Positions 1-64,000 of a stretch of 64,000 nt of DNA are shown one piece after another; positions within the stretch are counted from its first letter, which is position 1; each line of letters begins with the position of its first letter. The position numbers and the translations under genes were made by a program. The notes beneath the pieces are model-generated. The model saw only the letters and a program-made list of their open reading frames with translations, did not search any database and was not told the origin of the DNA. Source of the stretch: Terriglobia bacterium (GTDB taxonomy: Bacteria > Acidobacteriota > Terriglobia > Bryobacterales > UBA6623); the NCBI GenBank assembly GCA_963824095.1, contig CAWGNS010000009.1, positions 348,272 through 412,271 on the forward strand, given 5' to 3'.

Positions 1-197
1 GCCTGTCGGCCGGAGCGAAGCGGAGGCCCTACGGGCATGCGCCAGTCGCCCAGTCCCGCGCCAGTTGTGTCCCGAGGCAACACTTGTGTCTCGGGTCAAA
101 ATGCAAGACCAGGAGGATACGGCGTCAGCGCCTGCGCCTGGGTGGGTACGAACGCTGCCTCTGGATGGGTACAAACGCAAGGGGCCGCCTGGCGGCG

Positions 198-248
198 GAG
201 ACAGGCGAGAGCGCCTGTCTCTACAAGGACAGACAAGATTGTCTGTCC
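198..248. repeat. repeat family B: two adjacent perfect hairpins/palindromes
   Basis: gagacaggcg-agag-cgcctgtctc (198-221, 10-bp stem) then ggacagacaa-ga-ttgtctgtcc (227-248). The same units recur at 2724, 34552, 54711, 56893 and in arrays at 49586 and 57757. Confidence 0.8.
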
Positions 249-388
249 CACCACTTTGTCTCTTTTCTCGAGATGTCCAGCCAAAGAACAAGGGCGGAAG
301 CCCCAGCGCGCCCGCTGAAAATCTGGGTACTTCCGCCCTGCTTCTGGACAGCGCCAAAGGCCCTGCCCAAACTCGAAATCCCTTGCGT

Positions 389-1288
389 CTAACGGCTCGC
401 CATCTGCACCTTCGGACGTGCCAGGTAACCGCTGACGCTGTTCTTTTCCACCTTCGTGATCACCAGCTCGTAAGGCTGGGCCGTCTCGCCCATGTAGAAC
501 ATCACGGGCTCTGCCGCTTGGCGGTCCTTCTTGACGAACGTCTTGTCGTCCGCCAGGATTTCCACCGTGAACTTGTTGCGCTTCATGTCGGTGTCGCGCA
601 AACGAAGTTGGATATCGGCGACGCGCTGCATCTGTTTCGACTTGGTCAGCCGGAAGCGCACGTGATCGCGCTCCGACAGCCGCCGCAGCGAAGCGATCTC
701 CGAGCGGTTGTCGTCCACCATGCCGCTGATCTCGCTGACGTCGTCGGTGGTCTGGTCCAGCAAAGAAGCGGTTTCGTAGAGGTGAGCGTTGGCATCCTCG
801 ACGTCGGCCTTCATGCCCAGCAGGTCGTTGCGGACGACCTGGACTCCTGTGTTGGCCTCGTCGGCGGCGCTGCGAGCGTCGTGAATCCCGCCCATAAGCT
901 CTTCTTGCTGGCGTTGTTGTTGTTGGGTCAGATTTTTCGCCACCTGGTCGGCACGGCGGCTGGCTTCGCGCTGCGCCCGCCCGGCGGCTTCCTTCCGGGC
1001 GTCTTCAATCTGTTGGCGCAGGTTTTCCAATTCGCGCCGGGCCTGCCCGGCGTGGAGGTTCGTGCTCTCCTCCACCCCGCCGATCTGCTGTCGCATGGTC
1101 GATTGCAAGCTTTCGGTTTCCGTCTGCAAGCTGTCGACTCGCGAGATCAGATAAACGTTACCGACAGCCAGCGCGGCAATCACCACGCCCAGGAAGATTC
1201 CTTTGCCTTTGGAACTCTTGGGCGGTTGGTAAGGCTCGGTGTGTTCGGAATGAATCGTCATTTCAGAGTCTGCGTTGAACAGCGACAT
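389..1288 (-). CDS. membrane-anchored coiled-coil protein of unknown function
   Basis: In ORF 389..1330(-). Start moved to ATG 1288 (MSLFNADSEM) because GGGAGG lies 9 nt upstream. One TM helix (IFLGVVIAALAVGNVYLI), a long Q/E/R-rich coiled-coil-like segment and a beta-rich C-terminus. No family recognised. Confidence 0.6.
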   Translation of the reverse strand: MSLFNADSEMTIHSEHTEPYQPPKSSKGKGIFLGVVIAALAVGNVYLISRVDSLQTETESLQSTMRQQIGGVEESTNLHAGQARRELENLRQQIEDARKEAAGRAQREASRRADQVAKNLTQQQQRQQEELMGGIHDARSAADEANTGVQVVRNDLLGMKADVEDANAHLYETASLLDQTTDDVSEISGMVDDNRSEIASLRRLSERDHVRFRLTKSKQMQRVADIQLRLRDTDMKRNKFTVEILADDKTFVKKDRQAAEPVMFYMGETAQPYELVITKVEKNSVSGYLARPKVQMASR

Positions 1289-1670
1289 TTGTCGTTGCCT
1301 CCCTGTTAATCCGTTTTCCGCGAGAACCACCGAGCTCGGTTATTCGATGTACGCCAGGAAGGTACGCAATTGCCATGCCACATTGCGCGGAGTGCCACCA
1401 AGCGCCTCGCGGGCAGCGGCTAACTGACTGTCGTAGAAATACTTAAGGGGCTGCAGGCGATGCGCCGTTAGCGGCCCGGGCGAGCCGGGGCCTTAGACGC
1501 CAAACACCGCCCGCCGGGCATTTATGACGGCAAGCGGCGAAAAACTTACGCGGTCTTAATCGCCCTATCTGTGGAAAAACAAACTACGCCGCGAGAATTC
1601 GATCCCCCCTCGGAGGCGGGCCGGGTTGGGGCGCGCGGCCTTGTTGTGGTGGCTGCTCGGCAAGCGCCGG

Positions 1671-2660
1671 TCATTTGTTGCTCATCGCCGGCTCGAACGG
1701 CAACGGAATTTCGCTCGACCGCAAGTGCAGATCGCGTTGCGGGAAGGGAATCTCGATGTCGTGATGCCGGAACGTCTCGAAGATCGAAAAATACAGCTCG
1801 CTGCGCATCACCTGCGGCGTTTGTACCTGCTTTTCGGTCCACACGCGAAGCTCGAAATCGAGCGAGCTGTCGCCGAATCCCCGGAAAATCACGTCGGGCG
1901 GGGGCTGCTTGAGCACGTCGGGATGGTGGCGCGCGACTTCGATCAGAACCTGGCGCACCTGGGCCGGGTCGCTGTTGTAGGAGACGCCCAGCGCCACCGC
2001 GATGCGCACGCGGCGGTCATTCGCCGTCCAGTTGGTGACGCGGCCTTCGATGAACTCGCTGTTGGGAACGATGATCACGACGTTGTCGTTGGTGCGAACC
2101 CAGGTGGCGCGCCCACCGATCTGAATGACGTCTCCCAGCAGCGCCTCCAGTTGCACGCGGTCGCCGACTTTCACCGGGTTTTCGAACAGCAGGATCAACC
2201 CCGACGCGAAGTTCTTGGCGATCGTTTGCAAGCCCAGGCCGATACCGATGCCGATGGTGCCTCCCAACAAAGCCAGGCTTGTCAGGTTGATCCCTTGCGA
2301 CTGCAGCCCGATCAGCAGGCCGACCGTGAAGATGAAATAGCCCGAGATCTTCTCGATCGCAAACCTCTGCCCGGGGCCGAAGGAGGAGTACTTGAGCACG
2401 CGAGTTTGCAGCAGCCGCCGCCCAAAGCGCGACAGCATGGTGAGTAAAACCACGAAGATAAACCACTTGATGAGTACGGCGGGAGTGATCGGCAGGTTGC
2501 CCACGGTGAAGTAAGGCTGCGACCAAAGGTCGCGCACATCGCCGCTCACCGAATTCACCATCCGGGGCAGGCTGAAAGGACTATAGAGCCGCCAGGCGAT
2601 CATCGCCGCCAGCGTGAGCGCGAACCAGATCAAAGCCCGAGCGCCTTTGGAAACCGTCAT
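1671..2660 (-). CDS. mechanosensitive ion channel, MscS family
   Basis: ORF 1671..2888(-). Start moved to ATG 2660 (MTVSKGARAL), GGAGGTGG upstream. TM helices then an MscS-type segment GGTIGIGIGLGLQTIAKNFASGLILLFENPVKVGDRV...IIVPNSEF. Confidence 0.85.
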   Translation of the reverse strand: MTVSKGARALIWFALTLAAMIAWRLYSPFSLPRMVNSVSGDVRDLWSQPYFTVGNLPITPAVLIKWFIFVVLLTMLSRFGRRLLQTRVLKYSSFGPGQRFAIEKISGYFIFTVGLLIGLQSQGINLTSLALLGGTIGIGIGLGLQTIAKNFASGLILLFENPVKVGDRVQLEALLGDVIQIGGRATWVRTNDNVVIIVPNSEFIEGRVTNWTANDRRVRIAVALGVSYNSDPAQVRQVLIEVARHHPDVLKQPPPDVIFRGFGDSSLDFELRVWTEKQVQTPQVMRSELYFSIFETFRHHDIEIPFPQRDLHLRSSEIPLPFEPAMSNK

Positions 2661-2723
2661 CGACTGCCACCTCCGCGCTCCAACATAGCAGCTTCTTTCG
2701 CAGCCCTCCAAAGGCCCCAGTGA

Positions 2724-2743
2724 CACGGACAATCCTGTCTGTG
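2724..2743. repeat. repeat family B single copy
   Basis: cacggacaatcctgtctgtg, imperfect palindrome related to ggacagacaagattgtctgtcc. Confidence 0.6.
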
Positions 2744-2874
2744 ATAACCGCCCCGTAATCCAATCCGCGCACCGCCGAAACGAACAACTCGCAACAACAG
2801 AGCCGCAGCCGAAACAGGCCGCGGAAAATGGGCATTGAGGTCCGGCCGTGGCATCCTCCAGCACAGCTTCGGTG

Positions 2875-2957
2875 GTGTGGGGCCCCACGTCGCGACGAAT
2901 CGCGACGCGGCAAACCTGGAGGTTCGCGCCAGGGGTGCGGTCTCTTGCCTCTGTGCC
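2875..2957 (+). repeat. repeat family A (about 80 nt dispersed intergenic element), copy 1
   Basis: gtgtggggccccacGTCGCGAcgaaTCGCGACgcggcaaacctggaggttcgcgcc...ctctgtgcc. Close matches at 20412, 38498, 58912 (opposite orientation) and a partial at 40622. Confidence 0.85.
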
Positions 2958-3259
2958 TCAAGCCCCCACCCAAGAGCCGCCCCCACCCCGTCCCAGGGGA
3001 CTGCCCTACTCCGTTTAAGGTCTTCGCCCAAATTACACTGCGCCGTTGGGGGGACCACAATCGAGAAAGGGCAAGGAAGTTGTGCGGCAGCCGGGCGCCT
3101 GCGTGCGCCCTATCGGTAACCCTTCCTCGAGCCGCGTGCTATGGCCGCAAGTCCCAGGGTTGTCCGTACGCTTCCCGAGGAGTCCTACAGGCGTTCCCGG
3201 CAATCTCCGCCCCAGACCCATGGCGGACAAACTCCGCCCGCGACCGAACGTCAGGCCCG

Positions 3260-4045
3260 ATGGTGCTGGATAACGTCATCCCGCGAAGCCCGCAACCCGA
3301 GCTGGAGCGCCCCAAGGCCCGCCGCCGCGGCATTCTCGCGGCCTGCGGCGCGCTAGCCCTATTGGCCGGCGGCTGGTCCCCCGCGCGGGCCGGTACCCCC
3401 GGAAGGGCCGAGATCCACGGCGCCATCCGCATCACCAAGCGCCTTACCAAACGTCCCGTGGCGCCGGTCTCCACTGCCTATCACCGCGGCGTCACCGTGC
3501 AGCCGCCGAGTTCCGACGAAGACTTCGTAAAGGCCGAGCTGGACCGCGTCGCCATTTACCTGGAGAGCGAGCAGTCTCTCCCCAGCGCCCCCAGAACCGC
3601 GACCTTGCAGCAAAAAGACCGCAGCTTCGTGGAAGACACGGTCGTCATCCCGGCCGGGTCGACCGTCTCCTTCCCCAACCTCGACCCGATCTTCCACAAC
3701 GTGTTCTCACTCTCGCGTGCGAAGTCGTTCGACCTGGGCAACTATCCCCAGAACCATACGCGCACGGTCACCTTTCCCAGGCCGGGCATCGTGCGCGTCT
3801 ACTGCCATCTCCACCCCAACATGAGCGCGTCGATCGTGGTCACGCCCAATCGCTGGGCCGTCAAGCCCGACGACCAGGGAAACTTCCGCCTCAGCGACGT
3901 GCCGCCGGGCAGGCACACGGTGGTGGTGTGGCACAAGTCGGCCGGATTCTTTCAGGAACCCGTCACTCTGACGGCGGGCCAGAGCGTCGAGTTGGACTTC
4001 ACGATTCCGGTGGGGGCCAGCTCGCCGTCCCACGCGGAGCCATGA
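3260..4045 (+). CDS. Tat-signal periplasmic cupredoxin-like protein with C-terminal CarboxypepD_reg-like beta-sandwich
   Basis: ORF 2828..4045(+). The 5' part runs through repeat A1, so start placed at ATG 3260. RRRGILAACGALALLAGG twin-arginine-like signal. Candidate type-1 Cu ligand pattern FHNVF...CHLHPNM. C-terminal GNFRLSDVPPGRHTVVVWH. Confidence 0.6.
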   Translation: MVLDNVIPRSPQPELERPKARRRGILAACGALALLAGGWSPARAGTPGRAEIHGAIRITKRLTKRPVAPVSTAYHRGVTVQPPSSDEDFVKAELDRVAIYLESEQSLPSAPRTATLQQKDRSFVEDTVVIPAGSTVSFPNLDPIFHNVFSLSRAKSFDLGNYPQNHTRTVTFPRPGIVRVYCHLHPNMSASIVVTPNRWAVKPDDQGNFRLSDVPPGRHTVVVWHKSAGFFQEPVTLTAGQSVELDFTIPVGASSPSHAEP

Positions 4046-5736
4046 CCGTGCCCTTCGCAGTCCGGGTGTTCGTGCTCTCGTTCGCGCCGCTGTGCATGCT
4101 GCTGATCGGCAGCTTCTGGTCCATCCAGTACATGGTCGGCCAGCAGGTCAAAAACGGCCTGCGCAACTCGCTGCGCCAGAGCCACGCCTTCGTCTCGCGC
4201 GTGCGCACCAACTACGAGCTGCAAAACAGCCGCCTGCTCACCGTGCTCGCCGAAAACCCCAGCCTCAAGGCTGGCTTCGACCTGGTGCGGCTGGAGCGCG
4301 ACAATCGCGGCGCGCAGCGCACGCTCGAAGATCAGTTGCACGAGCTGAGCGAATCGCTGGGCTTCGACCTGATGGCGGCCGCCGACACCAACGACCGGCT
4401 GCAGGCCGGCGTCGTGCGCGTCCGCGGCCAGCTCACCCACATCGACCTCGACCGCGCCCCGCCACTCAAGGAGGGCGCCGTTTCCTTCGGCGACTCGATC
4501 TACGTGCTGGCCCGCATTCCGGTCAACCTCGAGCACGAGAGCCTCGGCAGCCTGTTCGTCGGGCGCGTCTTCGACGTCTCGGAGTTCACCACCCCCACCG
4601 TGCTGACGCATGACGGCAAGGTGGTGCTGTCGAACCTGCCGGGCGTCCGCGCCGCCGAGCTGGAAAGCGGGCTGCAGCCGTGCTCTCCGCAGGAGGAATG
4701 CGAGGTCTCGCTGCGCAACGAAACCTATCTTTGCCTGCCGCTGGAAAGCATCCGCCTGGGGGACGGCTACGTGCTGCGCAGCCTGCAGTCGGTCGACGCC
4801 GCCAGCCGGCCGCTGCGCGCCGTGGTGCAGCAGGTGTTTCTGGTGGCCGGGACGCTCGCGCTGCTGGCGGTCTCGGTGCTGTCGCTGCTTTCCTCCAAGG
4901 GCATCGTCAAGCCTCTCACGGGTCTGATCACGCGATTAAGAGAAAGCGAAAGCAGCGGCGTGCTGCCGACCTTCGAAACCTCCTCGTCGACGCGCGAGGT
5001 GAATCAGTTGGTCGACGCTTTCAACCGCGCCGCAACCGCCATCACCGACGCCCGCCAGCGGCTGAGCTTCGCCTACCGCGAATTCACGCAGTCGCTTTCG
5101 AGCGCCATCGACGCCCGCGACGTCTACACCGCCGGCCATAGCCGCCGCGTCTCGACCTACGCCGTCGCGATCGCGCGCGAGATGAAACTGCCCGACGAGG
5201 AACTCGAAATCATTCGCGAAGGAGCCTTGCTGCACGACGTCGGCAAGATCGGCATCTCCGACCGCGTGCTGCAAAAGCCCGGCAATCTCTCGCCCGAGGA
5301 ATTCGAGTTGATCCGGCGCCACCCGCTGATCGGCCGCCGTATCATCGAGCGCGTCGAAGGTCTCGCGCCTTACTTGAACATCGTCGAGCTGCACCACGAG
5401 AACTATGACGGTACCGGCTACCCCTGGCAGTTGGTGGGCGAAAAGACGCCGCGCGACGCGCGTGTCATCCACGTCGCCGACGCCTACGACGCGATGACCT
5501 CCGACCGCCCCTACCGCAAGGGCATGAAGCCCGATCAGGCCCTGAGCATTCTCAAGGCCAACGCCGGAACGCAATTCGATCCCGACGTCGTCGCCGCTTT
5601 CGTGCGGCTGCACGGCCGCGTTGTGCAAGACGAAAAACGCTCCGCCGAAACGCCCTATGAGCCCGACCTCGACCGCCTGAGCCGCGCGCTGGGTTCGGCC
5701 GCCGATGTCGACGCCACCAAGGAGCTCATGTCATGA
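4042..5736 (+). CDS. HD-GYP domain c-di-GMP phosphodiesterase with periplasmic sensor domain and HAMP
   Basis: ATG 4042 overlaps the upstream stop (ATGA). Two TM helices flank a ~260-aa extracytoplasmic region. HD-GYP signature HDVGKIGI...HHENYDGTGYP...HVADAYDAMTSDRPYR. Confidence 0.85.
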   Translation: MTVPFAVRVFVLSFAPLCMLLIGSFWSIQYMVGQQVKNGLRNSLRQSHAFVSRVRTNYELQNSRLLTVLAENPSLKAGFDLVRLERDNRGAQRTLEDQLHELSESLGFDLMAAADTNDRLQAGVVRVRGQLTHIDLDRAPPLKEGAVSFGDSIYVLARIPVNLEHESLGSLFVGRVFDVSEFTTPTVLTHDGKVVLSNLPGVRAAELESGLQPCSPQEECEVSLRNETYLCLPLESIRLGDGYVLRSLQSVDAASRPLRAVVQQVFLVAGTLALLAVSVLSLLSSKGIVKPLTGLITRLRESESSGVLPTFETSSSTREVNQLVDAFNRAATAITDARQRLSFAYREFTQSLSSAIDARDVYTAGHSRRVSTYAVAIAREMKLPDEELEIIREGALLHDVGKIGISDRVLQKPGNLSPEEFELIRRHPLIGRRIIERVEGLAPYLNIVELHHENYDGTGYPWQLVGEKTPRDARVIHVADAYDAMTSDRPYRKGMKPDQALSILKANAGTQFDPDVVAAFVRLHGRVVQDEKRSAETPYEPDLDRLSRALGSAADVDATKELMS

Positions 5737-5752
5737 CCGGGGGCCGCCTGTC

Positions 5753-6835
5753 ATGAAACCGCGAGCGGCTGCCTGCCTGGCCGTTTTGCTCTGGCCGCTG
5801 CTCGTGCCGGCCCAGGAAAGCGTCGCCGGCTTCGAGATGCCGCTCACCCTCAGCGGCGGCGCGTTCGTCACCGAGCGCACCGAGCAGCCGCCCCGCTCGG
5901 CCTCGAGCTTCACCGCGGGCACGCGCCTGGTCGCCTACCCGACCTTGCGCCTCAACGAGCACTGGTTTTTCTCGGGCGCCGTGCAGTTCCACTCGCGCCC
6001 TTACTATTTTCAGGAACTGGGGACGCAAGGCTACGGCGCCGAGGTCGACGTGCTGCAGGCCTACGCCGGATACGAGCGTTTCTGGGGACGCAACGTCGTC
6101 ACGATTCGCGCCGGGCAGCTCACCTCGGCCTTCGGATCGTTCCTGCTGCGCTACGACGACGCCGTCAATCCGCTGATCGATCTGCCGCTTTCCTACGGCT
6201 ACTACACTTCGCCGGTGACGAACCTGGGACTGGTGGGCGCGCAGGCCGACGTTACCCTCAACCACCTCGACCTGCGGGCGCAGTTCACCAACAGCTCGCC
6301 CGCCAATCGCCGCAGCATCTTCGACCCCGACCAATACGGCACCTGGACCGGCGGCGTCGGCTACACGATTGTGCAAGGCCTGCGCGTCGGCGTCTCCGCG
6401 TATCGAGGCCCCTACCTCGATCGCGAATTCCCCTTCTATTTCCCCGGCGAGCGCCCGCCGAAAGAACTGCCGGCCAGCGGCTACGGCCTCGAAGGCGAAA
6501 TGGCGCGCGGCCACTGGAACTTTCACGCCGAGGCGCACCGCTTTCAGAGCGCCTACAAAGCGATTCCGACCGTCAACCGTTTCTTCGCCTACGGAGAAGC
6601 CCAATACGCCTTCCGCCCGCGCTGGTATGCCGCGGTGCGCGTCAACCACGGCCACTCGAACGTATCGCGCGACCAGAACGTCTACGAATTCGCCATCGGC
6701 TACCGCCCCAACCGCTTTCAACTCGTTAAAGTCGGCTATGAACTCGTCAAAGGCTCGCCGCGCGATGGGGCCCCCGGAGACGTCTTCGCGATTCAACTGG
6801 TGACGACCCTGAGGCCGATCTCCAAAGCCTGGTGA
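5753..6835 (+). CDS. putative outer-membrane beta-barrel protein
   Basis: ORF 5705..6835(+), start at ATG 5753 (MKPRAAACLAVLLWPLLVPAQE signal peptide). Alternating beta-strand pattern rich in Y/G/R, terminal aromatic (..ISKAW). 17 nt after the HD-GYP stop. Confidence 0.55.
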   Translation: MKPRAAACLAVLLWPLLVPAQESVAGFEMPLTLSGGAFVTERTEQPPRSASSFTAGTRLVAYPTLRLNEHWFFSGAVQFHSRPYYFQELGTQGYGAEVDVLQAYAGYERFWGRNVVTIRAGQLTSAFGSFLLRYDDAVNPLIDLPLSYGYYTSPVTNLGLVGAQADVTLNHLDLRAQFTNSSPANRRSIFDPDQYGTWTGGVGYTIVQGLRVGVSAYRGPYLDREFPFYFPGERPPKELPASGYGLEGEMARGHWNFHAEAHRFQSAYKAIPTVNRFFAYGEAQYAFRPRWYAAVRVNHGHSNVSRDQNVYEFAIGYRPNRFQLVKVGYELVKGSPRDGAPGDVFAIQLVTTLRPISKAW

Positions 6836-6862
6836 ATTGCCCAAAACCGACAGGGTGCTCGA

Positions 6863-6944
6863 GGGGAACAGTCACCGCGTTTCGCACCTGAGGTTTTCAG
6901 AGGCTTACAGGATTCGCGGGGTGCGAAGCACGGTGACTGTCCCC
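6863..6944. repeat. repeat family C: two inverted copies forming a long hairpin
   Basis: ggggaacagtcaccgcgtttcgcacc (6863-6888) against ggtgcgaagcacggtgactgtcccc (6920-6944). Unit GGGGACAGTCACCGTGYTTCGCRCCCCGCGAATCCTG also at 47202 and 17431. Confidence 0.8.
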
Positions 6945-6966
6945 CTCAGGCAAAGCCGCGAACTCA

Positions 6967-6998
6967 ACAAACAGAGCCGCAGGCGTAAGCCCGCGGGC
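6967..6998 (+). repeat. repeat family D copy
   Basis: aacaaacagagccgcaggcgtaagcccgcgggc. Inverted partner at 7130-7166. Related copies at 33682, 38690, 49492, 51843, 53181, 53260. Confidence 0.75.
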
Positions 6999-7129
6999 CG
7001 AGTCGCCACAGAAGCCAGGGGCGAAGCGCCGCGAACTTGTTTCCGCCAACATTGCCAACGCGCCAGAAACCGGCATGGGGTTCTGCTGCGCCCCCCACAG
7101 CCGCAGGAGTTCGTAACCGCCCGGGGGCT

Positions 7130-7166
7130 TCCGCCCGCGGCTCTGTCTCGTTGTTTGTGGCGACGG
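7130..7166 (-). repeat. repeat family D copy (inverted relative to 6967)
   Basis: ccgggggcttccgcccgcggctctgtctcgttgtttg is the reverse complement of the caaacaacgagacagagccgcgggcggaagccc type. Confidence 0.75.
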
Positions 7167-7203
7167 TGCGGCAGGCCGGCGACGGTGCGGCAGGCCCCGG
7201 GCC

Positions 7204-8514
7204 TCAAGGCGATCCTACGAATTGCCCCGCCTGACCGCGAGCCGCGATGCTCCGTAGATGATCAACCCCAGTACGGCGGCGATCCCGGCGTCGCGAGCCT
7301 GCCCGGCGGTGGCGTTCGACGCCAGCCAGGCGATCAGCAGCAGCGAGACGACGCACACCGCGGTTCCCGCCGGCGTCCGGAATCGCGCCGGCGACGCCCC
7401 GGGCGTGCGGCGCAACACCGGCAAGGCCAGGCAGGTCGTGGCATAGGCCACCAGCCGCGCCAAGCACACTCACCGTTGCGGCGTAGGCGAAGGTTCCCGT
7501 CAGCGTGAGCCCCAGCATGATCGCCGCCGTCGCAACGATCGCGTTGTGCGGCGTGTGAAAGCGGCGATGCGTGGCGGCGACGAAGCGCGGCAGTTCGCGC
7601 CGCTCGGCCATCGCGAACGGCAGCCGCGGCGACACGAGCATCGCTACGTTAAGATTGCCGAAAATCGAAATCAGGGCCCCGGCGGAAAGAATCGTTGCGC
7701 CCAAGGGCCCCAGGAAGCGTCCGGCGGCGTCGGTCAGCGGCCGGCTCGAAGTGGCCAGTTCGGGCAGCGTGCCGACCGCGACGAGTTGGATCAGCAGGTA
7801 GAACAAGCACACCACCGCCAGGCCCAGCAGCAGCGCGCGCGGCAGATCGTGCATCGGGTCGCGCTGCTCGCCGCTGGGGATCGCCGCCATCTCGAAACCC
7901 GTGAAAGCGTACACCAGCAACAGCACGGAGACCGAAAAATCACCGTATCCGGGAAGCGCGCCAAGAGCCAGCCGCGCCGGGTCGATAAAGAAGCAACCCG
8001 CGGCGATGAACAGCGTCAGCGGGACGAGTTTCGCCGCCGTCATCACGTTGCTGAGCACCGCCGCGTCGCGTACGCCCACCACATTGACGACCGTCAGCAC
8101 GACGATGACGACCGTGATGATCGTCACTCGTAATACCCCTGTTTCCGCCGCCGGAACAAAGAAAGCGAGGTAGGAGACCAGCAGGTTGCAGTTGGCCGCA
8201 AAGCCAGTCACCCGCGCGATCCAGGTCATCCAGCCGACCTCGAAACCCGCCAGCGGACCGAACGCCGCCCCGGCATACAAATACGGGCCGCCGGTATCGC
8301 CAAAGCGGCTGCTTACCTCGGCGAAGCACAGCACGATCATCACGACCGCGAGCCCGCAGACCACAAATGCAATCAGGCTATAGGAGCCGATCAGCGCGAA
8401 TACCTTGGACGGCAAACCGAAGATGCCGGCGCCGATGACGGCATTGATGGTCAGCGCGATCAGGTCCCATCTGCGGATCGCGCGCAGCAGACCTTCGCGG
8501 GTTGGTTGTTCCAT
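7204..8514 (-). pseudogene. APC-family amino acid permease with apparent frameshift near 7462-7470
   Basis: ORF 7204..8565(-), start ATG 8514 (MEQPTREGLLRAIRRWDLIALTINAVIGAGIFGLP). After ...TFAYAATVS this frame becomes Arg/Gly-rich noise. The permease-like C-terminus (ARLVAYATTCLALPVLRR...) continues in ORF 7215..7469(-), offset by 1 nt. Confidence 0.7.
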
Positions 8515-8821
8515 GGGTAATTCAGAGCGGGTAGTGCCACATGAGGCTGGGCGACGCTTCGGCAAGGTTCAAGACCCGGCGCCGCGTGCCGAGGACTGGC
8601 ATTGTACCGTGACGGAAGGATTCAGGCGGGAACAAATGCCGGCGGGGGGAAGAAGAAGTAGGAGGGTAACCCCGATCGAAGCCGAAGTCCCATCCAGTGG
8701 CGCGGCCCCGAATCCGACGTTCCCCAAGGGCCCACGAAAAACTCCAACGACAGCCAACAAAAACGCCAGGCACAAACACGAGCACCGCCAGTTCCGTCGG
8801 CGGACACACGGTCCAGCCCGG

Positions 8822-10438
8822 CTACTCATCCAAGCCAAACACAAACAACCCCCGCCCGGCGGTAACCGCAATCCGCTGGCCGCCTTCGCTCTCATAGCTG
8901 ATCGGGTTCGAACGCATCGACCCACCGGCCTGGAAATGCCACACCACTTTGCCGTTGGTCGCATCGAGGGCAAAAATGTCGCCTTCGCCGGTGCCGCCGA
9001 ACACCAGCCCGCCCGCCGTCGATAGGACGCCGCCGCCGGGCGGCGAATGCAGCGGAAACTCCCACTTCAGATCACCCGTCTCGGGCTGGAACGCTCGAAT
9101 CGCCCCGAAGGCCTCTTCACCCGGCACCTTCTGCGCCCCGCCGCCGTTGTACAGGCTGCCGGCCTTAAACTCCGCCGCACCCTTGTAGTAGACGTTACCC
9201 ATTTCTAGCGCCGCCACAAAAAACAGATGTAGTTCGGGGCTGTAGGCCGGGCTCTGCCAGTTCGTGCCGCCGGACAGACTCGGGTAGACCGTATTGCCCT
9301 CTGCAGTTGGAGAAGTATCCGGCAACACCATCGGCCTGCCGTTGTCGTCGAGCCCACTCGCCCAGGTCTGCTTCACGTATGCCTTGCCGCTCACAAATTT
9401 CCCGCTCTCGCGGTCGAGCACGTAGTAAAAGCCGTTGCGATTGGCGAATAGCACCAGCCGGCGCCGCTCACCGCGCACCTCGCCGTCGGCCAGCACGGGA
9501 ACCTGCACCGAATCCCAATCGTGGGTGTCGTGCGGCGTGAACTGGAAATACCACTTCAGTTTGCCGGTATCCGCGTCGAGCGCGACGATGCAGTCGGAAT
9601 ACAGGTTGTCGCCCCCGCGGACGTCGCCGTTCCAATCCGGACCTGGATTGCCCGTCCCCCAATACACGAGGTTCGTTTCGGGATCGTAGGCGCCCGTGAC
9701 CCAGGTCGTAGCCGAGCCCTGCTTCCAGCTTTCACCGGCCCAGGTTTCGGCGCCGGGCTCACCGGCAACAGGGACGGTCCAGAAGCGCCACAGGCGGTCG
9801 CCGGTCTTGGCGTCATAAGCGTCGAGAAAGCCGCGCACACCGTACTCGCCGCCGGCCATGCCGAGAATCACTTTGCCCTGGAGCGCCAGCGGCGCTGCCG
9901 TCATCGAAATGCCGACCTTGTAATCGGCCACCTCGACGTCCCAGCGCACCTGCCCGCTGCGGGCGTCGAGCGCCACCAGGTGCGCGTCGAGCGTGCCGAT
10001 GTAGACCATGTCGTCGAGCACCGCCACGCCGCGGTTCACGCGGCCGCAGCACAGCGGCATGCTGTCGGGAATTTTTCGCTCGTACTTCCACAGCGGCCGG
10101 CCGGTTCGCGCGTCGAGCGCCGTCACGTCGCTGGGCGGCTCGCTGATGTACATGATGTCGCCATCGACCAGCGGCGTCATCTCGAAACCGTGGGTCGTCG
10201 AGGTCTGATAGACCCACAGCGGCCGCAGCCGCGCGGCGTTGTCGGGCGTGATCTGGCGCAGCGGGGAATGCCGTTGCCCGAGGTAATTTCCCGAGTAGGT
10301 CAGCCAGTTGCCGGGCTCCGACGCGGCCGCGTCGCGGATTCGCTCGTAGCTCACCTGGCCCGCCGCCGGTTTCACCACGAAGCCCAGCGCCACGAGCCCC
10401 AGCGCCAATGCCAAACCCCAGCACGCCCGCTTGCTCAT
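8822..10438 (-). CDS. PQQ-dependent dehydrogenase, methanol/ethanol (type I quinoprotein) family
   Basis: Signal peptide. NWLTYSGNYLGQRHSPL, vicinal Cys pair PLCCGRVNRG, GGEYGVRG, TPHDTHDWDSV, repeated propeller W-motifs. Confidence 0.85.
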   Translation of the reverse strand: MSKRACWGLALALGLVALGFVVKPAAGQVSYERIRDAAASEPGNWLTYSGNYLGQRHSPLRQITPDNAARLRPLWVYQTSTTHGFEMTPLVDGDIMYISEPPSDVTALDARTGRPLWKYERKIPDSMPLCCGRVNRGVAVLDDMVYIGTLDAHLVALDARSGQVRWDVEVADYKVGISMTAAPLALQGKVILGMAGGEYGVRGFLDAYDAKTGDRLWRFWTVPVAGEPGAETWAGESWKQGSATTWVTGAYDPETNLVYWGTGNPGPDWNGDVRGGDNLYSDCIVALDADTGKLKWYFQFTPHDTHDWDSVQVPVLADGEVRGERRRLVLFANRNGFYYVLDRESGKFVSGKAYVKQTWASGLDDNGRPMVLPDTSPTAEGNTVYPSLSGGTNWQSPAYSPELHLFFVAALEMGNVYYKGAAEFKAGSLYNGGGAQKVPGEEAFGAIRAFQPETGDLKWEFPLHSPPGGGVLSTAGGLVFGGTGEGDIFALDATNGKVVWHFQAGGSMRSNPISYESEGGQRIAVTAGRGLFVFGLDE

Positions 10439-11211
10439 TGCTCACCTCGCAGCGAAACCAGGTAGGCCACCACATCGGTCAACTCGGCCTCGCTCAACGT
10501 GCCGCCGTAGGCCGGCATCGGCGACTTGCCGCGCTGCTTTTCGATCGTGGACAACTCGTCCTTGCGGAACGAATGCAGTTGGCCGGAGTAGTCGCGGATC
10601 TGAATCGTGAAGGTGTCTTCGTTGAGGCGGACGCCCGTCAGCGCCTGGCCCTCGCGCGTCACCAGGCGCACTTGCAAGAATTCCTGGGGAATCTCGGCCT
10701 CGGGTTCGAGCAGCGCGCGCTTCAAATAGAGCACGCTGCGCCGCGCGCCCACGTCGCTCAGCTCCGGACCCGCCAGCCCGCCGGGAGTCTCGGCCGTATG
10801 GCACGAAAGACAATCCCCCTTGCCGCGAAAAATGCGCTCGCCCGCGACCGGATCGCCGGGAACCTCCTCGGGCGCGCGCTTCCCGAGGGTCTCGACGAAG
10901 TTGGCGACCAGCCACACCTCGCGTCCGTTCATCTGCCAGGCGCTGGGCATTTCCGTGCCCTCCACGCCGTCGCGGATCAGGCGGTAAAGCTCAAGGGGGT
11001 TTGAGGCGCGCCGCAACTTGGGCCGCGCCAGGTTGGCGCCGCGCCCGCCGTCGCCGTGCGGCCCGTGGCAGGGGGCGCACTGGCTCTGAAACAGCGCTTC
11101 GCCGAGCGTCAGGTTTTGGGGAGTGGGGGGCAGCCGCGGCGGCACCGGTTCCTCGTCCTGTTGTGCCCAACAAAGCGTACAGAACAGCGCCAATCCCAAA
11201 GCAAACCGCAT
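10435..11211 (-). CDS. dihaem c-type cytochrome
   Basis: ORF 10435..11454(-), start at ATG 11211 (MRFALGLALFCTLCWA signal). Two CxxCH motifs (CAPCH, CLSCH). Its stop overlaps the PQQ gene start (ATGA at 10435-10438). Confidence 0.8.
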   Translation of the reverse strand: MRFALGLALFCTLCWAQQDEEPVPPRLPPTPQNLTLGEALFQSQCAPCHGPHGDGGRGANLARPKLRRASNPLELYRLIRDGVEGTEMPSAWQMNGREVWLVANFVETLGKRAPEEVPGDPVAGERIFRGKGDCLSCHTAETPGGLAGPELSDVGARRSVLYLKRALLEPEAEIPQEFLQVRLVTREGQALTGVRLNEDTFTIQIRDYSGQLHSFRKDELSTIEKQRGKSPMPAYGGTLSEAELTDVVAYLVSLRGEQ

Positions 11212-11699
11212 AGGCCCCCGGGGATAGAAGAATGTCTGGCGCTGGAGTATAGCACGAAATTCCAGTGCCAATCGCACGCAATTACCGGCGTCGCACCGCG
11301 CCCCAGGCCCTGCGCGGCGTCCCTTTGGCGGGCCGCCATCCACCGCTGTGGCGACTACGCGACCCGCCAACCGTATGGAGCTACGATGAACAGAACGCCA
11401 ACCGATTCGGTACCCTGAGCCATGCGCAACAGATCGCGCCGCGCCGATTGCCACGCGGAGCCGCGAGCGTCAGCTTGCGCTGAGAGCTGGACGGCGAGAT
11501 CGTGTTTTCTAGCCGGACGGTGGTTCCTGGGGCGGTACTTGGCGCGGCCCGCGCCCGCGGTTCCGAGAGACGCCGCCAACCGTTGGCTCGCCGGTTGTTC
11601 GCCCGCCGGCGAGGGTTTGTGCTGCTTCAGCCCGCTGCTCAGGCCTGCGGGCCGGTTCTGGCGCGGTCTTGTTTTTCGAACGCTCGCACACCACTACGT

Positions 11700-12749
11700 A
11701 TGTCCACAAACGATACTGCCCAGCCGCAATCCCCAGCCCCACGGTCTCCGGCCTCGCAACCCTCGGCCCCAAAATCTCCGGCGATGGAAACGCGCGACCT
11801 CGTCAAGACTTATCCCGGCGGCGTGCGCGCCCTCGACGGGCTCACGTTTGCGGTCGAGCGCGGCACGGTGTTCGGTCTGCTCGGACCCAACGGGGCAGGG
11901 AAGTCGACCGCCATCAAGATCCTGACCACGCTGTCGCGGCCCGATTCGGGCACGGCCAGCGTCGCCGGCTTCGACGTCCTGCGCGAGCCGCAGCAGGTGC
12001 GCCGCGCCATCGGCTGCGTCGCGCAGCGCTCCGGCGTCGACATGGAATCCACCGGCCGCGAGAATCTCCGGCTGCAAGGCCAGCTCCACAGCATGCGCGG
12101 CCCCGAACTCGCCACGCGCGCCGCCGAGCTGCTGGAGCGCTTCCGCCTGACCAAATCCGCCGACCTGGTGGCGCGCACCTATTCGGGCGGCATGCAGCGC
12201 AAGCTCGACATCGCCATGGGGCTGATTCACCGGCCTCAGGTGTTGTTCCTCGACGAACCCACGACCGGGCTCGACCCCGAAGCGCGCACCGACCTGTGGG
12301 AAGAGATCGCCCGTCTCTCGCGCGAAGGCCTCACCATTCTGCTCACCACGCACTACCTCGACGAAGCCGACCGGCTCGCCGAGCGGCTGGCGATCGTCGA
12401 CCGCGGCCGGGTCGTCGTCCAAGGTTCGCCCGAGCAGCTCAAGGCCGAGCTGCGCGGCGATTCGATCGAGATTGACCTGGCGGCGACCGAATCGGGCGCT
12501 TCTCCCGAAGAGTCCACCGTGCGGCTGGCGCTGGAAAAGGTCAACGGCGTGCGCGACGTGAGCCTCAACGGCATCGAGCTGCACGCCCGCGCCGACCATG
12601 GCGCCACCGCTGTCCCTGCCATGCTGGCCGCCCTGGAGGCGCAGGGCGCGCGCGTCGCCTCGGTGAAGGTCTCGCGCCCTTCGCTCGACGACGTCTACTT
12701 GCGCTATACCGGCCGCACCTTCGAGCAGGCCGAAGGAGAAACCCGATGA
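11700..12749 (+). CDS. ABC transporter ATP-binding protein (DrrA-like, ABC-2 exporter type)
   Basis: Walker A GPNGAGKST, signature YSGGMQRKL, Walker B VLFLDEPTTGLD. Start uncertain (ATG 11700 or ATG 11784, METRDLVK). Confidence 0.85.
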   Translation: MSTNDTAQPQSPAPRSPASQPSAPKSPAMETRDLVKTYPGGVRALDGLTFAVERGTVFGLLGPNGAGKSTAIKILTTLSRPDSGTASVAGFDVLREPQQVRRAIGCVAQRSGVDMESTGRENLRLQGQLHSMRGPELATRAAELLERFRLTKSADLVARTYSGGMQRKLDIAMGLIHRPQVLFLDEPTTGLDPEARTDLWEEIARLSREGLTILLTTHYLDEADRLAERLAIVDRGRVVVQGSPEQLKAELRGDSIEIDLAATESGASPEESTVRLALEKVNGVRDVSLNGIELHARADHGATAVPAMLAALEAQGARVASVKVSRPSLDDVYLRYTGRTFEQAEGETR

Positions 12750-13519
12750 CGATGATCGCTCACTCCTACTTCATGACCCTGCGGCTGCTGCGGCACCTGT
12801 TGCGCCAGCCCTGGTATATCGCGCTGACCTTGGTGCAGCCCATCATCTGGCTGGTCTTCTACGGCCAGCTCTTTCAGAAAATCTCTTCGCTGCCGGGTTT
12901 CGGAAGCGACTCCTACATCGATTTCCTGGTGCCCGGCATCGTCGTCATGTCGGCGCTGTTCTCCTCGGGCTGGAGCGGTATGGGCATGATTCACGACCTC
13001 GACCGCGGCGTGATGGACCGCTTTCTGGTCTCGCCCGCCAGCCGCCATGCCATCATCGCCGGCCGCCTGCTGCATCTCGCCTTTCAGAATTGCGTCACCG
13101 GCTCGATCCTGATCACGCTCGGCCTGGTAATGGGCGCCCGCTACCACGGCGGAGTACTCGGCGTCGTCGTGCTGCTGTTGTGCGCGGTGCTGCTGGCCGT
13201 CCCGTTCGGGGCGTTATCGAATGCCCTGGCGCTGACTTTGCGCAAACAGGAATCGGTGATCGGGGCGGTGAACTTCGTGTTGCTGCCGCTGCTGTTTCTC
13301 TCGCCGGCCTTCATGCCCTCGGCGTTGATGCCGCCGTGGATTCTGAAGGTGTCGCAGCTCAACCCGGTGAGCTGGAGCGTCTTCGCCGGCCGCGCCGCCT
13401 TGCACGGCACCGCCGACTGGAACGCGACCCTACTGCGCATCGCCTGCCTGATCGGCTTCACCTTCGTCAGCGGCTGGCTGGCAACCGGAGCCTTTCGCAG
13501 CTACCAGCGCTCGGTGTAA
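12746..13519 (+). CDS. ABC-2 type transporter permease
   Basis: ATGA overlap with the ATPase stop, GAAGGAG upstream, six predicted TM helices, typical ABC-2 size (257 aa). Confidence 0.8.
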   Translation: MTMIAHSYFMTLRLLRHLLRQPWYIALTLVQPIIWLVFYGQLFQKISSLPGFGSDSYIDFLVPGIVVMSALFSSGWSGMGMIHDLDRGVMDRFLVSPASRHAIIAGRLLHLAFQNCVTGSILITLGLVMGARYHGGVLGVVVLLLCAVLLAVPFGALSNALALTLRKQESVIGAVNFVLLPLLFLSPAFMPSALMPPWILKVSQLNPVSWSVFAGRAALHGTADWNATLLRIACLIGFTFVSGWLATGAFRSYQRSV

Positions 13520-13571
13520 AAGCGGGCGCCGCGGAACGCAATGCCGGCGATGGGGCGGCTGCGGGTCCTCC

Positions 13572-14704
13572 TCAATGGGTTCTCGAAATCGCCGCCTCGA
13601 ACAGTGCATCGCCAATATCGCTGTGGTCAATTACCTCGAGCCGCAGCGGATCGATGAAGCTGAGCAGGCCGCTGACGCCGTCGAGGTGGATGATGGCGTT
13701 CTCGGTCACTTGCAGGTCATCACCGCTCCCTCGCCGCCGCGCGCCGGGAAGAGCTACGAAATCCGTCAGGGTCGCGGTTGCAACGTCCACGATCCCGATT
13801 CCGACGGTATCGAAATCATTCTCCGACTGCGGCGTCGGTACGTCGGCCACGTAGACCTTCGTCCCAAACGGATCCATAGCGATCTCGGTCGCCTCCCGCA
13901 GCGCCCGCCGCGACGGACTCTGCCCCGCCAGGCCGCCGATTTGCGCGATCACGGTCTGCGTGCGGATGTCGATCGCGTAGAGAAACGGCGTGTCCAGGTT
14001 GGCCAGCACAAACAGCAGCGCGCCATCGGGCGTCATCACGATCTCGCCGCTGCGGCCACCCGGCGGCAGATCGATTCTGCCCGGTCACGGCGCCGCTCTG
14101 CAGATCGACGAGCAGAACCATCTGTTCCCCGGTCTGCCCGCTGGGGCCCAGCACCGAGGTTGAGACATAGGCGGTACGCCCGTCCGGCGAGATCACCAGG
14201 CTCACCGGCCAAAAGGTTTCGTCGAGTTGGATGCGCTTCTCGATGCGCCCGGCGACGGCGTCGATCACGGCCAGGTGGGGCGGCACGGGGTTGGTCGGAA
14301 AAATGCTGCGGTCCGAGCCCCTCGCCGCTACGACGAGCTGCGTGTCATCGAACGTGGACGCCATGTCCTGCGGCTCAAAGAATGCTTCACCCAGGCCTTG
14401 CTGCAGGTCGACCCGAGTCCAATAGGAAAGGTCTTCGGGATTCACAAAGTCGACCGTCGGCGGGCTCGGCGCCGGGCCGCCGTCGCGAAGCATCATGTTG
14501 CCGGGCGTCGTTGAGAACGCGGAGTTGCTTCACGCGCGCTATCCCGGGCGCGCCCGGCGCCGGCGCGAAGGCCCGAATGATGCTGAGCGGCTCGGTGAAC
14601 TGGCCGGTCTGGGCGTCAGGCCACTCTCCACGCTCCACATACCCACGACAGGTCGATTGAGCACCCCAGCCTCGTCGAGGACGCTCGATTGCTTGTGCCT
14701 TCAT
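13572..14704 (-). pseudogene. YVTN/beta-propeller repeat protein disrupted by two 1-nt frame shifts
   Basis: Three consecutive ORFs in different frames (14387..14704, 13816..14496, 13572..14039). Read-through gives ...LLVDLQSGAVT|GRIDLPPGGRSGEIVMTPDGALLFVLAN... (shift ~14078-14090). Second shift ~14497-14535. Confidence 0.6.
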
Positions 14705-15829
14705 GGCATCGCGTCTCTAAGATTTCTATCCTGGCGACCTATCGCCCGGTCCCAACGACTCCGCCACCATCCCTCGATAATGTTCCCGTCAGGATCTTCT
14801 GTTCTTATGTACCGACTTGATTTGTGCCTGAAGTGGTCGGATGCTCCTGATCGATCAGTTTGAGTTCGGCCGCCAGATCCGCAGCCCTCCAGTTGAACCG
14901 ACGGAAAGAGCAGGGCAACCGTAAGCACGACGATCATCGCGGGCGCGAACGGAACTGTTGGGCAAACGGCCTTGCATCAGTCGGTACTCCATCGATTCGG
15001 TCAAAGCCGAGCCGGCAGAGGCGTCGCGAAATCCAGGCCGGAGCCGAAAACCGACCCCGGCTGCGGGCGACAGAATGACGAGCGCGAGATAACCCCTGCC
15101 CGGACGGCAACCGCTGCAGCACCTCGCGAACCGATCGTGAACGTCGCCTGCGCCGCGGCTACGGAGCAGACGAAATACGCTTGCGCATCCTGGGCGATAG
15201 CGGCTGCGGCGCCGGCAATCCACAGGGCCTGATCGGAATCGCCGGCGGCGTCCAGGTCAAGCGTCAGGTCCTGACCGCGATTCGACCGAAGGCCACCGCG
15301 CTTCGGTTGGTCCATTGCGGCGTCGGCGGAACGCTCACCTCCACGTCGAACGCCCCACATCGGCGCCGCCGGACCTTGCAGCCGCACCGTCCCGGTGTTG
15401 GTTCGAGCAGCGAAGGGGACTGTTCGCCAGGCACGGGAGAAACGCGGCCGAGGAAATCGAGATAGCCGGGCAGACCCGCCGGGCTGCGCGCGAAATCAGT
15501 ACCTGCGAACTGCCCGCCGCGGCTCAGGACCAACTCTCCCGCGTCGAGCTCCCGCAGCGGTGGCGCGTACCCAAGGGACGCGGTTTTTCGGCCTGCGCGC
15601 CGCGCCCTTCGTAAACAATGCAAGTGCCGTCGGGCGGGTTTGCATAAGCGGACTGGAAGGCCCACGGTCCGCCTGCTCTTCGGTGAATAGGGCGGAGCCG
15701 AAGTCGGCGCCGATCGCGTTGCCCGGTCGACGTGGCTGGAGCGCCCGCGGAGAGCTGAGACCGCGCCCAGCCGTCCGCCGTGCCGCAAAGCCTCGCCCGC
15801 CGTGATTCCGCGGGTCGCTGCAAGCGGCG
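14701..15829 (-). other. frame-hopping minus-strand coding remnants (boundaries unresolved)
   Basis: Protein-like stretches alternate between three minus frames (e.g. GQDLTLDLDAAGDSDQALWIAGAAAAIAQDAQAYFVCS, YAPPLRELDAGELVLSRGGQFAGTDFARSPAGLPGYLDF, GPWAFQSAYANPPDGTCIVYEG). The last ORF (14701..14937) ends in ATGA overlap with the 14704 start. Confidence 0.3.
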
Positions 15830-16632
15830 CCGTCGGTGCTGATGGCGATCGGTCACGTCGTTGCTCACCATCGCTCCGGCCGTGCGGACCGTCACGGGCA
15901 CGTAGCAACCCGTCGGCGCGTCGGCTGGTATCGCAAACACGATCTGATCGACGCCCGCGCAACACGGCGTGCGTCCGCTGTAGAGCTTGTTCGAGGCGCG
16001 CTTTCCGCCGACGAAAATCTCGACGCCACCGGCAGATCGCCTGCCTGCGGCTGGGCGTTGTCGGCATTGAGGCCGGGGCCAAGGCCGGTCCCCCACAAGG
16101 TCACTACCTGGCCGGGCCGCACCGTCGCGACGGCTGAGTTGACCGGCTGATCGTCTTGCGCCAGGAAGTTCTGCACAATGCCCGGGCCGAAGCCCGCGCG
16201 GTTGACCGCAAAAACTCCCAGACTCGAAGCCGCGACCGTGGCGGGCGAAAAGTTTCCCTCGCCGTTGTAGGTGACGCGAATCGAAACCTCGCCCAGCGGA
16301 GCGTTCGAGGGCATCACGGCGTTGATCTGCCCGGGTGAGACGAACAGCGGAATCGCCGCCACGCAATTGCCGCCCTGGCAGACTTCGATCGAAACGCCGC
16401 CCAACGTCGTTTGCAGCGGAAACGCCAGTGGCGGGCTATCGGTGGGTCCGAGGTCGCGCCCAAAGATCGAAAAAATCGAGCCGCGCGCGATCGAGCCGTT
16501 AGGCAGTCCCGGCGGCGCGAAACTGGCGGCATTCACGATGCCGCGGTAGAACAGGAAAGGTTGCGCGTAGGTCATGCCGGCGCCGAGCGCCAGCAGCAAC
16601 GCCGAACTCAAAATTCGCCAGGCCATTCTCAT
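15830..16632 (-). pseudogene. secreted Ig-like repeat protein with Solibacter-type (TIGR03437-like) C-terminal domain, frameshifted
   Basis: ORF 15892..16632(-) has a signal peptide plus GIVNAASFAP...SIFSIFGRDLGP...VSPGQINAVMP...VTLWGTGLGPG. The domain continues in another frame (VEIFVGGKRASNKLYSGRTPCCAGVDQIVFAIPADAPTGCYVPVTVRTAGAMVSNDVT) after a 1-nt shift at ~16024-16034. 3' end uncertain. Confidence 0.55.
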
Positions 16633-16805
16633 AGACGTTAGCCCAACGCCATCCTTCGAGAGGGGAATTGTGAATTCCGAATTATACTCCCGCCCGTACG
16701 CCGCGCCAGCAAGAATTTCCCGCCTCTGGCCCGGGGGCGACGGCGGAAGACGGCCTTGCCCCCGCGGGCCGGGTTACCGCCGCCCGGACCCCCTCGCGTG
16801 TCTCC

Positions 16806-17339
16806 CTACGCGGGTTCCGGGCGGATCCGCCGGTAGGTCATCGAAACCAACCCCTGGGAAAACGTCTGGCTCTCCAGCAGCTCGAAATTACGCTGCGGAA
16901 AGCCGGCCGGAAACAGCGGGATGCCCGAACCGAGCAAAACCGGAATCAGGCTAAGCGAGAGTTCATCGATCAGGTCCGCTTCGAGAAAAGCCCGCGCCAA
17001 CTCGCCGCCGCCCATGTGGAAGATGTGCTTGCCAGAGACCTCGCGCAGCTCCCGAACGAACTCGGCCGGCGGTTGATCGACGAAGACCATGCCGTCGCGT
17101 TTCCCCGGCGGTAGCGAACGCGAGAACACGTATGTCGTCCACGGCCCTTGCGGAGCCCCGCCCACCGCCCCCGCGGCGTCCAGCGTCTTGCGGCCGAAGA
17201 CCACCACATCGATTGTCGAAAAAAACTCGGCCATCCTTTTCGAAACGTCTTCCGGCATGATCAGGAAATCAACACTGCCGTCCGAACGAGCAATGTAGCC
17301 GTCGAGACTGACGGCGCAACCGAGAATGATCTTGCGCAT
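16806..17339 (-). CDS. dihydrofolate reductase family protein (RibD C-terminal domain)
   Basis: MRKIILGCAVSLDGYIARSDGSVDFL...VVFGRKTLD...HMGGGELARAFLEADLIDELSLSLIPVLLGSGIPLF. Confidence 0.8.
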   Translation of the reverse strand: MRKIILGCAVSLDGYIARSDGSVDFLIMPEDVSKRMAEFFSTIDVVVFGRKTLDAAGAVGGAPQGPWTTYVFSRSLPPGKRDGMVFVDQPPAEFVRELREVSGKHIFHMGGGELARAFLEADLIDELSLSLIPVLLGSGIPLFPAGFPQRNFELLESQTFSQGLVSMTYRRIRPEPA

Positions 17340-17430
17340 GGGCCAATTGTAAGCAAACCAGGCAACCCAATCCGCTACATCCCGATACCGCCAAACTCAA
17401 CAGACCGCCAGGCGTAAACGGGCTGCGTTC

Positions 17431-17461
17431 GAGGATTCGCAGGGTGCGAAACGCGGTCCCC
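17431..17461 (-). repeat. repeat family C copy (shortened)
   Basis: gaggattcgcagggtgcgaaacgcggtcccc is the reverse complement of the ggggaccgcgtttcgcaccctgcgaatcctc type. Confidence 0.65.
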
Positions 17462-17519
17462 TTCCCGCACAAGGCGTCATACTAGATAGCATCCTCGCAG
17501 TCGGCGGGGCTCGTCTGCT

Positions 17520-20394
17520 ATGTCTTGGAATTGCCTTTCGATGCTCAGCGCCCAGCTCCGAGCGCAAGTTGGCGCCGCCCGCTATGACCCCACGCCGAGC
17601 GCCGCCCGCCGGCGTGCGCTGCTATTTGGCGCGCTTTTGATCCTGTTCGGCTCTGCCGCCTGGGCGCAATCCTCGCGTGTGAGTGGCGCGCTGCAAGGCA
17701 TCGTCGTGGACGAAACCGGGGCCGCGGTGCCCGGCGCCGCGATCTCGCTCACCGAGCAGGAATCGGGTTGGCAGCGTACCGCGGTTTCCGGCGCCGACGG
17801 CCGCTTCCTGCTCCAGGGTCTGCCCAGCGGCGAGTATCGCGTCCGCGTGGAGCAGGAAGGCTTTGCCGCGGCCGTCATCGGCGGTGTCGCCATTTCGCTG
17901 GGCGGCACTACGTTGGAGCGCGTTGAACTGAAGCCCGCCGCGGTGACCGAATCGATCGAGGTCGAGGCGCAGGCCGGAGCGGTGGAAACCAGCGCCACTT
18001 CCGCGAGCGCCGCGCTGGGCTCCGAGCGCATCGAGGAAGGCCCTTCCTCGAACCGCAACTTCTTGAACTTCGTGCTGGTGGCGCCCGGCGTCGCGGCTTC
18101 GAACGGGTCCAACGCGCAGCGCTCGCTCACCGGCTTGCGTAGCGCCATGCCCGACAGCGGCTTTGCTTTTGGCGGCATGCGCGGGCGCAACAACAGCCTC
18201 TCCATCGACGGCGTCGACAACCGCGACGAGACCACCGGCGGCAACCGCGTGGCGGTGGGCGTCGAGATGGTGCGCGAGTTCCGCGTGGCGGGCGCCATCC
18301 TCGGCGCCGAGTTCGGCGGCGCGGCCGGCGGCGCGGTCAACGTCGTGACGCGCTCGGGCAACAACCAGTGGCACGGCGACTTCACCTGGTTTTTTCAAAA
18401 CGAAGCCGTCAACGCCCGCGATCCCGAAGTCACCGCCGGCCGCGCGCCCAAGCTCCGCAAATACCAGCCGGGATTTTCCGTAATGGGTCCGCTGCGGCGC
18501 GACCGCACGTTTTTCGCGATGGCGCTCGAACAGGAATGGGAGAACGGCGAGGAATGGTCGGACACTCCCGCCGCCTATGCCCCGGCGATCGACCACGTGC
18601 TGCAAAGCCCTGCTTACGAGCACAGCGGCGTGAGCAGCGTCACGAAGGGCCTGTTCCCCACGGCGTCGTCGGAAACCGAATATTCGTTCAAGATCGACCA
18701 TCAGTTCAGCTCCGCTCAAACCTTCACGGCGCGCTACGCGTTCTCGCGGGGGCGCGTCGACGACCAGGTGCAGGGGCTCGACAATTTCGCCGACCGCTCC
18801 AGCCGCGGCAGCAGCTACGTGCGCGATCACTCGCTGGTGGCGGCGCTAACGAGTGTGCCGCGTCCCAACCTGGTGAACGATCTGCGGTTTCAATACGGCC
18901 GGCGCGACATGTCGCTAGAGCCCAACAGCCCCGGGGCCATGCTCGAAGTGCCGGGCCTGATCACCCTCGGCCAAGCCTATACGCTCGATGCCGCTCGCGC
19001 CGAACAGCACTGGGAAGTCGTCGAGGGCATGAACGTCATTCTGGGCTCTCACCAGCTCGGTTTCGGGGGCAGCCTGCATCAGATCAGCCTGGATGCGCGC
19101 CTGGCCAACCGCTTCGCCGGCGTGTTCGTCTTTCCGACTCTCGACGACTTCCTCCAGGCGCGGCCCGACGTTTTCCTACAGGCGTTCGGCGAAGCGCCGA
19201 CGCGCTATTCCACCACGCCCGCCGGCCTGTGGTTCCAGGAGCGCTGGCAGCCCTGGCAAAGGCTCACCTTCGAAGCCGGTCTCCGCTGGGACGCTCAATC
19301 GCTGCCCGCACCGTTTTCCGGTCCGCGCGCCAATCTCGCCCCCCGGCTGGGGCTGGCCTGGGTGCCGTTCGGCGACCGCTCCTCGCAGCGTCCGTTTGTG
19401 ATTCGCGCCGGGCTGGGCTGGTTCTACGACCGCTTCCCGCTCGCATTTCTCAACGATGCCATCCAGAAAGACGGTGTCCGGGGTTTCGAGCAATACCTGG
19501 TGGGCGACACAGCGGTTCGCGCGCTCCAGCAGGGCGCCGGCGGTCCGCTGGCAATGCCGCTGGCCGGCGAGCCCACCGCCGCCTACCGGCCCGATCCTCG
19601 ATTTCCCCTCGACCTACAGCCGGAAAGTCACGCTCGGAGTGGAAAAGGGCCTCAACAAAGAGACCCGGCTCACCATCGAATATGCCGCCGTGCGCGGCTA
19701 TCATCTGCCGCGCGTGCGCAACATCGCCGGCGGGTTGCCGCCTGCCTATCAACTCGAGCAAACCTCGCGTTCGTCCTATCACGGCGTCACCGTCTCGGTC
19801 GAGCGCAAGCTGATCCGCGACGTCTCGTTTCTGGTGGCTTACGGCTACAGCCGGACCTGGGACGACGCCTCGGACTTCGACGAGCAGCCGCTCGATCCGT
19901 TCGATTTTTCACTCGATTGGGCCTTGTCGCGCCAGCATCAGGCGCAGCGTTTCACCGCCAGCGGATTGTTCGAACTGCAGCCCGAGGAATGGAACTGGGC
20001 TCCGCCGTGGCTGCGCGAGGGCCTCGACGACGTCATTGTTTCGCCGATCTTCACCGCCGGCTCGGGGCGTCCGGTGAACGCGCTCAGCTCAACCGACGTG
20101 TTCCGCACCGGCGCGTTCCCGATCTCGGCCCGCCCGCCAGGCCTGGCGCGAAACCCGTTTCTTTCGCCAGGCACGGTGAATGTCGATCTGCGCATCATGA
20201 AGGGCTTTTGGGTCAAGAACGGCCGTGCTATCGTGCAGGCGGGAATCGAAGCCTTCAACCTTCTCAACCATTCGAACGCCTTGCGCGTGAGCCCCTACTA
20301 CGCCGCCGGCGCCCTGCAACTGCCCTCCTACGGAGAACCGCTCGAAACCCTGGGAGCGCGGCGCATTCAGATGATGGTGCAGTTTGAATACTAA
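17520..20394 (+). pseudogene. CarboxypepD_reg-like / TonB-dependent receptor-type outer-membrane protein with one frameshift
   Basis: N-terminal GIVVDETGAAVPGAAISLTEQESGWQRTAVSGADGRFLLQGLPSGEYRV then plug/barrel-like sequence. Frame 17520 becomes Arg-rich noise after ..AAYRPDPRF. The barrel continues in ORF 19456..20394 (..STYSRKVTLGVEKG...IQMMVQFEY). Shift at ~19600-19612 at a C4 run. Confidence 0.7.
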
Positions 20395-20411
20395 GCGGCC
20401 TGACCGAAAGG

Positions 20412-20496
20412 GGCACAGAAGCAAAAATCGCACTCGTGGCGTGAACCTCCAGGTTTGCCGCGTCGCGATTCGTCGCGACGTAGGGCCCCGCGCCAC
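20412..20496 (-). repeat. repeat family A copy 2
   Basis: ggcacagaagcaaaaatcgcactcgtggcgtgaacctccaggtttgccgcGTCGCGAttcgTCGCGACgtagggccccgcgccac, reverse complement of copy 1, about 85 percent identical by eye. Confidence 0.85.
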
Positions 20497-20845
20497 CTAG
20501 GCCGGCTGGAAAGGTACCACTGCCGGGTTCTAGATGACTGTCGCACACAGAACGGCCTGAATGCCCTTTTTCGGCGGTCTGCTAAACCAACTGGCCGAGC
20601 CGGCGCCACGCCGATTCCCAACCGCGCGCATAGCCTCCTCCCCGACAACGGCAATAAGGCGTTCGCCCCCTCCACGCCACGTTTTCTCAAACAACCCGCC
20701 GCCGGTCCGATAAGACCTGGGTCACCAGCAAAGCAGTTCGCCCTCCCACCCCTCCGCAACGTCCGCGAAGGCCCCCATGGGGCCCGGCGCGCGGAAAACT
20801 CCAACGGGCGCGAGCGCTTGCTTCATTCCAGGAGGAACGTCATCC

Positions 20846-21634
20846 ATGTCGAAGTTGAAATGGCTTCTCGTAGCTCACGCGGCTCTGGCCATCCTGCTCG
20901 CGCCCGCGCGCGCCATCGCCCAAGAGGAAGAGCCCGTGACCTGGGGCTACTCCGGGCCGGGCGGCCCCAGCAATTGGGCCGACATCAACGAGGACTACGC
21001 CATCTGTGGCTCCGGGACCAGCCAGTCCCCCATCGATCTCGATTCGCTCACCAGCACCGCGCGCTACGGCGGGGCCGTCGAGTTTCATTACAACCCAACC
21101 GATCTGACGATCCTCAACAACGGCCATACCATCGAGGTGGAATACGATCCAGGCAGTTGGATCGTCGCCGAGGGCCGCACCTACAACCTCGTGCAGTTTC
21201 ACTTCCACTCCCCCAGCGAGCATACCTTCGGGCGCGGCGCGCACTTCGACATGGAAATGCACCTCGTGCACCGCACCACCTCGGGGTCTCTGGCCGTGGT
21301 TGCCGTCTTGATTCGTGAAGGCAAGGAAAATACGGCGCTGGCCCCGGTCTGGGAGCGCCTGCCCTCCGAAGAAGGTGAGGAAAGGTTCCCCGATGTCGAG
21401 GTCGACGCCACCGACGTACTGCCCAGTGACAGCCGGGCCTTCCACTATATGGGGTCGCTGACCACGCCGCCGTGTAGCGAGAGCGTCCGCTGGTTCGTGC
21501 TGCGCGAGCCCATCGAGATGTCAGCCGAGCAGATCGCTCAGTTTCGAGCCGCCTTGGAGGCGAGTTGCTGCACCCAGAACAATCGCCCAACCCAAAGCCT
21601 CAACGGCCGCCGGATCGGTCTCGACCTCTACTAA
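20846..21634 (+). CDS. alpha-class carbonic anhydrase, secreted
   Basis: AGGAGGA 9 nt upstream of ATG 20846. Signal peptide. WGY..GP..W, SPIDL, zinc-His context QFHFHSPSEH and MEMHLVH, GSLTTPPCSE. Confidence 0.9.
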   Translation: MSKLKWLLVAHAALAILLAPARAIAQEEEPVTWGYSGPGGPSNWADINEDYAICGSGTSQSPIDLDSLTSTARYGGAVEFHYNPTDLTILNNGHTIEVEYDPGSWIVAEGRTYNLVQFHFHSPSEHTFGRGAHFDMEMHLVHRTTSGSLAVVAVLIREGKENTALAPVWERLPSEEGEERFPDVEVDATDVLPSDSRAFHYMGSLTTPPCSESVRWFVLREPIEMSAEQIAQFRAALEASCCTQNNRPTQSLNGRRIGLDLY

Positions 21635-21657
21635 TCGGGCGAATCGCCAAGCCACAA

Positions 21658-21690
21658 GGGCAGGCCGCCGGGCCTGCCCTTTCCGTCCTC
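21658..21690 (+). terminator. candidate intrinsic terminator after the carbonic anhydrase gene (family E hairpin)
   Basis: GGGCAGGCC-gccg-GGCCTGCCC followed by a T-rich tract (tttccgtcctctgttcctttcgcctttt), 24 nt after the stop. Confidence 0.4.
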
Positions 21691-21786
21691 TGTTCCTTTC
21701 GCCTTTTGCCATTTGCCTCGACCCTCATCCCCAAATCCCACCCGATCGAATTGCTACCATGGGCTGGATCTCTTCAACCAATTCCC

Positions 21787-22821
21787 ATGAACACTTCACA
21801 CCCTCCCACGCCGCTCGATCCCGAAGCGCAACGCGCGCTCGAGCTGATCGACGGCATGCGAGTCTCCAAAGCCACCTTCACCGCGCTGTCGCTGGGCGTC
21901 TTCGATACGTTGCACGAAGGTCCGGCCTCACTCGATGAGCTTGCAGAGCGCTTGCACTGCGCCGGCCACGCCCTGGAACGGTTGTTAGGCGCCTGCTGCG
22001 GCCTGGGACTGCTCGAACTGCGTGACGGCAACTATCACAACCGCCCGGTGGCGACGCGCTTCCTGCGGATTCACAGCCCCGAGACCCTCAGCGGATACAT
22101 GCTCTATGCCGACCGCATCAGTTTCCGCCTCTGGGGGCGCCTCGAAGACGCCGTCCGCGAGGGCACCCATCGTTGGGACCAGGAATTCGGCAGCGGCGCC
22201 GACATCTTTGCTCACTTCTTCGCCACCGATGAAGCCAAGCTCACCTTCCTGGCCGGCATGCACGGCCTCGGGCTGCTCAGCTCGCCCGCCATCGCCGCCG
22301 CCTTCGATTTGAGCCGCTTCCACCACCTGGCCGACATTGGCGGCGCCACCGGTCACCTCGTGATGGAGATCTGCCGCCGCTATCCCGAGATGACCGGCTG
22401 CGTCTTTGATCTGCCCGCCGTCACCCCGGTCGCGCGAACCTACATCGCCGAGGCCGGCCTGTCGGCGCGCATCACCACCGTCGACGGTGATTTCTTCAAC
22501 GATCCGCTGCCCCAAGCCGATCTTTGCAGCCTGGGCCGCATTCTCCACGACTGGACCGACGAAAAAGTCCGCTTCCTGCTCGACAAGATTTACAACAGCC
22601 TGCCGCCCGGCGGAGGCCTGCTGCTTTGTGAAAAGACGCTGAGCGAAACGCACGACGGCCCCGCCAGCGGCTACCTGCAATCGCTCAACATGCTGGTCTG
22701 CACCGAAGGCCGCGAGCGCACCGCCGCCGGCTACCGGCAACTCGTCGAACAAGCCGGCTTCACCCAATTCCAACTCTGCCAAACCGGCCGCCCCCTGGAC
22801 GCCATGCTGGCCATCAAATAG
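21787..22821 (+). CDS. class I SAM-dependent O-methyltransferase (Methyltransf_2/COMT-like)
   Basis: ORF 21565..22821(+), start ATG 21787. N-terminal dimerisation-like region. SAM motif LADIGGATGHL, DLP..., GRILHDW, GGGLLLCE. Confidence 0.8.
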   Translation: MNTSHPPTPLDPEAQRALELIDGMRVSKATFTALSLGVFDTLHEGPASLDELAERLHCAGHALERLLGACCGLGLLELRDGNYHNRPVATRFLRIHSPETLSGYMLYADRISFRLWGRLEDAVREGTHRWDQEFGSGADIFAHFFATDEAKLTFLAGMHGLGLLSSPAIAAAFDLSRFHHLADIGGATGHLVMEICRRYPEMTGCVFDLPAVTPVARTYIAEAGLSARITTVDGDFFNDPLPQADLCSLGRILHDWTDEKVRFLLDKIYNSLPPGGGLLLCEKTLSETHDGPASGYLQSLNMLVCTEGRERTAAGYRQLVEQAGFTQFQLCQTGRPLDAMLAIK

Positions 22822-22858
22822 AAAGCCATACCATCCATCCAGCGTACGGGCCGGCACC

Positions 22859-22916
22859 AGTGGGGCAGGGCTCCGGCCTGCCCAAAACAACAAGCACCCC
22901 CACTAAACCAGCCCCC
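22859..22916 (+). repeat. repeat family E copy (upstream of dut)
   Basis: agtggggcagggctccggcctgcccaaaacaacaagcacccccactaaaccagccccc. Direct repeat of 23506-23564 (first 28 nt differ at 1 position). Confidence 0.8.
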
Positions 22917-23063
22917 GGCCGCATTCGCCACGAAGACCCCTCCTGCCCAAACCACAAGACCACCCACCAACCAAGACGACCGCCCGGGTCTGCTATCATC
23001 GCCATCTACCGGCCCCGAGCCGCCGCAGCAACACCCGCGCCGCTGTCCGCGGCGCTCCCATCC

Positions 23064-23507
23064 ATGCAAAAACTCACTATCCCGGTCACCAAACTCCGCC
23101 CCGACGCCCGCTTGCCCGAGTCCTCGCACGGTCCCCACGAAGACGCCGGGCTCGATCTGTTCGCCGTCGAGGATGTCCTGCTCCCGGCCGGTGGCTGGGA
23201 GGGCGTGCCCACCGGGCTGGCGATCGAAATTCCGCCCGGCTACGAAGGCCAGGTTCGCCCCCGCAGCGGCTTGGCGCGCAAGTTCGGCGTCACCCTGCTG
23301 AACTCGCCCGGCACCATCGACCCCGGCTACCGCGGCGAAATCCAAGTGCTGCTGGTGAACCATGGCAAGCAGGACTACGCCATCCGCAAGGGCGACCGCA
23401 TCGCCCAACTCATCCTGGGCGTCTACGCCGCCGTCGACTGGAGCCTCAAGGAAGAGTTGAGCCAAACCGCCCGGGCCGCCAAAGGCTTCGGCTCCACGGG
23501 AACATAG
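23064..23507 (+). CDS. dut: dUTP diphosphatase
   Basis: ORF 22860..23507(+), start ATG 23064 (MQKLTIPV). AGLDL, RPRSGLA, GTIDPGYRGE, RIAQL, C-terminal GFGSTG. Confidence 0.9.
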   Translation: MQKLTIPVTKLRPDARLPESSHGPHEDAGLDLFAVEDVLLPAGGWEGVPTGLAIEIPPGYEGQVRPRSGLARKFGVTLLNSPGTIDPGYRGEIQVLLVNHGKQDYAIRKGDRIAQLILGVYAAVDWSLKEELSQTARAAKGFGSTGT

Positions 23508-23564
23508 TGGGGCAGGCCTCCGGCCTGCCCAAACCGCCAGTGCAACCACCAAGCCAGCTCCCCC
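23506..23564 (+). repeat. repeat family E copy (starts inside the dut stop codon)
   Basis: agtggggcaggcctccggcctgcccaaaccgccagtgcaaccaccaagccagctccccc. Confidence 0.8.
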
Positions 23565-23745
23565 GTTCCCCCAGGGTCGCGATCCTCCAGCCCACCCTGC
23601 CGAGAAAACTCCCCCAAAAACAGGCCATCCGCGGCCTGTCCTGGCGACAAACCGCGGATCGCCCGCCTACCTAGCAAAAACCGGCCCTGGCGCCAGCACG
23701 AACCGTGCCCCATTCGCGATCCGCGACTCAATCCACCGCGCCCAC

Positions 23746-25179
23746 TCACATCTTGTAAGTCCACATCAAAAACGCAACATTCACCCCATGCTCGGGCCGC
23801 GACTGCCTCAAATACTCGCCCTTGAACAGCCGGCCATACCCGCCGAGAAGATCCAGCCGCGAAGAAAACCGGTAGTTGATATGGAAATCCAGCTCGTGCC
23901 CGATGTGGCTGCTGGTGGCGGCCGGGTTGCGGACCAGTTCCGACCCCGAAAAGCTGTACAGCCCGTCCTGGCGGCTGGCCAGGAACAATTCGCGGAACTG
24001 CAGCGTGCCGCGCCAGCGCCGATGCGGCTCGAGTTGCACGCCGGCCACCGGCTCGTGAATGTTGCGCCAGGCAAGATTGTCGGCCGTGCCCCATTTGTGC
24101 GTCGGAAACAGTTGCTGCAGCGTATGCTGCCGGCCGTCGGTGCGGTCGCCGTCGCCCGACGCGAAGCTGTAATCGACAAAGAACCGCGGCGTCCAGCGCC
24201 AGTCGGCGAAGCGCCGGCCCACGTTGGCGTGCGCGCCCCAGGCGCTGACCGGCGCGCCGGCCAGGTCGCCCGTCTGCGTCAGAATTTCCGCTTCGTAGTC
24301 CATCCCCGTATCGCCCTGCCGCGCCAGGCGCGTTCCGAAGGTGTGGACTTGCTCGCCGCCGCGCACACCCAATTCGTTGACGCGGCCCTGAAACGTCGTC
24401 GCCAGCCAATAGGGCTCGATCACGGTTCGTCCGTCGCGCGACTGCCAGGACGCGTAGGCGCCGAACAGCTTCGTGGCCGACGAGAAGCGATCCAACCCAT
24501 CGTCGAGCGAGCGCACCTGCGCCGCCGCCAGGTAGTGCACCCGCAGGTTGCCCACGTGCTGCGTCAACCGCACGCCGTCGAACGCCGGACACACATTGCC
24601 CCAGTTGCTGGTACTCACCAGCCGTTTCGACCCGAAAACCAGCGCCTGCCGCCCCGCGACCAGTTCGAGGGCGCCCTCGCCGGCGTCCCCTACCCGCAGG
24701 TTCATCAGCCGCACGTCGGCGGCGTTCCGCACGCTCGTCGGAGCCCGCGGCGAGGTATCCCAGCCCGGAGCGCGCGAGTCCTGGATCTGGAAGGAGAACT
24801 GCACCTGATCGTGCAGCCGGATCCCCACATCCAGTCGCGCGCGGTGCAGGTAGTAGCTATTGTCGGTCCCGGAAAATCCAACGCCCTGGTCGAGTTCCAT
24901 GCGGCCGCGGACCTCACCGCCGATCGTCAGCCAGCGGGGTAATCCCAGCGGAGGGCGACTGGCGCTGGGCTGCGTAACGGCATTCGCCGCCACGGGGGCG
25001 GGCGTCTCTGCGCGCGCGGCCGGCGAGGTGGGCGTAGAAACAATGGCTGCCGGCGCCGCTGTTACGGCATTCGCCACCGCGGATGCGGGTGGCCCCGCGG
25101 GTGTCGGCACACCATCCGCGGCGAGTAGACCTAGCGATAAGACCGTAGTGGCTACGTAGCCTAGGATCTGTCGTTTCAT
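23746..25179 (-). CDS. outer-membrane porin, alginate-export (AlgE-like) family candidate
   Basis: ORF 23746..25260(-), start ATG 25179 (MKRQILGYVATTVLSLGLLAA signal). Pro/Ala-rich linker then beta-barrel pattern WLTIGGEVRGRMELD...YYLHRARLDVGIRL...FQIQDSR. Confidence 0.6.
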   Translation of the reverse strand: MKRQILGYVATTVLSLGLLAADGVPTPAGPPASAVANAVTAAPAAIVSTPTSPAARAETPAPVAANAVTQPSASRPPLGLPRWLTIGGEVRGRMELDQGVGFSGTDNSYYLHRARLDVGIRLHDQVQFSFQIQDSRAPGWDTSPRAPTSVRNAADVRLMNLRVGDAGEGALELVAGRQALVFGSKRLVSTSNWGNVCPAFDGVRLTQHVGNLRVHYLAAAQVRSLDDGLDRFSSATKLFGAYASWQSRDGRTVIEPYWLATTFQGRVNELGVRGGEQVHTFGTRLARQGDTGMDYEAEILTQTGDLAGAPVSAWGAHANVGRRFADWRWTPRFFVDYSFASGDGDRTDGRQHTLQQLFPTHKWGTADNLAWRNIHEPVAGVQLEPHRRWRGTLQFRELFLASRQDGLYSFSGSELVRNPAATSSHIGHELDFHINYRFSSRLDLLGGYGRLFKGEYLRQSRPEHGVNVAFLMWTYKM

Positions 25180-25440
25180 GAACTTACCTCGGGGGAAGAT
25201 TGGAATCGGGCGGTCCGTTTTCGCCCTGACCTTCTCATCGACCCCGACAAGGCAAGCCAAGAATTTTTTCCTGTAAAACAGGAAATGAAATCAGTTGGGG
25301 GAACTGGTTCCACATCCGTTCGACGACGCCCCCGCGCACACCTCGGCGATGCCCCGGGAAAACAAGCGGGTTCCATCCGCTTTCCAGCACGAGACGTGCT
25401 GCTTTTCCCCGGGACCGTGCGTTGCTGCCGGATCTGCTGT

Positions 25441-26892
25441 TCAGATGCGGAATTGCCCAACGAGTTGTTGGAGGTTGGCGGCCATCTCCGATAGAGATTT
25501 CGCCGCGCTGAGGGTGTCGTTGGCGCCCCGGCTGGTGCTCTGCGCCGCGCCGGCAACACCCGAAATGTTCTGGGCGATCTCGTTGGAGCCGCGCGCCGCT
25601 TCGGAGGCGTTGCGGTTGATCTCGTTGGTGGTGGCAGTCTGTTCTTCGACTGCCGAGGCGATCGTGGTCGACACATCGCTGATCTGATTGATGATCGTGC
25701 CCACCTCGGCGATCGCTTCGACCGCGCCTTTGGTGTCTTCCTGAATCGCCTGAATCTTGTGGCTGATGCCTTCGGTCGCTTTGGCCGTGTCTTTGGCCAA
25801 CTCTTTGACCTCGTTGGCGACCACCGCGAAGCCCTTGCCCGCCTCGCCGGCGCGGGCCGCTTCAATCGTGGCATTGAGCGCCAGCAGGTTGGTTTGCTCC
25901 GCGATCGAGGTGATCAGCTTGATGACTTTGCCTATCTCGGTGCTCGATTCGCCCAGCCGAGCGATCGTTTCGTTGGTGGTGTGGGCCACGTCGACCGCCT
26001 GCCGCGCGATGCGGGCCGACTCCGAAGAATTTTTCGAGATTTCCCCGATCGATGCCGTCATTTCCTCGCTGCTGGTGGCCACCACTTCGATGTTTTTGCT
26101 GACCTGCTCGCTGGCCGCCGACACGACCCCCGCCTGGGTCGAGGTTTCCTCCGAGTTGCCGGCCACCTGTTGGCTCACGGCGTTGAGTTCTTCGGCTGAG
26201 CTTGCCAGGGAATCGGCATTTTGCGCGATGCTTTCGACCGCGTTCTTCAATCCGATCAGCAGCCTGTAGATGACGAAGACCACCGCCACGGCTATGATGG
26301 CGCCGATGGCCATCACCCAGCCGATCTGACCGATAAGCTGCGCATACCCGGTATCGGCGCGGGCGATCGCGTCCTGGGCCGCTTTGTAGTACTCATCGCC
26401 CAAGGCGGTCATCTGTTGGTCCACCTCGTCGAGCGGGGGAGCATACTCGGTATTTCTCAAATCCGCGGCTTCCTGCTTCTTGCCGGCACGCGACAGCTCG
26501 TACACCCTCTGCCGGGTGGCGGCGGCGCTATTTAGCTTGTTCTGCATTGCCTCGAGCAGTGAACGGTCCTTGGCTGCCCCTTCCAACTCCAGCAGGGCCT
26601 TCATTTGCTCGGTCAGTAAGGTGCGGCTTTTATCAATCTTCTGCTCGATCTCGTCCATTCTCTTGGGGGACGACGCCAGGATGTGCTCCATGACGCCCAG
26701 GCGCAAGTTCAGCAGTGTAACGTGGGCGTCCGTCAGCGCGACCTCCGGCTTGAATTCGTTGGTGTTGAGTTTCTGAAACTCCTGCTGCGCGGTTTGGATC
26801 CCCCCAATGCCGCGCCAACCCACAACAATCAAAGCAATCACAACCAGGCCGAAGCCGGCCATAATCTTGACTCGAGCTGTCACGTTCTTCAT
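25441..26892 (-). CDS. methyl-accepting chemotaxis protein
   Basis: Two TM helices around a four-helix-bundle-like sensor, HAMP, and the conserved signalling hairpin [42 protein letters not shown] upstream. Confidence 0.9.
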
Positions 26893-27392
26893 CCTTCCTG
26901 GCAGACGGCCCCGCTGGACCGGCGCACAGAAACCTTGAGCCTGCTTGGGGCGTGGTAGTCCGCCGCGCCTTGGGAGGGTAGGTCGTTGGCCGGTCTATCC
27001 CCGAGCTCTCCCCCGGGAGCCCTTTGCTCCCTGGCACGTCCCACGGAAACCTCGTCCTGACGCCGGTTTCCGGGGCGACATCCGGCTGGCTATGCGGATG
27101 TCTGACTATATTCATCGGCTGTTTACATCCAGCCTTTACGGGCGCTGATGTTTGAACGCGGATAGGGCAGAGGGGTCAGTCCAGGGGTCGCTACAGTGGG
27201 GCCCGTGAAGGAAGAAGACAAAGCTGCTGGCGGCGCGGAATGGGATCCCCGCGAGGCGCCACGCTTCGAACCCGGTGGACGACCGAGCGACCGAGGCGTG
27301 AAACCTTGGTGAAGATCCCCAACGAGCGCGGTGGTCCAGACGGGCGGGAGTGTTCCGGGGCCTGGCTCCACGTACCGCCCGTGAAACCATCC

Positions 27393-28982
27393 CTAGCGGT
27401 CGGCCGCGAAGGTCATCATCTCGTACAGCGCGCGCCCCTGCGAGCCGCTGGGGGTCTCGATCTCGAGCAGCGTCGCCAGGCTCGGCGCCAGGTCGTTGAG
27501 CACCACCGAACGCGCGTAAGTGCCGGGCCGGATGCCGGGGCCCAGAAAGATCAGCGGGATGTGGGTGTCGTAGGAATAGGGAGTCCCGTGGGTCGTCCCT
27601 GAGGCGCCGCGAATCCAGTAGGGGTCGAGTAGAATCTCCAGGTCGCCTGAACGCCGCGCGTTGAAGCTGTGCGCCACGCGCTGGCTCACGGTGTCGCTCG
27701 GCGCCTGGCCAAACAGCAACTGCGTGCGCGTGAACACCCGCGCCACGTGCGGCAGGTTTTCGATCGACTGCGCCGCCACACGCTCCACCTCGCCCATCGC
27801 CAGGCCCTTTTCGGCGACCAGCTTGCGGTCGAAATAGGGCGAGGTGCCGGCCGTGGCCTGGACCCAATTTCCGGCGCCGAATCGCGACGTCAGAGCCTCT
27901 TGCATGGTGTCGAACAGCAGCGTGTTCGAAAAGCGCCCGCCCGGCATGTGGTCCTGCTCGAGCCGCTCGGGCACCGGCACCACGCCGTGGTCGGCCGTCA
28001 GCACGACCAGCACGTGCTGCATGCCGATGGCGCTGTCGAGGAAGGCGAACAGCTTGCCCAGAATGCGGTCGCTCTGCACGCTGATGTCGTGCGCCTGCGG
28101 CGAGTCGGGCCCGTATTTGTGGCCCACCGCGTCGTTCGAGGAAAAGCTCACGGTCAGCACGTCGGTGGCGTCGCGCTGGCCCAGCTTTTCCTGGCGTACG
28201 GCGTCTTCGGCGAAACGCTCCAGCAGTTCATTGCCATAGGTGCTCGTGTAAACGGCTTCGTAGAGTTCTGGCCCCGGCGCCGCCGCAAACTTGAGCATGT
28301 TTGCTGCGCCGGCCCCGAACTTCCACTCCACGCCGGCATACTTGTCGGCCTGGCGCTCGCCGTTGAAGGCCGCCACCCAGGCCGGCAGCGTGGGGAAGTA
28401 GTAGGTGCTGCTGACGAACGCCCCGGTTTTCAAATCCAGCCAGTAGGCGCCGTCGGCCATGTGCCCGGCCGGCAAGATCGCGCTGCGGTCCTTGAACGAA
28501 ACCCCGATGACCTTCGAATCGGCACGGCCCGAGCGCTTCAGCTCGTCACCCACCGTGCTCACCAGCAAGCGCCGCGGCGACGAGCCTGTGCCCGGCGAGC
28601 CGCCCAGCAGCTGCACCGACTTATCCGAAACGCTGGTCACCTGCTCGCCCTCTTCGCGGTCGTACCAGTCGTTGCCGACGATGCCGCTGATCTTGGGCGT
28701 CGCCCCCGACAACATCGTCGAGTGGCCCACCGCAGTTACGGTCGGGTAGTGGTCGAGGTTCGCGTTGACGAAATTCGCCCCGGTGCGCAACAGGCGGTCG
28801 AATCCATGGCTGTATTCGGAGCGGAAACGCGTCAGGTAGTCATAGCGGAACTGGTCGATCGCCACCAGCAGCACCAGGCGCACGTCGCCGCCGGGCGCCT
28901 CTTGGGCGCGTAGCAACGAAGGCGAGCCGATCAGCGCGCACGAGACGAGCAGCAGAACTGCCTTGTGGATGAGTTGCTTCAT
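27393..28982 (-). CDS. alkaline phosphatase family protein (nucleotide pyrophosphatase/phosphodiesterase, PafA-like)
   Basis: ORF 27393..29024(-), start ATG 28982 (MKQLIHKAVLLLVSCAL signal). VAIDQFRYDY, PTVTAVGHSTMLSG (Thr nucleophile context), LTADHG. Confidence 0.8.
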   Translation of the reverse strand: MKQLIHKAVLLLVSCALIGSPSLLRAQEAPGGDVRLVLLVAIDQFRYDYLTRFRSEYSHGFDRLLRTGANFVNANLDHYPTVTAVGHSTMLSGATPKISGIVGNDWYDREEGEQVTSVSDKSVQLLGGSPGTGSSPRRLLVSTVGDELKRSGRADSKVIGVSFKDRSAILPAGHMADGAYWLDLKTGAFVSSTYYFPTLPAWVAAFNGERQADKYAGVEWKFGAGAANMLKFAAAPGPELYEAVYTSTYGNELLERFAEDAVRQEKLGQRDATDVLTVSFSSNDAVGHKYGPDSPQAHDISVQSDRILGKLFAFLDSAIGMQHVLVVLTADHGVVPVPERLEQDHMPGGRFSNTLLFDTMQEALTSRFGAGNWVQATAGTSPYFDRKLVAEKGLAMGEVERVAAQSIENLPHVARVFTRTQLLFGQAPSDTVSQRVAHSFNARRSGDLEILLDPYWIRGASGTTHGTPYSYDTHIPLIFLGPGIRPGTYARSVVLNDLAPSLATLLEIETPSGSQGRALYEMMTFAADR

Positions 28983-29668
28983 GGGGTAGGGAATCCTCGC
29001 AGGTTGGAGCAGGTTGCAGGCCAAGCCAAACTTCCCAGTGTAACCCGAAGCGACCCGAGGCTACGGACGCGCTACCCAGCGGTGCCCGGATTGGTGACCT
29101 GGAGAACCCCGCCGCGAGGCGCATCCGAGCCGCATTCGCGCAGGTACGAGGCTCCTTTGCCTTTCGAGCATTGCCAGTAAGTCCCTCCAGCTTTGCCGCC
29201 TCCAACTGTGAGCCCAGTTGTCTCCGGCCCAGCGACCTTGCGTGCCGGCGCCGGGAACGGTTCGGGCGTGCGGGGGCGCATACCCGTCGCAACAACAGGA
29301 GAACATTTTCGTGAGACAAATCGCTCGTGTGTTGAGCAGGGCGATTGCGGCCGGACAATTGACGTACTTCGAACAGGACAAAGGTAGCAAATCCTGCGGG
29401 AGTTTCTGCGCTCGCTCTAGCGCAAGGTGCGGGCGACCTGCCCAAAAAAACGAACGCCGGGACGCGGCCGCCGTTGGTGCTCCCCCCAGGGTATAGCTCC
29501 ACCTGCGTTGCGTCCCGGCGCCGCAACGGGACTCGGACGATCCAGCCCGGAATTCGCAGACTCGATGGGATCCGCGGCAGGATCGTCCGCGCCGCCGTTG
29601 ATGCCGCACGCCGAAGCGGGAGGGGTGTCCGTCCCACCCCCTGGCCGCCAAGCCGGGTGCGGCCAACC

Positions 29669-29986
29669 TCAAGCGCCCGAGACTTCGATGTTGTTCGTCA
29701 CACGCACGACTCCATCGACGTTCTGGGCCAGTTCGCCGGCCCGTTGCTTCACGTCCGCGGTTTGCACCTTGCCGGCCAGGGTCACCACCCCGTCCGTGGT
29801 GTCGACTTCAATGTTGGTGACCGTCGATAGCTGCACGTCGGTCGCCAGCTTCGTCTTCACGGCCGCGGTGATCGCGGCGTCGTCGGCCTGCTGCCCCGCC
29901 GTCTGCGTCGAACTGCAGGCGATGGCGAGGACCAGCGCAAATGCCACCGATAACAGAAACCCTGTGCGGGCGATATGTTTGCTCAT
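29669..29986 (-). CDS. BON domain lipoprotein (OsmY-like)
   Basis: AAGGAGGAAG upstream. Lipobox-like LAIACS. Single BON domain ITAAVKTKLATDVQLSTVTNIEVDTTDGVVTLAGKV...RAGELAQNVDGVVRVTNNIEV. Confidence 0.8.
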   Translation of the reverse strand: MSKHIARTGFLLSVAFALVLAIACSSTQTAGQQADDAAITAAVKTKLATDVQLSTVTNIEVDTTDGVVTLAGKVQTADVKQRAGELAQNVDGVVRVTNNIEVSGA

Positions 29987-30124
29987 GGACTTCCTCCTTG
30001 CACCATGTCTGTCGAATAGTCGGAATGCGGGGCTCGATGCCTTCCGGCCCCGCGGATGGATCAGGTCGGACCCGGCTTGGCCGGAATCCGTGAATGCGTC
30101 CGCATGGCGGCAGAACGCATCGCT

Positions 30125-30280
30125 TCAAACTCTGCCGAGCAGCACCAGCAGCAGCAGCACCAGCACCACCACCCCCAGCCCGCCGCTGGGGTAGTACCCC
30201 CAGGAGGCGCTGTACGGCCATGCCGGAAGTGCGCCGATCAGCAACAGAACCAACAACACGATGACAACTGTGCCCAACAT
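30125..30280 (-). CDS. DUF3309-family small membrane protein (51 aa; below the ORF-track cutoff)
   Basis: Hand translation gives MLGTVVIVLLVLLLIGALPAWPYSASWGYYPSGGLGVVVLVLLLLVLLGRV*. GAGGTG 7 nt upstream of ATG 30280. The WPYS..WGYYPSGGLG core is the DUF3309 hallmark as I recall it. Confidence 0.7.
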   Translation of the reverse strand: MLGTVVIVLLVLLLIGALPAWPYSASWGYYPSGGLGVVVLVLLLLVLLGRV

Positions 30281-30329
30281 TTGTTTCACCTCTCAAGCTT
30301 CACCAGACATTCGCGATCCCTTGGGGCGG

Positions 30330-31373
30330 TTAGGAGCTTGCCCCACGTTTGAGAACCCTGCCGGCGAGTTTCTCGTCCCCGCCGCGGATTGCCAGGTCTT
30401 CGATCGAAATCACACCCACGAACCGGCGGTTGCCGTCGAGCACCAGCAGCCGGCGGCACGGTTTACGCTCCATGATCTCGGCCGCCTGCAGCACGCTCTG
30501 GCTGTCGAGGCAATAGGCGTATTCGGCGGTCATCGCCGAACGCACCGTGGTCTGTGAGGGGTTGGCGCCTTGCGCGGTGGCCCGCACCGTGATGTCGCGG
30601 TCGGTGATCAGCCCCACGACGTCGTCGCCCGAGCGCACCGGCAGGAAACCGACGCCGCGCGCTTCCATCTGCCGCGAAGCTTCGGTCAACGACGCCTCGG
30701 CGTCGATGGTCTCGACCTCGCGGCTCATGGCGTCGCGCACCAGCACCACGCGGACGTGCGCCGGCACGTCGCTCACGCGCACCCTCGCGTGGCCGTCGGC
30801 CGCCGGGGCGCTGGTTTGCGCCCGCGTTAGCGGCTTGGTGCTATTCGCGAAATCCGCGTGCTCTTCCTGCGCCGTGGAGATGTCTTCGGCGCCGCTCTGC
30901 TCTAGAATCTGCCGCGCGTTGCTGGCCCACTGCGAGCTGTCACAATGCACCGACAGGAGAATGCCGCCCTTGCGGATGCGGCCTTCGTAGCGTTTGGCTT
31001 CGTACTCGGGAATGCCCATGCCGACCAGGCCGCCGACCACTCCGCCGACGGTGCCTCCCGCTCCGACCCCAGCCAACAGGCCCAGAATCGGCCCCGCCGC
31101 GACGAACAGCCCCAGCCCGGGAATCGACAGCGTGCCGATCCCCACCAGCCAGCCGAGCACGCCGCCCACAACGGCGCCCGAGCTCGCCCCGGCCGTTACG
31201 CCCTCGGGCGCTTTGGTGCTCTTCTCGTGCGCCAGATCTTTCGAGCCGGCGTTCTCGGGAAACAGCACCGATATGTCGGTATTGCGAAAACCGTGCGCGC
31301 GCAGGGCTTCCACCCCTTCCTCGGCGCCCGCCCGGCTCGCATAGATGCCAAAAACCGCAATGTTCTTTGTCAT
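30330..31373 (-). CDS. fusion protein: YflT/general-stress-like N-domain + glycine-zipper membrane segment + C-terminal CBS pair
   Basis: AAGGAGG upstream. MTKNIAVFGIYASRAGAEEGVEALRAHGF (YflT-like), GAVVGGVLGWLVGIG...GVGAGGTVGGVVGGLVGMG, IPEYEAKRYEGRIRKGGILLSVH, then two CBS repeats (VRDAMSREVETID...GFLPV; VRSAMTAEYAYC...LLVLD..RFVGVISIEDL). Confidence 0.75.
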   Translation of the reverse strand: MTKNIAVFGIYASRAGAEEGVEALRAHGFRNTDISVLFPENAGSKDLAHEKSTKAPEGVTAGASSGAVVGGVLGWLVGIGTLSIPGLGLFVAAGPILGLLAGVGAGGTVGGVVGGLVGMGIPEYEAKRYEGRIRKGGILLSVHCDSSQWASNARQILEQSGAEDISTAQEEHADFANSTKPLTRAQTSAPAADGHARVRVSDVPAHVRVVLVRDAMSREVETIDAEASLTEASRQMEARGVGFLPVRSGDDVVGLITDRDITVRATAQGANPSQTTVRSAMTAEYAYCLDSQSVLQAAEIMERKPCRRLLVLDGNRRFVGVISIEDLAIRGGDEKLAGRVLKRGASS

Positions 31374-31400
31374 AGCAAAACCTCCTTGCTCTTGCCGCCC

Positions 31401-32204
31401 TCAAAAGCCTTGATCCGAACTGCCGGCCTGCACCGTCAGTTCGTTGTGCACTTTTCCGGCGCCCGCCGCCGCCACGGCTTTGGCCTCGATATCCTGCCGT
31501 TCCGCTTCGCTGCGCACAACGCCCTTGAGCGTCACCCGCCCGTCGCGGCTGATGATCTTCACGTTGTGCGCGTAAGTCGAAAGCGTTTTATCCGCGACCA
31601 CCGCCCGCCGGATCGTCCGTGTCAACTGACGGTCTGAGGCGGTATTGCCCTGGTCATCGGCGGTGAGTCCCTGCTTCGATGCGGTCGTGCTTTTCGCTTC
31701 CTTCGTAACACCGAGAAACACGCTGGCCATCGGATCGCACGACGGTGCAATCTGTTCCACCTTCGTCGCATGGAACACCCGGCCATCGCCTTCCTTGTCG
31801 CCATAGACGCGAACCATGCGGTCTATGTAGTTCTCCAGATCGGGCGAGCCGACGACGGTAATGCGGTCGCCGCCGCCGTCTTCCTTCTCGGTAAGAATGT
31901 AGGGATCGCTCTCGTCGCCGCGCGTCAGGCATCCACGCTTCTCCATGCCTAACGTTTCCTTTAGCTTCTCGCCGGTCTTTTCCAGCGCCTTCCCGACTTC
32001 CTGCTTGGTTTCTTCTAAGGACTTCGATATGGACTCATCCTTATCCCGCTTATCCTGGGTGGCGCCCGCCGTTGATTGAGTGTCGCTGTTTTCCACCTGC
32101 CCGCTGGCGGCTTCTTGTGCCGTCGCGACGGTTCTTGTTTGGGGGTAAGACACTCCCCCCGCAGTCAACGTAACGGCGATGGCAAGAACGATGTGCCGTG
32201 TCAT
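31401..32204 (-). CDS. secreted protein with C-terminal BON domain
   Basis: GGGAGG upstream. Signal peptide MTRHIVLAIAVTLTAGG. Acidic/Lys-rich region. C-terminal BON (IRRAVVADKTLSTYAHNVKIISRDGRVTLKGVVRSEAERQDIEAKA). Confidence 0.7.
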   Translation of the reverse strand: MTRHIVLAIAVTLTAGGVSYPQTRTVATAQEAASGQVENSDTQSTAGATQDKRDKDESISKSLEETKQEVGKALEKTGEKLKETLGMEKRGCLTRGDESDPYILTEKEDGGGDRITVVGSPDLENYIDRMVRVYGDKEGDGRVFHATKVEQIAPSCDPMASVFLGVTKEAKSTTASKQGLTADDQGNTASDRQLTRTIRRAVVADKTLSTYAHNVKIISRDGRVTLKGVVRSEAERQDIEAKAVAAAGAGKVHNELTVQAGSSDQGF

Positions 32205-32657
32205 GATTGCCTCCCTGCCACGGCCCGCGGCCGGCGAAAGCGTCCGGTCCGGTTGGCCGTGGGGTTACGCCCCGTAGATCCCAGACTGCGTTCTTGCGTT
32301 ACTGGGTTCGTTTCCTGCGACGGGCGTCCCCCCGCGCCCCCGCGTGCTGACTGCCCATATCCCCGCTCGGAGCGGCAGGCGCCAGCCCGCGCGGTTTCGT
32401 TGGCCGGATTGCAGTGCCTGAATTTGCACGGTGAGGTACGGCGAAGTAGGGTCAAGCCGCACTTGCGTGAGCGGACGCCCGCGGCTCCAGGGTTGGTGAT
32501 TTTTCGTTGAGTAAATGTCCCCGGGAAATACGCCGCAATTATTGGACAACAGAGTACGAAACCTCACCCGAAAACCATGGCGGTTCGCAGGCCGCGGACA
32601 CAGCCTCGAGCGGTCGTGAGTCTACAGAGCAACTAGCGCTCACCAAAGGAGGTAGAG

Positions 32658-33458
32658 ATGCATCGATTTACAGTTCATTTTTTGGTCGGTTGCCTAGCCA
32701 CCGTTGGTCTGGCGGCCATGCTGCAAGCGGATGCCTGGAATAAAAAGACCGAGCTTACGGTCCACGAAAAAGTGGAAGTTCCCGGCGCGGTCCTGTCTCC
32801 TGGCAAATACGTTGTCAAACTCGTGAATTCCGAATCCAACCGCCACATCGTGCAATTTACGAATGAGGCGGAAAATCAGGTGGTTTCCACGGTGTTGGCA
32901 ATCCCGAACCAGCGCATGGAACCTACTGGCGACAGCGAGTTCACGTTTTACGAATCGCGCGTCGCGGGCACACCGGTGTTGCGCGCCTGGTTCTATCCGG
33001 GTGACACCTTCGGGCAACAGTTCGCTTATCCGAAGGATAAGGCGATCGAACTGGCAAGGGCCTCCGGCGAGGACGTGCCTTCGCTCGACGGTGACGATCT
33101 TTCGTCGGCGCATGTGAGCACGGTTTCGCCTAATGAATCGGAACCGGCCACGCCGCCGCAAGAAAGCGCGGTGACACCGGCCCCGCCGCTGGGGCGAACG
33201 CACACGCAGCCCGCGGCCCCCAAGCCCGAGCCGGCGCCCGACACCACGACATTGGCGCAAGCGCAGCCTCAGGAACAGCCTCCGGCTCGCACGCCGGCAG
33301 CCGCCGCACCGGCTCCTCAGACCACGCAACAGCCTGAGGCCGGCGAACAGCTTCCTTCGACCGCCAGCCCGGCTCCGCTGCTGGGACTGCTGGGCCTGCT
33401 GTCGCTGGCTGGAGCTTTGGGTCTGAACAGGGTGGCCAAGCAACGCGACTCGCGTTAG
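32658..33458 (+). CDS. secreted protein with C-terminal sortase-type sorting signal (LPSTAS + hydrophobic + basic tail)
   Basis: AAAGGAGG 6 nt upstream. Signal peptide ..AAMLQA/DA. ~130-aa unknown domain. ~90-aa P/A/Q-rich linker. LPSTAS at 33351-33368 followed by PAPLLGLLGLLSLAGALGL and NRVAKQRDSR. Confidence 0.7.
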   Translation: MHRFTVHFLVGCLATVGLAAMLQADAWNKKTELTVHEKVEVPGAVLSPGKYVVKLVNSESNRHIVQFTNEAENQVVSTVLAIPNQRMEPTGDSEFTFYESRVAGTPVLRAWFYPGDTFGQQFAYPKDKAIELARASGEDVPSLDGDDLSSAHVSTVSPNESEPATPPQESAVTPAPPLGRTHTQPAAPKPEPAPDTTTLAQAQPQEQPPARTPAAAAPAPQTTQQPEAGEQLPSTASPAPLLGLLGLLSLAGALGLNRVAKQRDSR

Positions 33459-33681
33459 CCGCCAGCCCGGGCATCGCGCTCCACCCAACCATACTTCCAG
33501 GAGAGCAGCGGTGAACACCAAGACCCAAGCCAAGCGGGGAGCAAGAGCAACGCTCTTGTTCCCCGCCGCGCCCGAACACCAACACCGCCAGCCGCGGGAT
33601 CAGCGCCGTCGGGCGACCGAAAGCGCCGCCGCCCGACCCAGAGCATTGTCGCGATCCGAAGCAAAGTCGCCCGACCCAAAG

Positions 33682-33716
33682 CAACAGAGCCGCGGGCGGG
33701 AGCCTGCGGGCTCTCG
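33682..33716 (+). repeat. repeat family D copy between substrate and sortase genes
   Basis: caacagagccgcgggcgggagcctgcgggctctcg (hairpin agagcc-gc.../...gggctct). Confidence 0.6.
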
Positions 33717-33815
33717 CGAATCCGCGGCACGGCACACGGTGGCCCCGGCTGATTCGACCTGGCCCAGCCGAAAACGGCTTGATCTGCCACCGGCACGGGC
33801 AAGGATACGGAACCC

Positions 33816-34529
33816 ATGGTGCACCTAAGAATCCAAGGCCATAGCGAAGTCCGCCTGCTGCGAGGCGCCATCACCCTGCTGCTGGCCGCCGGGCTGGTTT
33901 GCCTGGCCCTATTCTTCTGGTACACATTCGAGGCCCAATACTCCCAGGCCTTGCTCCGCCACGAATTCGATGCGCAACAGAACAACTCCGTATCAACCCC
34001 ATCGCCCAATCCGGCGCCGCCACCGCCCGCTAAACATCCGATGCTCGTGGGCCGCCTCGAAATCCCCAGGCTCGGGGTCGAAGTCATGGTCGTCAACGGA
34101 GCCGATGCTGCCAGCTTGCGGGAAGGCGCCGGCTGGCTGCCCAACACCGCCTGGCCCGGCGACGGCAACGCCGCCATCGCCGCGCACCGCGACACGTTCT
34201 TTCGCCCGCTGCGCCACATCCGGCAAGGCGACACGGTGCTGCTGACCACGCGCGACGCCCGCTACCGCTTCCGCGTCGAGTGGACCGCCGTGGTCGACCC
34301 CGACGACACCGCGATCTTGCGGCCCACCGACGAGCCCGCGCTCACGCTCATCACCTGCTATCCGTTCTACTACGTCGGCAGCGCTCCGCAACGCTTCATC
34401 GTCCGCGCCGCCCGGCAACAACCGCTCGATGGCCCCGCCGCGAAATTGTTCCAGGGCGAGCAGCCTCCCGCCGCGTGTTCGTTCGGACCCCACGGCGGCC
34501 CCGGAAACCTGAGCGGAGCCGCCGATTGA
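33816..34529 (+). CDS. sortase family transpeptidase (membrane-anchored)
   Basis: N-terminal TM anchor (AITLLLAAGLVCLALFFWY). LEIPRLGVEVMVVNG. His context GNAAIAAHRDTFF. Cys context ALTLITCYPFYY. Arg context QRFIVRA. Confidence 0.8.
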   Translation: MVHLRIQGHSEVRLLRGAITLLLAAGLVCLALFFWYTFEAQYSQALLRHEFDAQQNNSVSTPSPNPAPPPPAKHPMLVGRLEIPRLGVEVMVVNGADAASLREGAGWLPNTAWPGDGNAAIAAHRDTFFRPLRHIRQGDTVLLTTRDARYRFRVEWTAVVDPDDTAILRPTDEPALTLITCYPFYYVGSAPQRFIVRAARQQPLDGPAAKLFQGEQPPAACSFGPHGGPGNLSGAAD

Positions 34530-34551
34530 ATCGAGGCGAGGCCTTCGACGT

Positions 34552-34574
34552 GGGACAGGCAATCTTGTCTGTCC
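34552..34574. repeat. repeat family B single palindrome
   Basis: gggacaggcaatcttgtctgtcc, 23 nt after the sortase stop. Confidence 0.7.
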
Positions 34575-34732
34575 TCTCCATGACTCGGGCCAATGGCTGC
34601 AGCAAGGCCGGCCCTGCCGGCCAGAAGCCCGCGCCAAATCAAACAAGCGGAGAAGCGCCTGCGCCAACCGCGCGCGTCTGAATCCGCGTCGGACTAGGAC
34701 ATCACGCCAGAATCGGTCAGACTAGAAGCATC

Positions 34733-35926
34733 GTGCCGTCTCTACTCAGCGACCTCGGCCCCCTCGAAATCCTCGACATCGCGCTCGTGGCCCTGTTCGC
34801 CTACGTGCTCATCATTTCGATGAAACGTGCCCGGGCCGGCCTCACGCTGGTCGGCATTCTCATGCTGGGCGGCGTCTATCTGGCGGCGCGCGCGATCGGC
34901 CTACAGCTCACCGCCTGGATTCTGCAAGGTTTTTTCGCCGCCATCCTGATCATGCTGGTCGTTCTGTTTCAGCGCGACCTGCGGCAGTTGTTCGAGCGCA
35001 TCGCCGTCTGGACGCTGCGCCGCAACACCGGCGTGTCCACTTCCGACGAGGCCGTGCTCTGCCTGGTCGATGCCCTGCGGACTCTGGCGCGCCGCCGCCA
35101 CGGCGCCCTGCTGGTCCTGCCCGGCAAAGATCCCCTCGACCGCCACATCGAGGGCGGCGTCGAACTGGAGGGCCGCGTCAGCTCGCCGCTGCTGATGAGC
35201 CTGTTCGACCCCGACTCGGTGGGCCACGACGGCGCGGTGATCGTCGACGGCGACACGGTGACGCGCTTCTCGGTGCATCTGCCGCTCTCGCGCGATTTCG
35301 ATCAACTCGGCCAACTCGGCACGCGCCACGCCGCCGCGCTCGGCCTCGCCGAACTCTCCGACGCCTTGTGCCTGGTGGTATCCGAAGAGCGCGGCGAAAT
35401 CTCGGTGGCGCGCAATCACCTGCTGCGCCTGCTGCCGACCCGCGAGGCGCTCGAAGACGAGATCGAGCAATTCGTCCAGACCAAGCGAAGGCCCCCCAAC
35501 GAGGGCCGCTCGCTGATTTCGTTTCTCACGACCAACTGGCTCGAAAAAGCCACCGCCGTGGGCCTGGCGCTGGGACTGTGGGTGGTGTTCGTCTCGGGAG
35601 GGCAGGGCGTCCGCCGCGAGCGTGAAGCCCCGGTGCTGGTCGACAACGTGCCCCCCGCCTTCGAAATCAGCGCCGTGACGCCCAAGCAAGTCCAAGTAAC
35701 CCTTTCGGGGCCGCGCCGCGAATTCTATACCCTCGCCGATACCGACCTCGAAGTTCGCGTCGACGGCTTCCTGGCCGGCTTGGGCCGCAGGACCTTCCGC
35801 ATCGACCCCCAGGACGTCCGCCACCCCGAGGGCCTCACCGTGCTGAGCGTAAGCCCGGCGACCGTCACGTTAACCGTCACCCGAATATCCCCAAGCCAAC
35901 CAACGCCGCCCGCGGCAAGCCCCTGA
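34733..35926 (+). CDS. cdaA: diadenylate cyclase CdaA fused to a C-terminal TM + YbbR(CdaR)-like domain
   Basis: GTG start. Three N-terminal TM helices. DAC domain HGALLVLPG...GHDGAVIV (DGA)...LGTRHAAALGLAELSDALCLVVSEERGEISVA (RHR position reads RHA). Then TM ATAVGLALGLWVVFV and a YbbR-like beta domain (VLVDNVPPAFEISAVTPKQVQVTLSGPRRE...). Confidence 0.8.
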   Translation: MPSLLSDLGPLEILDIALVALFAYVLIISMKRARAGLTLVGILMLGGVYLAARAIGLQLTAWILQGFFAAILIMLVVLFQRDLRQLFERIAVWTLRRNTGVSTSDEAVLCLVDALRTLARRRHGALLVLPGKDPLDRHIEGGVELEGRVSSPLLMSLFDPDSVGHDGAVIVDGDTVTRFSVHLPLSRDFDQLGQLGTRHAAALGLAELSDALCLVVSEERGEISVARNHLLRLLPTREALEDEIEQFVQTKRRPPNEGRSLISFLTTNWLEKATAVGLALGLWVVFVSGGQGVRREREAPVLVDNVPPAFEISAVTPKQVQVTLSGPRREFYTLADTDLEVRVDGFLAGLGRRTFRIDPQDVRHPEGLTVLSVSPATVTLTVTRISPSQPTPPAASP

Positions 35927-35936
35927 GCGGCCCCAT

Positions 35937-35982
35937 GTAGGGTAGGCGCTCGCGCCTGCCGCGCCGGAAGCGGCGCCCGCCC
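35937..35982 (+). repeat. repeat family F copy
   Basis: gtagggtaggcgctcgcgcctgccgcgccg + gaagcggcgcccgcc. The 30-nt core is identical to 36533-36562. Confidence 0.85.
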
Positions 35983-36150
35983 CGGCCCAAGTCCACGCGG
36001 GAAGGGACAGTTCGCCGGTGTTTCGCCATCGATTGTTGAGCCGCTGGCGGGCGATTGGTGGGGAGCGGAGCAAGGCTTACAGTATTCGAGGGCTTCGGCC
36101 GCCGGGCAACGAATCGCTTTTTCGCTGCCTGGGCCATCCCAGCGATCACG

Positions 36151-36507
36151 TCACCCCAGCACCCATCGCCAAATCTCGGCGACAAGGCCCACCACAAACA
36201 GCGTCCCGAAGATCGCCTTGTTGTGCCGCGCAATGAACACCGGAAGATAGATATCGAAGTTATCGGAGCGGTCGTCGGTAAACCGCGCCGCAAGATCGGT
36301 AAGCGGGCAGCGGCCTCGATGGAACGCCAGCACCGCGCATTCCATCAAAACGAACGAGGTAAGAATCGCGGCCAAATCCAGAAGCCCCCGCCAGGCCAAG
36401 AAAGGCAGAGCCACAATACACCCCGCAAAGAAAGCCCAGATCACCGTATGCAGAAGCCGAATAGCAACAAGCGCCACAACGCGATTATCGCGCAGCGAAA
36501 AATGCAA
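36151..36507 (-). CDS. small membrane protein (CPLT-motif, DUF2784-like?)
   Basis: 3' part of ORF 36151..36900(-). The upstream part of that ORF runs through repeats F and G, so a TTG (36507) or GTG (36477) start is assumed. Hydrophobic helices (VVALVAIRLLHTVIWAFFAGCIVALPFLAW, LDLAAILTSFVLMECAVLAF), RCPLTDL. Confidence 0.4.
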   Translation of the reverse strand: MHFSLRDNRVVALVAIRLLHTVIWAFFAGCIVALPFLAWRGLLDLAAILTSFVLMECAVLAFHRGRCPLTDLAARFTDDRSDNFDIYLPVFIARHNKAIFGTLFVVGLVAEIWRWVLG

Positions 36508-36532
36508 TGCGGCGTGCCAATGGAAAGCGATA

Positions 36533-36578
36533 GTAGGGTAGGCGCTCGCGCCTGCCGCGCCGCAAACCGGCGCCCGCC
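36533..36578 (+). repeat. repeat family F copy
   Basis: gtagggtaggcgctcgcgcctgccgcgccg + caaaccggcgcccgcc. Direct repeat of 35937. Confidence 0.85.
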
Positions 36579-36582
36579 TTTG

Positions 36583-36614
36583 CCGATCAACCGATCGACG
36601 GATCAACCGGCTCA
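36583..36614 (+). repeat. repeat family G: 8-bp tandem array CCGATCAA-like x4
   Basis: ccgatcaa ccgatcga cggatcaa ccggctca. Lies 75-100 nt upstream of the + strand gene starting 36689/36713. Confidence 0.75.
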
Positions 36615-36688
36615 TTCTTGAGCCCCCCGCGCGTTGCGGGCCGCCGCGCGTTCGGCTTACACTCGGGCGCTGGGTTCGACGAACCAGG

Positions 36689-38476
36689 ATGTCGACGAAC
36701 GGGGGTAGGGCCATGGTCCAACGAATGTGCTTGCCTGCGCCGCGAGCCGCGGCCGCACGCGGCGTCGCGGCGATCGTCGCGGTTTTCTTTGCGGTATTGC
36801 TTGGCGCCCAGCCGGCTCCGCAGCCAGCCCCGCAACAGGCCGCGCGCGCGCAGCCCGAGCCTCCGGCGCCGCCCGCCGACGTATCGGTCGAGGCCGACAT
36901 CGACTACTCCAATGTCGGCGGCCGCATGCAGATGGACGTTGTCCGCCCGCTGCGCGGCAATGGCCCCTTCCCGGCCGTGGTCTGCATCCATGGCGGCGGC
37001 TTCCGCGCCGGCACGCGGCAGAGTTTTCTGCCCATCGCCTACTACCTGGCGCAGCACGGCTACGTCGCTGCCACGGTGACTTACCGCCTCAGCCCGATGA
37101 ATCAGTTTCCCGCGCCGGTCGAGGACGTCAAGGCCGCGGTGCGCTTTCTGCGCGCCAACGCCGCGCGCTTCGATGTCGACCCCGATCGTATCGGCACGGT
37201 CGGCGGCTCGGCGGGCGCCCATCTGGCGTTGATGCTCGGCGTCACGGGCGGCGTGGCCGAATTCGAGGGCTCGGGCCCGAATCTCGATCGCTCCAGCCGC
37301 GTCCAGGCCGTGGTGAGTCTCTATGGGCCGACCGATTTCACCAAGTCCTACGAGCCGGGCAAGAGCGTCGACGCAGCCGAGGTGCTGCCGATGTTTCTGG
37401 GCGGCGATCTCGAGCACAACCGACCGGCGCATCTGCGCGCCAGTCCGCTCTTTTGGGTGAGCCCCGACAGCGCGCCGACACTGGCCGTCCACGGCACCAA
37501 GGACAACTACGTCGCCTATGAGCAGGCCGTGTGGATAACCGAGCGTCTGGAGGCGGCCGGCGTCCCCACCAAACTCGAAACGATCGAAGGCGCCGGCCAC
37601 GGTTTTCACGGCGCTGATCTCGAACGGGCCAAGACGGCGATGCTGGCCTGGTTCGACGAATATCTGGCGCCGCGCTCCACCCAACGCTTGTTGCTGGTCG
37701 CCGATCACGGTCCGCGGGGTGAAATCGTCGCGCTCGACTGGCCCTCGGGCCGCGAGCGCTGGACGCTGCCCAATAACCACGGCCACGACGTACAGCTTCT
37801 ACCCAACGGCCACGTCCTCTACACCACCGGCGACTGGCGCCGCGTCGTCGAGGTCGATCCGCGCAAGATCGGCGGCGGAAACGAAGAGGTCTGGAGCTAT
37901 GGCCTCGCCGAGGGCCTCAAACATCCGGTCGCCGCCGAACGCCTCTCGAATGGCAACACCGTCATCGGCGACATGGAACTCGGCGAAGTCATCGAGGTGG
38001 ACGCGGCGGGCAAGATGGTCTGGGAATACAAGAACCCCGAGATGGCCGGACATCGCATGCGCAGCGTGCGGCGCACCGCCGAAGGCACCACCTTGATTGC
38101 GATCGAGCGGCTCAATAAGGTGATCGAGGTCGACCCCGGCGGCAAGATCATCTGGACCTTCCACGCCACCGGCGGCGACGAGCGCTTTCCCTACCAGGCG
38201 CATCGGCTCCCCAACGGCAACACGCTGATCGGCATGGCCGCGCCCGGCGAAGTCGTCGAAGTGGCCCCCGACGGCAAGATCGTGCGCTCGGTCGGCGGCC
38301 TCAACGACGCGCTGCGCATGGCCTGGTGCTCGGGGCTCGAGCCTCTCCCGGGAGGAGGCTTTATCGTTTCGGATTACACCGGCAGGCGCTTGCTCGAATT
38401 CGATCCAGACTGGAAAATCGTTCACGAACTGCGTATGGGCCCACGCACCATAGCCAGCGTGTCGCTGATCCCCTAG
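36689..38476 (+). CDS. alpha/beta hydrolase (esterase/lipase-like) fused to a C-terminal beta-propeller domain
   Basis: Start ATG 36689 or 36713. Signal-like segment. HGGGF oxyanion motif (CIHGGGFRAG), GGSAGA nucleophile elbow, HGTKD, GAGHGF. C-terminal ~260 aa with repeated ..G..VIEVD..GKIVW.. blades. Confidence 0.75.
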   Translation: MSTNGGRAMVQRMCLPAPRAAAARGVAAIVAVFFAVLLGAQPAPQPAPQQAARAQPEPPAPPADVSVEADIDYSNVGGRMQMDVVRPLRGNGPFPAVVCIHGGGFRAGTRQSFLPIAYYLAQHGYVAATVTYRLSPMNQFPAPVEDVKAAVRFLRANAARFDVDPDRIGTVGGSAGAHLALMLGVTGGVAEFEGSGPNLDRSSRVQAVVSLYGPTDFTKSYEPGKSVDAAEVLPMFLGGDLEHNRPAHLRASPLFWVSPDSAPTLAVHGTKDNYVAYEQAVWITERLEAAGVPTKLETIEGAGHGFHGADLERAKTAMLAWFDEYLAPRSTQRLLLVADHGPRGEIVALDWPSGRERWTLPNNHGHDVQLLPNGHVLYTTGDWRRVVEVDPRKIGGGNEEVWSYGLAEGLKHPVAAERLSNGNTVIGDMELGEVIEVDAAGKMVWEYKNPEMAGHRMRSVRRTAEGTTLIAIERLNKVIEVDPGGKIIWTFHATGGDERFPYQAHRLPNGNTLIGMAAPGEVVEVAPDGKIVRSVGGLNDALRMAWCSGLEPLPGGGFIVSDYTGRRLLEFDPDWKIVHELRMGPRTIASVSLIP

Positions 38477-38497
38477 CCGGGCTCAGACCCTAGCCAA

Positions 38498-38575
38498 GCA
38501 CAGAGGCACGACCGGCCACCGTGGCGTGAACCTCCAGGTTTGCGCCGTCCCGAGTCATCGGGACGTAGGGCCAGC
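38498..38575 (-). repeat. repeat family A copy 3 (hairpin variant)
   Basis: gcacagaggcacgaccggccaccgtggcgtgaacctccaggtttgcgccGTCCCGAgtcaTCGGGACgtagggccagc. The stem carries a paired G>C / C>G change relative to copies 1, 2 and 4. Confidence 0.85.
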
Positions 38576-38689
38576 AACGACATCCGCCTGGGTAACCGCA
38601 CGAACGCCAGGGAGGGGTCCAAGGGAATCAGCGGCGGGGTTTGCCGCCGGCGCGTACCGGCTCGCGCAACTGGCCTGGTGACGCAGGCA

Positions 38690-38726
38690 GCCGGCGGGCT
38701 TCCGCCCGCGGTTCTGTTTTCGCGGG
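38690..38726 (-). repeat. repeat family D copy
   Basis: gccggcgggcttccgcccgcggttctgttttcgcggg. Confidence 0.65.
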
Positions 38727-38873
38727 CCTTGCTTGCGGGGAGTCTTTTTCGAATTGCCGTTTCGAGGGCGGGCACTTCCCGTGGGCCAAGCGAAGCTAGC
38801 CATCGGGAAGCAAAGGCCAGGCTAACCGGGGTCGGCGAGAAACCAGGCGAATCGGAGCAAGCGAGTCAAACCG

Positions 38874-39167
38874 TCAGCGCGGAGACGGCTCTTCGAGGCG
38901 CTCTTCGGGGAAACAGGTTTGCACGGCGGCGGCCGCTTCGCCGTAGATTCTCTTCGCTTCGTCGTTGTCGCCGATGGAGGACAGAAGGTATTTGCGCAGT
39001 GCGCCGCAGCGGGTTTCCGCCCGGCCACTTCCCAGCCCGCCATCGCGGGTTCTGGCAAACCAAACTCTCACGCCGTCCAACTCGCCGCGGCCGATGCGGA
39101 TATCGTGATAGCCCTGAATGCCCGACACGATGACCGATTCATCGGAGAGTACTTCACAATTGACCAT
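38874..39167 (-). CDS. hypothetical protein (orphan, locally lower GC)
   Basis: 97-aa ORF MVNCEVLSDESVIVSGIQGYHDIRIGRGELDGVRVWFARTRDG...KYLLSSIGDNDEAKRIYGEAAAAVQ. Composition is non-shadow-like, no recognised family, no clear SD. Confidence 0.35.
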   Translation of the reverse strand: MVNCEVLSDESVIVSGIQGYHDIRIGRGELDGVRVWFARTRDGGLGSGRAETRCGALRKYLLSSIGDNDEAKRIYGEAAAAVQTCFPEERLEEPSPR

Positions 39168-39609
39168 GTGGTTTTATTGTACGCCCTGTCGCAGGCCGCC
39201 GGGTATCGACTGTGTCGACCCTCACCACAGTGCCCATGTCCTCCGGTGACGCCGTGGCCCTCGAGCGGCGCGGGCCTCCGGCCGGCGGCGGCGAGCCGAA
39301 GGTCGACGTTTCCGATCGAGGTATCGGCTCCGGGTTCGGCTTCCAGGTTCGCAGTCCGTGTTCACCGTCGAGATGCCTGCGAGATTCTGGCTGATTGATT
39401 GTGCCGGGAACGTCGGCGTGCAGGCCGACGCTGCCGGCTGGAAGGCCGCGCCACGGGTGGCGGGAAGCCCTTGCCTCTGGAGGCTGGAAGCCCACGTCTC
39501 TGCAAGAGCCAGGAGCCCGCTCCGCAGGCCACTACTCCTGGGCAGTACAATGGAACGGGCCGCCGGGGTCTCGCTGTGAAGAGACCCAGAGCTTGATGTG
39601 GAGAAGTCG

Positions 39610-40605
39610 ATGAAGCGAACCGTAGTTTGGACCGTTTGTTTTCTGGTTGCCGCCGTGTTTGGCGCGCGCAGCCTGCGCAGCGCCGGCGGCGCCGAGGCCG
39701 TCGCGTTCCACCGCAGCGGCGAGACGATCGACATCCTCGTGGGCGGCAAGCCCTTCACGACCTATCACTTTGAGAGCGAGGTCGCAAAGCCCTATTTTCA
39801 GCCGCTGCGCAGCGCCCAGGGCACCTCGGTTTCGCGCGAGTTTCCGATCGTCAACACGATCCCGCCCGAGCATCTCCACGACAAGAGCATCGAGCCGCAT
39901 CAGCGGGGGATGTATTTCGGCCACGGCAACATCGACGGCGTGGATTTCTGGGGCGAGGAGACATTCTCACACAACAGCGAAGGCACGGTGTTTGGACGAG
40001 CCGTTCTGCTCAAGATCGACGAGCCGCAGGGCGGGCCCGACCACGGCGTGCTGCGGGCCAGCTTCAACCTCGTCGAACCGGGCGGACGCGTCCTGGCCGA
40101 AGAGGACCAGACCTACACCATTCGCGGCGACGAGAACTCGCGCATCATCGATTGCGAAATCACGTTGATCGCCACCGGTGGCTCCGATCTCACGATCGGC
40201 GATTCGAAAGAGGGCACCTTCGGTCTGCGCCTGGGACCGGAACTGAACGCGCCTCCGGGCCACATCGTCAATTCGGAAGGAGCGCGCGACGCCAAAGTCT
40301 GGGGGCAGCGCGCCGACTGGGTGGACTACTACGGAACGGTGGCGGGAGAAAATCTCGGCGTCGCCATTTTCGATAGCCCGAAGAGTTTCCGGCACCCCAC
40401 CTATTGGCACGCCAGGACTTACGGCCTGGCGGCCGCTAACCCCTTCGGTATCCGCGAGTTCACGAACGATCCCCAGCAGGACGGCAGTTGGACCGTACCC
40501 CAGAAAAAGTCGATCACCTTCCGCTACCGGGTCATCATTCACCACGGCGACACGGAGCAGGCCGGCATCGCCAATGCCTATTTGCAGTATGCGGAGGGCG
40601 AGTAG
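39610..40605 (+). CDS. DUF6807 (PmoA-family) domain protein, secreted
   Basis: ORF 39598(GTG)..40605. ATG 39610 preferred (GGAGAAG 5 nt upstream). Signal peptide. GGKPFTTYHFESEVAKPYFQPL, GVDFWGEE, GDSKEGTFGLRL, WGQRADWVDYYG, FRHPTYWHARTYGLAAANPFG. Confidence 0.75.
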   Translation: MKRTVVWTVCFLVAAVFGARSLRSAGGAEAVAFHRSGETIDILVGGKPFTTYHFESEVAKPYFQPLRSAQGTSVSREFPIVNTIPPEHLHDKSIEPHQRGMYFGHGNIDGVDFWGEETFSHNSEGTVFGRAVLLKIDEPQGGPDHGVLRASFNLVEPGGRVLAEEDQTYTIRGDENSRIIDCEITLIATGGSDLTIGDSKEGTFGLRLGPELNAPPGHIVNSEGARDAKVWGQRADWVDYYGTVAGENLGVAIFDSPKSFRHPTYWHARTYGLAAANPFGIREFTNDPQQDGSWTVPQKKSITFRYRVIIHHGDTEQAGIANAYLQYAEGE

Positions 40606-40621
40606 CCACCCCGCCAACGCA

Positions 40622-40685
40622 CCCGAAGCGGGACGCGGCAAAGCGGGAGGTTCACGCCACGGGCAACCGGTCTGGCTTCGGGTGC
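40622..40685 (+). repeat. repeat family A partial copy 5
   Basis: cccgaagcgggacgcggcaaagcgggaggttcacgccacgggc...gcttcgggtg. Fills the gap between two convergent stops. Confidence 0.6.
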
Positions 40686-42769
40686 TACTCGCCCTTCAGC
40701 AGCCCTTTCGCCGTGGCCACCACCAAATCCGGCTCGAACCCAAACTTGGTTTGCAGCTCTTTGAGCGGGGCCGACGCTCCAAACGTGTGCATGCCGATGA
40801 CGCGGCCCGCGTCACCGACATAACGCTCCCACCCGAACGTCGAGGCCTGCTCGATCGCCACGCGGGCTTTCACCTTGCGCGGCAGCACGCTCTCGCGGTA
40901 GTCGGCCGGCTGGCGGTCGAAGATATCCCAGGAGGGCATCGACACCACGCGCGAACGCACGCCGCCGGCGGTCAGCTTTTCGTGGGCGTCGGCCGCCAGA
41001 CTCAGCTCGCTGCCCGTGGCGATCAAGATTACCTCGGGGTCGGCGCCCGGGGCGTCGGCCAGCACGTAGGCGCCGCGAGCCACGCCCGACGCCGGCGCGT
41101 ACTTATTGCGGTCGAGCGTTGGCAGCGCCTGCCGCGAAAGCACCAGCGCCGCCGGTTGATGCCGCAGTTGCAGGATGTAGCGGTAAGCCTCGACGACTTC
41201 GTTGGCGTCGCCGGGGCGCAGCAGGACCAGACCGGGGATGGCGCGCAGCGAAGCGAGCTGTTCCACCGGCTGGTGGGTGGGGCCGTCTTCGCCGTCGCCC
41301 ATCGCGTCGTGGGTGAATACGAAAATCGTGGGCAGCTCCATCAGCGCCGAAAGCCGGATCGCCGGCCGAGCATAGTCGCTGAAGATGAAAAACGTCGCGC
41401 CGTAGGCCCGCAGCTTCGACAGCGACATGCCGTTGACCACCGCCGCCATGGCGTGCTCGCGGATGCCGAAGTGCAGGTTCTTGCCGCCGGGGCTGTCGGG
41501 CTCGAAATCGCCGGCGCCGTCGTAGGTCAACAGCGTGCGGTTCGAGGGCCCCAGGTCGGCCGAGCCGCCCAGCAGCCATGGCACGTTCTGCGCCAGAACG
41601 TTGAGCGCCTTGCTCGAAGCGTCGCGGCCGGCCAGGCCCTTGGGGTCGGCGGGAAACGCCGGCAGGTTGCGGTCCCAGCCGTCGGGCAACTCGCGTCGCT
41701 GCATGCGGTCGATCTCGCCGGCCAGCTCGGGATATTTGCCGCGGTATTCAGCGAACTGCGCTGTCCAGTTTTCGCGGGCCCGGGCGCCGCGCTTGCCGAC
41801 GCCGTCGGCGAAATGCTCGTAGACGCCGTCGGGAACCAGGAACTGAGCATCCTCGGGCCAGCCGTAGCTGCGTTTGGTGAGGCGGACCTCCTCGTCGCCC
41901 AGCGGCTCGCCGTGGGCCGCCGCCGTATCCTGCTTGTTCGGAGAGCCGTAGCCGATGTGGCTGTCGAGAATGATCAGCGTGGGGCGAGCCGTGGTTTCGC
42001 GGAAAACTTTCAGCGCGTGGCCGATGCGGTCGATATCGTTGGCGTCGCCGACGCGCAGCACGTTCCAGCCGTAGCCGAGAAAGCGCGCGGCGACGTCTTC
42101 GGTGAAGGTGATGCTCGTGTTGCCTTCAATGGTGATGTGGTTGTTGTCGTAGATCCAGCAGAGGCTGTCGAGGCGCAGGTGGCCGGCCAGCGAGGCGGCT
42201 TCGGACGCAACGCCCTCCATCAGGCAGCCGTCGCCGCACACGGCGTAGACGTTGTAGTCGAATACGGCGAACTCGGCCCGGTTGTAGCGGTGCGCCAGCC
42301 ATTTTTGGGCGAGGGCCATGCCGACACTGGTAGCGACACCCTGGCCGAGCGGCCCGGTAGTCGTCTCGACGCCCGAAACCCAGTGGTACTCGGGGTGGCC
42401 GGGCGCCTTGCTGTCGAGCTGCCGGAAGTGGCGAATATCGTCGAGCGTCACCGAGGGCTGCCCCAGCCGCTCGTAATCGGCGTTGACGGCCTGCGTGCGC
42501 GTCAGGTGGAGCACCGACCACAGCAGCATCGAGGCGTGGCCGTTCGACAGCACGAAGCGGTCGCGATTGGGCCAGATGGGGTCCCGCGGATCGAACCGCA
42601 TCTCGCGGTTCCACAGCGTGTAGACAAGCGGCGCAAGCGCCATTGGCGTGCCGGGGTGCCCCGACTTCGCCTTCTGCACGGCATCGATCGACAGCGTCCG
42701 GATCGTATTGATACAGAGCTGGTCGAGGTCGACGGTGGTCGCGGTTTCCGCAAGCTCTCCGACGCTCAT
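40685..42769 (-). CDS. tkt: transketolase
   Basis: ORF 40685..42898(-), start ATG 42769 (MSVGELAE). SGHPGTPMALAP, RDRFVLSNGHASMLLW, GPLGQG, GDGCLMEG, FTHDAMGDGEDGPTHQPVE. Confidence 0.95.
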   Translation of the reverse strand: MSVGELAETATTVDLDQLCINTIRTLSIDAVQKAKSGHPGTPMALAPLVYTLWNREMRFDPRDPIWPNRDRFVLSNGHASMLLWSVLHLTRTQAVNADYERLGQPSVTLDDIRHFRQLDSKAPGHPEYHWVSGVETTTGPLGQGVATSVGMALAQKWLAHRYNRAEFAVFDYNVYAVCGDGCLMEGVASEAASLAGHLRLDSLCWIYDNNHITIEGNTSITFTEDVAARFLGYGWNVLRVGDANDIDRIGHALKVFRETTARPTLIILDSHIGYGSPNKQDTAAAHGEPLGDEEVRLTKRSYGWPEDAQFLVPDGVYEHFADGVGKRGARARENWTAQFAEYRGKYPELAGEIDRMQRRELPDGWDRNLPAFPADPKGLAGRDASSKALNVLAQNVPWLLGGSADLGPSNRTLLTYDGAGDFEPDSPGGKNLHFGIREHAMAAVVNGMSLSKLRAYGATFFIFSDYARPAIRLSALMELPTIFVFTHDAMGDGEDGPTHQPVEQLASLRAIPGLVLLRPGDANEVVEAYRYILQLRHQPAALVLSRQALPTLDRNKYAPASGVARGAYVLADAPGADPEVILIATGSELSLAADAHEKLTAGGVRSRVVSMPSWDIFDRQPADYRESVLPRKVKARVAIEQASTFGWERYVGDAGRVIGMHTFGASAPLKELQTKFGFEPDLVVATAKGLLKGE

Positions 42770-42783
42770 GGTTTTCCTTTCGA

Positions 42784-44202
42784 TCAAGCCGCGTTGGCGG
42801 CGCCGCTGGAGGCGGCTTTGCCGCCGTTGTTGGTCACCACCGGGTTGTGCCAGCCCTCGGGTGGCGTGACTCTGCCTTCGACTTCGCTCGGGCCCCACGA
42901 GCCTGGATCGTACTCATAGGTGGGAACCTTGGCGTGCAACACCGGGTCGACGATGCGCCAGGCCTCTTCGACGTAATCTTCGCGGGCGAACAGGGTGGCG
43001 TCGCCCACCATGGCGTCGCCCAGCAGCCGCTCGTAGGCGCCCACCGATTCCGGGGTCGGGTGGCGGCTGACCTGCATCTCCACCGGCTCGCCGGCGATTT
43101 CTTTTCCCGGGACCAGCACCATCAGGTTCATTGCGATGGTGACGTCGGGGTTGATGCGCAGCCGCAAGTAGTTGGGTTTCGACGCCGAGCCGGCATAGAC
43201 GTCGGGCGGCCGTCGCAGCCGCACCAGCACCTCGGTGCAGGTCACCGGCAAGCACTTCCCAGCCCGAATATAGAACGGCACGCCTTCCCAACGCCAGGAC
43301 TTCACGTCCAGGCGCAGCGCCGCGAAGGTCTCGGTGGAAGAGTCCGGCTTGACGCCCTTTTCATCACGATAGCCGCGAAACTGCCCGCGCACGACGTTCT
43401 GAAGATCGAGCGGCGGGATGGCCTTGAGTACCTTGACCTTTTCGTCGCGAATGGATTCGCTATCGGTACGCACCGGTGCTTCCATGGCGAGGTTCACCAG
43501 CACCTGCAGCAGGTGATTCTGCACCACGTCGCGGATCGCGCCGGTGTGATCGTAAAACGCGCCGCGCCCCTGGACCCCGAATTCCTCCGCCATCGTAATC
43601 TGCACGCTTTCGACGTAGTTGCGGTTCCAGAACGGCTCCAGGAACGAATTCGCGAACCGGAAATAGAGCAGATTATTGACTGGCAGCTTTCCCAGGTAAT
43701 GATCGATGCGGCACACCGAGCGGTCGTCGAAGGTGTCGAGCAAAATGCGATTCAGCTCTTGGGCCGAGGCGAGGTCGTTGCCGAACGGCTTTTCGAGAAC
43801 GACGCGGGCGTCGTTGGCGCAGCCCGAATCGCCCAGTTGCGTGATCACCTTTTCGAACAACACCGGCGGAATCGCCAGGTAGTGAACGGGCCGGCGAGCC
43901 GAGCCCAACTGTTTGCGCAGCTCTTGAAAGGTGGCCGGGTCGTTGTAGTCGCCGTCGACATAGCGCAGCAGCGAGCAGAGTTTCTCGAAGGCCGGGCGAT
44001 CGAGCTCGCTGTGCTTTTCGAGGCTATCGCGCGCCCGTTCGCGGAGCTGGTCGAGATTCCATCCGGCCTTGGCGACTCCGATCACGGGCACGTCGAGATG
44101 ACCGCGCTGGATCATCCCCTGCAGCGCCGGAAAGATCTTTTTGTAGGCCAGATCGCCGGTGGAGCCGAAGAAGACCAGAGCGTCGGAATGGAACGTGCTC
44201 AT
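42784..44202 (-). CDS. zwf: glucose-6-phosphate 1-dehydrogenase
   Basis: ORF 42784..44469(-), start ATG 44202 ([27 protein letters not shown]), AAGGAAGG upstream. [13 protein letters not shown]. Confidence 0.95.
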
Positions 44203-44221
44203 GAGAATACCTTCCTTGTGC

Positions 44222-45241
44222 TTATTTTTTTGCGGATTTTTCCAGGTGCCCGCCGAACTGGTAGCGCATCGCCGACAGCAGCTTGTCCTGGTAGTCGGAT
44301 TCGCCGCGCGAGCTGAAGCGCTGGAACAGCGCCGCCGAAAGCACCGGCACCGGCACGGCCTCGTCGATCGCCGCTTTGATGGTCCAGCGGCCTTCGCCCG
44401 AGTCGGAGACCTGGCCGGCGAAGTCGCCCAGCTCCGGATCCTTGACCAGCGCGGCGGCGGTGAGGTCAAGCAGCCAGGAGGCGATCACGCTGCCGCGGCG
44501 CCAGACTTCGGCGATGTCGCGAAGGTTCAGCTCGTATTCGTAGTGGGCGGGGTCGCGTAGCGGGCTGGTCTCGGCGTCGGCGGCGCTTTGTACCTTGCCG
44601 ATATTGGCGTCGCGCAACACGCCGAAGCCCTCGGCGTAGGCCGCCATCACGCCGTACTCGATGCCGTTGTGGACCATCTTGACGAAATGGCCTGCGCCGT
44701 TGGGTCCGCAGTGGAGATAGCCGTGCTCGGCCGTGCCGCCCAGCTTCTCGCGCCCCGGCGTTCGCGCAATGTCTCCGGCGCCGGGAGCCAGCGTCTCAAA
44801 AATCGGGTTGAGGTGCTCGACCACACCGGGCTCGCCGCCGATCATCATGCAATAGCCCCGTTCCAGGCCCCACACCCCGCCGCTGGTGCCTACGTCGACG
44901 TAGTGAATCTGTTTCTCCCGCAACTGCTTGGCGCGGCGGATGTCGTCGACGTAGTAGGAATTGCCACCGTCGATCACGATGTCGCCGGCTTCCAGATGCG
45001 GCGCCAGCGAGGCGATGGTCTTATCCACCACGGCCGCCGGCACCATCAGCCAGATGGCGCGCGGGGTTTCGAGCTTGCCCATGAACTCCTTTGCGTCGGA
45101 CGCTCCGGTGGCGCCGTGGGCTACCGAGTTTTGAACGGCGTCGGGCGACAGGTCGAAGACGGTGCAGGAGTGCCCGCCTTGCAGCAGCCGCCGCACCATG
45201 TTCGAGCCCATGCGTCCCAGGCCTACCATTCCGATTTGCAT
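44222..45241 (-). CDS. gnd: 6-phosphogluconate dehydrogenase, decarboxylating (short Gnd/YqeC type)
   Basis: [62 protein letters not shown]. Confidence 0.9.
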
Positions 45242-45347
45242 TGTGCGTTCTCCTTCCAGCGACGAGGCGGCGTTTCCTCGTCGTTTAGCGATGTTGTCGG
45301 GTGAGCGCCCGGCGTTGGGATAGCCGGCGGCCGCCGGGGGCCGGGCT

Positions 45348-46991
45348 TCAAACGCTCGCCTTGATCGCGCGGTAGCGGCGGATCAGCGCGTTCGTCGAGC
45401 TGTCGTGGTCGAGCGCCGGTTCTTCGCCGCTTTCCAATTCGGGGATGATGCGCTGCGCCAGCGCCTTGCCGAGCTCGACGCCCCACTGGTCGAACGCATC
45501 GATGTTCCAGATCGCCGCCTGCGTAAACACGCTGTGCTCGTAGAGCGCCACCAGCTTGCCGAGGGCTTCGGGCGTCAGCCGCTCGATCAGGATCGTGTTC
45601 GACGGGCGGTTGCCCTCGAAGACGCGATGCGGCACCAGCCGGTCGGGCGTGCCCTCCGCCTTCACTTCGGCGGCCGTTTTGCCGAACGCCAGCGCCTCGG
45701 CCTGCGCCAACACGTTGGCCAGCAGCATGTCGTGATGGCGGCCCAGCGGATTGAGCGAGCGGCCGAAGGCGATGAAGTCGCAGGGAATCAGCTTCGTCCC
45801 CTGGTGGATGAGCTGATAGAACGAGTGCTGCCCGTTGGTGCCCGGCTCGCCCCAGTAGATCGGCCCGGTCTGGTAGTCGATGGCGTTTCCTTCGAGAGTG
45901 ACGTGCTTGCCGTTGCTCTCCATCGTCAACTGCTGCAGATAGGCCGGGAAGCGCTTCAGGTATTGTTCATAGGGCAGCACGGCGATCGTCTGGGAACCGA
46001 AGAAGTTGTTGTACCAGAGGGCCAGCAGCCCCAGCAGCACGGGTAGATTGCGCTCGAACGGGGCGGTGCGGAAATGCTCGTCCATCTGGTGGAAGCCGGC
46101 GAGCATGGCGTTGAAATTTTGCGGACCGATGGCGAGCATGGTCGACAGGCCGATCGCTGAATCCATCGAATAGCGCCCACCCACCCAGTCCCAGAACTCG
46201 AACATGTTGGCGGTGTCGATGCCAAACTCCTGGACCTTGGCGGCGTTGGTCGAGACGGCCACGAAATGCCGTGCGACGGCCTTCTCATCGCCACCGAAAC
46301 GGTCCAGGCTCCAGGCGCGGGCGGTGCGCGCGTTGGTCATCGTCTCGAGCGTGGTGAAGGTTTTCGACGAGACGACGAACAGCGTTTCCTCGGGATCGAG
46401 GTCGTGGACCGCCTCGGCGAAGTCGGTGGCGTCGACGTTCGAGACGAAGCGAAACGTCATCGCCCGCTCGGCGTAGTGTTTCAGCGCCTCGTAGGCCATC
46501 ACCGGGCCCAGGTCCGAGCCGCCGATGCCGATGTTGACCACGTTGCGGATACGCTTTCCGGTGTGACCCTTCCACTCGCCGCCGCGCACGCGTTCGCAAA
46601 ACTTGGCCATCTTGCCGAGCACGGCGTGGACCTGCGGCACGACGTCGACGCCGTCCACGGTGATCGACTGTTCTTTGGGCGCGCGCAAGGCGACGTGCAG
46701 CACCGCGCGGTTCTCGGTGACGTTGATCTTGTCGCCGCGAAACATGGCGTCGATCCGCTGGCGCAGGCCCGACTCGGCGGCCAGTTGCAGCAGCAGCTCG
46801 ATTGTTTCGGCGGTAGCGCGGTTCTTCGAGTAGTCGAGGTAGAGGCCCAGGGCCTCGACGGTCATGCGCTCGCCGCGGCCGGGCTCGTCGGCGAACAGTT
46901 TTCGCAGGTGCAGCCCCTCGATCTGTTGGAAGTGGGCGTCGAGCGCGCTCCAGGCGGCGCTTTGGGCAGCGGTGGTGGCGGTTGGGGTCAT
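45348..46991 (-). CDS. pgi: glucose-6-phosphate isomerase
   Basis: ORF 45348..47252(-), start ATG 46991 ([17 protein letters not shown]). [51 protein letters not shown]. Confidence 0.95.
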
Positions 46992-47201
46992 GGTCGTAGT
47001 CCTTCGGAGCCAAAGGCGGCGAGGCCGCTTTTCCTGTTGCCGGACACTGCCGGCGGTTCTTATTGCCGGAAGCCGCCGCGACCCGGGCGGCGCTCGGGCG
47101 AAAAACAACCGGTGGCAGCGGCGGCCGGAGTGCGCTGCCGCTGTCTTATCGGCAACCGCTCGCGCCCGGCGAGGCGCGATTTCCTGCGGCAAGGGCGGCA
47201 A

Positions 47202-47239
47202 GGGGACAGTCACCGTGTTTCGCGCCCCGCGAATCCTGG
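47202..47239 (+). repeat. repeat family C copy
   Basis: ggggacagtcaccgtgtttcgcgccccgcgaatcctgg. Confidence 0.8.
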
Positions 47240-47330
47240 AAAGGAACGACACATCGAGGAGCGGGTGATTGTTCTCCCATCGGCGTTTGCCGGCGCCGGC
47301 GTGAACCAGCGTCTCTATGTAGATGCTTGC

Positions 47331-47927
47331 TCAGGCGCTTATGTGACGAGTTTCGTTCCACAATCGAATCACCGGCTTGCTCAGGTCTCCGTCGTAGCCC
47401 AGCGCGCTGAGGCTCGCCGTGCTCAGCAGCAGCGAGGCCCAGCATGGCGACAGGTCGACGCCGATCCAGCGCGCCGCGACGACGCGCAGGAAGTGGCCGC
47501 TCGAAAACAACAGCACGTTGCCTCCGACGCCGCGAACGCGCTGGACGACGCGGTCGGCGCGGGCGCTGGCCTGCGCCGGGGATTCGCCTTCCGGGCAGCC
47601 GTCGCGAAACAGTTCCCAATCCGGCCGGCCGGCGCGAATCTCGTCGCTGCGCAGGCCTTCGTATGCGCCGTAGTCCCATTCGACCAGGTCGGGGTCGAAC
47701 TCGGCGCGGGCGAACCCGGCCAGCTCGCAGGTCCGGCTGGCGCGTTGCAGCGGGCTGGTGAAAACCTTGTCGTATTCGAACTCACGTAGCCGCTGGCCCA
47801 GGCTGCGCGCTTTGCGCTCGCCGCGGGCCGTGAGCGGCAAATCGGTGAGGCCGGTGTGTTGGCCGCTGAGGCTCCACTCGGTTTCGCCGTGGCGCGCCAG
47901 GTAGGCGACGGGCAGGTCGGGGTTCAT
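47331..47927 (-). CDS. histidine phosphatase family protein (phosphoglycerate-mutase-like)
   Basis: ORF 47331..48011(-), start ATG 47927. LARHGETEWS (RHG motif), TSPLQRA, SSGHFLR. Confidence 0.8.
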   Translation of the reverse strand: MNPDLPVAYLARHGETEWSLSGQHTGLTDLPLTARGERKARSLGQRLREFEYDKVFTSPLQRASRTCELAGFARAEFDPDLVEWDYGAYEGLRSDEIRAGRPDWELFRDGCPEGESPAQASARADRVVQRVRGVGGNVLLFSSGHFLRVVAARWIGVDLSPCWASLLLSTASLSALGYDGDLSKPVIRLWNETRHISA

Positions 47928-48147
47928 CGGAGGGGCTCCAGGGATGCGATGGGGGCGGTGGCCGCGCCGGCTGAGATCGTTGCCGCTGCGGATTGAGCGG
48001 GTGTAGGCCACCGCTTACGGACGCGCGCGGCTCGGATTGGGGGGTGCGAGGTCACGGCTTTTTTAGGTCCCGGTTCGCTGGCAAGGTCCCGGATCTAGCG
48101 GCATGCTTCGACGGCTGACCGTGCGGTTCGCTGCCGCGCGTGGTTCC

Positions 48148-49140
48148 CTAGGCGGCGCCGCTGCGGCTGGCGGCTTGCTTGGCTCGATCGGGTTGCTTTC
48201 CGATTTGCGGGGCGTCGGCGGTCAAGGCGACCACCAGCTTACCGCGGCCGCTCCTTTCTACTCTACCCGCATAGGCGGCCGGCGCCTGCGACAGCGGCAC
48301 GATGGCGGCGACCGCGGCGCGCAGTTGCCCGGATTGCAGCAGGTTCGCGACTTCGACGAGCTGCTGCTGGTTCGGCTCCACGATGAAGAAGGCTTGCTTG
48401 GTGCGCTCATCGGCGGCCGCCTCTTCGCTGGCGGCGATGGTGACCATCCGGCCGCCCGGTTTGAGCACGCTCCAGGAGCGCCGCAGGGTTTCGCCGCCGA
48501 CGGTGTCGAACACGATATCGACTTTGTGCGCGCTGTCTTCAAAGCGCTGCGTGTGGTAGTCGATGACCTGCTCGGCGCCCAGCCCCAAAACGAAATCGGC
48601 GTCGCGCGCCGAGGCGGTGGCGACGACGCGCGCGCCGTGCAAGCGGGCCAGCTGCACCGCGAAGATGCCCACCGCCCCGGCCCCGCCGTGCACCAGCACA
48701 CGTTCGCCGGGCTGCAGCCGGGCGCGGTCGAACAGCCCTTGCCAGGCTGTCAGCGCGCCGATCGGAACCGCGGCGGCCTCGGAGTGCGTCAGCCGGGCGG
48801 GCTTGGCGGCCACGGCCGACTGCGGCGCCAGACAATACTCGGCGGTCGCGCCTTCCGAAAACCAGTCGTTCATGCCGAACACGTCCTGGCCCACCGCGAA
48901 CGCCGTGGCGCCCTCGCCCGCGCCGGCGACGACTCCGGAGAACTCATGCCCGGGCACGGCGCCGGTTCGCTTCTCGCCCGTCTTGTTGTGCAAGGTGGGA
49001 TACCAGAGCAGCTCGGTGGGGGTCACGCCGGCGGCGCGGACGCGGATCAGCAACTCGCCCGGACCCGGCGCCGGCCGGGCCGCGTCGGCCTCCACCAGCA
49101 GCGGTCCATCGGCAGAATTGACCAGGAGTACGGTTTTCAT
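48148..49140 (-). CDS. NADPH:quinone oxidoreductase-like MDR family protein
   Basis: GAGGTGAGG upstream. GELLIRVRAAGV, PGHEFSGVV, LVHGGAGAVGIFAVQLA (nucleotide-binding). Confidence 0.85.
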   Translation of the reverse strand: MKTVLLVNSADGPLLVEADAARPAPGPGELLIRVRAAGVTPTELLWYPTLHNKTGEKRTGAVPGHEFSGVVAGAGEGATAFAVGQDVFGMNDWFSEGATAEYCLAPQSAVAAKPARLTHSEAAAVPIGALTAWQGLFDRARLQPGERVLVHGGAGAVGIFAVQLARLHGARVVATASARDADFVLGLGAEQVIDYHTQRFEDSAHKVDIVFDTVGGETLRRSWSVLKPGGRMVTIAASEEAAADERTKQAFFIVEPNQQQLVEVANLLQSGQLRAAVAAIVPLSQAPAAYAGRVERSGRGKLVVALTADAPQIGKQPDRAKQAASRSGAA

Positions 49141-49491
49141 GCCTCACCTCGCTCGGCATTTCTTATCATCGGCGATTCTTGTTTCACCACGGTTGCGCCG
49201 CAGCCTTCCCCGCCCGCGCGGGGGATCAGTGGTTCATCTTCGCCGGCATCCTACGCTCGTAGTTTCTCTTCGTGGGCGCTCTCTACGGCGTGCCGAGCCT
49301 TGCGACCTTTCTTAGTTTGCCCCTTCCCGCACCGCCGGGTCATCACGACATGGAGGGCGATTGCGCTAACCCATAAGGTAGGAATGCGGCTACCACGTTC
49401 GGGGTATGTGGCCGGCCGATGCGATCCGCTGCGGCTCAGCAGGGCGCCACGATCAAAGCTGTGGGGCGGGGTTTAGGCGCCCGAAGCGAGC

Positions 49492-49527
49492 GAACAGAGC
49501 CGCAGGCTTCCGTCAGCGGCTCTGTTC
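49492..49527. repeat. repeat family D hairpin
   Basis: gaacagagccgc-aggcttccgtca-gcggctctgttc (12-bp stem). Confidence 0.75.
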
Positions 49528-49585
49528 CCGTGCTCTGCTGCTGTCTTGCGTTTCGCCTGGCTCGGGAGGCTGTGCCACGCTGCTC

Positions 49586-49640
49586 CACAGGCAGGATTGC
49601 CTGTGCACGTCCTTCGCAGCCAGGATTGCCTGTGCCGCGC
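49586..49640. repeat. repeat family B variant, two copies
   Basis: cacaggcaggattgcctgtgc ... cagccaggattgcctgtgc, immediately downstream of the SLC13 gene stop. Confidence 0.7.
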
Positions 49641-49643
49641 GGC

Positions 49644-51443
49644 TCAGAAAGGCCAGACCAGCGGCGCCACGATCAGAGCCGTCAACCCCACCAGCAGACT
49701 GATCGGCACGCCAATGCGCGTGTAATCGGTGAATCGATACCCGCCGGGGCCGTAGACCATCAGGTTGGTCTGATAGCCGATCGGGGTTGCGAAGCTGGCC
49801 GAGCCGGCGATCATCAGCACCATCACAAAGGGCAGCAGGTTGACCCCGAGCTGTTGCGCCGCCGAAATCGCGATCGGGAACATCAGGGCGACGGCGGCGT
49901 TGTTGGTGAGAATTTCGGTCAGCAGCCAAGTCACCAGATAGACGCCGACCAGCGTCAGATAGGGATTGCCGCCGGCCGCGCCGAGCACGCTGCCGGCGAG
50001 CAGTTGGGCGGCGCCCGATTGCTCGATCGCCGCACCGATGCCGAGCGCGGCGCCGATCACGATCAGCACGCCCCAGTCGACGCTGTTGCGCGCTTCGATC
50101 AGGCCGCAGCAGCGCGTCAGCACCATCAGCGCGGCGGCGACCACGGCGGCTACCAGCATGCTGACGACGCCCGAAGCGGCCAGCACGACCATGCCGGCCA
50201 GGATCAGCAGCGCCAGCAGCGCACGCTCGTGGCGCCGCGGCGTGGAGTCTTCGATCGCGCTCACCAGGAAGAAGTCGCGCGAGTCGCGATTTTGTTGCGC
50301 AAACGTCGGCGCGGCCTCGATCAGCAGCGTGTCGCCGGGGCGCAGCTCGATGTCGCCGATCTTGCGCTGGATGCGCTCGCCGCCGCGCGCCACCGCCAGC
50401 ACCACCGCGTTGTAGCGGTTGCGGAAACGCCCGTCGCGGATCGTCTTGCCGGCCAGCGGGCAAGTGTTCGACACCACGGCCTCGAAAAGCTGCCGCCGGT
50501 AGCGCGGCGAGTCGAGCTTGAACACCTGATTGGTGGCCGGCACCAGGCCGCGCAGGTTTTGCAGGTCGCGAATCGATTCGACGATGCCGGCGAAGATCAG
50601 CCGGTCGTCGGCCTGCAGGGTCTCCTCGGGACCCACCGCCAGAATGCTCATCCCCTGGCGATCGATCTCGGTGAGATACGACCCTGGCAGATGGCGCAGG
50701 CCGGCCTGCTCGATCGATTTGCCGACCAGCGGGCTGCCTACGGGCACGATCATCTCGGCGGTGTATTGGCGCGGGTCGCTCATCTCGGCCGCCGGCGAGC
50801 CGCGCGTCGGCAGCAGCCTGGGCCCGAACAGCAGCAAAAACAGCGAGCCGACCACGGCGCACGGCAGCCCCACCCAGGTCACGTCGAACATACCCAGCGG
50901 CGGCAGGTTGGTCTGCGTCTGCACCAGCCCGGCGACCACCAGGTTGGTGCTGGTGCCGATCAGAGAGCAGATCCCGCCCAGAATCGCCGCATAGCTGAGC
51001 GGGATCATCAGCTTCGACGGCGTGAGATTCAGCTTTTTGGCCCAGTCGCTGACCGCCGGGATCAGCATCGCTACCACCGGCGTGTTGTTCAAAAACGTGC
51101 TGAGCGCGACCACCGGGAACAGGATGCGAACCAGCGCCATGCGCACGGTCTTAGGGCGCCCCAATACCGATTGCGCGATCCAGTCGATGCCGCCGGTCTC
51201 GCGCAGGCCCGTGACGACGATGAACAGCACCCCGACCGCGAGCATGCCCGGGTTCGAGAAACCGCCGAAGGCTTGCGCGGTGGTGATGACGCCCAGCTTC
51301 CAGCCCGCGGCAAGCGGCACCGGGGCGACCAGCAGCAAGGTCAGGCCGCCGACCAGCACCGCATCGGGCGGGATGCGCGTGAAGATCAACAGGCCGAGCA
51401 CCAGCGCCAGCACGGCCAGCACGATGCCGGCTTCAACGCCCAC
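49644..51443 (-). CDS. SLC13/DASS-type anion permease with two central TrkA-C (RCK_C) domains
   Basis: 599 aa, many TM helices (TFLNNTPVVAMLIP, IGTSTNLVV, ATPIGYQTNLMVYGPGGY). Two cytoplasmic TrkA-C-like repeats (GKSIEQAGLRHLPGSYLTEIDRQG...; GKTIRDGRFRNRYNAVVLAVARGG...). Confidence 0.85.
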   Translation of the reverse strand: MGVEAGIVLAVLALVLGLLIFTRIPPDAVLVGGLTLLLVAPVPLAAGWKLGVITTAQAFGGFSNPGMLAVGVLFIVVTGLRETGGIDWIAQSVLGRPKTVRMALVRILFPVVALSTFLNNTPVVAMLIPAVSDWAKKLNLTPSKLMIPLSYAAILGGICSLIGTSTNLVVAGLVQTQTNLPPLGMFDVTWVGLPCAVVGSLFLLLFGPRLLPTRGSPAAEMSDPRQYTAEMIVPVGSPLVGKSIEQAGLRHLPGSYLTEIDRQGMSILAVGPEETLQADDRLIFAGIVESIRDLQNLRGLVPATNQVFKLDSPRYRRQLFEAVVSNTCPLAGKTIRDGRFRNRYNAVVLAVARGGERIQRKIGDIELRPGDTLLIEAAPTFAQQNRDSRDFFLVSAIEDSTPRRHERALLALLILAGMVVLAASGVVSMLVAAVVAAALMVLTRCCGLIEARNSVDWGVLIVIGAALGIGAAIEQSGAAQLLAGSVLGAAGGNPYLTLVGVYLVTWLLTEILTNNAAVALMFPIAISAAQQLGVNLLPFVMVLMIAGSASFATPIGYQTNLMVYGPGGYRFTDYTRIGVPISLLVGLTALIVAPLVWPF

Positions 51444-51842
51444 GGCGAAGCTCCGATCGGATCAGAGCCGGCCGCCGGACTTGGGCTACCGCCGGGTGAG
51501 TCATCCGTTGCCGTTTCCCGCCCCGGCAAGTCCGCCCGGAGCCGCTGGCGGCTGGAGATACGAGGGGGAATGGCATCTGTATCGGGGTCGGGAGGATGGC
51601 CTGTGGCGCCAGCGAACGGCTGTTGAGATAGCGACTCTTTAGATAGTAATGCCAAACGCGGGGAAAGTGTTGGCGGCGCAAGTCGCGGCCTGGGCGTCTT
51701 GGCACGTGCCGTGAACCGCCAAGAATCGCCACGAATCGGGACAAACCGCCGCGAATCGCCACTCAGAGCCGCGGACTTGAGCCCGCGCTGCGTGGCACGG
51801 CGCAGCGCCATCGCCCGACTCCCAGCACTGTAGCCCGGCCAG

Positions 51843-51879
51843 GCCGCACAGCGCGGGCTCACGCCCGCGGCTCCGAGTG
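51843..51879 (+). repeat. repeat family D, 37-nt copy identical to 53260-53296
   Basis: gccgcacagcgcgggctcacgcccgcggctccgagtg (contains hairpin cgcgggc-tcac-gcccgcg). Confidence 0.9.
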
Positions 51880-51924
51880 GGAATAAAGGCGATTCAGCCC
51901 GCCGCCCGTTTAACCCGCCGGCCT

Positions 51925-53139
51925 TCAACCCGCAAGCATCCACAACCATACCGCCGCAATCCCCAGTGTCGCCAAGGTTACCGGCACCCCCACCCGCGCA
52001 TGGTCGCGCCAGGAAACTTTTACGCCCAGCCGCCCGGCCTGGTCCGCCACGATGATGTTGGCGATGCTGCCGACCAGGAACAGGTTCCCCGCCAGCGTGC
52101 TCGCCAGCGCCAGCACGGCGCCGGCCATCGGGTGCGTCGCCGCCGGCAGCAGCAGCATCACCGCCGGCACGTTCGACACCAGGTTCGAGAGCACCACCGC
52201 GGCGGCGAACAGCCAGCCGGGCCGCGACAGATCTACGCCCGCTCCGCGCACGCCGTCGAAAACCTGCGTCAGCGCTCCCGACGCAGTCAACGCGTGATTG
52301 ACGACAAACAGCCCGATGAACAGCACCAGCAGTTGCCAATCCACCTCGCCGAGCATGTCGCGCGAAGCCATGCGGCGGCTCATCAGCAGCAGCCCGGCCG
52401 CCGACAGCGCCGCCACTTCGCGCGGCACGTCGGTCCACAGAAAAACCGCCACCAGCAGCGCCAGCACGGCAAAACCCTTGGCGGTCTGCCAGCGGTCGAA
52501 CGGTGCCGCGACGGCCTGAATGCCCCGCGGCGGCGCCTGCCAGCGTCCCCGGAACTGCCGGCAGATGATCGCCCATACGGCCGCCAGGCTCAGCACGGCG
52601 GGAACGCCCGCGTCCCACAAATAGCCCCCAAACGACAGGTTGAGCCGTTGGCCGATCAACATGTTTTGGGGGTTGCCGATCAACGTCGCCGCCGACCCGG
52701 CGTTGGAAGCGCAGGCCAGCGCCAGCAGGAACGGCAGGGGATGGAGGCCGCGCCGGTCGCAGCCCTCAATCAGCACGGGGGCCATCGCCAGGCACACTAC
52801 ATCGTTGGCCAGCAACGCCGACAGGGCGCCGGCGATCACGATCAACGCCGCCAGCAACGCGGCCGGCCCCACCTCGGCGGCGGCGATCCTGCGGGTGAGC
52901 CGCGTATAAAAACCGCCCAGCCGGAACTGCGCCGACACGACCATCAGTCCGAACAACAGCCCGATGGTAGGCACATCGACCGCCGCCCAGGCCTGCCCGG
53001 GAGTCAACCGCCCGGCGGCCAGCAGCCCGATCGCCCCCAGCAAAGCCACGCCCGCCCGCTCGAGCGCCAGCCCGGGAATGCCGCCCAAAAGCATCCCGAG
53101 GTAAACGAACGCAAACACGAGAGCGACGACCGTGTCCAT
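51925..53139 (-). CDS. ArsB/NhaD-superfamily anion permease
   Basis: ORF 51925..53367(-), start ATG 53139 (MDTVVALVFAFVYLGMLLG). The upstream part of the ORF covers repeats. Motifs SNAGSAATLIGNPQNMLIG and 10+ TM helices. Confidence 0.8.
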   Translation of the reverse strand: MDTVVALVFAFVYLGMLLGGIPGLALERAGVALLGAIGLLAAGRLTPGQAWAAVDVPTIGLLFGLMVVSAQFRLGGFYTRLTRRIAAAEVGPAALLAALIVIAGALSALLANDVVCLAMAPVLIEGCDRRGLHPLPFLLALACASNAGSAATLIGNPQNMLIGQRLNLSFGGYLWDAGVPAVLSLAAVWAIICRQFRGRWQAPPRGIQAVAAPFDRWQTAKGFAVLALLVAVFLWTDVPREVAALSAAGLLLMSRRMASRDMLGEVDWQLLVLFIGLFVVNHALTASGALTQVFDGVRGAGVDLSRPGWLFAAAVVLSNLVSNVPAVMLLLPAATHPMAGAVLALASTLAGNLFLVGSIANIIVADQAGRLGVKVSWRDHARVGVPVTLATLGIAAVWLWMLAG

Positions 53140-53259
53140 GTTTGAGGATAAAAGAGCACAGAGGCGCGAAGAACCGCCGCTCACAGCCGCGGGCGTAAGC
53201 CCGCGCCATGCGCATGACCGGGCCGCAGTGCCAAAACTCGAGGCCAAGCGCCGGGCCGA

Positions 53260-53296
53260 GCCGCACAGCGCGGGCTCACGCCCGCGGCTCCGAGTG
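53260..53296 (+). repeat. repeat family D, 37-nt copy identical to 51843-51879
   Basis: gccgcacagcgcgggctcacgcccgcggctccgagtg. A further related unit at 53181-53207 (tcacagccgcgggcgtaagcccgcgcc). Confidence 0.9.
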
Positions 53297-53335
53297 ACAA
53301 TGCGCGGCGCAACCGCCCACGGCCCAGCCGCTTCA

Positions 53336-53389
53336 CCGATCAACCGATCAACCGATGAACCGATCAACGGCTCCGCCGATCAACGATCC
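53336..53389 (+). repeat. repeat family G: 8-bp tandem array CCGATCAA x6-7
   Basis: ccgatcaa ccgatcaa ccgatgaa ccgatcaa cggctccg ccgatcaa cgatcc. Ends 43 nt upstream of ATG 53432. tgtatact follows immediately. Confidence 0.85.
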
Positions 53390-53431
53390 TGTATACTAAC
53401 GTGTTCGCGAAAGCGGAAAGGAGTTTCCCCC

Positions 53432-54556
53432 ATGAACGTGCCGTTCTATGGCCACGTCAAGCAGTATCACAACATTAAGTCGGAGATCGACGCCAATATT
53501 CAGGAGGTGCTCGAGAGCGGCCAACACGTCATGGGGCCGATGCTCAAGCGCTTCGAGCGCGAATTCGCCGACTATCACGGATTGAAATACGCGGTGGGCG
53601 TCGGCAACGGCACCGACGCGCTGTGGCTGACGTTCATGGCCCTGGGCATCGGCCCGGGCGACGAGTGCATCACGACCACCAATACATTTTTCGCGACGGC
53701 CGAGGCGATCTGGACCACCAACGCCACCGCGGTGTTCGTCGATTCCGATCCGAAAACCAACTGCCTCGACCCGGCCCGCATCGAGGCCGCCATCACGCCC
53801 AAGACCAAGGCGCTGGTGCCGGTGCACCTCTACGGGCAGTGCGCTGACATGAAAGCGATCCGCGCCATTGCCGACAAGCACAAGCTGCTGGTGATCGAGG
53901 ACAACGCGCAGGGCGTCGGCTCGGCCGGCAACGGCTTCCGCGTCGGCGAGCTGAGCGACGCGGTCTGCACCAGCTTCATCATTCAGAAGAACCTGGGGAC
54001 GTTCGGCGACGGCGGCGCCGTGGTGACCAACAACCCCGAGATCGACCGCATCATCCGCAAGCTGCGCAACCACGGGTCCGACAAACGCTCGGTGCACAGC
54101 ATGGGTTTCAACTCACGGCTCGACGACATCCACGCCGGCGTGCTCAGCGCCAAGCTCAAGCACATCGATTCGTGGAATGACCAGCGCCGCAAATGGTCGG
54201 CGCACTACACCTCGTGCCTCAAAGAGGCCGCCAACTTCACGCTGCCCTACGAAGTTCCCGGTGGCCGTCATGTGTTTCACCTCTACGTCATCGAGACGAA
54301 AAAGCCCGAGCACCGCGACCCGTTGCTGAAGTTCCTCAACGACAGCGGCATCGACGCCAAGTGCCACTACCCGATCGCCATTCACCAGCAGGAAGGCTAC
54401 CCCTGGGGCAAGCAAGCCCGCATCGTGGGCCCGATTCCCAACTCCGAGCGCAACGCAGCCTGCTGCGTCTCGCTGCCGATGTTCCCCGAACTGACGCAGC
54501 AAGAGGCTGACTTCGTCATCGAGAAAACGCTGGAGTGGGATCGCAGCGCCAGCTAG
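53432..54556 (+). CDS. DegT/DnrJ/EryC1/StrS family sugar aminotransferase
   Basis: ORF 53132..54556(+), start ATG 53432 with GGAAAGGAG upstream. GNGTDAL, VHLYGQ, EDNAQ, PLP-Lys context SFIIQKNLGTFGDGGAV. Confidence 0.9.
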   Translation: MNVPFYGHVKQYHNIKSEIDANIQEVLESGQHVMGPMLKRFEREFADYHGLKYAVGVGNGTDALWLTFMALGIGPGDECITTTNTFFATAEAIWTTNATAVFVDSDPKTNCLDPARIEAAITPKTKALVPVHLYGQCADMKAIRAIADKHKLLVIEDNAQGVGSAGNGFRVGELSDAVCTSFIIQKNLGTFGDGGAVVTNNPEIDRIIRKLRNHGSDKRSVHSMGFNSRLDDIHAGVLSAKLKHIDSWNDQRRKWSAHYTSCLKEAANFTLPYEVPGGRHVFHLYVIETKKPEHRDPLLKFLNDSGIDAKCHYPIAIHQQEGYPWGKQARIVGPIPNSERNAACCVSLPMFPELTQQEADFVIEKTLEWDRSAS

Positions 54557-54710
54557 GCGAGAGCGATTCCAGCCAGCGAGGCTCGCCGGGTCGGCGCCTT
54601 TGTGGTGGCACAGGCCATCCCAACTGTGCTATTGGGCTCGTTTTTCGCGTCGATGTGTTGAAAACAAAGATCCTAATTGGATTACGAGAGCGCAAAGGCC
54701 AAGAGTGGAT

Positions 54711-54732
54711 AGACAGACAAGATTGTCTGTCC
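54711..54732. repeat. repeat family B palindrome
   Basis: agacagacaa-ga-ttgtctgtcc. Confidence 0.75.
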
Positions 54733-54874
54733 CACGTCAGAGGGACCAAACCACGAGGGCCGCGCACGGGAAAAGCTTAGCGGGTTTTCACCGCCCGCGC
54801 GGGGGGTGCGGAGGATCACGGCGCTCGATTGGAGAGTTGGAACGCGCCAGCGTCCCTTAGGGCTGCGAAAATTC

Positions 54875-55144
54875 TCAGGCGGAAACCAATCGCATCACCA
54901 GATATCCCATGCCGTTGGCGATCGAGAAGAACAACCACAACACAAACGCCGAAGCGAAGATCGGCTTCGGATCGCTTCTCGCGGGACGCAGCATCGCGGC
55001 GACGATGGCCCACAGCGTGGTGGTGACCAGTACGAAAATCCAGGCCTCTTCAAAACTGATGGCGGTATGCGGGGAAAAGACGAACCGAATGATCCCGAGC
55101 ACGATGCCCGTAACCGAAACTCCCACATACCATTTGCGCATCAT
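54875..55144 (-). CDS. small membrane protein (3 predicted TM), unknown function
   Basis: ORF 54875..55171(-). ATG 55144 (MMRKWYVG) preferred because GAGGAGG lies 8 nt upstream. Locally lower GC. Confidence 0.45.
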   Translation of the reverse strand: MMRKWYVGVSVTGIVLGIIRFVFSPHTAISFEEAWIFVLVTTTLWAIVAAMLRPARSDPKPIFASAFVLWLFFSIANGMGYLVMRLVSA

Positions 55145-55486
55145 CAACTTCGCCTCCTCGCCAGTCACCATCCATTAAGACTCCGCCACGAGCGCGGAAG
55201 TTTCTTTTACTCGCAATCGCAGTCGCGATCCAACAATCATAATCCGGGCTGCAATGCGGTGAGGGCGAGCAATCGCGCACTCTGCTTCAATTCAGTACTC
55301 GTTGCGAGAACTGCGCGGCGATTCGCGTAAAAAGAGAATTGTTCCGAAAAATAATTTTCTTGGCAGTTTGTCTTCGTACAGTCAAACGCGAGTGGCAGGC
55401 GCGCACCGCCCGCCGGCAGTTCTCCACCAACAAGGCGGCGGCAGAACCCACGCCAGCCTGGCATGGCGCGAGAGACTACAGGGCGA

Positions 55487-55645
55487 GGATCACACATAGC
55501 GAGGCAGGATTACACCGCGCCGGGATCATAGCGGCACACCGCACATGGATCACAGCGGCCGGCACCGTGGTCCTGGCCCTGCGGCTCTGGCCCTGCGGCC
55601 CCGACAATGCGGCCCCGACAAGATGCGGCTACATCACTGCGGCAC
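55487..55645. repeat. degenerate tandem repeat tract with 14-nt phasing
   Basis: ggatcacacatagc.. ggattacacc.. ggatcatagcggc.. ggatcacagcggc.., then TGCGGC recurs at 55580, 55594, 55608, 55624, 55638. Confidence 0.65.
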
Positions 55646-55870
55646 GGCGCTCAGCAGCGACGGCGGCAGGGGAGCCGCGTCCGCCTGCGCGGGAGATTCG
55701 CGCCAGTTGAGGTATTGGAAACTCCAGCGGTAGTTTTGTGTGAACTGCTTGCCGCCGTCGAGATAGGCGCGCTGCACGCCGGAAGTGAAGATGCGGTCGC
55801 CGATGTCGCGGTATTTCACGTCGCCGGTCTGCTGAAACAGCCAGCCGTAGAGCGGCGCGATCATCAGGTT
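55634..55870 (-). pseudogene. orphan 3' gene fragment (family not recognised)
   Basis: Only the last ~75 codons of ORF 55634..55954(-) look protein-like (LMIAPLYGWLFQQTGDVKYRDIGDRIFTSGVQRAYLDGGKQFTQNYRWSFQYLNWR). No plausible N-terminal part upstream in any frame. Confidence 0.3.
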
Positions 55871-56036
55871 CAGGTCGGGCGCCGGCCCGAGCCCGCGACA
55901 CAAACGCCATGCCGGAACAAAGAATCGGCGTGGACAACCCCAGAGTCTCGCCAACCTGCCGTCCCCTTCGAACCACGGCTCTGGCGCCTCGCAAAGCCGC
56001 AGGTCCGGCGAAGCGCCAGCTCTGTGCTACCGGGCC

Positions 56037-56402
56037 TTAGGCCACCTGCATCGAGTCGTAGCGCAGTTCGTCTTCGAGCTCCTGCTGGCAGGCGACGCAG
56101 TTGGCCGCCCACGGCAGAGCATTCAGACGGCGCGGCTCGATCGGCTCGCCGCAGCGGTCGCAGTGGCCGTATTCACCGCGATGGATGCGTTCGAGGGCGA
56201 CCTTGATGGCGCGCCGCGTGGCGTAGTCGGTGTTGACGGTGGTGACGGCGACATCCAGCGCGTTGCGCGCCACCGCGTCGTCAAGCGGGTCGGCCGCCGC
56301 CTCGGCCACCAGACCCTTGCGAACCTCGGGACTGGCCGCCTCATCCAGCCGAGACTGGAGCTGCTGCTGCAACGCCTTGAGCTGTTGCTTGGTGATGGAC
56401 AT
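56037..56402 (-). CDS. DksA/TraR-family C4 zinc-finger protein
   Basis: ORF 56037..56498(-), start ATG 56402 with AAGGAG upstream. Coiled-coil N-part. CDRC...17 aa...CVAC zinc finger. Confidence 0.85.
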   Translation of the reverse strand: MSITKQQLKALQQQLQSRLDEAASPEVRKGLVAEAAADPLDDAVARNALDVAVTTVNTDYATRRAIKVALERIHRGEYGHCDRCGEPIEPRRLNALPWAANCVACQQELEDELRYDSMQVA

Positions 56403-56812
56403 GGTGTCTCCTTGCGAACCGGCTGCGCGAGCCCTGTGGCGCGAACCGTATGCGAGATCTGGAATAGCGCGACCCGGACCGGGCCCAACGGGCGGCACGA
56501 ACCGGGCTGCGAAGCTGGCTGCGCGGCGCGACGCCTTCTCTCGCCGCGCGGCACAAGCTCAAATCCCCCAACTTCGATAGCCATTGTTCGCTGAATGGCG
56601 CCTCGCGAACAATGGAGCGGTGGTACCGATTTTGATTAAGGGGGAAGACTTACCGGAACCCTGGGAGTGATGCAGGCCCACCGAGGCGGGAGGTGGTACT
56701 GGCGGGAGAGATCCGGTCAGAGGCTTGCCGGCCACAGGTCCCCGAGGCGCTGTGTCGCCAAGGGATGTTGTAACCCAGCGGGTCCCAGGTCGGAAATGGA
56801 GTATCGCCCTTG

Positions 56813-56915
56813 CGTGGAACAGACAATCCTGGCTGTTTCTTTTTGCCTGCCCGCTCGTCCTTGTACCTGCTCGGCTCGCTGTCCCGCGCCGCGGACAGGC
56901 GGGAGCGCCTGTCTC
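56813..56915. repeat. repeat family B units
   Basis: ggaacagacaatcctggctgtttc (56815-56838) and ggacaggcg-ggag-cgcctgtctcta (56893-56917). The latter is nearly identical to 199-223. Confidence 0.75.
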
Positions 56916-56922
56916 TATCCTG

Positions 56923-57693
56923 TTACTTCTCGTAAGGCCAGGGGCCCCGCGTGAACAGGCCGCCGTCGACATAGATCGTCTGCCCAGTAATGAACTCGGC
57001 CTCGTCGGCGGCCAGGAAACAGACCGCGGCGGCGACGTCCTGCGGTTTGCCGACGCGCTGCATCGGCGTCAGCGGCGCCCAGGTTCCGGCGTAGTCGGGG
57101 GCTTCGGTCTTGGTGCGCTCGATCTCGATCGCGCCCGGCGCCACGCAATTCACGGTGATGCCGTAAGGCCCCAGCTCGGCGGCGGCCACCTTGGTGAACA
57201 TTTCAATGCCGCCCTTGCTGGCGGTGTAATCGACCAGGTTGGGGAAGGCGACCTTGTTGCAGCCCGAGCCGATGTTGATGATGCGCCCGCCGTGGTGGTC
57301 TTTCATGTGGCGGCCGGCGCGCTGCGTGCACAGGAAGTTGCCCTTCAGGTTGGTGTCGATGACGCGGTCCCACTCGGCTTCCTCAAGATCGAGCAGCGGC
57401 TTCCAGGTCTGGACCCCGGCGTTGTTGACCAGGATCGACAGGTGCCCGAACGCGGCCAGCACCTCGTCGAACATCGCCTGAACGTCGCCGGACTCCCCGA
57501 CGCTGGCGCGCACCGTCACCGCGCTGCGGCCCAGCTTTTCGATGGCGGCGGCGGTTTCGAGCGCGCCGGCTTCGTCGGCATTGTAGTTGACGGCGACGTC
57601 GCAGCCGCGGCGGGCCAGTTCGAGCGCGATGCCGCGGCCGATGCCTTTGCTGGCTCCGGTGACCAGCGCGGTTTTGGATTCCAGGGTTTGCAT
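56923..57693 (-). CDS. short-chain dehydrogenase/reductase (SDR)
   Basis: ORF 56923..57843(-), start ATG 57693 (MQTLESKTALVTGASKGIGRGIA). NNAG. YTASK (YxxxK). Confidence 0.9.
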   Translation of the reverse strand: MQTLESKTALVTGASKGIGRGIALELARRGCDVAVNYNADEAGALETAAAIEKLGRSAVTVRASVGESGDVQAMFDEVLAAFGHLSILVNNAGVQTWKPLLDLEEAEWDRVIDTNLKGNFLCTQRAGRHMKDHHGGRIINIGSGCNKVAFPNLVDYTASKGGIEMFTKVAAAELGPYGITVNCVAPGAIEIERTKTEAPDYAGTWAPLTPMQRVGKPQDVAAAVCFLAADEAEFITGQTIYVDGGLFTRGPWPYEK

Positions 57694-57756
57694 GGGAGTC
57701 GATTCTATTGCGCGGACGGAATGTTCGAATGGGACGGAGCAGCCCTTTGCCCGGTC

Positions 57757-57870
57757 CAGGTTGCACAGCCTAGATTGCGCAGCCCGGGTTGCACAGCTTA
57801 CGTTGCACGGACCGGATTGCACAGACAGGGATGTCTGCGCCACTGCAACAGACAGGATTGTCTATTCTGC
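57757..57870. repeat. 14-bp phased tandem array (about 8 units) of family B half-sites
   Basis: TTGCACAG-type cores start at 57761, 57775, 57789, 57803, 57817 (exact 14-nt steps). The array then continues as palindromic atgtctgc / ctgcaacagac / attgtctat. Confidence 0.8.
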
Positions 57871-57888
57871 CGGGCCGGCTGCGCTGTG

Positions 57889-58665
57889 CTAGATGTGGCC
57901 GAACACCGGCTCGGCTTCGCGCCGCGTGGGCGTGGCCGACAGCATCGCCGTGCGCACGGCCTGGATGATGGCGTGCTTTTCGCGGTGGCGCAGCGAGCGG
58001 CGGTTCACCAGCAGCCGGGCCGTCGAGCTGGGCAGTACCTTTTCGATGATCTTGAGGCCGTTGGCGCGCAGCGTGCGGCCGGTCTCGGTGTTGTCGACGA
58101 TCGCGTCGCCGTCTTCGGGCGGCTTCGACTCGGTCGCGCCGAAGGAATGAAACACCGCCACCGGCGACGAGCTACGCCGCTCGACATGCAGCCGCGAGTA
58201 GGGGCTGTAGAGCGACGGCTCGAGATCGGTGTGCTGCCGGACCAGCGCTTCGGTGAGGTTCAGATACTCGGTCCAGATGCGCAGCGGGTGCGTGCCCGTC
58301 GAATTGACGAATTTCTCGAACAGATCGGCGGCGCTGTTGACGTCTTCCCAGGCGGCCGGCACGGCCAGCACGATATCGACGCGGCCGAAGCCCAGGTCGA
58401 GCAGGTCTTCGACGTTCGAAGCGCACTCGCTTTCGCGGTACCAGTCGAGCCCGGAAATGCCCATGTCATAAAAGCCGGCGGCGATCATGTAGGGGATTTC
58501 CTGCGGCCGCAGCACCTTCACGGTGACGTCTTCGAGGTCGAGAGTCGGGCGATAGCTGCGGCTGCCGTCCCCGTAGCCTTGCGGACGCAGACCGGCGCGC
58601 TCGAGAAACGGCAACGTGGATTTTTCGAGGCTGCCCTTGGGTATGGCGAAACGAACGAGGCTCAT
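57889..58665 (-). CDS. hisG: ATP phosphoribosyltransferase (HisG, no long C-terminal regulatory domain evident)
   Basis: ORF 57889..58956(-), start ATG 58665 (MSLVRFAIPKGSLEK). RPQEIPYMIAAGFYDMGISGLDW, GATESKPPEDGDAIVDNTETGRTLRANGL. 258 aa. Confidence 0.8.
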   Translation of the reverse strand: MSLVRFAIPKGSLEKSTLPFLERAGLRPQGYGDGSRSYRPTLDLEDVTVKVLRPQEIPYMIAAGFYDMGISGLDWYRESECASNVEDLLDLGFGRVDIVLAVPAAWEDVNSAADLFEKFVNSTGTHPLRIWTEYLNLTEALVRQHTDLEPSLYSPYSRLHVERRSSSPVAVFHSFGATESKPPEDGDAIVDNTETGRTLRANGLKIIEKVLPSSTARLLVNRRSLRHREKHAIIQAVRTAMLSATPTRREAEPVFGHI

Positions 58666-58692
58666 GGCAGGTTGATTCTCAATGTAACACTG

Positions 58693-58724
58693 TTGATCGG
58701 TTGACCGGTTAATCGGTTGATCGG
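58693..58724 (-). repeat. repeat family G: 8-bp tandem array (TTGATCGG x4 on + strand = CCGATCAA on - strand)
   Basis: ttgatcgg ttgaccgg ttaatcgg ttgatcgg. Begins 28 nt upstream of the minus-strand hisG start, in the gene orientation. Confidence 0.85.
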
Positions 58725-58911
58725 TTCGCGCTTGACCCGGCAGGCTGCTTTGGCCCACCAGCCACCCGGCCCTTTCAGGCAACCGCCCCTCCAGCGACTC
58801 GGAGGCGTGGACGTGAGTCCGCGCTGCGCGGCATCGACCGGGCTCCATTGCTCGTCCGCCGGCCACACTCCCCCGGCCCTCCGAAGCAAAAATCCACTCG
58901 GGTGGCCTACC

Positions 58912-58988
58912 GAAGCCACAAAAACCCGCCCGTGGCGCGAACCTCCAGGTTGCCACGCCGCGATTCGTCGCGACATAGGGCCCACGCT
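58912..58988 (-). repeat. repeat family A copy 4
   Basis: gaagccacaaaaacccgcccgtggcgcgaacctccaggttgccacgccgcgattcgtcgcgacatagggcccacgc. Confidence 0.8.
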
Positions 58989-59071
58989 ACCGATGCCCGC
59001 GGGAGGGCTGCCAACACCGGACCTGAATGGAGTTTTTGCTCAGACTGGCAAGCCCGCCGCTCCGAGCTGCC

Positions 59072-60541
59072 TTACCCGAGCTTTGCCGCCAGCGCGTCCG
59101 CCGTCAACGGCACGTCCTCGCCGGCCGCAGTCTTGCCGTTGCCCAACTTCACCACCGCTACCGGCTGCTCGCCACGCACGCTGCCGACCCACTCGGCTTT
59201 GTGCTCGCGGCAATCGTCGGGCCCGGGCTTTTCCAGATCTCCTTGCACGACGCCGATGCGGAAACCCTGGCGCCGCAACTGCTCGGCCACGGCGACCGCC
59301 TCGGCCAGCAGTTCCTCCGAGGCGGCGACCAACACCAGTTGATAATCGCGAGGGGCCGTCCAGGCGCCGGCGGCGATGAATCCATCGACGATGTCGTCGA
59401 AGCGGAACCCGCAGCCGGTTGAAGGCAGCGGCGGACCTCCGAACTCCTCGACCAGGCTGTCGTAGCGGCCACCGCCGCAGTACTTCACGCCGCCCGCGCC
59501 GTTGGCGGCGGAAATCTCGAACACCGTGCTGGTGTAAAACGTGAAGCCGCGCGCGATCCCCAGCACCACCTCGAAATCGCCCACCGCGGGATACATCGCC
59601 ACGTGCCGCGCCACCGCCAGCAACTCTTCGAGACCGGCCGTGGCCGGGGTTCCCGCCAGCAGGCTGGCCGCTTCCTGGTGCACCTTGTCGAGCGAGCCGC
59701 GCAGCCGCGAGGCGCGCAGCAGCAGCTCGGCGGTCGCCTCCGACACCAGTTCCTGCACGCTCCAGACGCGGCGGAAGGTCGCCTCGGCTTCGAGCGGCAT
59801 GCGGACGATCAGCTCGGTCTCGGAAAGCTGCGGGCAGTCGGCGATCGCGTAAGGGCCCGAAAAGTTGGCTTCGGCCTGCATCGCGGCCAGGTCGATGCGG
59901 TCCATCTTGAGATCCTCAAGCAGCACCGGATCGGGCCGTTCGGCGATCAGCGCGCACTTCTCGTCGATCGAGATGAGGTGGTCGAGGTGGCCGATGACCA
60001 CGGCTTGGTCTTCGGCGTCGAGCTCGGCGCCCAGCAGTTCGCGGAAGATCCGGCTGGTGCCGATTTTGAGCGAAAAGCCGGGCAGGCCGACGGCCCGCAG
60101 AAAGCCGCACGCCGCGGCAATGACTTCGGCGTCGGCGGCCGGCCCCGCCGCGCCCAGGCATTCGATGCCGGCCTGGGTGAACTCGCGATAGCGGCCCGAG
60201 TGCGGCCGGCAGTAGCGGAAGCAGGAGCCGGCGTAGTGGAAGCGGTAGGGCGGCTCCGTGCCCTCCAGCGCTCCCGAGGCCAGCAGCCGGCACACCGGCG
60301 CGGTCATCTCGGGGCGCAGCGCGAACTCCTCGTGGTCGCTGTGGAAGGTCAGCATCGACCCTTTGACTTCGGGTCCGGAACGGGCCAGAAACAGCTCGAC
60401 GGCCTCGTAGACCGGCGTCTGGATGGGGCGGTAGCCGTAGGATTCGGCGACCTGGGCGAAGGTGGCGGCGACGTGGTTGCGCGCGGCGGCCTGAGCCGGC
60501 AGAAAATCGCGCGTCGCTCGCGGAGACTGATATTTTGCCAT
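59072..60541 (-). CDS. histidyl-tRNA synthetase family protein (HisS or HisZ-like regulator; unresolved)
   Basis: 489 aa. PRATRDFLP, class II motif 2-like FRYCRPHSGRYREFTQAGIECLG, ARGFTFYTSTVFEI, motif 3-like CGGGRYDSLVEEFGG..GCGFRFDDIV, and a C-terminal anticodon-binding-like domain. Confidence 0.8.
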   Translation of the reverse strand: MAKYQSPRATRDFLPAQAAARNHVAATFAQVAESYGYRPIQTPVYEAVELFLARSGPEVKGSMLTFHSDHEEFALRPEMTAPVCRLLASGALEGTEPPYRFHYAGSCFRYCRPHSGRYREFTQAGIECLGAAGPAADAEVIAAACGFLRAVGLPGFSLKIGTSRIFRELLGAELDAEDQAVVIGHLDHLISIDEKCALIAERPDPVLLEDLKMDRIDLAAMQAEANFSGPYAIADCPQLSETELIVRMPLEAEATFRRVWSVQELVSEATAELLLRASRLRGSLDKVHQEAASLLAGTPATAGLEELLAVARHVAMYPAVGDFEVVLGIARGFTFYTSTVFEISAANGAGGVKYCGGGRYDSLVEEFGGPPLPSTGCGFRFDDIVDGFIAAGAWTAPRDYQLVLVAASEELLAEAVAVAEQLRRQGFRIGVVQGDLEKPGPDDCREHKAEWVGSVRGEQPVAVVKLGNGKTAAGEDVPLTADALAAKLG

Positions 60542-60619
60542 GTCTTGGATTCGAACCCTGGCGGGAAATCGCGCCTGGCAGGCGGGCCGTCGGACCGCCG
60601 CACATTGGGTAGATTGCGG

Positions 60620-60652
60620 TATCGCTGAAAGTTTCGCTGAATTCGCTGAAAA
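60620..60652 (+). repeat. three direct TCGCTGAA repeats in a divergent intergenic region
   Basis: tatcgctgaa agt ttcgctgaa t tcgctgaa at 60622, 60634, 60643. Confidence 0.6.
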
Positions 60653-61074
60653 ATTCCGGTGCCCCGGGTATACGGCCCGCCAAAGGATCCGCGCCCTTGT
60701 GGACGAACCCGCCGGTCCTGGCGCCGTTTCTGGGGCGAAGTCCTTAAGTTTACACTAGCGCCGGGCGCTGCCCGCAACGCGATCGGCGCGCGAGCCATCC
60801 TACTCCCAGGGGAGAGCGCGAGCGAAGCTTGCCGCTCGATCCGGTGGACCGAAGGCTTGCCGGCGGCCCCGACGCCGCCCTGGAAGATTCGAGCCGCGGA
60901 CGATTCGAATTTGCGCCGGGAAACCCCGCCAGGCGCGGTCTCGAGCCGCGTAGGGCGGTTTCCAATTGAAACCGAGTTGTTTGGCTCTGTGCATCGCGCC
61001 AACCGACTCGTTATAATGAATCTTACTTACCCGCGCTTTGGAATCTTGCCTCGACCCACCTCGAAAGGAAAGAA

Positions 61075-62912
61075 ATGGCGACAGTAGAAGCTATACCTGT
61101 CGATAGTCCTCTGCCTCCCTCGACGGATCTGGTAGTCAACGACTTCAGCATTCAGGTAGCTACGGTAAACGGATCCGGCAGCCAGACAGCCAATCTGGTG
61201 TTGCTGCGTTCGCTGTTCCAGATGGGCATCCCGGTGTCGGGGAAGAACCTGTTCCCCTCGAACATCGCCGGATTGCCGACCTGGTACACCATCCGCACGA
61301 ACAAGCGTGGATTCATCGGCCGCAAAAAGGAAATCGACTTTTTGGTGGCGATGAACCCGGAAACGGCGCGCGAGGACGTGATCGAGCTACCGTCGGGGGC
61401 GGCGGTGGTCTACGACGAACCTCTCAACCTCAAGTCGGTGCGCACCGATCTGCACTTTTATCCGGTGCCGTTCGACAAACTGGTGGCCCCGGTTTGTCCC
61501 GACGCGAAGCTACGCCGGCTGGTGCGTAACATCATCTACGATGGGGTTCTGGCGCACTTGCTGGGGGTGGAGCTCGAAGAGATCCACAAGGCGCTGTTCA
61601 AGCAGTTCAGCACCAAGCCCAAGGCGGCCGAGCTTAACTGGAACGCGGTGCAGGCCGGCTATGAGTTCGCCACCAAGGAACTCACCAAGGTCGATCCGTT
61701 CCGCGTCGAGCGCATGAACGCCACCGCCGGCAAGATCATCATCGAAGGCAACGCCGCGGCCGCGCTGGGCGCGATGTTCGCCGGCGTCAGCGTGGTGACC
61801 TGGTATCCGATCACGCCGTCGTCGTCACTGCCCGAAGCGCTCACCGAGTACGCGCGGCGCTACCGCATGGATCCCGAAACCGGCAAGGCGACGTTTGCCA
61901 TCGTGCAGGCCGAAGACGAGCTATCTTCGATCGGCATGGCGATCGGCGCCGGCTGGGCCGGGGCGCGCTCGATGACCGCCACCGCCGGCCCGGGCATCTC
62001 GCTGATGTCGGAGTTCGTCGGGCTGGGCTACTTTGCCGAGATCCCGGTGGTGCTGATCGACGTGCAGCGCATGGGGCCCTCGACCGGGCTGCCGACGCGC
62101 ACCGCGCAGGGCGATCTGCTGTGCATCGCGCTGCTGTCGCACGGCGACACCAAGCATCCCATGCTGCTGCCCTCCAGCCCCGAGGAATGCTTTTCGATGA
62201 CGGTCGACGCCTTCGACCTGGCCGAACAACTGCAGACGCCGGTGTTCGTGATGCTCGACCTCGACCTGGGCATGAACTATTGGATGGCCGAGCCGTTCGA
62301 ATATCCGAAAAAGCCGTTCGAGCGCGGCAAGGTGCTCAACGCCGCCGACCTGGAGCGGCTGGGCGGGTTTGGGCGCTACGAGGACGTCGACGGCGACGGC
62401 ATCTGCTACCGCACCCTGCCCGGCACCAAGAGCGACAAGGCCGCCTACTTCACGCGCGGCACCGGGCACAACGAAAAAGCGCAATACAGCGAGCGGCCCG
62501 CCGACTGGGTCCGCAACATGGACCGGCTGACGCGCAAGTTCGAGACCGCCCGCAGCATGGTGCCCGGCCCGATCGTCGACCGCGTCGAAGGCGCCGAGAT
62601 CGGCATCATCGCCTGCGGTACCAGCGACTACTCGGTCGTCGAGAGCCGCGATCAGCTTCTCAATGAACACAGCCTCAAGACTTCCTACCTGCGGCTGCGG
62701 GCCTTCCCCTTCAGCCGCGAGGTCGAGGAGTTCATTCGCCGCCACGACCGGACGTACGTGATCGACCAGAACCGCGACGGCCAGCTTTGGCAGTTGCTGC
62801 AGATGGAAACGCCGGCCGAATTGCATACACGGCTGCGGAGCGTGCGCTACTACGGGGGTATTCCGCTGGATGCGCGCACCGTCACCGACGAGATCATGGA
62901 ACAGGAGAGCTT

Positions 62913-62916
<4 letters not shown>
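61075..62916 (+). CDS. korA: 2-oxoacid:ferredoxin oxidoreductase, alpha (fused gamma-alpha) subunit
   Basis: FSIQVATVNGSGSQTANLVL (gamma-like), then IIEGNAAAALGAMFAGVSVVTWYPITPSS, GPGISLMSEF, IDVQRMGPSTGLPT. Confidence 0.9.
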
Positions 62917-63965
<1,049 letters not shown>

Positions 63966-64000
63966 CGGTTATTTCCGAAAACAACGAAACGAAAACGGCC

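Follow-up and report, generated by a model that had tools for sequence, protein, structure and literature searches.

In Vibrio cholerae, the gene for a periplasmic binding protein, NspS, lies directly upstream of the gene for a membrane c-di-GMP enzyme, MbaA. NspS is a PotD-like solute-binding polyamine sensor and serves as co-sensor for MbaA, a GGDEF-EAL protein, acting through the periplasmic domain. YfiBNR (TpbB; Pseudomonas and E. coli), of which YfiB is the outer-membrane component, and HmsCDE of Yersinia pestis each consist of three genes, which encode an outer-membrane protein, a regulator in the periplasm, and a c-di-GMP enzyme of the inner membrane that carries a periplasmic sensor domain and HAMP. 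Control of a periplasm-sensing c-di-GMP enzyme by a redox-sensitive accessory protein has been described for HmsC/HmsD, where HmsC, which is responsive to redox conditions in the periplasm, binds the periplasmic domain of HmsD (PMC8846402). E. coli PdeC, a c-di-GMP phosphodiesterase, has a redox switch formed by two periplasmic cysteines of its sensor loop (PMC8846402). Proteins that combine an extracytoplasmic dCache domain with a C-terminal HD-GYP domain have also been catalogued, for example Thermotoga TM1682, and that survey states that no HD-GYP protein with an extracytoplasmic sensor of this type has been characterised experimentally (Galperin & Chou, bioRxiv 10.1101/2021.11.05.467447).

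The locus described here lies in a 64,000-nt stretch of DNA from a Terriglobia bacterium (the window) and shares the three-gene layout of YfiBNR and HmsCDE, but no part of those systems is homologous to it. Their regulator is of the YfiR type, whereas that of the trio is a predicted cupredoxin with a type-1 copper site; their enzyme is a GGDEF cyclase, whereas the trio has an HD-GYP phosphodiesterase or, in variants, a histidine kinase. The dCache fold of the sensor domain is a further difference, and at the outer membrane the trio has a porin-like barrel of 16 strands instead of an OmpA-like lipoprotein. NspS-MbaA differs from the trio in having neither an outer-membrane partner nor a metal site. 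By analogy, the trio may signal across the envelope under the control of an accessory protein, much as YfiBNR/HmsCDE do. We found no paper describing a cupredoxin/dCache-HD-GYP/porin module, and it probably represents an undescribed means by which the cell envelope senses copper or its redox state.

Layout of the locus

The three open reading frames are all on the + strand, tightly packed, and have opposite-strand genes on both sides. The features are as follows.

1671-2888, − strand: MscS-like gene, upstream neighbour of the trio
2889..3259, no strand: divergent intergenic region between the MscS-like gene (−) and gene 1 (+), presumed operon promoter region
3260..4045, + strand: gene 1, predicted exported cupredoxin with a CarboxypepD_reg β-sandwich, 261 aa
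3260..3391, + strand: gene 1 signal peptide (residues 1-44), read from the sequence, containing ARRRGIL, predicted cleavage after ARA
3575..3841, + strand: gene 1 cupredoxin domain (residues ~106-194), by family profile match and ligand alignment
3695-3697, 3803-3805, 3812-3814 and 3821-3823, + strand: codons of the putative type-1 copper ligands H146, C182, H185 and M188
3842..4015, + strand: gene 1 C-terminal CarboxypepD_reg-like β-sandwich (residues ~195-252; Pfam PF13620)
4042..5736, + strand: gene 2, inner-membrane sensor, predicted phosphodiesterase, 564 aa (TM, dCache, TM, HAMP-like linker, HD-GYP)
4132..4815, + strand: gene 2 periplasmic dCache-fold domain (residues 31-258), by AF2 and Foldseek
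4897..5061, + strand: gene 2 HAMP-like linker (residues 286-340), matched by hhalign (Prob 94%) with the Pfam-HAMP stretch of a Caballeronia dCache_3-HAMP-GGDEF-EAL protein
5095..5589, + strand: gene 2 HD-GYP domain (residues 352-516), HD_5 126 bits (cutoff 27)
5753..6835, + strand: gene 3, porin-like outer-membrane β-barrel, 360 aa, C-terminus ...KAW, by AF2 and Foldseek
5753-5812, + strand: gene 3 signal peptide
6122..6229, + strand: gene 3 long loop (residues 124-159) linking strands 5 and 6, by AF2 secondary structure
6857..6951, + strand: long near-perfect hairpin, starting 21 nt past the gene 3 stop codon
7204-8565, − strand: amino-acid permease gene, downstream neighbour of the trio

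The ATGA stop/start overlap of genes 1 and 2 (4042-4045) proposed in an earlier note on this DNA is real on an ORF check, while genes 2 and 3 are separated by 16 nt (5737-5752), not by the 17 nt given there. Such packing is of the translational-coupling type. A sigma-70-like promoter and an Rfam element were looked for in the region upstream of gene 1 (2889..3259), and neither was found.

The three proteins

When the gene 1 family profile was compared with the PDB, the best match was the type-1 copper domain of NirK (6hbe, E=3e-13), and plastocyanin and amicyanin were matched as well; at the level of profiles the protein is a cupredoxin, as had been suspected, and not merely of an Ig-like fold. 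Both motifs on which that suspicion rested are there, FHNVF at residues 145-149 and CHLHPNM at residues 182-188, and in the alignment H146/C182/H185/M188 are in register with His53/Cys92/His95/Met98 of amicyanin, which has the identical C-x2-H-x2-M loop spacing and shares the HN motif. The ligands are conserved across homologues: among 150 representatives of clusters built at 50% identity, 144 have C-x2-H-x2-M, H146 is found in no fewer than 90% of sequences, and the whole ligand set, together with the plastocyanin-type HN motif, stays invariant or near-invariant among homologues only 30-48% identical. The family comprises 10,765 clusters. Taken alone, the window protein scores below the Pfam cutoffs of the cupredoxin and Copper-bind models (15.8 vs 27 and 14.7 vs 21.2 bits) and likewise does not reach the NCBIfam family cutoffs. 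Judged from its sequence, gene 1 would encode a periplasmic type-1 (blue) copper cupredoxin.

The CarboxypepD_reg-like domain that had been assigned to gene 1 is recovered with PF13620 at 32.3 bits, exactly the Pfam cutoff, over residues 190-249, and the family profile also matches NOMO2 and scaffoldin Ig-like repeats. Gene 1 resembles amicyanin, plastocyanin and pseudoazurin in its cupredoxin profile match, ligands and HN motif, but adds an N-terminal segment of ~60 residues and the CarboxypepD_reg β-sandwich, and the partner encoded with it is a signalling receptor, not a dehydrogenase or photosystem. Export by the Tat route, which the earlier note had assumed, does not hold for the family: a loose RR motif is seen in ~8 of 120 close homologues, most of which have Sec-type signals, and the Tat signal may at most be a trait of the window lineage.

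The guess that gene 2 senses through a dCache domain is borne out by the AF2 model and Foldseek, which matched amino-acid, dicarboxylate and purine sensors, although the extracytoplasmic domain measures ~228 aa (residues 31-258) and not ~260 aa. The Pfam dCache models give no match to the window protein, which sets it apart from the catalogued dCache-HD-GYP one-component proteins; obligatory cupredoxin or porin partners are not mentioned for these in the portion of the survey available to us (bioRxiv 10.1101/2021.11.05.467447). The domain carries a conserved ENPSLKAG motif (residues 71-78) and a clade-invariant periplasmic C-x5-C pair, C214 (4681-4683) and C220 (4699-4701). This pair recalls PdeC, but there the cysteines belong to a CSS loop joined to an EAL domain and not to a dCache-HD-GYP protein. 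The pair is missing from distant members of the module and thus cannot constitute the core mechanism.

The HAMP domain claimed for gene 2 stands as a HAMP-like linker by hhalign, and PF00672 is found in some homologues, but Pfam HAMP gives no match on the window protein. The HD-GYP domain is complete, as had been stated (HD_5 E=1.4e-36, HHENYDGTGYP intact), with H366, H398, D399, H427, H451, H452, E453, G459-Y460-P461 and D480 invariant. Its PDB matches are V-cGAP3 (E=4e-40), PmGH and PA4781; the best of these, V-cGAP3, is a cGAMP phosphodiesterase. Gene 2 encodes a predicted cyclic-dinucleotide phosphodiesterase whose most likely substrate is c-di-GMP.

The sequence of gene 3 has no matches in Pfam, NCBIfam or the PDB. 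Its AF2 model is a barrel of 16 strands (pLDDT 83.9, pTM 0.78) for which Foldseek retrieved OmpT, OmpU, OmpC, OmpK36 and OprP (E~1e-11, TM 0.55-0.64), in agreement with the outer-membrane barrel proposed earlier. The loop of residues 124-159 is the best-conserved part of the protein (invariant F127, G128, Y134, D135, N139, P145, Y148, G149 and Y151) and, by analogy, would be placed like the L3 constriction loop of porins.

Conservation, output swapping and a possible mechanism

A colinear trio is present in 65/72 informative Acidobacteriota species-level (GTDB) genomes, an arrangement far beyond chance, and the gene set is conserved in many soil bacteria. Four loci (L009, L010, L015 and L049) keep the cupredoxin, the barrel and the same dCache domain, the last of these now joined to HisKA-HATPase in place of HD-GYP. 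In metagenomes, a distantly related subfamily of gene 1 has a sensor directly downstream in 22/23 long loci, 11 with HD-GYP and 11 with a histidine kinase (HK), alongside a gene-3-like or other outer-membrane-type protein of ~360 aa; the periplasmic Cys pair is absent from these sensors. Gene 1 tracks the dCache domain (pairwise distances, r=0.78; partial r=0.62 given HD-GYP) more closely than the HD-GYP domain of the same gene 2 protein (r=0.62; partial r=0.20), correlations that are confounded by common phylogeny and rate differences.

Outside the Acidobacteriota, in Burkholderiaceae and Comamonas, members of the gene 1 family, annotated as 'methylamine utilization protein', lie 2-8 nt upstream of dCache_3-HAMP-GGDEF-EAL genes (Caballeronia, Burkholderia and Comamonas plasmids). 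As in the trio, a cupredoxin with a β-sandwich and C-x2-H-x2-M directly precedes a dCache-type membrane c-di-GMP enzyme, the sensor regions can be aligned by hhalign (Prob 94%), and an outer-membrane-type protein is included. The cassette differs in its GGDEF-EAL output, in the absence of the periplasmic Cys pair from its dCache_3 sensors, and in its partner, DUF3034 (outer-membrane-like, ending ...AGF) or DUF4394, which is unrelated to gene 3; those of Burkholderiaceae additionally encode a periplasmic truncated haemoglobin.

We hypothesize, with roughly even confidence, that the trio is a conserved three-component sensory module spanning the envelope, in which the cupredoxin is an accessory co-sensor, as the earlier note had proposed. 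The conserved neighbourhood, the conserved ligands and the profile-level fold of gene 1 support that proposal, and none of them refutes it. This role is proposed for the cupredoxin because HD-GYP and histidine kinase outputs replace one another around a constant set of cupredoxin, dCache and barrel, and because the cupredoxin/dCache pairing recurs in Betaproteobacteria. Gene 3 would be the porin-like outer-membrane channel of the module, and periplasm contents arriving through or alongside it would set the state of the cupredoxin, that is, its Cu(II)/Cu(I) redox state or its copper occupancy, either of which is likely to be the signal. We infer that the cupredoxin contacts the dCache domain physically and that its state alters this binding; via the HAMP-like linker, dCache would then control the cytoplasmic HD-GYP domain, switching the phosphodiesterase and with it c-di-GMP-dependent behaviour.

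Several observations count against the co-sensor view. One locus, L052, has the cupredoxin and the barrel with no sensor in between; the Cys pair, which would suit a redox relay, is missing in the distant and betaproteobacterial sensors; and on S. meliloti pSymA a distant family member sits in a distinct context, adjoining SCO and metallophosphoesterase genes. Type-1 copper sites are, moreover, classically electron carriers and not sensors. The sub-cutoff Pfam cupredoxin scores of gene 1 and the cGAMP phosphodiesterase that is the top PDB match of the HD-GYP domain weigh on the same side.

Other readings and the 3′ end of the operon

Could the cupredoxin be a periplasmic receptor that takes up and releases copper reversibly (apo versus holo), rather than a redox reporter? 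Copper would then enter via the porin, and the holo protein would switch the dCache-HD-GYP protein and change biofilm or motility under copper stress or scarcity. The conservation of the full His/Cys/His/Met site fits such a copper-availability sensor, the highly conserved constriction-type loop of the porin could let in a specific ion, and SCO, the neighbour on pSymA, is a copper chaperone. However, copper is bound very tightly in type-1 sites, which are usually permanently loaded, the window shows no cop, cus or pco genes next to the trio, and the truncated haemoglobin of the Burkholderiaceae cassette points to gas or redox chemistry, not metal sensing. We consider this explanation unlikely.

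Slightly less probable still is that the gene 1 product works as a mononuclear copper enzyme or reactive site and that dCache binds its substrate or product instead of the protein, the substrate being, for example, NO, nitrite or a reduced metal or organic compound admitted by the porin. Among the best PDB sequence matches to gene 1 is 5fc9, a Nitrosopumilus type-1 copper domain protein whose site we take to be open and NO-reactive; the truncated haemoglobin suggests NO or O2 chemistry, and dCache domains, including the amino-acid, dicarboxylate and purine sensors matched here, normally bind small ligands. Against this, the conserved axial Met indicates a closed classical type-1 site, no dCache ligand-binding motif family is recognised in the window protein, and gene 1 co-varies with the dCache domain.

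We give only a slim chance to the genes being co-transcribed and mechanistically independent, the porin and cupredoxin forming an electron-transfer or metal-handling pair of the envelope and the sensor sharing or regulating the operon with no direct signalling. The sensor-less L052 would fit, as would the size of the gene 1 family, which far exceeds the recovered sensor set, and its multi-repeat cupredoxin proteins that occur without sensors. But an HD-GYP or histidine kinase protein with no DNA-binding output is unable to regulate the operon itself, the dCache-type pairing survives output swaps and a change of phylum, even with an unrelated outer-membrane partner, and gene 1 follows dCache more closely than HD-GYP. 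That gene 1 is no metalloprotein, its His/Cys/His/Met set being a relic in a structural β-sandwich adaptor, agrees with its sub-cutoff Pfam scores but is highly improbable given the ligand and HN conservation, the type-1 domain profile match and the exact ligand alignment to amicyanin.

Downstream of gene 3, the segment 6836-7010 has a fold energy of -83.6 kcal/mol (z=-5.1), and the arms of the hairpin at 6857..6951 occur at no other site within the window. The hairpin is likely the 3′ end or a stabiliser of the operon transcript. Weak, sub-threshold matches of miRNA models to it reflect the hairpin shape.

Gene order of the trio and its relatives

The three open reading frames that the earlier note had proposed as an envelope-spanning module are borne out, all on the plus strand. 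Genes 1 and 2 share the ATGA overlap described there, but the gap between genes 2 and 3 is 16 nt rather than the 17 nt first reported. Because the genes on both sides lie on the opposite strand, the trio is a stand-alone three-gene unit. Its homologues bear names that indicate Acidobacteriota of Bryobacterales type.

Features of the trio locus and its flanks
1671-2888, minus strand: MscS-like gene flanking the trio
3260-4045, plus strand: gene 1, predicted cupredoxin, 261 aa
4042-5736, plus strand: gene 2, predicted dCache-HD-GYP sensor, 564 aa
5753-6835, plus strand: gene 3, predicted porin-like barrel, 360 aa
6857-6951, plus strand: hairpin of 95 nt with near-perfect arms of ~32 bp, starting 21 nt past the stop codon of gene 3
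7204-8565, minus strand: amino-acid permease gene flanking the trio

Neither a sigma-70-type promoter upstream of gene 1 nor an Rfam element above threshold upstream of the trio was detected. The hairpin region (6836-7010) has a fold energy of -83.6 kcal/mol (z = -5.1), and the arms of the hairpin, which is probably a terminator or stabiliser, are unique within the window. Its sub-threshold matches to miRNA-precursor models are owed to shape alone. The minus strand has a second, smaller stem of terminator type at 6977-6996. The permease gene has an apparent frameshift near 7470: in its 453-aa ORF the Pfam AA_permease_2 match is restricted to residues 32-368 and the tail is Arg/Gly-rich, while an 84-aa hydrophobic ORF in another frame (7215-7469, minus strand) resembles a permease C-terminus.

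Do these genes stay together in other genomes? Relatives were located with alignments and the patterns DPIFHNVF and DPFFHN. Across one genome per GTDB species, gene 1 relatives occur at 380 loci, the best 80 of which were examined, and 72 of these are informative in that they extend at least 3.6 kb downstream of the gene 1 relative. The neighbourhood is strongly conserved, with cupredoxin, dCache domain, HD-GYP domain and gene-3-like barrel following in the same order in 65 of the 72 loci. A histidine kinase output (HisKA-HATPase) replaces HD-GYP in four loci, with the dCache domain and the barrel retained; one locus has only the cupredoxin and the barrel, and one a truncated sensor ORF and no barrel. 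Five more loci are truncated and still show all parts of the trio. The carriers include at least one cultured species, Paludibaculum fermentans (L054).

At three loci of one Bryobacterales lineage (L004, L005 and L009, locus positions ~6705-9668) the sensor gene with kinase output is split after about residue 99 by an IS element with DDE_3 and HTH transposase genes on the opposite strand, so that the N-terminal part remains as a fragment of 108 aa; the cupredoxin gene is closely preceded by a separate REC-HD-GYP gene. Duplications occur in some genomes (L077, 2354-3928 and 5006-6592; L030/L031; L042; L086), for instance as an extra dCache-HD-GYP gene just upstream of the cupredoxin gene, as a second cupredoxin-like gene nearby, or as two complete trios on separate contigs of one MAG.

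A more distant subfamily of gene 1 (DPFFHNVFS type, ~30-40% identical) was followed in metagenomes through the best 80 of more than 573 loci. The gene directly downstream encodes a sensor in 22 of the 23 long loci, with HD-GYP output in 11 and histidine kinase output in 11, and a gene-3-like porin is detected in 18 of the long loci. In the four remaining HD-GYP loci of this subfamily the next gene encodes a signal-peptide protein of ~360 aa ending in ...WARRWF.

Plasmids of Caballeronia, Burkholderia and Comamonas carry a family member labelled 'methylamine utilization protein', in which C-x2-H-x2-M is kept. Its gene lies 2-8 nt upstream of a gene for a dCache_3-HAMP-GGDEF-EAL protein and is preceded either by genes for DUF3034 and a truncated haemoglobin with a signal peptide, or else by DUF4394. 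DUF3034 has a signal peptide and a C-terminal ...AGF; homology between it and gene 3 was sought and not found (hhalign, Prob 0.1%). In Burkholderiaceae the four genes form a conserved plasmid cassette.

The four-gene Burkholderiaceae plasmid cassette (locus coordinates)
L088, 4467-8785
L090, 3670-7883
L091, 3527-7836

Its order is DUF3034 (outer-membrane-like), group 1 truncated haemoglobin with a signal peptide, cupredoxin, and dCache_3-HAMP-GGDEF-EAL protein. It is unusual for a periplasmic truncated haemoglobin to accompany a blue-copper-type protein and a c-di-GMP enzyme, and the combination hints at sensing of O2 or NO. A distant family member on S. meliloti pSymA (L089, 5053-7872; ligands PVLHN...CDAHGWM) lies between genes for an SCO-family copper chaperone and a metallophosphoesterase, with cbb3 oxidase and sox genes near and no sensor there, so not every member of the family is sensor-linked.

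The three proteins

Taken by itself, gene 1 attains the cutoff of a single Pfam model, CarboxypepD_reg (residues 190-249). It stays below the curated cutoffs for Cupredoxin_1 (PF13473, 15.8 vs 27 bits) and Copper-bind (PF00127, 14.7 vs 21.2 bits), and scores 18.1 bits against the NCBIfam amicyanin model TIGR02657, whose cutoff is 110. In a single-sequence PDB search its FHNV and CHLHPNM segments align with the regions that bear the copper ligands in the Nitrosopumilus type-1 copper protein 5fc9 and in a cupredoxin domain of a NirK. A profile built from 44 homologues matches the type-1 copper domain of NirK (6hbe, E = 3.3e-13; 9cck, 4e-10) as well as plastocyanin, pseudoazurin and amicyanin in the PDB. 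With profile similarity of this kind and the HMM cutoffs missed, gene 1 belongs to the cupredoxin superfamily outside the curated Pfam and NCBIfam families.

According to hhalign (Prob 88%, E = 3e-6), H146, C182, H185 and M188 fall on His53, Cys92, His95 and Met98 of amicyanin, with an identical short C-x2-H-x2-M loop. This His/Cys/His/Met site, already singled out as a type-1-like arrangement, is conserved in 44 diverse sequences of 27-48% identity: C182, H185 and M188 are invariant, H146 is present in at least 90%, and H146, N147 and an FPNxD motif are invariant or nearly so. The pattern C-x2-H-x2(-4)-M recurs in 144 of 150 diverse representatives of 50%-identity clusters. As judged from sequence, gene 1 thus has a cupredoxin domain with all four type-1 ligands and then a beta-sandwich, and we infer that it binds copper.

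The family is very large: a 90%-clustered database gives 4,853 matches, and at 50% identity 10,765 cluster representatives match at E <= 1e-3. The names now in use for it are 'plastocyanin', 'carboxypeptidase regulatory-like domain protein' and 'methylamine utilization protein'. Tat export, also proposed for the window protein, may apply to that protein, whose signal peptide has ARRRGIL followed by an Ala/Gly-rich h-region. It is rejected as a family property: only ~8 of 120 close homologues have even a loose twin-arginine pattern, and the majority carry short Sec-type signals. A subfamily (P0358, P0410, P0422, P0434, P0344, P0384, P0479) has a conserved C-terminal tail, H-x-[ND]-K-x-G-x-x-Y, which the window protein lacks. 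A search for cupredoxins fused to sensor or barrel domains returned only tandem cupredoxin repeats and one doubtful case. The long members (590-1154 aa; P0352, P0356, P0381, P0405, P0408, P0425, P0437, P0467) consist of 4-8 tandem units, multi-copper 'beads on a string' with C-x2-H-x2-M in each. In the doubtful case, P0409 (354 aa), residues 9-145 are a cupredoxin fragment and residues 226-348 the N-terminal part of a dCache sensor; it could be a true fusion, or a frameshift or assembly artefact.

The C-terminal half of gene 2 does contain the complete HD-GYP domain claimed for it (HD_5, 126.2 bits vs a cutoff of 27.2; HHENYDGTGYP), and the catalytic His, Asp and Glu are all invariant among 26 homologues. 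Its PDB matches are V-cGAP3, PmGH and PA4781; the top match, 5z7c, is a 3'3'-cGAMP phosphodiesterase and the next, 4mcw, a c-di-GMP enzyme. Gene 2 is therefore placed by homology among the HD-GYP cyclic-dinucleotide phosphodiesterases, a class assignment that covers c-di-GMP and cGAMP alike.

No Pfam model, dCache and Cache models included, matches residues 1-340 of gene 2. The guess of a dCache domain is supported by the AF2 model (pLDDT 86.6), in which a long N-terminal helix precedes two PDC modules; residues 31-258 lie between two TM helices. The sensor region aligns with a protein carrying dCache_3 (hhalign, Prob 94%), and the linker that follows aligns with the HAMP region of the dCache_3-HAMP-GGDEF-EAL protein. 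The periplasmic domain is a divergent dCache lineage without a Pfam model. Within it, C214-x5-C220 is an invariant pair, and a conserved ENPSLKAG motif lies close to where the long helix ends. The Cys pair is invariant in the Bryobacterales/Terriglobia clade, kinase variants included, where it may add a disulfide switch. Action of the cupredoxin on C214/C220 as the core relay was downgraded, since the pair is absent from the distant subfamily and the betaproteobacterial sensors and cannot be the core mechanism.

Searches of Pfam, NCBIfam and the PDB with the sequence of gene 3 returned no match, and all of the homologues listed, at least 120, are unnamed or 'hypothetical'. The expectation of an outer-membrane barrel agrees with the AF2 model, which has 16 antiparallel strands (pLDDT 83.9, pTM 0.78), and with an N-terminal signal peptide and a C-terminal ...KAW. 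Foldseek retrieves porins of both the general and the specific type, namely OmpT, OmpU, OmpC, OmpK36, chitoporin and OprP (E ~ 1e-11, TM 0.55-0.64). Conservation peaks at residues 124-159, a long loop that connects strands 5 and 6 and by analogy would occupy the place of the L3 constriction loop of porins. In its modelled structure gene 3 is a general-porin-like barrel, and by sequence it falls outside the described porin families. Its sole Cys, Cys8, falls where the signal peptide has its N-terminal edge, and hence not in a lipobox position.

A proposed signalling model and alternatives

What stays constant across these loci is a cupredoxin, a dCache domain and an outer-membrane protein; the output on the cytoplasmic side can be exchanged, as would be expected if the periplasmic parts formed an input device. 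Moreover, in 63 complete loci gene 1 distances correlate with those of the dCache domain (r = 0.78; 0.62 as a partial correlation given HD-GYP) more closely than with those of the HD-GYP domain on the same chain (r = 0.62; 0.20 as a partial correlation), which weakly favours coupling of cupredoxin and dCache domain.

With the same predicted ligands the trio could serve for copper sensing, a reading we regard as unlikely. Somewhat less probable again is that gene 1 is an enzyme making or consuming a small-molecule ligand of the dCache domain. Mere co-transcription of the three genes is the least probable of these three readings.

The constant input parts with their swapped outputs, together with the distance correlations, favour a model to which we give an even chance, in which the cupredoxin is an accessory co-sensor of the dCache-HD-GYP enzyme. 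Docking of the cupredoxin on the dCache domain, and hence phosphodiesterase activity, would depend on the state of the copper centre, which means its redox state or, with lower likelihood, its occupancy. The role of the porin would be to let the stimulus in, or to tether the cupredoxin via the beta-sandwich of the latter, as YfiB sequesters YfiR. More tentatively, and with somewhat less confidence than in the co-sensor role, we propose that the trio is one case of a widespread type of envelope sensor that has gone unrecognised. Its primary receptor in the periplasm would be a blue-copper cupredoxin, which would dock on a dCache domain, work with a dedicated outer-membrane protein and feed interchangeable outputs. 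The cupredoxin would then receive redox poise, an electron donor or acceptor, NO/O2, or copper, with HD-GYP, GGDEF-EAL or histidine kinase as output in Acidobacteriota, Betaproteobacteria and other soil lineages.

Known systems and redox neighbours

The trio is like YfiBNR/HmsCDE in layout only, and we reject it as a member of that group: there the parts are a YfiR-type periplasmic repressor, the GGDEF cyclase YfiN and the OmpA-like lipoprotein YfiB, whereas here they are a cupredoxin, an HD-GYP protein and a porin-like barrel. NspS-MbaA has a layout resembling that of the trio. The periplasmic Cys pair of gene 2 recalls that of PdeC (PMC8846402). As no part is homologous, the trio belongs to none of these systems; we rate it as accessory-protein-controlled envelope signalling, which is of a known kind, built of recognisable folds.

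The dCache-HD-GYP architecture is already catalogued by Galperin & Chou (bioRxiv 10.1101/2021.11.05.467447), and according to that 2021 survey HD-GYP proteins with extracytoplasmic sensors, the type at stake here, are a class with no experimental characterisation. In our searches of the literature, no c-di-GMP or histidine-kinase sensor linked to a cupredoxin came up, and those on 'methylamine utilization protein', DUF3034, and cupredoxin with carboxypeptidase regulatory-like domain found nothing describing the trio module. Pfam and NCBIfam hold no model for the gene 1 cupredoxin family, for gene 3 or for the dCache lineage of gene 2.

Among bacterial sensor domains the dCache type is one of the most frequent, and many dCache domains have no known input. 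The trio gives a concrete input hypothesis, namely a protein co-receptor with a redox-active copper centre, for which the natural versions with HD-GYP, GGDEF-EAL and histidine kinase outputs are built-in controls. It would also provide a functional context for at least part of a cupredoxin family of more than 10,000 clusters at 50% identity, and it suggests a way in which soil Acidobacteriota, an abundant group, might tie a c-di-GMP-controlled lifestyle to redox or metal conditions at the envelope.

At 8822-11454 on the minus strand, 2 kb from the trio, a gene for a PQQ-dependent dehydrogenase (538 aa) overlaps the stop codon of a gene for a c-type cytochrome (339 aa, Cytochrome_CBB3 domain). 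The pair is a periplasmic dehydrogenase with its electron-acceptor partner, and a possible source of periplasmic redox signals.

Follow-up and report, generated by a model that had tools for sequence, protein, structure and literature searches.

The 64-kb stretch of DNA analysed here (the window) carries a two-gene operon that probably constitutes a periplasmic respiratory module, made up of a lanthanide-type PQQ dehydrogenase and a dihaem cytochrome c. The dehydrogenase is intact and ordinary for its family, a very large acidobacterial group of periplasmic PQQ dehydrogenases of the alcohol type, and the module is an uncharacterised new member of an already known PQQ-dehydrogenase kind. The main value of the analysis lies in a correction: the 'missing Asn' of the metal site, as described in an earlier note on this DNA, is an alignment artefact, which leaves no unusual metal coordination to account for.

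The gene pair and its surroundings

The upstream member of the pair encodes a secreted dihaem c-type cytochrome (258-aa ORF, 10435..11211, minus strand) and the downstream member a PQQ-dependent dehydrogenase of the methanol/ethanol family (538-aa ORF, 8822..10438, minus strand). The dehydrogenase ATG lies over the cytochrome TGA in a 4-nt ATGA start/stop overlap (10435..10438, minus strand), bearing out the translational coupling of the two genes that the earlier note had proposed; the two ORFs and the motifs that it quoted are likewise all present in the sequence. A terminator-like hairpin occurs at 8769..8786 (minus strand), ~35 nt 3' of the dehydrogenase stop, and is weak evidence for a terminator because the scanned region holds 6 such sites against 3.0 +/- 1.7 expected. 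A scan for sigma-70 promoters gave no candidate, and no second copy of either gene was found within the 64-kb window.

Neighbouring genes encode an APC permease and an ABC-2 transporter. The divergent ABC-2 transporter was considered as a lanthanide uptake system and rejected, since it scores below threshold with PedB/PedC-type models and is better fitted by DrrA/DrrB. A TonB-like outer-membrane protein encoded at 17490-20387 has no NCBIfam match. The TonB receptor found beside an 85% relative is of the iron-siderophore kind, Fiu-type and accompanied by a YbiX-like dioxygenase; the window has no such receptor. The search for pqq and lanthanide-uptake genes that had been advised, confined to the 64-kb window, yielded none: annotation of the whole window revealed no pqqA-E, PqqU, LutH-type receptor, lanmodulin, xoxJ/xoxG or oxidase genes.

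Family and fold of the dehydrogenase

The 538-aa protein is an eight-bladed PQQ dehydrogenase of the methanol/ethanol family. In the NCBIfam profile search it scores 571.4 bits with TIGR03075, above the cutoff of 480.05, and it matches Pfam PF01011 at 3e-87, in agreement with its earlier description as a type-I-like enzyme of this family. The second-best NCBIfam match, TIGR04528 ('acido-empty-quinoprotein group A'), reaches 511.7 bits and stays below its cutoff of 650. Among PDB sequences the top match is PedH (6zcv; 387 bits, E=1e-114, about 37-43% identity), ahead of ADH-IIB (365 bits) and the XoxF chains (327, 314 and 292 bits). The AF2 model (pTM 0.84) superposes in Foldseek with a TM score of 0.86-0.87 on PedH and of about 0.85 on all solved PQQ-ADHs; with pLDDT of only 52-71 in the active-site loops (blocks 191-200, 241-250, 261-280 and 301-310), it supports the fold and gives no ligand geometry. 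A six-bladed soluble glucose/aldose (sorbosone) dehydrogenase was rejected as an identity, there being no GSDH-type Pfam or NCBIfam match, while the strong sequence and fold matches are all to eight-bladed proteins; grouping with those enzymes, the outcome that the earlier note had named as speaking against its reading, did not occur.

By eye, a Sec-type signal peptide occupies about residues 1-27. The chain ends with the propeller at residue 538, contains no CxxCH, and is indeed compact, the solved XoxF/PedH chains having roughly 575-630 aa. An exact-sequence look-up returned no identical protein on record; the closest homologue, from a JGI metagenome, is 91% identical. Relatives carry the JGI name 'alcohol dehydrogenase (cytochrome c)'.

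The metal site

The catalytic Asp and the lanthanide-type second Asp are D307 and D309, in D307-W308-D309 (9512..9520, minus strand) within TPHDTHDWDSV. In HMMER alignments they pair with D323/D325 of PedH (6zcv) and D327/D329 of XoxF5 (6DAM), they equal D299/D301 of 4MAE, and both are invariant in 83/83 relatives. Because the 27-residue spacing to R334 is identical and gap-free between the invariant TPxD and (N/D)RNG anchors, the register of the D-x-D motif is fixed. Moreover, the nearest outgroup, P0121, reads PHDVWDWD, from which it follows that H306 is a W-to-H substitution involving no shift. The anchor spacing and the P0121 motif together rule out a two-residue shift that would pair the Trp residues (H-D-W-D with W-D-Y-D). 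The second Asp thus stands at the metal-coordinating position, as the earlier note had supposed.

The same note had taken the enzyme to lack the usual Asn ligand, reading Thr in GSATTWV. The wrong motif had been compared. GSATTWV (residues 241-247) corresponds to GGGTNWG, which holds the PQQ-stacking Trp (MxaF W243, here W246) and not a metal ligand; PedH, a proven Ln enzyme, reads GGAAPW and is also without Asn at that place. Published numbering gives the ligands as Glu197/Asn285/Asp327/Asp329 in 6DAM, Glu172/Asn256/Asp299/Asp301 in 4MAE and Glu177/Asn261 in MxaF (PMC11845868). Counting through the alignments places the ligand Asn within G-[ST]-[GS]-N-P, at N264 in WGTGNPGP (9647..9649, minus strand), the equivalent of MxaF N261, 4MAE N256 and 6DAM N285. 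N264 is invariant among close (121/121) and broader (83/83) relatives. The claim of a missing Asn being an alignment error, the metal site is canonical lanthanide-type rather than unusual.

The Glu ligand, E198 (MxaF E177), is invariant in 83/83 relatives and is preceded by the lanthanide-type Gly, G197 (G197-E198, 9845..9850, minus strand, in GGEYGVRG). At position 197 all four Ln references have Gly (G/G/G/G), as does the query dehydrogenase, whereas all five Ca references have Ala or Asp (A/A/D/A/A); Gly171 has been noted for XoxF (SolV; PMC11845868). Position 267 is Pro in the query, MxaF and PedH, and Thr in XoxF. E198, N264, D307 and D309 together make up the full lanthanide-type ligand set.

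That D-x-D signifies lanthanide dependence is a convention of the field and not a proven rule. D-x-D predominates in almost all clades sampled, D-x-A/S/T occurring only in the MxaF, ExaA and ADH-II references and in representatives that cluster with ADH-II, and the motif is therefore weakly discriminating. The second Asp is described as essential for Ln binding in the passage of PMC10875860 that cites Good et al. 2020, and in PMC11845868.

PQQ contacts

The vicinal cysteines C130-C131 (10046..10051, minus strand, in PLCCGRVNRG), equivalent to MxaF C103/C104 and to the PQQ-stacking disulfide ring of MDH, are kept in 121/121 close and 63/83 broader relatives. Measured against the PQQ/catalytic set of MxaF (E55, C103-C104, R109, T159, W243, D303, R331, N394 and W476), the query retains E86, C130-C131, R136, T180, W246, D307, R334 and N393. 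The sole replaced contact is W476, which is G468 here; this position is variable within the family, and ADH-II has Asn there. R136 and W246 are invariant in 83/83 relatives, and R334 is present in 82/83.

The partner cytochrome

The cytochrome combines an N-terminal class I (CcoP-like) domain with a C-terminal TIGR02603 haem domain (PF13442, 5e-22; TIGR02603, 83.8 bits against a cutoff of 68.15). Haem 1 would attach at CAPCH (C45, C48, H49; residues 45-49; 11065..11079, minus strand), with M88 (10948-10950, minus strand) as its probable distal ligand, and haem 2 at CLSCH (C134, C137, H138; residues 134-138; 10798..10812, minus strand), with M232 (10516-10518, minus strand) in the corresponding role. 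Both CxxCH motifs and both MP Met sites are kept in at least 90% of 77 cytochromes, and M232 aligns to the Met that is changed to His/Cys in the deposited variants 7zs2 and 7zs1. With its two motifs, signal peptide and distal Met sites, the protein is the secreted dihaem cytochrome that had been described. Assignments to XoxG/cL (TIGR03872, 23 bits against a cutoff of 147.8) and to cytochrome c550 PedF/ExaB (TIGR04494, 18.8 bits against 122) were rejected, and the CcoP family model gives 53 bits, below its cutoff of 180.

Pairing and fusion among relatives

The family has more than 8000 homologues, with more than 592 loci in species genomes (Bryobacterales/Acidobacteriota). In 78/78 loci a gene for a homologous dihaem cytochrome directly precedes the dehydrogenase gene on its strand; the two genes overlap by 4 nt in 70/78, and the cytochrome has two CxxCH motifs in 75/78. 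Eight cluster representatives, at 42-49% identity to the query, have the homologous dihaem cytochrome fused at the N terminus, and about 20 more carry an N-terminal monohaem cytochrome. These fusions are not frameshift artefacts, as their linkers are hydrophilic and free of signal-peptide remnants, and as they recur in many independent clusters. Since related clades carry the cytochrome fused N-terminally, the dihaem cytochrome is very probably the electron acceptor of the dehydrogenase. Across 81 loci no neighbour gene other than the cytochrome is conserved, the next real cluster occurring in 5 loci, and genomic context accordingly gives no hint of the substrate.

The clade had been called poorly characterised. 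Biochemically this is true, the literature searched containing no biochemical test of any member, but members of the family are very numerous and are annotated as a matter of routine, and reports of lanthanide-type motifs already exist for many PQQ-dehydrogenase clades, acidobacterial ones included (PMC11996626; bioRxiv 10.64898/2026.07.10.737718).

Phylogenetic placement

A neighbour-joining (NJ) tree with nine references, XoxF3/4 not among them, places the XoxF and MxaF references in a clade with 100/100 support and the query outside it. Equally well supported (100/100) is a split that joins the query family to at least 35 taxa and leaves out all nine references. PedH and ExaA cluster with representative P0216, apart from the query. 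By these sequence relationships the query family is outside the XoxF/MxaF, PedH/ExaA and ADH-II clades. Among the Keltjens PQQ-ADH types 3-9, 'Type 8' is said to abound in soil Acidobacteria.

A broader idea, somewhat less likely than not, is that the query family is part of a large superclade, not described so far, of compact 'D-W-D' PQQ dehydrogenases whose electron acceptor would be a dedicated CcoP-like/TIGR02603 cytochrome c, either translationally coupled or N-terminally fused. For most compact representatives of this superclade TIGR04528 outscores TIGR03075.

Proposed mechanism and alternatives

Occupancy by PQQ and lanthanide, the direction of electron flow, the downstream acceptor and the substrate are given here as we infer them. 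PQQ would stack between W246 and the C130-C131 disulfide, in contact with E86, R136, T180, R334 and N393. The metal ion would be held by E198, N264, D307 and D309, with D307 as the putative catalytic base. The D309 carboxylate and the small G197 are the features by which XoxF/PedH-type enzymes can hold a trivalent lanthanide, so that the bound metal is most probably a light lanthanide. An alcohol-type substrate would be oxidised, and PQQH2 would give its two electrons singly to the co-translated dihaem cytochrome c, both of whose haems are predicted to be His/Met ligated and which would pass electrons towards a terminal oxidase. Points that run against this scheme are G468 at the W476 PQQ contact, a window without pqq, PqqU, LutH or lanmodulin genes, the merely conventional link between D-x-D and lanthanide dependence, and the metal heterogeneity reported within families (PMC11996626).

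The same module might operate with Ca2+ as its physiological metal, or be metal-promiscuous, D-x-D being merely the ancestral state of the superfamily. Such a reading, which is unlikely, draws on the prevalence of D-x-D across the sampled clades, the lack of lanthanide-uptake genes in the window, a Pro at 267 that MxaF and also PedH have in place of the Thr of XoxF, and that same reported heterogeneity of metals (PMC11996626). Yet every tested enzyme with the second Asp needs lanthanides (PMC11845868 table; PMC11996626), G197 sides with the Ln and not the Ca references, and the invariance of D309 (83/83) implies that this residue is functionally constrained. It is very improbable that the enzyme is instead a XoxF-type (e.g. 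XoxF3) lanthanide methanol dehydrogenase of the MDH clade, serving methylotrophy: the NJ tree excludes it from the XoxF/MxaF clade (100/100), PedH and ADH-IIB outscore XoxF in the PDB search, the partner is not cL/XoxG, no xoxJ-like or cox genes lie nearby, and solved XoxF chains are longer by some 40-90 residues. These differences outweigh the identity of the active-site ligands to those of XoxF, the reported occurrence of XoxF3 systems in Acidobacteria (PMC10875860) and the JGI name of the relatives.

A further alternative is an 'empty', non-catalytic quinoprotein in the sense of the NCBIfam acido-empty-quinoprotein model, belonging to an organism that lacks PQQ synthesis and having a propeller with some other role. 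The strength of TIGR04528 as second-best match and as best model for most compact superclade representatives speaks for it, as do the want of pqq genes in the window and a survey in which PqqU-encoding Acidobacteria were without PQQ biosynthesis genes (PMC12124388). However, TIGR04528 falls under its cutoff whereas TIGR03075 exceeds its own, the invariance of the metal/catalytic and PQQ-contact residues would be puzzling in a protein that holds no cofactor, the obligate cytochrome partner points to redox catalysis, and PQQ scavenging is a documented strategy (PMC12124388), all of which make emptiness highly improbable. As for an atypical lanthanide site with D-x-D and Thr instead of Asn, its one attraction is the superficial likeness of GSATTWV to GGGTNWG; published numbering and three alignment routes put the ligand Asn in GxGNP, where N264 is invariant, PedH has no Asn in GGAAPW either, and this reading is almost certainly wrong.

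Implications

Acidobacteria rank with the most abundant bacteria of soils, and the dehydrogenase/cytochrome module is present in hundreds of acidobacterial genomes, often in several copies. Were the enzymes truly lanthanide-dependent, much of the periplasmic oxidation of alcohols (or related compounds) in soils would be tied to rare-earth availability. If the superclade were real, its members would be lanthanide-type quinohaemoproteins with a domain order opposite to that of the classical Ca-dependent type II enzymes, and, once confirmed, it would represent a major Acidobacteria-centred route by which soil alcohols or other substrates feed into respiration via rare-earth metals. The strictly conserved dihaem partner and the fused versions in related clades offer a defined pair in which the passage of electrons from a lanthanide-PQQ site could be studied.

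Comparison with known systems

PedH/ExaF (PQQ-ADH type 2b, lanthanide-dependent ethanol dehydrogenases; PDB 6ZCV/6ZCW) is the best sequence and structural match. It shares with the query a soluble eight-bladed propeller, the Cys-Cys, Gly-Glu, Asn and Asp-x-Asp features, the Pro after the GNP motif and a separate soluble cytochrome c. The query has about 40 residues fewer, in part through the deletion of a 16-residue loop after residue 223, and reads H-D-W-D where PedH has W-D-F-D; its partner is dihaem, unlike the monohaem c550 PedF, and its locus is without the ped-type regulatory or aldehyde dehydrogenase context. XoxF1/2/5 (PDB 6OC6, 4MAE, 6DAM) have identical metal ligands (Glu, Asn, Asp, Asp) and preceding Gly, keep the PQQ contacts, are periplasmic and have a cytochrome c acceptor gene adjoining the enzyme gene, but the query stands outside the MDH clade, has a cytochrome that is not cL-type and no XoxJ, and carries Pro267 in place of Thr259.

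The type II quinohaemoprotein ADHs (ADH-IIB 1KV9, ADH-IIG 1YIQ and qhEDH 1KB0) are second-best matches, at 365, 337 and 318 bits respectively. In these as in the query a PQQ propeller works with a c-type haem domain, joined to it covalently or by tight association, and the fused relatives of the query are, like them, true quinohaemoproteins. The type II enzymes are nevertheless Ca-type (D-x-T, Ala before Glu) with one C-terminal haem domain, whereas the query is Ln-type with a separate haem protein and its fused relatives carry an N-terminal mono- or dihaem domain. The TIGR04528 group (a 493-position model of compact acidobacterial homologues) aligns end to end with query residues 43-536 and apparently falls within the same superclade; the query family, however, keeps every cofactor and metal residue, and TIGR03075 describes the query better. 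For the cytochrome, residues 179-315 of the dihaem protein 7ZS0 align to the C-terminal domain (124-254), CxxCH included (48.6 bits, 6e-12), and CcoP haem domains (8smr_G, 4e-10) are similar to the N-terminal one; the cytochrome differs from both in its domain combination and its dedicated dehydrogenase partner, and the scores are low.

The metal site of the dehydrogenase

The 538-aa PQQ dehydrogenase (8822..10438, minus strand) and the 258-aa dihaem cytochrome c preceding it (10435..11211, minus strand) share the bases ATGA at 10435-10438, where the cytochrome stop TGA overlaps the dehydrogenase start ATG. This overlap was confirmed, as were all motifs quoted in the earlier note: PLCCGRVNRG (C130-C131), GGEYGVRG (E198), GSATTWV (residues 241-247) and TPHDTHDWDSV (D307, D309) in the dehydrogenase, and CAPCH and CLSCH in the cytochrome. 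Judged by eye, both proteins start with a Sec-type signal peptide, and the 64-kb window holds no paralogue of either gene.

The observation in the earlier note was real except for its key claim, that the usual Asn ligand is absent and replaced by the Thr of GSATTWV, which is an alignment error. Published metal ligands are Glu177 and Asn261 in MxaF, Glu172, Asn256, Asp299 and Asp301 in XoxF2 (4MAE), and Glu197, Asn285, Asp327 and Asp329 in XoxF5 (6DAM) (PMC11845868). When these numbers are counted through HMMER alignments of the dehydrogenase with the solved enzymes, the ligand position is the Asn in G-[ST]-[GS]-N-P (GTSNPG in 4MAE, GSGNPS in 6DAM); the dehydrogenase reads WGTGNPGP, and its ligand is therefore N264. 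GGGTNWG is the motif of the PQQ-stacking Trp, and its Asn is not a metal ligand; PedH, a proven lanthanide enzyme, reads GGAAPW and likewise has no Asn there. The mapping was reproduced in an L-INS-i alignment of 112 sequences, in which MxaF E55, C103/C104, R109, T159, E177, W243, N261, D303, A305, R331 and N394 correspond to E86, C130/C131, R136, T180, E198, W246, N264, D307, D309, R334 and N393, respectively. E198, N264, D307, D309, R136 and W246 are invariant (83/83 sequences). With the Asn restored, the site is, by its sequence, of canonical lanthanide type, within an abundant and routinely annotated acidobacterial clade.

The family reads H-D-W-D where XoxF and PedH read W-D-[YF]-D, so a two-residue slip, which would displace the second Asp from its place at the metal, was tested. 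The slip was rejected: there are zero gaps between the invariant anchors Q-x-T-P-x-D and (N/D)-R-N-G. The catalytic Asp lies 27 residues from the Arg in the dehydrogenase, PedH, XoxF1/2/5, MxaF (4tqo) and both ADH-II enzymes, and P0121, the closest outgroup representative among 50%-identity protein clusters, reads PHDVWDWD, so that H306 simply replaces a Trp. Given the anchors, the spacing and this intermediate, the register is sound and D309 occupies the metal position, as the earlier note held. The residue preceding the Glu ligand, Gly197, is Gly in 4/4 lanthanide references and Ala or Asp in 5/5 calcium references, and is a second, independent marker agreeing with a lanthanide-type site.

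Other active-site positions are less constant. G468 (9035-9037) is Gly in the dehydrogenase and its four closest relatives, as against the PQQ-contact Trp476 of MxaF; across the family this site is variable (W, R, Y, F, H, N, Q), and the ADH-II enzymes have Asn. The disulfide ring of the vicinal Cys-Cys is usually regarded as important in MDH-type enzymes. The pair (residues 130-131) is absent from 20/83 relatives (among loci L005-L084), which have Gly-Phe or Gly-Ser there; these keep all four metal ligands, and the dihaem cytochrome is retained at every such locus with sufficient upstream sequence.

An obligate dihaem cytochrome partner

A cytochrome homologue lies directly 5' of the dehydrogenase on the same strand at 78/78 related loci with sufficient upstream sequence. 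The junction is a 4-nt overlap (ATGA/GTGA/TTGA) at 70 of the 78, two CxxCH motifs are present in 75 of the cytochromes, and the genes surrounding the pair are unrelated from locus to locus. Moreover, eight representatives at 42-49% identity carry a homologous dihaem cytochrome fused N-terminally to the PQQ domain (P0128, E=2e-52), and about 20 at 42-49% identity carry a monohaem domain there. The fusions begin with a single signal peptide and connect their domains through a hydrophilic Pro/Ala/Ser linker free of any signal-peptide remnant, and are therefore genuine. Dehydrogenase and cytochrome form an obligate module; from the synteny, translational coupling and fusion, the cytochrome is very likely the physiological electron acceptor. 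Further cytochrome homologues lie near the dehydrogenase at three loci in other genomes, downstream on the same strand (L005:5622-6329, L012:7195-7878) or on the opposite strand (L031:8279-8968, with several PQQ-domain matches too), which suggests tandem or clustered module copies.

Residues ~33-110 of the cytochrome form a class I domain (Cytochrome_CBB3/CcoP-like). The stretch 119-253 scores 83.8 bits (cutoff 68.15) against TIGR02603 'putative heme-binding domain' and also matches 7zs0, a dihaem protein of solved structure (6e-12). M232 aligns to a Met exchanged for His or Cys in two deposited variants (7zs2 and 7zs1), and from this we infer that M232 is the distal haem ligand. Among 77 homologues, at least 90% keep each of the two CxxCH motifs and each of the two 'MP' methionines. 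Assignment to XoxG/MxaG (23 bits versus 147.8) or PedF (18.8 versus 122) was rejected. Two features merit attention: this strictly conserved dihaem partner, which differs in type from XoxG/PedF, and, in related clades, the fusion of haem domains to the N-terminus.

Family and phylogenetic position

The dehydrogenase passes TIGR03075 (571 bits, cutoff 480) and fails TIGR04528 'acido-empty-quinoprotein group A' (512 bits, cutoff 650). Among solved structures it scores highest against PedH (387 bits), ADH-IIB (365), ADH-IIG (337), XoxF5 (327) and XoxF2 (314); an AF2 model (pLDDT 81, pTM 0.84) matches all solved eight-bladed PQQ-ADHs at TM ~0.85, PedH ranking first. Homologues exceed 8000, the named ones from Bryobacterales/Acidobacteria, the nearest at 91% identity. 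A scan of species-representative genomes gave at least 592 confirmed matches, with multiple dehydrogenase copies in several genomes; the 80 loci retained are mostly from Bryobacterales or other Acidobacteriota, a few being labelled Gemmatimonadota/Longimicrobiales or Acidimicrobiia. Among 50%-identity representatives, searched exhaustively, 3300 clusters match at E<=1e-30.

In an NJ tree that included nine references of solved structure, their sequences reconstructed from alignments with lengths checked, three splits have 100/100 bootstrap support: a monophyletic query family, a XoxF/MxaF clade without it, and a grouping of the family with at least 35 other taxa and none of the nine references. 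The exact superclade as drawn has 63/100. In nearly all sampled clades most sequences have D-x-D, and D-x-A/S/T occurs only in the MxaF, ExaA and ADH-II references and representatives clustering with ADH-II. This spread matches published surveys, in which the lanthanide motif occurred in 14/17 PQQ-DH families (ocean) and in 15 eight-bladed clades, including Acidobacteria (weathered rock). In one superclade sub-branch (P0133, P0137, P0168, P0146; motifs GFD/GWD) the catalytic Asp is Gly and the Asn ligand His, most members still having the N-terminal haem domain; these proteins could use another active-site chemistry or serve a function other than catalysis.

Proposed mechanism

Beyond the observed architecture, ligand conservation and partner linkage, we infer cofactor and metal occupancy, direction of electron flow, downstream acceptor and substrate in the following scheme. 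The enzyme would be a periplasmic PQQ/metal dehydrogenase in which D307 takes the proton from the substrate hydroxyl, while a metal, probably a light lanthanide, held by E198, N264, D307 and D309, polarises the PQQ C5=O. The cytochrome would re-oxidise PQQH2 in two one-electron steps and hand electrons on towards an oxidase.

Genomic neighbourhood

Genes for PQQ biosynthesis, PqqU, lanthanide receptors, lanmodulin, XoxJ and a terminal oxidase are absent across the 64-kb window; because PQQ scavenging is documented in bacteria without pqq genes (PMC12124388), the pqq absence is uninformative. An APC-family permease flanks the module on the same strand across a 253-bp gap with a weak terminator-like hairpin. 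On the other flank lie a divergent ABC-2 transporter and adjoining YVTN-repeat-like ORFs (11484-13519, plus strand; 13572-14496, minus strand). The transporter scores best against DrrA/DrrB and stays sub-threshold for the PedB/PedC-type 'PQQ-dependent alcohol dehydrogenase system' ABC models (TIGR03864, 190.6 versus 302; TIGR03861, 70.5 versus 241). In P. putida, PedA1A2BC, including the YVTN beta-propeller protein PedA2, is required for rare-earth-dependent growth (PMC6839425). The YVTN-repeat-like ORFs are split across two frames that overlap, and may represent a frameshift or a pseudogene. In L085, an 85%-identical Bryobacterales relative, the ABC pair likewise adjoins the module; at more distant loci it is absent. 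Directly 3' of the L085 dehydrogenase (L085:7870-12508), where the window has the amino-acid permease, are a Fiu-type TonB-dependent catecholate-siderophore receptor, a YbiX-like Fe(II) dioxygenase and a PepSY_TM protein.

Elsewhere, transketolase, glucose-6-phosphate dehydrogenase and phosphoglucose isomerase genes of central carbon metabolism cluster at 40685-47330 (minus strand), where several stop-to-stop ORFs have long N-terminal extensions because start sites are uncertain in 65% G+C sequence. A 384-aa ORF (5681-6835, plus strand) with a signal-peptide-like start and zero Pfam or NCBIfam matches may encode an outer-membrane beta-barrel. A 644-aa ORF (36542-38476, plus strand) joins a BD-FAE/alpha-beta-hydrolase esterase domain to a C-terminal beta-propeller-like region matching PQQ_2, Mal s 1-like and arylsulfotransferase, and a eukaryotic-type (alpha) carbonic anhydrase (1.4e-45) is encoded at 20714-21634 (plus strand).

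Follow-up and report, generated by a model that had tools for sequence, protein, structure and literature searches.

The four-gene cluster on the minus strand is probably a module for envelope stress, of a poorly understood bacterial type frequent in soil Acidobacteria, and it lies within the window, i.e. the whole stretch of 64,000 nucleotides of Terriglobia DNA that was analysed. The locus represents no new kind of system but known families in a variant made by domain fusion; its novelty is the gain of a pair of CBS domains by a glycine-zipper membrane protein. Clustering of the CBS-fused form among 1.84 billion representatives gives about 30 groups at 90% identity and a single one at 50%, and the fusion is as unusual as an earlier note, made from the sequence alone, had supposed. 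One further distant protein, with 31% identity, shares the fusion layout.

Gene structure of the cluster

The features of the locus are listed below, with the evidence for each in brackets.

31401..32204, minus strand: gene 1, exported BON-domain protein, 267 aa (ORF, Pfam BON, orthologue signal peptide)
31737..31931, minus strand: Cys-bracketed periplasmic insert of gene 1, residues 92-156 (paired Cys in fusion-locus orthologues)
31428..31637, minus strand: BON domain of gene 1, residues 190-259 (Pfam PF04972, 4.5e-12)
30330..31373, minus strand: gene 2, inner-membrane fusion of an ActD/YflT-like glycine-zipper module (N-module) and a C-terminal CBS pair, 347 aa
31254..31373, minus strand: N-terminal βαβ half of the split cytoplasmic domain, residues 1-40 (AlphaFold)
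31008..31202, minus strand: glycine-zipper membrane hairpin, residues 58-122 (sequence, motif count)
30864..31007, minus strand: C-terminal helix and βαβ half, residues 123-170 (AlphaFold; invariant residues)
30741..30863, minus strand: linker, residues 171-211, variable and probably disordered (low pLDDT, length variation)
30384..30740, minus strand: CBS pair (Bateman module), residues 212-330 (two Pfam CBS matches, AlphaFold, Foldseek)
30125..30280, minus strand: gene 3, DUF3309 protein, 51 aa (Pfam PF11752, 2.6e-20)
29669..29986, minus strand: gene 4, single-BON lipoprotein, 105 aa (Pfam BON 6.4e-18; lipobox LAIAC, Cys24)
32205..32657, no strand assigned: divergent intergenic region, 453 nt, the expected promoter site
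29575..29668, minus strand: GC-rich stem-loops directly 3' of the last stop (MFE -61.7 kcal/mol)

The ORF list confirmed the four genes where the earlier note had read them, at 32204-31401, 31373-30330, 30280-30125 and 29986-29669, all on the minus strand. From gene 1 to gene 4 the gaps were measured as 27, 49 and 138 nt, the range of 27-138 nt being that given before, and the strong Shine-Dalgarno (SD) sequence claimed for each gene was seen as a GGAGG-type SD ahead of all four starts when these were read from the sequence (GGGAGGcaatcATG, AAGGAGGttttgctATG, GAGAGGTGaaacaaATG, AAGGAGGaagtccATG). For gene 3, an alternative GTG start at 30289 falls within the SD. As expected of an operon, the genes share one strand, are separated by short gaps without an internal terminator and keep their order in P0007, P0008 and P0006; transcription as one unit is most likely.

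In the divergent intergenic region, we found no sigma-70 consensus, no Rfam match and no promoter block or upstream motif conserved with relatives. The stem-loops behind the last stop have a z value of -1.94 against shuffles, carry no U-tract and drew no call from the terminator scan; on this weak evidence they are a possible non-canonical transcript end. The 138-nt gap ahead of gene 4 could hold a separate promoter. The neighbours of the cluster in the window encode a phosphodiesterase, an MCP, a sortase, CdaA and an esterase, the CdaA gene (CdaA_N + DAC + YbbR) being divergent and 2.5 kb upstream.

Domain content of the four proteins

The HMM check proposed in the earlier note was carried out, and BON, the CBS pair and DUF3309 were all matched by Pfam far beyond chance. 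For BON (PF04972), the scores are 46.5 bits for the 267-aa protein and 65.2 bits for the 105-aa protein, with a cut-off of 27. Gene 1 begins with a signal peptide and continues through a charged low-complexity stretch and a domain of ~62 aa bracketed by Cys92 and Cys156 to the C-terminal BON domain; its N-terminal hydrophobic export signal is kept among orthologues, and its closest solved structure is OsmY 8rjx. The Cys pair, spaced by 61-64 residues in the window and in L081, L084, L085, L087 and L088, brackets an insert that was seen only in the BON partners of CBS-fused proteins; it is absent in L171 and L172. Also, phmmer matches of the N-terminal part of gene 1 were confined to fusion loci, and its similarity to DUF5818 was sub-threshold (E 0.066). 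The reading of gene 4 as a BON lipoprotein holds, given the Pfam match and a lipobox Cys conserved in orthologues (LAIAC / VGIGC / MPGC; kept in L087 and L172), and its closest solved structures are OsmY 8rjx (1.3e-14) and YraP/DolP 7a2d (8.3e-12).

Genes 1 and 4 have the BON fold and periplasmic export in common with OsmY and DolP/YraP, the periplasmic dual-BON protein and lipoprotein of E. coli, and DolP and gene 4 are both lipoproteins. However, OsmY and DolP/YraP have two BON domains while genes 1 and 4 have one each, and gene 1 has the extra Cys-bracketed domain. Identity with OsmY (equivalog NF007858) was rejected, as the BON proteins score 22.8 and 55.2 bits with a cut-off of 174 and carry one BON each. 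DolP/YraP (NF008247) was rejected likewise, with 42.3 bits for the single-BON 105-aa protein, 15 bits for the other and a cut-off of 184.

For gene 3, the 51-codon DUF3309 gene of the earlier note proved to be real: the Pfam match (72.7 bits, cut-off 22.3) spans the full model, residues 2-51 falling on model positions 1-50 of 50, and orthologues exist in other loci. Two hydrophobic helices flank the loop LPxWPYSxxWGYYPSGGLG, of which WPYSxxWGYYPSGG is kept in orthologues. Such orthologues are found at the matching position of 7 other fusion loci, and DUF3309 also adjoins stand-alone modules in Acidobacteriota and in Geobacter/Geomonas. A full-text literature search returned only two passing mentions of 'DUF3309' and nothing on 'DUF3341'.

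In the N-module of gene 2, AlphaFold predicts two βαβ halves that form a cytoplasmic sheet, with a glycine-zipper hairpin of two helices inserted between them. The N-terminal half (E5-11, H14-26, E34-37/39) has pLDDT 76-90 and a column identity of 0.77, and the C-terminal half (H123-133, E138-144, H147-159, E163-169) bears the invariant PEYEAKRYEGR and SVHxD motifs. The hairpin, for which the AlphaFold model is poor (pLDDT < 50), has Gly at every fourth residue (58-62-66-70-74-78 and 94-98-102-106-110-114-118), these Gly being invariant across 27 fusions and 53 family members; its turn is IPGLG, and residues 58-122 include no D, E, K, R or H. A periplasmic BON domain would reach gene 2 only via this 5-residue periplasmic turn or via lipids. 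The N-module as a whole is ~70% identical across phyla, with > 60 invariant positions.

The N-module resembles ActD of alternative complex III, or ACIII (PF11821 / DUF3341; 6btm_D, 8k9e_D), which is of similar size, because the βαβ / TM hairpin / βαβ order in the AlphaFold model matches the published description of ActD, where both termini are cytoplasmic, the terminal βαβ motifs form one four-stranded sheet and two TM helices lie between them (PMC5928083). We therefore assign to the N-module, as a prediction from this model, the ActD (DUF3341) architecture of two TM helices between βαβ motifs. The Pfam ActD score of gene 2 is 24.5 bits, below the cut-off of 25.7 and limited to residues 113-166; relatives score 17-24 bits, and in P0140 and L172 the model is aligned over its whole length. 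With Foldseek, no PDB match of the N-module was significant (best E 0.2), the ActD chains ranking 2-3 with a non-significant E of 0.4-0.6 and TM 0.37. Gene 2 differs from ActD in its glycine-zipper helices, its BON partner, its appended CBS pair and the lack of the act gene cluster (actABCDEF). Identity as an ACIII subunit was rejected on the sub-cut-off ActD score, the lack of act genes nearby and the lack of the membrane Glu.

The label of a YflT/glycine-zipper/CBS fusion, given to gene 2 in the earlier note, stands in part: CBS and YflT were both matched, but YflT (PF11181) only at the threshold (26.3 bits, cut-off 26.2; model positions 4-69 of 99 only), and the ActD architecture had been overlooked. 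The YflT scores of relatives are 37.4 (L171), 41.6 (P0262), 111 (P0129), 24.1 (L172) and 21.7-22.8 (P0207, P0140). The part of gene 2 with this borderline match is the N-terminal α/β half and the Gly-rich segment behind it. YflT, or general stress protein 17M, of the Bacillus SigB regulon is reported as a heat- and SigB-induced gene; the RefSeq name of the Acidisarcina homologue is 'general stress protein'. Hyp730 of Micrococcus luteus and Rv1234 of M. tuberculosis, induced in dormancy and starvation and non-essential in growth (PMC7856521), resemble the N-module by description, being double-pass proteins with a cytoplasmic globular domain and ActD-like predicted topology. On the other hand, they are described as Trp-rich and not as glycine zippers, and neither a CBS pair nor a BON partner is reported for them. 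By analogy only, SlyB and YfgH are also envelope-stress proteins with a two-helix glycine-zipper hairpin (bioRxiv 10.64898/2026.06.08.730324, 10.64898/2025.12.22.696046), but unlike gene 2 these 2TM proteins are outer-membrane lipoproteins of Proteobacteria without an ActD-like domain.

The CBS pair is matched twice by Pfam (PF00571; 1.6e-22, two stretches totalling 80 bits) and is modelled with pLDDT > 90. It has the Bateman fold of the stand-alone proteins ST2348, 9z6r, MJ0922 and HRP1/Rv2626c (1xkf, 1y5h), with Foldseek TM values of 0.82-0.90. For HRP1/Rv2626c, 9z6r and ST2348 the rmsd is 1.4-2.3 Å and the identity 28-35%, with a TDRD-type motif in common; these proteins are soluble and free-standing, whereas in gene 2 a membrane protein carries the pair on a tether. 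In ligand-competent CBS pairs, each CBS motif bears the signature G-h-h-T/S-x-x-D. The pair retains both canonical ribose-phosphate motifs, G254-L-I-T257-D-R-D260 and G320-V-I-S323-I-E-D326, and thus holds a putative nucleotide site; among 27 sequences, G254, T257, G320 and S323 are invariant and D260 and D326 at least 90% conserved. A cytoplasmic CBS pair acting as a nucleotide-sensing regulator, similar to the layout of gene 2, is known from MgtE, CNNM/CorB, OpuA/OpuC and DarB/CbpB, but the membrane domains of MgtE, CNNM/CorB and OpuA/OpuC are not homologous to gene 2, whose linker is long and flexible. Since this linker is variable and probably disordered (pLDDT < 50 at residues 171-199, column identity 0.49, 28-100 aa among homologues), tight ligand gating or allosteric coupling to the membrane part is disfavoured. 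A tethered regulatory or oligomerisation module fits the CBS pair better than a rigid gate. The 'ligand-gated behaviour' suggested earlier is speculation: the nucleotide-site motifs are kept, but the linker argues against tight gating.

Recurrence and rarity among relatives

The stand-alone N-module protein of ~190 aa makes up most of the best 150 representatives in an exhaustive search. In 36 of 80 genome loci with this protein, the gene just upstream, in the same orientation, encodes BON, and DUF3309 lies at most 1.2 kb away in 10 of the 80. For the fused form, 27 full-length sequences with an in-frame linker were recovered from independent NCBI, ENA, JGI and Logan assemblies. Of the 12 fusion contexts, 10 have BON upstream, 8 have DUF3309 downstream and 4 have the small BON; the gaps are -1 to 135 nt, and the flanking genes differ. 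DUF3309 and the small BON are both missing in the closest relative, and two fusion relatives have no BON at all. Therefore, the survey of the four-gene order suggested in the earlier note yields a conserved, tight, same-strand cassette, but its recurrent core is BON, the fusion and DUF3309 only, the trailing small BON being inconstant.

The pairing of BON with the N-module extends beyond these loci. On plasmid pACPOL4 of the cultured Acidisarcina polymorpha, BON, the 'general stress protein' and GlsB/YmgE follow one another in this order, and a plasmid of Methylomagnum, also cultured, has the order PRC-barrel, BON, N-module, small BON, then CsbD. Single-chain Rosetta-stone fusions were found in P0140 (N-module + 2 BON) and P0159 (BON + N-module). 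Unlike the exported BON proteins of the cluster, the BON part of these fusions faces the cytoplasm. The neighbours of the wider family include general-stress genes such as CsbD, PRC-barrel, DUF892, GlsB/YmgE, MgtC, Csp and ECF sigma factors.

Explanations of the module

We consider it rather probable that the four genes form a conserved envelope/general-stress module of the following kind. The two BON proteins would be exported to the periplasm, gene 1 as a soluble or N-terminally anchored protein whose Cys-bracketed extra part may be a disulfide-type domain and gene 4 as a lipoprotein, while gene 2 and the DUF3309 protein would both sit in the inner membrane. Gene 2 would belong to the 'DUF3341 / general stress protein' family, which is very widespread and strongly conserved, with a four-stranded cytoplasmic sheet as in ActD, and its glycine zippers may drive homo-oligomerisation in the membrane. 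Presumably stress-induced, and together with lipid-binding BON proteins and the DUF3309 micro-protein, the module may stabilise or remodel the envelope when cells face osmotic stress, desiccation or starvation. The CBS pair, acquired in this lineage, would bind an adenine nucleotide, and its dimerisation on a flexible tether could make the membrane module assemble or act according to the energy or osmotic state of the cell.

The stand-alone ActD-like protein is among the most conserved small membrane proteins of soil Acidobacteria and has a fixed BON partner, and the CBS-fused variant is an experimental handle on it: the CBS ligand would reveal the signal that controls the whole family, and it also bears on whether BON/OsmY-type envelope-stress proteins are wired to nucleotide signalling. 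In a bolder form, to which we give a small chance, ActD-like glycine-zipper proteins, BON and DUF3309 would be an unrecognised and widespread inner-membrane stress machine, an oligomeric pore or a SlyB-like lipid-organising ring, with the CBS-fused clade controlled by an adenine nucleotide, possibly c-di-AMP from CdaA.

Other explanations were weighed against the envelope-stress module. The CBS pair may be the receptor for c-di-AMP from the neighbouring CdaA, which would tie the envelope module to an osmotic and potassium messenger. It is established that c-di-AMP acts through CBS-only receptors such as DarB/CbpB and governs osmolyte homeostasis (PMC9293649, PMC7900238). BON/OsmY proteins are connected with osmotic stress, and CdaA, which occurs within 6 kb in none of the 80 stand-alone-module loci, has the same placement relative to the fusion at the P0017 locus (57% identical fusion, different intervening genes) and in L089. 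Nevertheless, only 3 of the 12 fusion contexts have CdaA nearby, two of them being close relatives (CdaA 85% identical), and the pattern is explained by residual synteny, since a sortase together with its substrate has been inherited along with these neighbourhoods. The CBS pair scored 14.7 bits with the CbpB/DarB model (NF041630, cut-off 125), c-di-AMP-binding CBS structures are absent from its PDB sequence and fold matches, and the Rfam search found no c-di-AMP riboswitch. The c-di-AMP link via the nearby CdaA is weak, and we regard this receptor as unlikely. A nucleotide-gated channel, which takes the gating idea of the earlier note at its word, with an inner-membrane pore lined by the glycine-zipper helices of several subunits and gated by the CBS ligand as in MgtE, CNNM/CorB and ClC, is also improbable. 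Several membrane transporters are regulated by CBS pairs, and glycine zippers are reportedly typical of homo-oligomeric channel helices; gene 2 has long i+4 glycine zippers on both helices and conserved ribose-phosphate motifs, and CorB with Mg-ATP (7m1t) is among the Foldseek matches of its CBS pair. However, CBS-gated transporters have rigid connections where gene 2 has a disordered and poorly conserved linker, thousands of family members operate without a CBS pair, and the membrane segment has no polar or charged residue.

We find it very unlikely that gene 2, as a free-standing ActD homologue, is an accessory subunit of a respiratory/quinone complex, docking on a PsrC/NrfD-type membrane subunit with the CBS pair reporting energy charge. 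Sensing of AMP and ATP is a classic role of CBS pairs, and the CBS fold matches include AcuB and CBSX2 with bound AMP, ADP and ATP. The resemblance to ActD in architecture and the marginal matches to it in Pfam and Foldseek also point this way, and an energy-saving respiratory role was suggested by the authors on Hyp730 (PMC7856521). Against this, no ACIII, act-like or other respiratory gene was found in the roughly 6 kb flanking the cluster on each side, be it in the window or in the other loci examined, the constant partner is BON and no redox protein, the ActD score stays under the Pfam cut-off, and the highly conserved Glu122 in the second TM helix of ActD has no counterpart in the uncharged residues 58-122. 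That the four genes are independent neighbours by chance, and the fusion an assembly or gene-calling error, is hardly credible. Neither a promoter nor a terminator was identified, gene content differs among relatives, and frameshift-ridden assemblies occur in the clade, but the gene order recurs beside unrelated flanks, and the 27 in-frame fusions from independent assemblies are joined by the 31%-identical protein with the same layout; the independent fusions and recurring order effectively refute chance or artefact. The error at L089 is opposite in direction, a frameshift there breaking a true fusion in two.

Gene structure and domain content of the cluster

The open reading frames of the cluster are listed below. 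All four lie on the minus strand at exactly the coordinates of the earlier note, and each of its domain calls (BON, YflT, DUF3309 and CBS) was upheld by Pfam, the YflT call at a borderline score. The strong Shine-Dalgarno sequence that it claimed for every gene was also recovered, as a GGAGG-type ribosome-binding site 6-8 nt before all four starts. The 51-codon gene, which was noted as unlisted, matches DUF3309 from end to end.

Genes of the cluster (gaps of 27, 49 and 138 nt)
32204-31401, minus strand: large BON gene, 267 aa; Pfam BON, 4.5e-12
31373-30330, minus strand: fusion gene, 347 aa; Pfam CBS pair, 1.6e-22
30280-30125, minus strand: DUF3309 gene, 51 aa; Pfam DUF3309, 2.6e-20, whole model aligned
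29986-29669, minus strand: small BON gene, 105 aa; Pfam BON, 6.4e-18

A signal peptide opens every large-BON orthologue compared, and a lipobox cysteine is present in all small-BON orthologues compared. By NCBIfam, neither of the two BON proteins is an orthologue of OsmY or DolP, and the CBS pair is no orthologue of CbpB. Within the large BON protein, residues 92-156 (31737-31931, minus strand) form a domain of about 62 residues between two conserved cysteines, with sub-threshold similarity to DUF5818 (E 0.066). Among the loci checked, the BON partners of CBS-fused proteins have this domain (six loci), whereas it is absent from the partners of the stand-alone, CBS-less module at loci L171 and L172; therefore, a periplasmic addition co-occurs with the cytoplasmic CBS addition in one and the same clade.

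The central membrane protein was modelled in AlphaFold runs with 27 and with 53 homologues. Its N-terminal module (N-module) is exceptionally conserved: among the fusions the column identity is 0.77-0.86, and family members in other phyla are about 70% identical to it.

Predicted elements of the 347-aa fusion protein (AlphaFold, residue numbers)
5-11, 14-26 and 34-37: β1, α1 and β2, followed by a conserved HEKxTKAPEG segment
58-122: glycine-rich stretch, poorly modelled
123-133, 138-144, 147-159 and 163-169: helix, β3, α and β4
171-199: linker, low confidence
C-terminal to the linker: CBS pair, pLDDT above 90

The membrane hairpin has a pLDDT below 50 in both runs. Segment 58-122 contains zero charged residues and carries two long glycine zippers (Gly 58/62/66/70/74/78 and 94/98/102/106/110/114/118) flanking an IPGLG turn, and nearly all zipper glycines are invariant across the family.

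In this model the N-module has the element layout described for ActD, a subunit of alternative complex III (PMC5928083). In some family members (P0140 and L172) the Pfam ActD model is aligned from end to end; the 347-aa protein itself scores 24.5 bits (cut-off 25.7), over the C-terminal ActD part only, and its YflT match is 26.3 bits (cut-off 26.2). No significant PDB fold match to the N-module was returned by Foldseek, where ActD chains are second and third in the list at non-significant values (E 0.4-0.6, TM 0.37). The central protein was rejected as a subunit of alternative complex III: its ActD score falls short of the Pfam threshold, no act genes were found near the window cluster or the fusion loci examined, and the highly conserved membrane glutamate of ActD has no counterpart in the N-module.

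Rarity of the CBS fusion and gene order in relatives

The earlier note called the CBS fusion unusual, and the cluster counts and profile search indicate that it is genuinely uncommon. In a homologue search over 5.8 billion protein clusters, about 30 clusters are full-length relatives with the CBS pair (50-77% identity), while thousands of proteins of about 190-280 aa align to residues ~3-187 only (60-72% identity). Where these CBS-less relatives are named, they are called 'DUF3341 domain-containing protein' (the Pfam family of ActD) or 'ActD protein / heat induced stress protein YflT'. When 1.84 billion representatives of 50%-identity clusters were searched exhaustively with a profile, the complete fusion architecture was found in only one cluster (P0007), beside a few fragments and one distant protein, P0262. 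The latter is 31% identical and retains the order YflT module, glycine zipper and CBS pair, and its gene context is unrelated and contains no BON gene. The N-module was also found in none of 80 generic CBS-pair loci gathered from metagenomes by a CBS-only profile. The fusion is therefore rare and essentially confined to one lineage, which is probably Bryobacteraceae from the names of the closest records. P0032 was considered as a CBS-less sister of the window protein and rejected, as it is a frameshift-split fusion from an error-prone assembly of a close relative.

Two other kinds of architecture were observed. P0129 (754 aa), P0181 (602 aa) and P0245 (521 aa) have four, two and one matched YflT stretches, respectively, as well as several fusion-profile stretches, and the module is apparently repeated within one chain. 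P0121, P0122, P0130, P0131 and others, of 1100-3200 aa, score high against the fusion profile and have 6-10 separate CBS-like stretches each, an unusual and unannotated architecture.

Gene order was surveyed in 12 fusion contexts, the window included.

Gene orders in the fusion contexts
BON, fusion, DUF3309, small BON: window, P0007, P0008, P0006 (4/12)
BON, fusion, DUF3309: P0005, P0004, P0017, P0024 (4/12)
BON, fusion: P0028 and the frameshifted L089 (2/12)
Fusion, YggU-like gene: P0021, P0022 (2/12)

Thus the proposed four-gene order stood in part: BON, fusion and DUF3309 are recurrent, but the trailing small BON is found in only the first four contexts. Because the order persists with short intergenic gaps (-1 to 135 nt) although most fusion contexts have different flanks, BON, the membrane protein and DUF3309 are the core that travels together, and the trailing BON lipoprotein is accessory. 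At L083 (7123-7419) and L086 (7270-7539), which are fusion loci without a BON partner, a PF02594 (YggU/DUF167-like) gene directly downstream replaces DUF3309. DUF3309 and the small BON are also missing from L089, the closest relative of the window (CdaA 85% identical). At their position (6100-7400) this locus has a short repeat of about 120 nt, present twice and containing several stop codons; a small mobile or repeat element may thus have displaced the two genes. Many genes in this assembly are frameshift-broken. Recent horizontal acquisition of the cluster was rejected because GC is uniform (0.59-0.69) across 24-38 kb.

In each of the 80 genome loci retrieved with the protein, the module is in its stand-alone form. 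They come mostly from Acidobacteriota (Bryobacterales, Terriglobales and Acidiferrales), with some from Geobacter and Geomonas. In 36 of them the immediate upstream neighbour is a BON gene of the same orientation, and in 10 DUF3309 lies within 1.2 kb; in Geobacter and Geomonas, DUF3309 is upstream of the module. Independent support for the pairing is given by annotated plasmids of two cultured organisms. In Acidisarcina polymorpha pACPOL4, BON is accompanied by the module, annotated there as 'general stress protein', and by a stress membrane protein of the GlsB/YeaQ/YmgE type. A Methylomagnum ishizawai plasmid has the order PRC-barrel, BON, module and 104-aa BON lipoprotein, after which come CsbD and further small stress proteins. 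A 49-aa ORF in the latter cluster was rejected as DUF3309. Module and BON are moreover fused in a single chain in P0140 and P0159, Rosetta-stone evidence of a functional link between the two. Since both proteins have their BON domain at the cytoplasmic face, this link does not have to mean direct periplasmic contact. Apart from the fusion clade, a BON gene lies within a few kb in 6 of 80 unrelated stand-alone CBS-pair loci (L097, where it adjoins, L107, L109, L111, L113 and L118), which may point to a wider co-occurrence of CBS-pair and BON proteins.

The CBS pair and the neighbouring CdaA gene

The CBS pair is closest to free-standing CBS-pair proteins, namely 9z6r, ST2348, MJ0922 and the M. 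tuberculosis hypoxic response protein HRP1/Rv2626c. The G-h-h-T/S-x-x-D motif, the ribose-phosphate-binding signature of CBS domains, is kept in both halves with invariant G, T and S residues, which makes an adenosine-containing ligand likely. Between the CBS pair and the membrane module lies a linker of 28-100 aa (median 38); its column identity is 0.49, and it is modelled as disordered. Since it is long, variable and disordered, a tethered sensor or dimerisation module fits better than a rigid gate, and the flexible linker weakens the earlier suggestion of ligand-gated behaviour.

One candidate source of such a ligand is the cyclic di-AMP synthase CdaA, encoded divergently 2.5 kb upstream of the cluster.

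Features upstream of the cluster
32658-33458, plus strand: sortase, Pfam 1.8e-31
33816-34529, plus strand: adjoining secreted protein
34733-35926, plus strand: CdaA_N + DAC + YbbR, 397 aa; proximity recurs in L081 (the P0017 locus) and L089

CdaA lies within 6 kb in none of the 80 stand-alone loci, so that its proximity at the window, the P0017 locus and L089 would suit a CBS pair acting as the receptor of its c-di-AMP. We nevertheless consider this reading improbable. CdaA is near in only 3 of the 12 fusion contexts, two of them from close relatives, and the sortase and its substrate are co-inherited in these neighbourhoods; shared ancestry is therefore the simpler explanation of the proximity. 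Also, neither NCBIfam nor the PDB sequence and fold matches showed the CBS pair to be specifically similar to any CBS protein known to bind c-di-AMP.

YbbR (CdaR-like), the usual partner domain of CdaA, is here fused to its C-terminus in a single chain. The secreted neighbour of the sortase (266 aa, no Pfam match) ends in …LPSTASPAPLLGLLGLLSLAGALGLNRVAKQRDSR, which resembles an LPxTA sorting signal with a membrane helix and a basic tail behind it. The sortase and this neighbour also adjoin the cluster in L087 and L173, accompanied there by a VWA protein, and in L089; together they appear to form a dedicated sortase system of a didermic Acidobacterium.

Stress assignment and regulation

The cluster is probably an envelope/general-stress module. 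Its core would be a glycine-zipper protein of the inner membrane that oligomerises and has an ActD-like cytoplasmic domain, partnered by exported lipid-binding BON proteins and the DUF3309 micro-protein, and in the fusion clade the Bateman module would add adenine-nucleotide control; we infer the oligomerisation, the ligand binding and the physiological effect. The stress assignment is based on family associations (YflT in the SigB regulon, OsmY, DolP and the 'general stress protein' annotation), on recurring neighbours (CsbD, PRC-barrel, DUF892, cold-shock protein, MgtC, GlsB/YmgE and ECF sigma factors) and on analogy with SlyB and YfgH (bioRxiv 10.64898/2026.06.08.730324, 10.64898/2025.12.22.696046) and with the dormancy-induced, ActD-like Hyp730/Rv1234 (PMC7856521). 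At the level of comparative genomics, the co-regulated stress module of the earlier note is well supported. The novelty consists of the CBS domain fusion and the extra periplasmic domain in the partner BON, on a widespread and experimentally neglected module, and the locus is chiefly valuable as a starting point for working out what the ActD-like/BON/DUF3309 module does.

A sigma-70 scan gave no consensus promoter for the cluster, two-block and k-mer enrichment in 41 upstream regions gave no shared motif, and alignment of the five closest upstream regions gave no conserved block. Rfam at gathering thresholds found no riboswitch or ncRNA in the whole window, and at E ≤ 1 nothing but a chance miRNA match in 28900-32750; the search covered the non-coding 453 nt upstream and about 650 nt downstream of the cluster. 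No intrinsic terminator was found inside the cluster, and the 138-nt gap before the small BON gene is no more stably folded than shuffled sequence (z -1.06); we therefore propose neither an attenuator nor a terminator there. A GC-rich stem-loop after the last gene (z -1.94) is a weak candidate for the transcript end. With no credible ORF, Rfam match or recognisable element, the stretch of about 650 nt between the small BON stop and the start of a phosphodiesterase gene (~29025-29668) is an unusually long gap for a window so dense in genes.

A MEDS-HisKA_3-HATPase sensor histidine kinase, absent from the window, lies beside stand-alone N-module genes in 28 of 87 related loci, mostly convergent and just downstream (for example, L065 8344-9777, minus strand), and could be the regulator of the stand-alone form.
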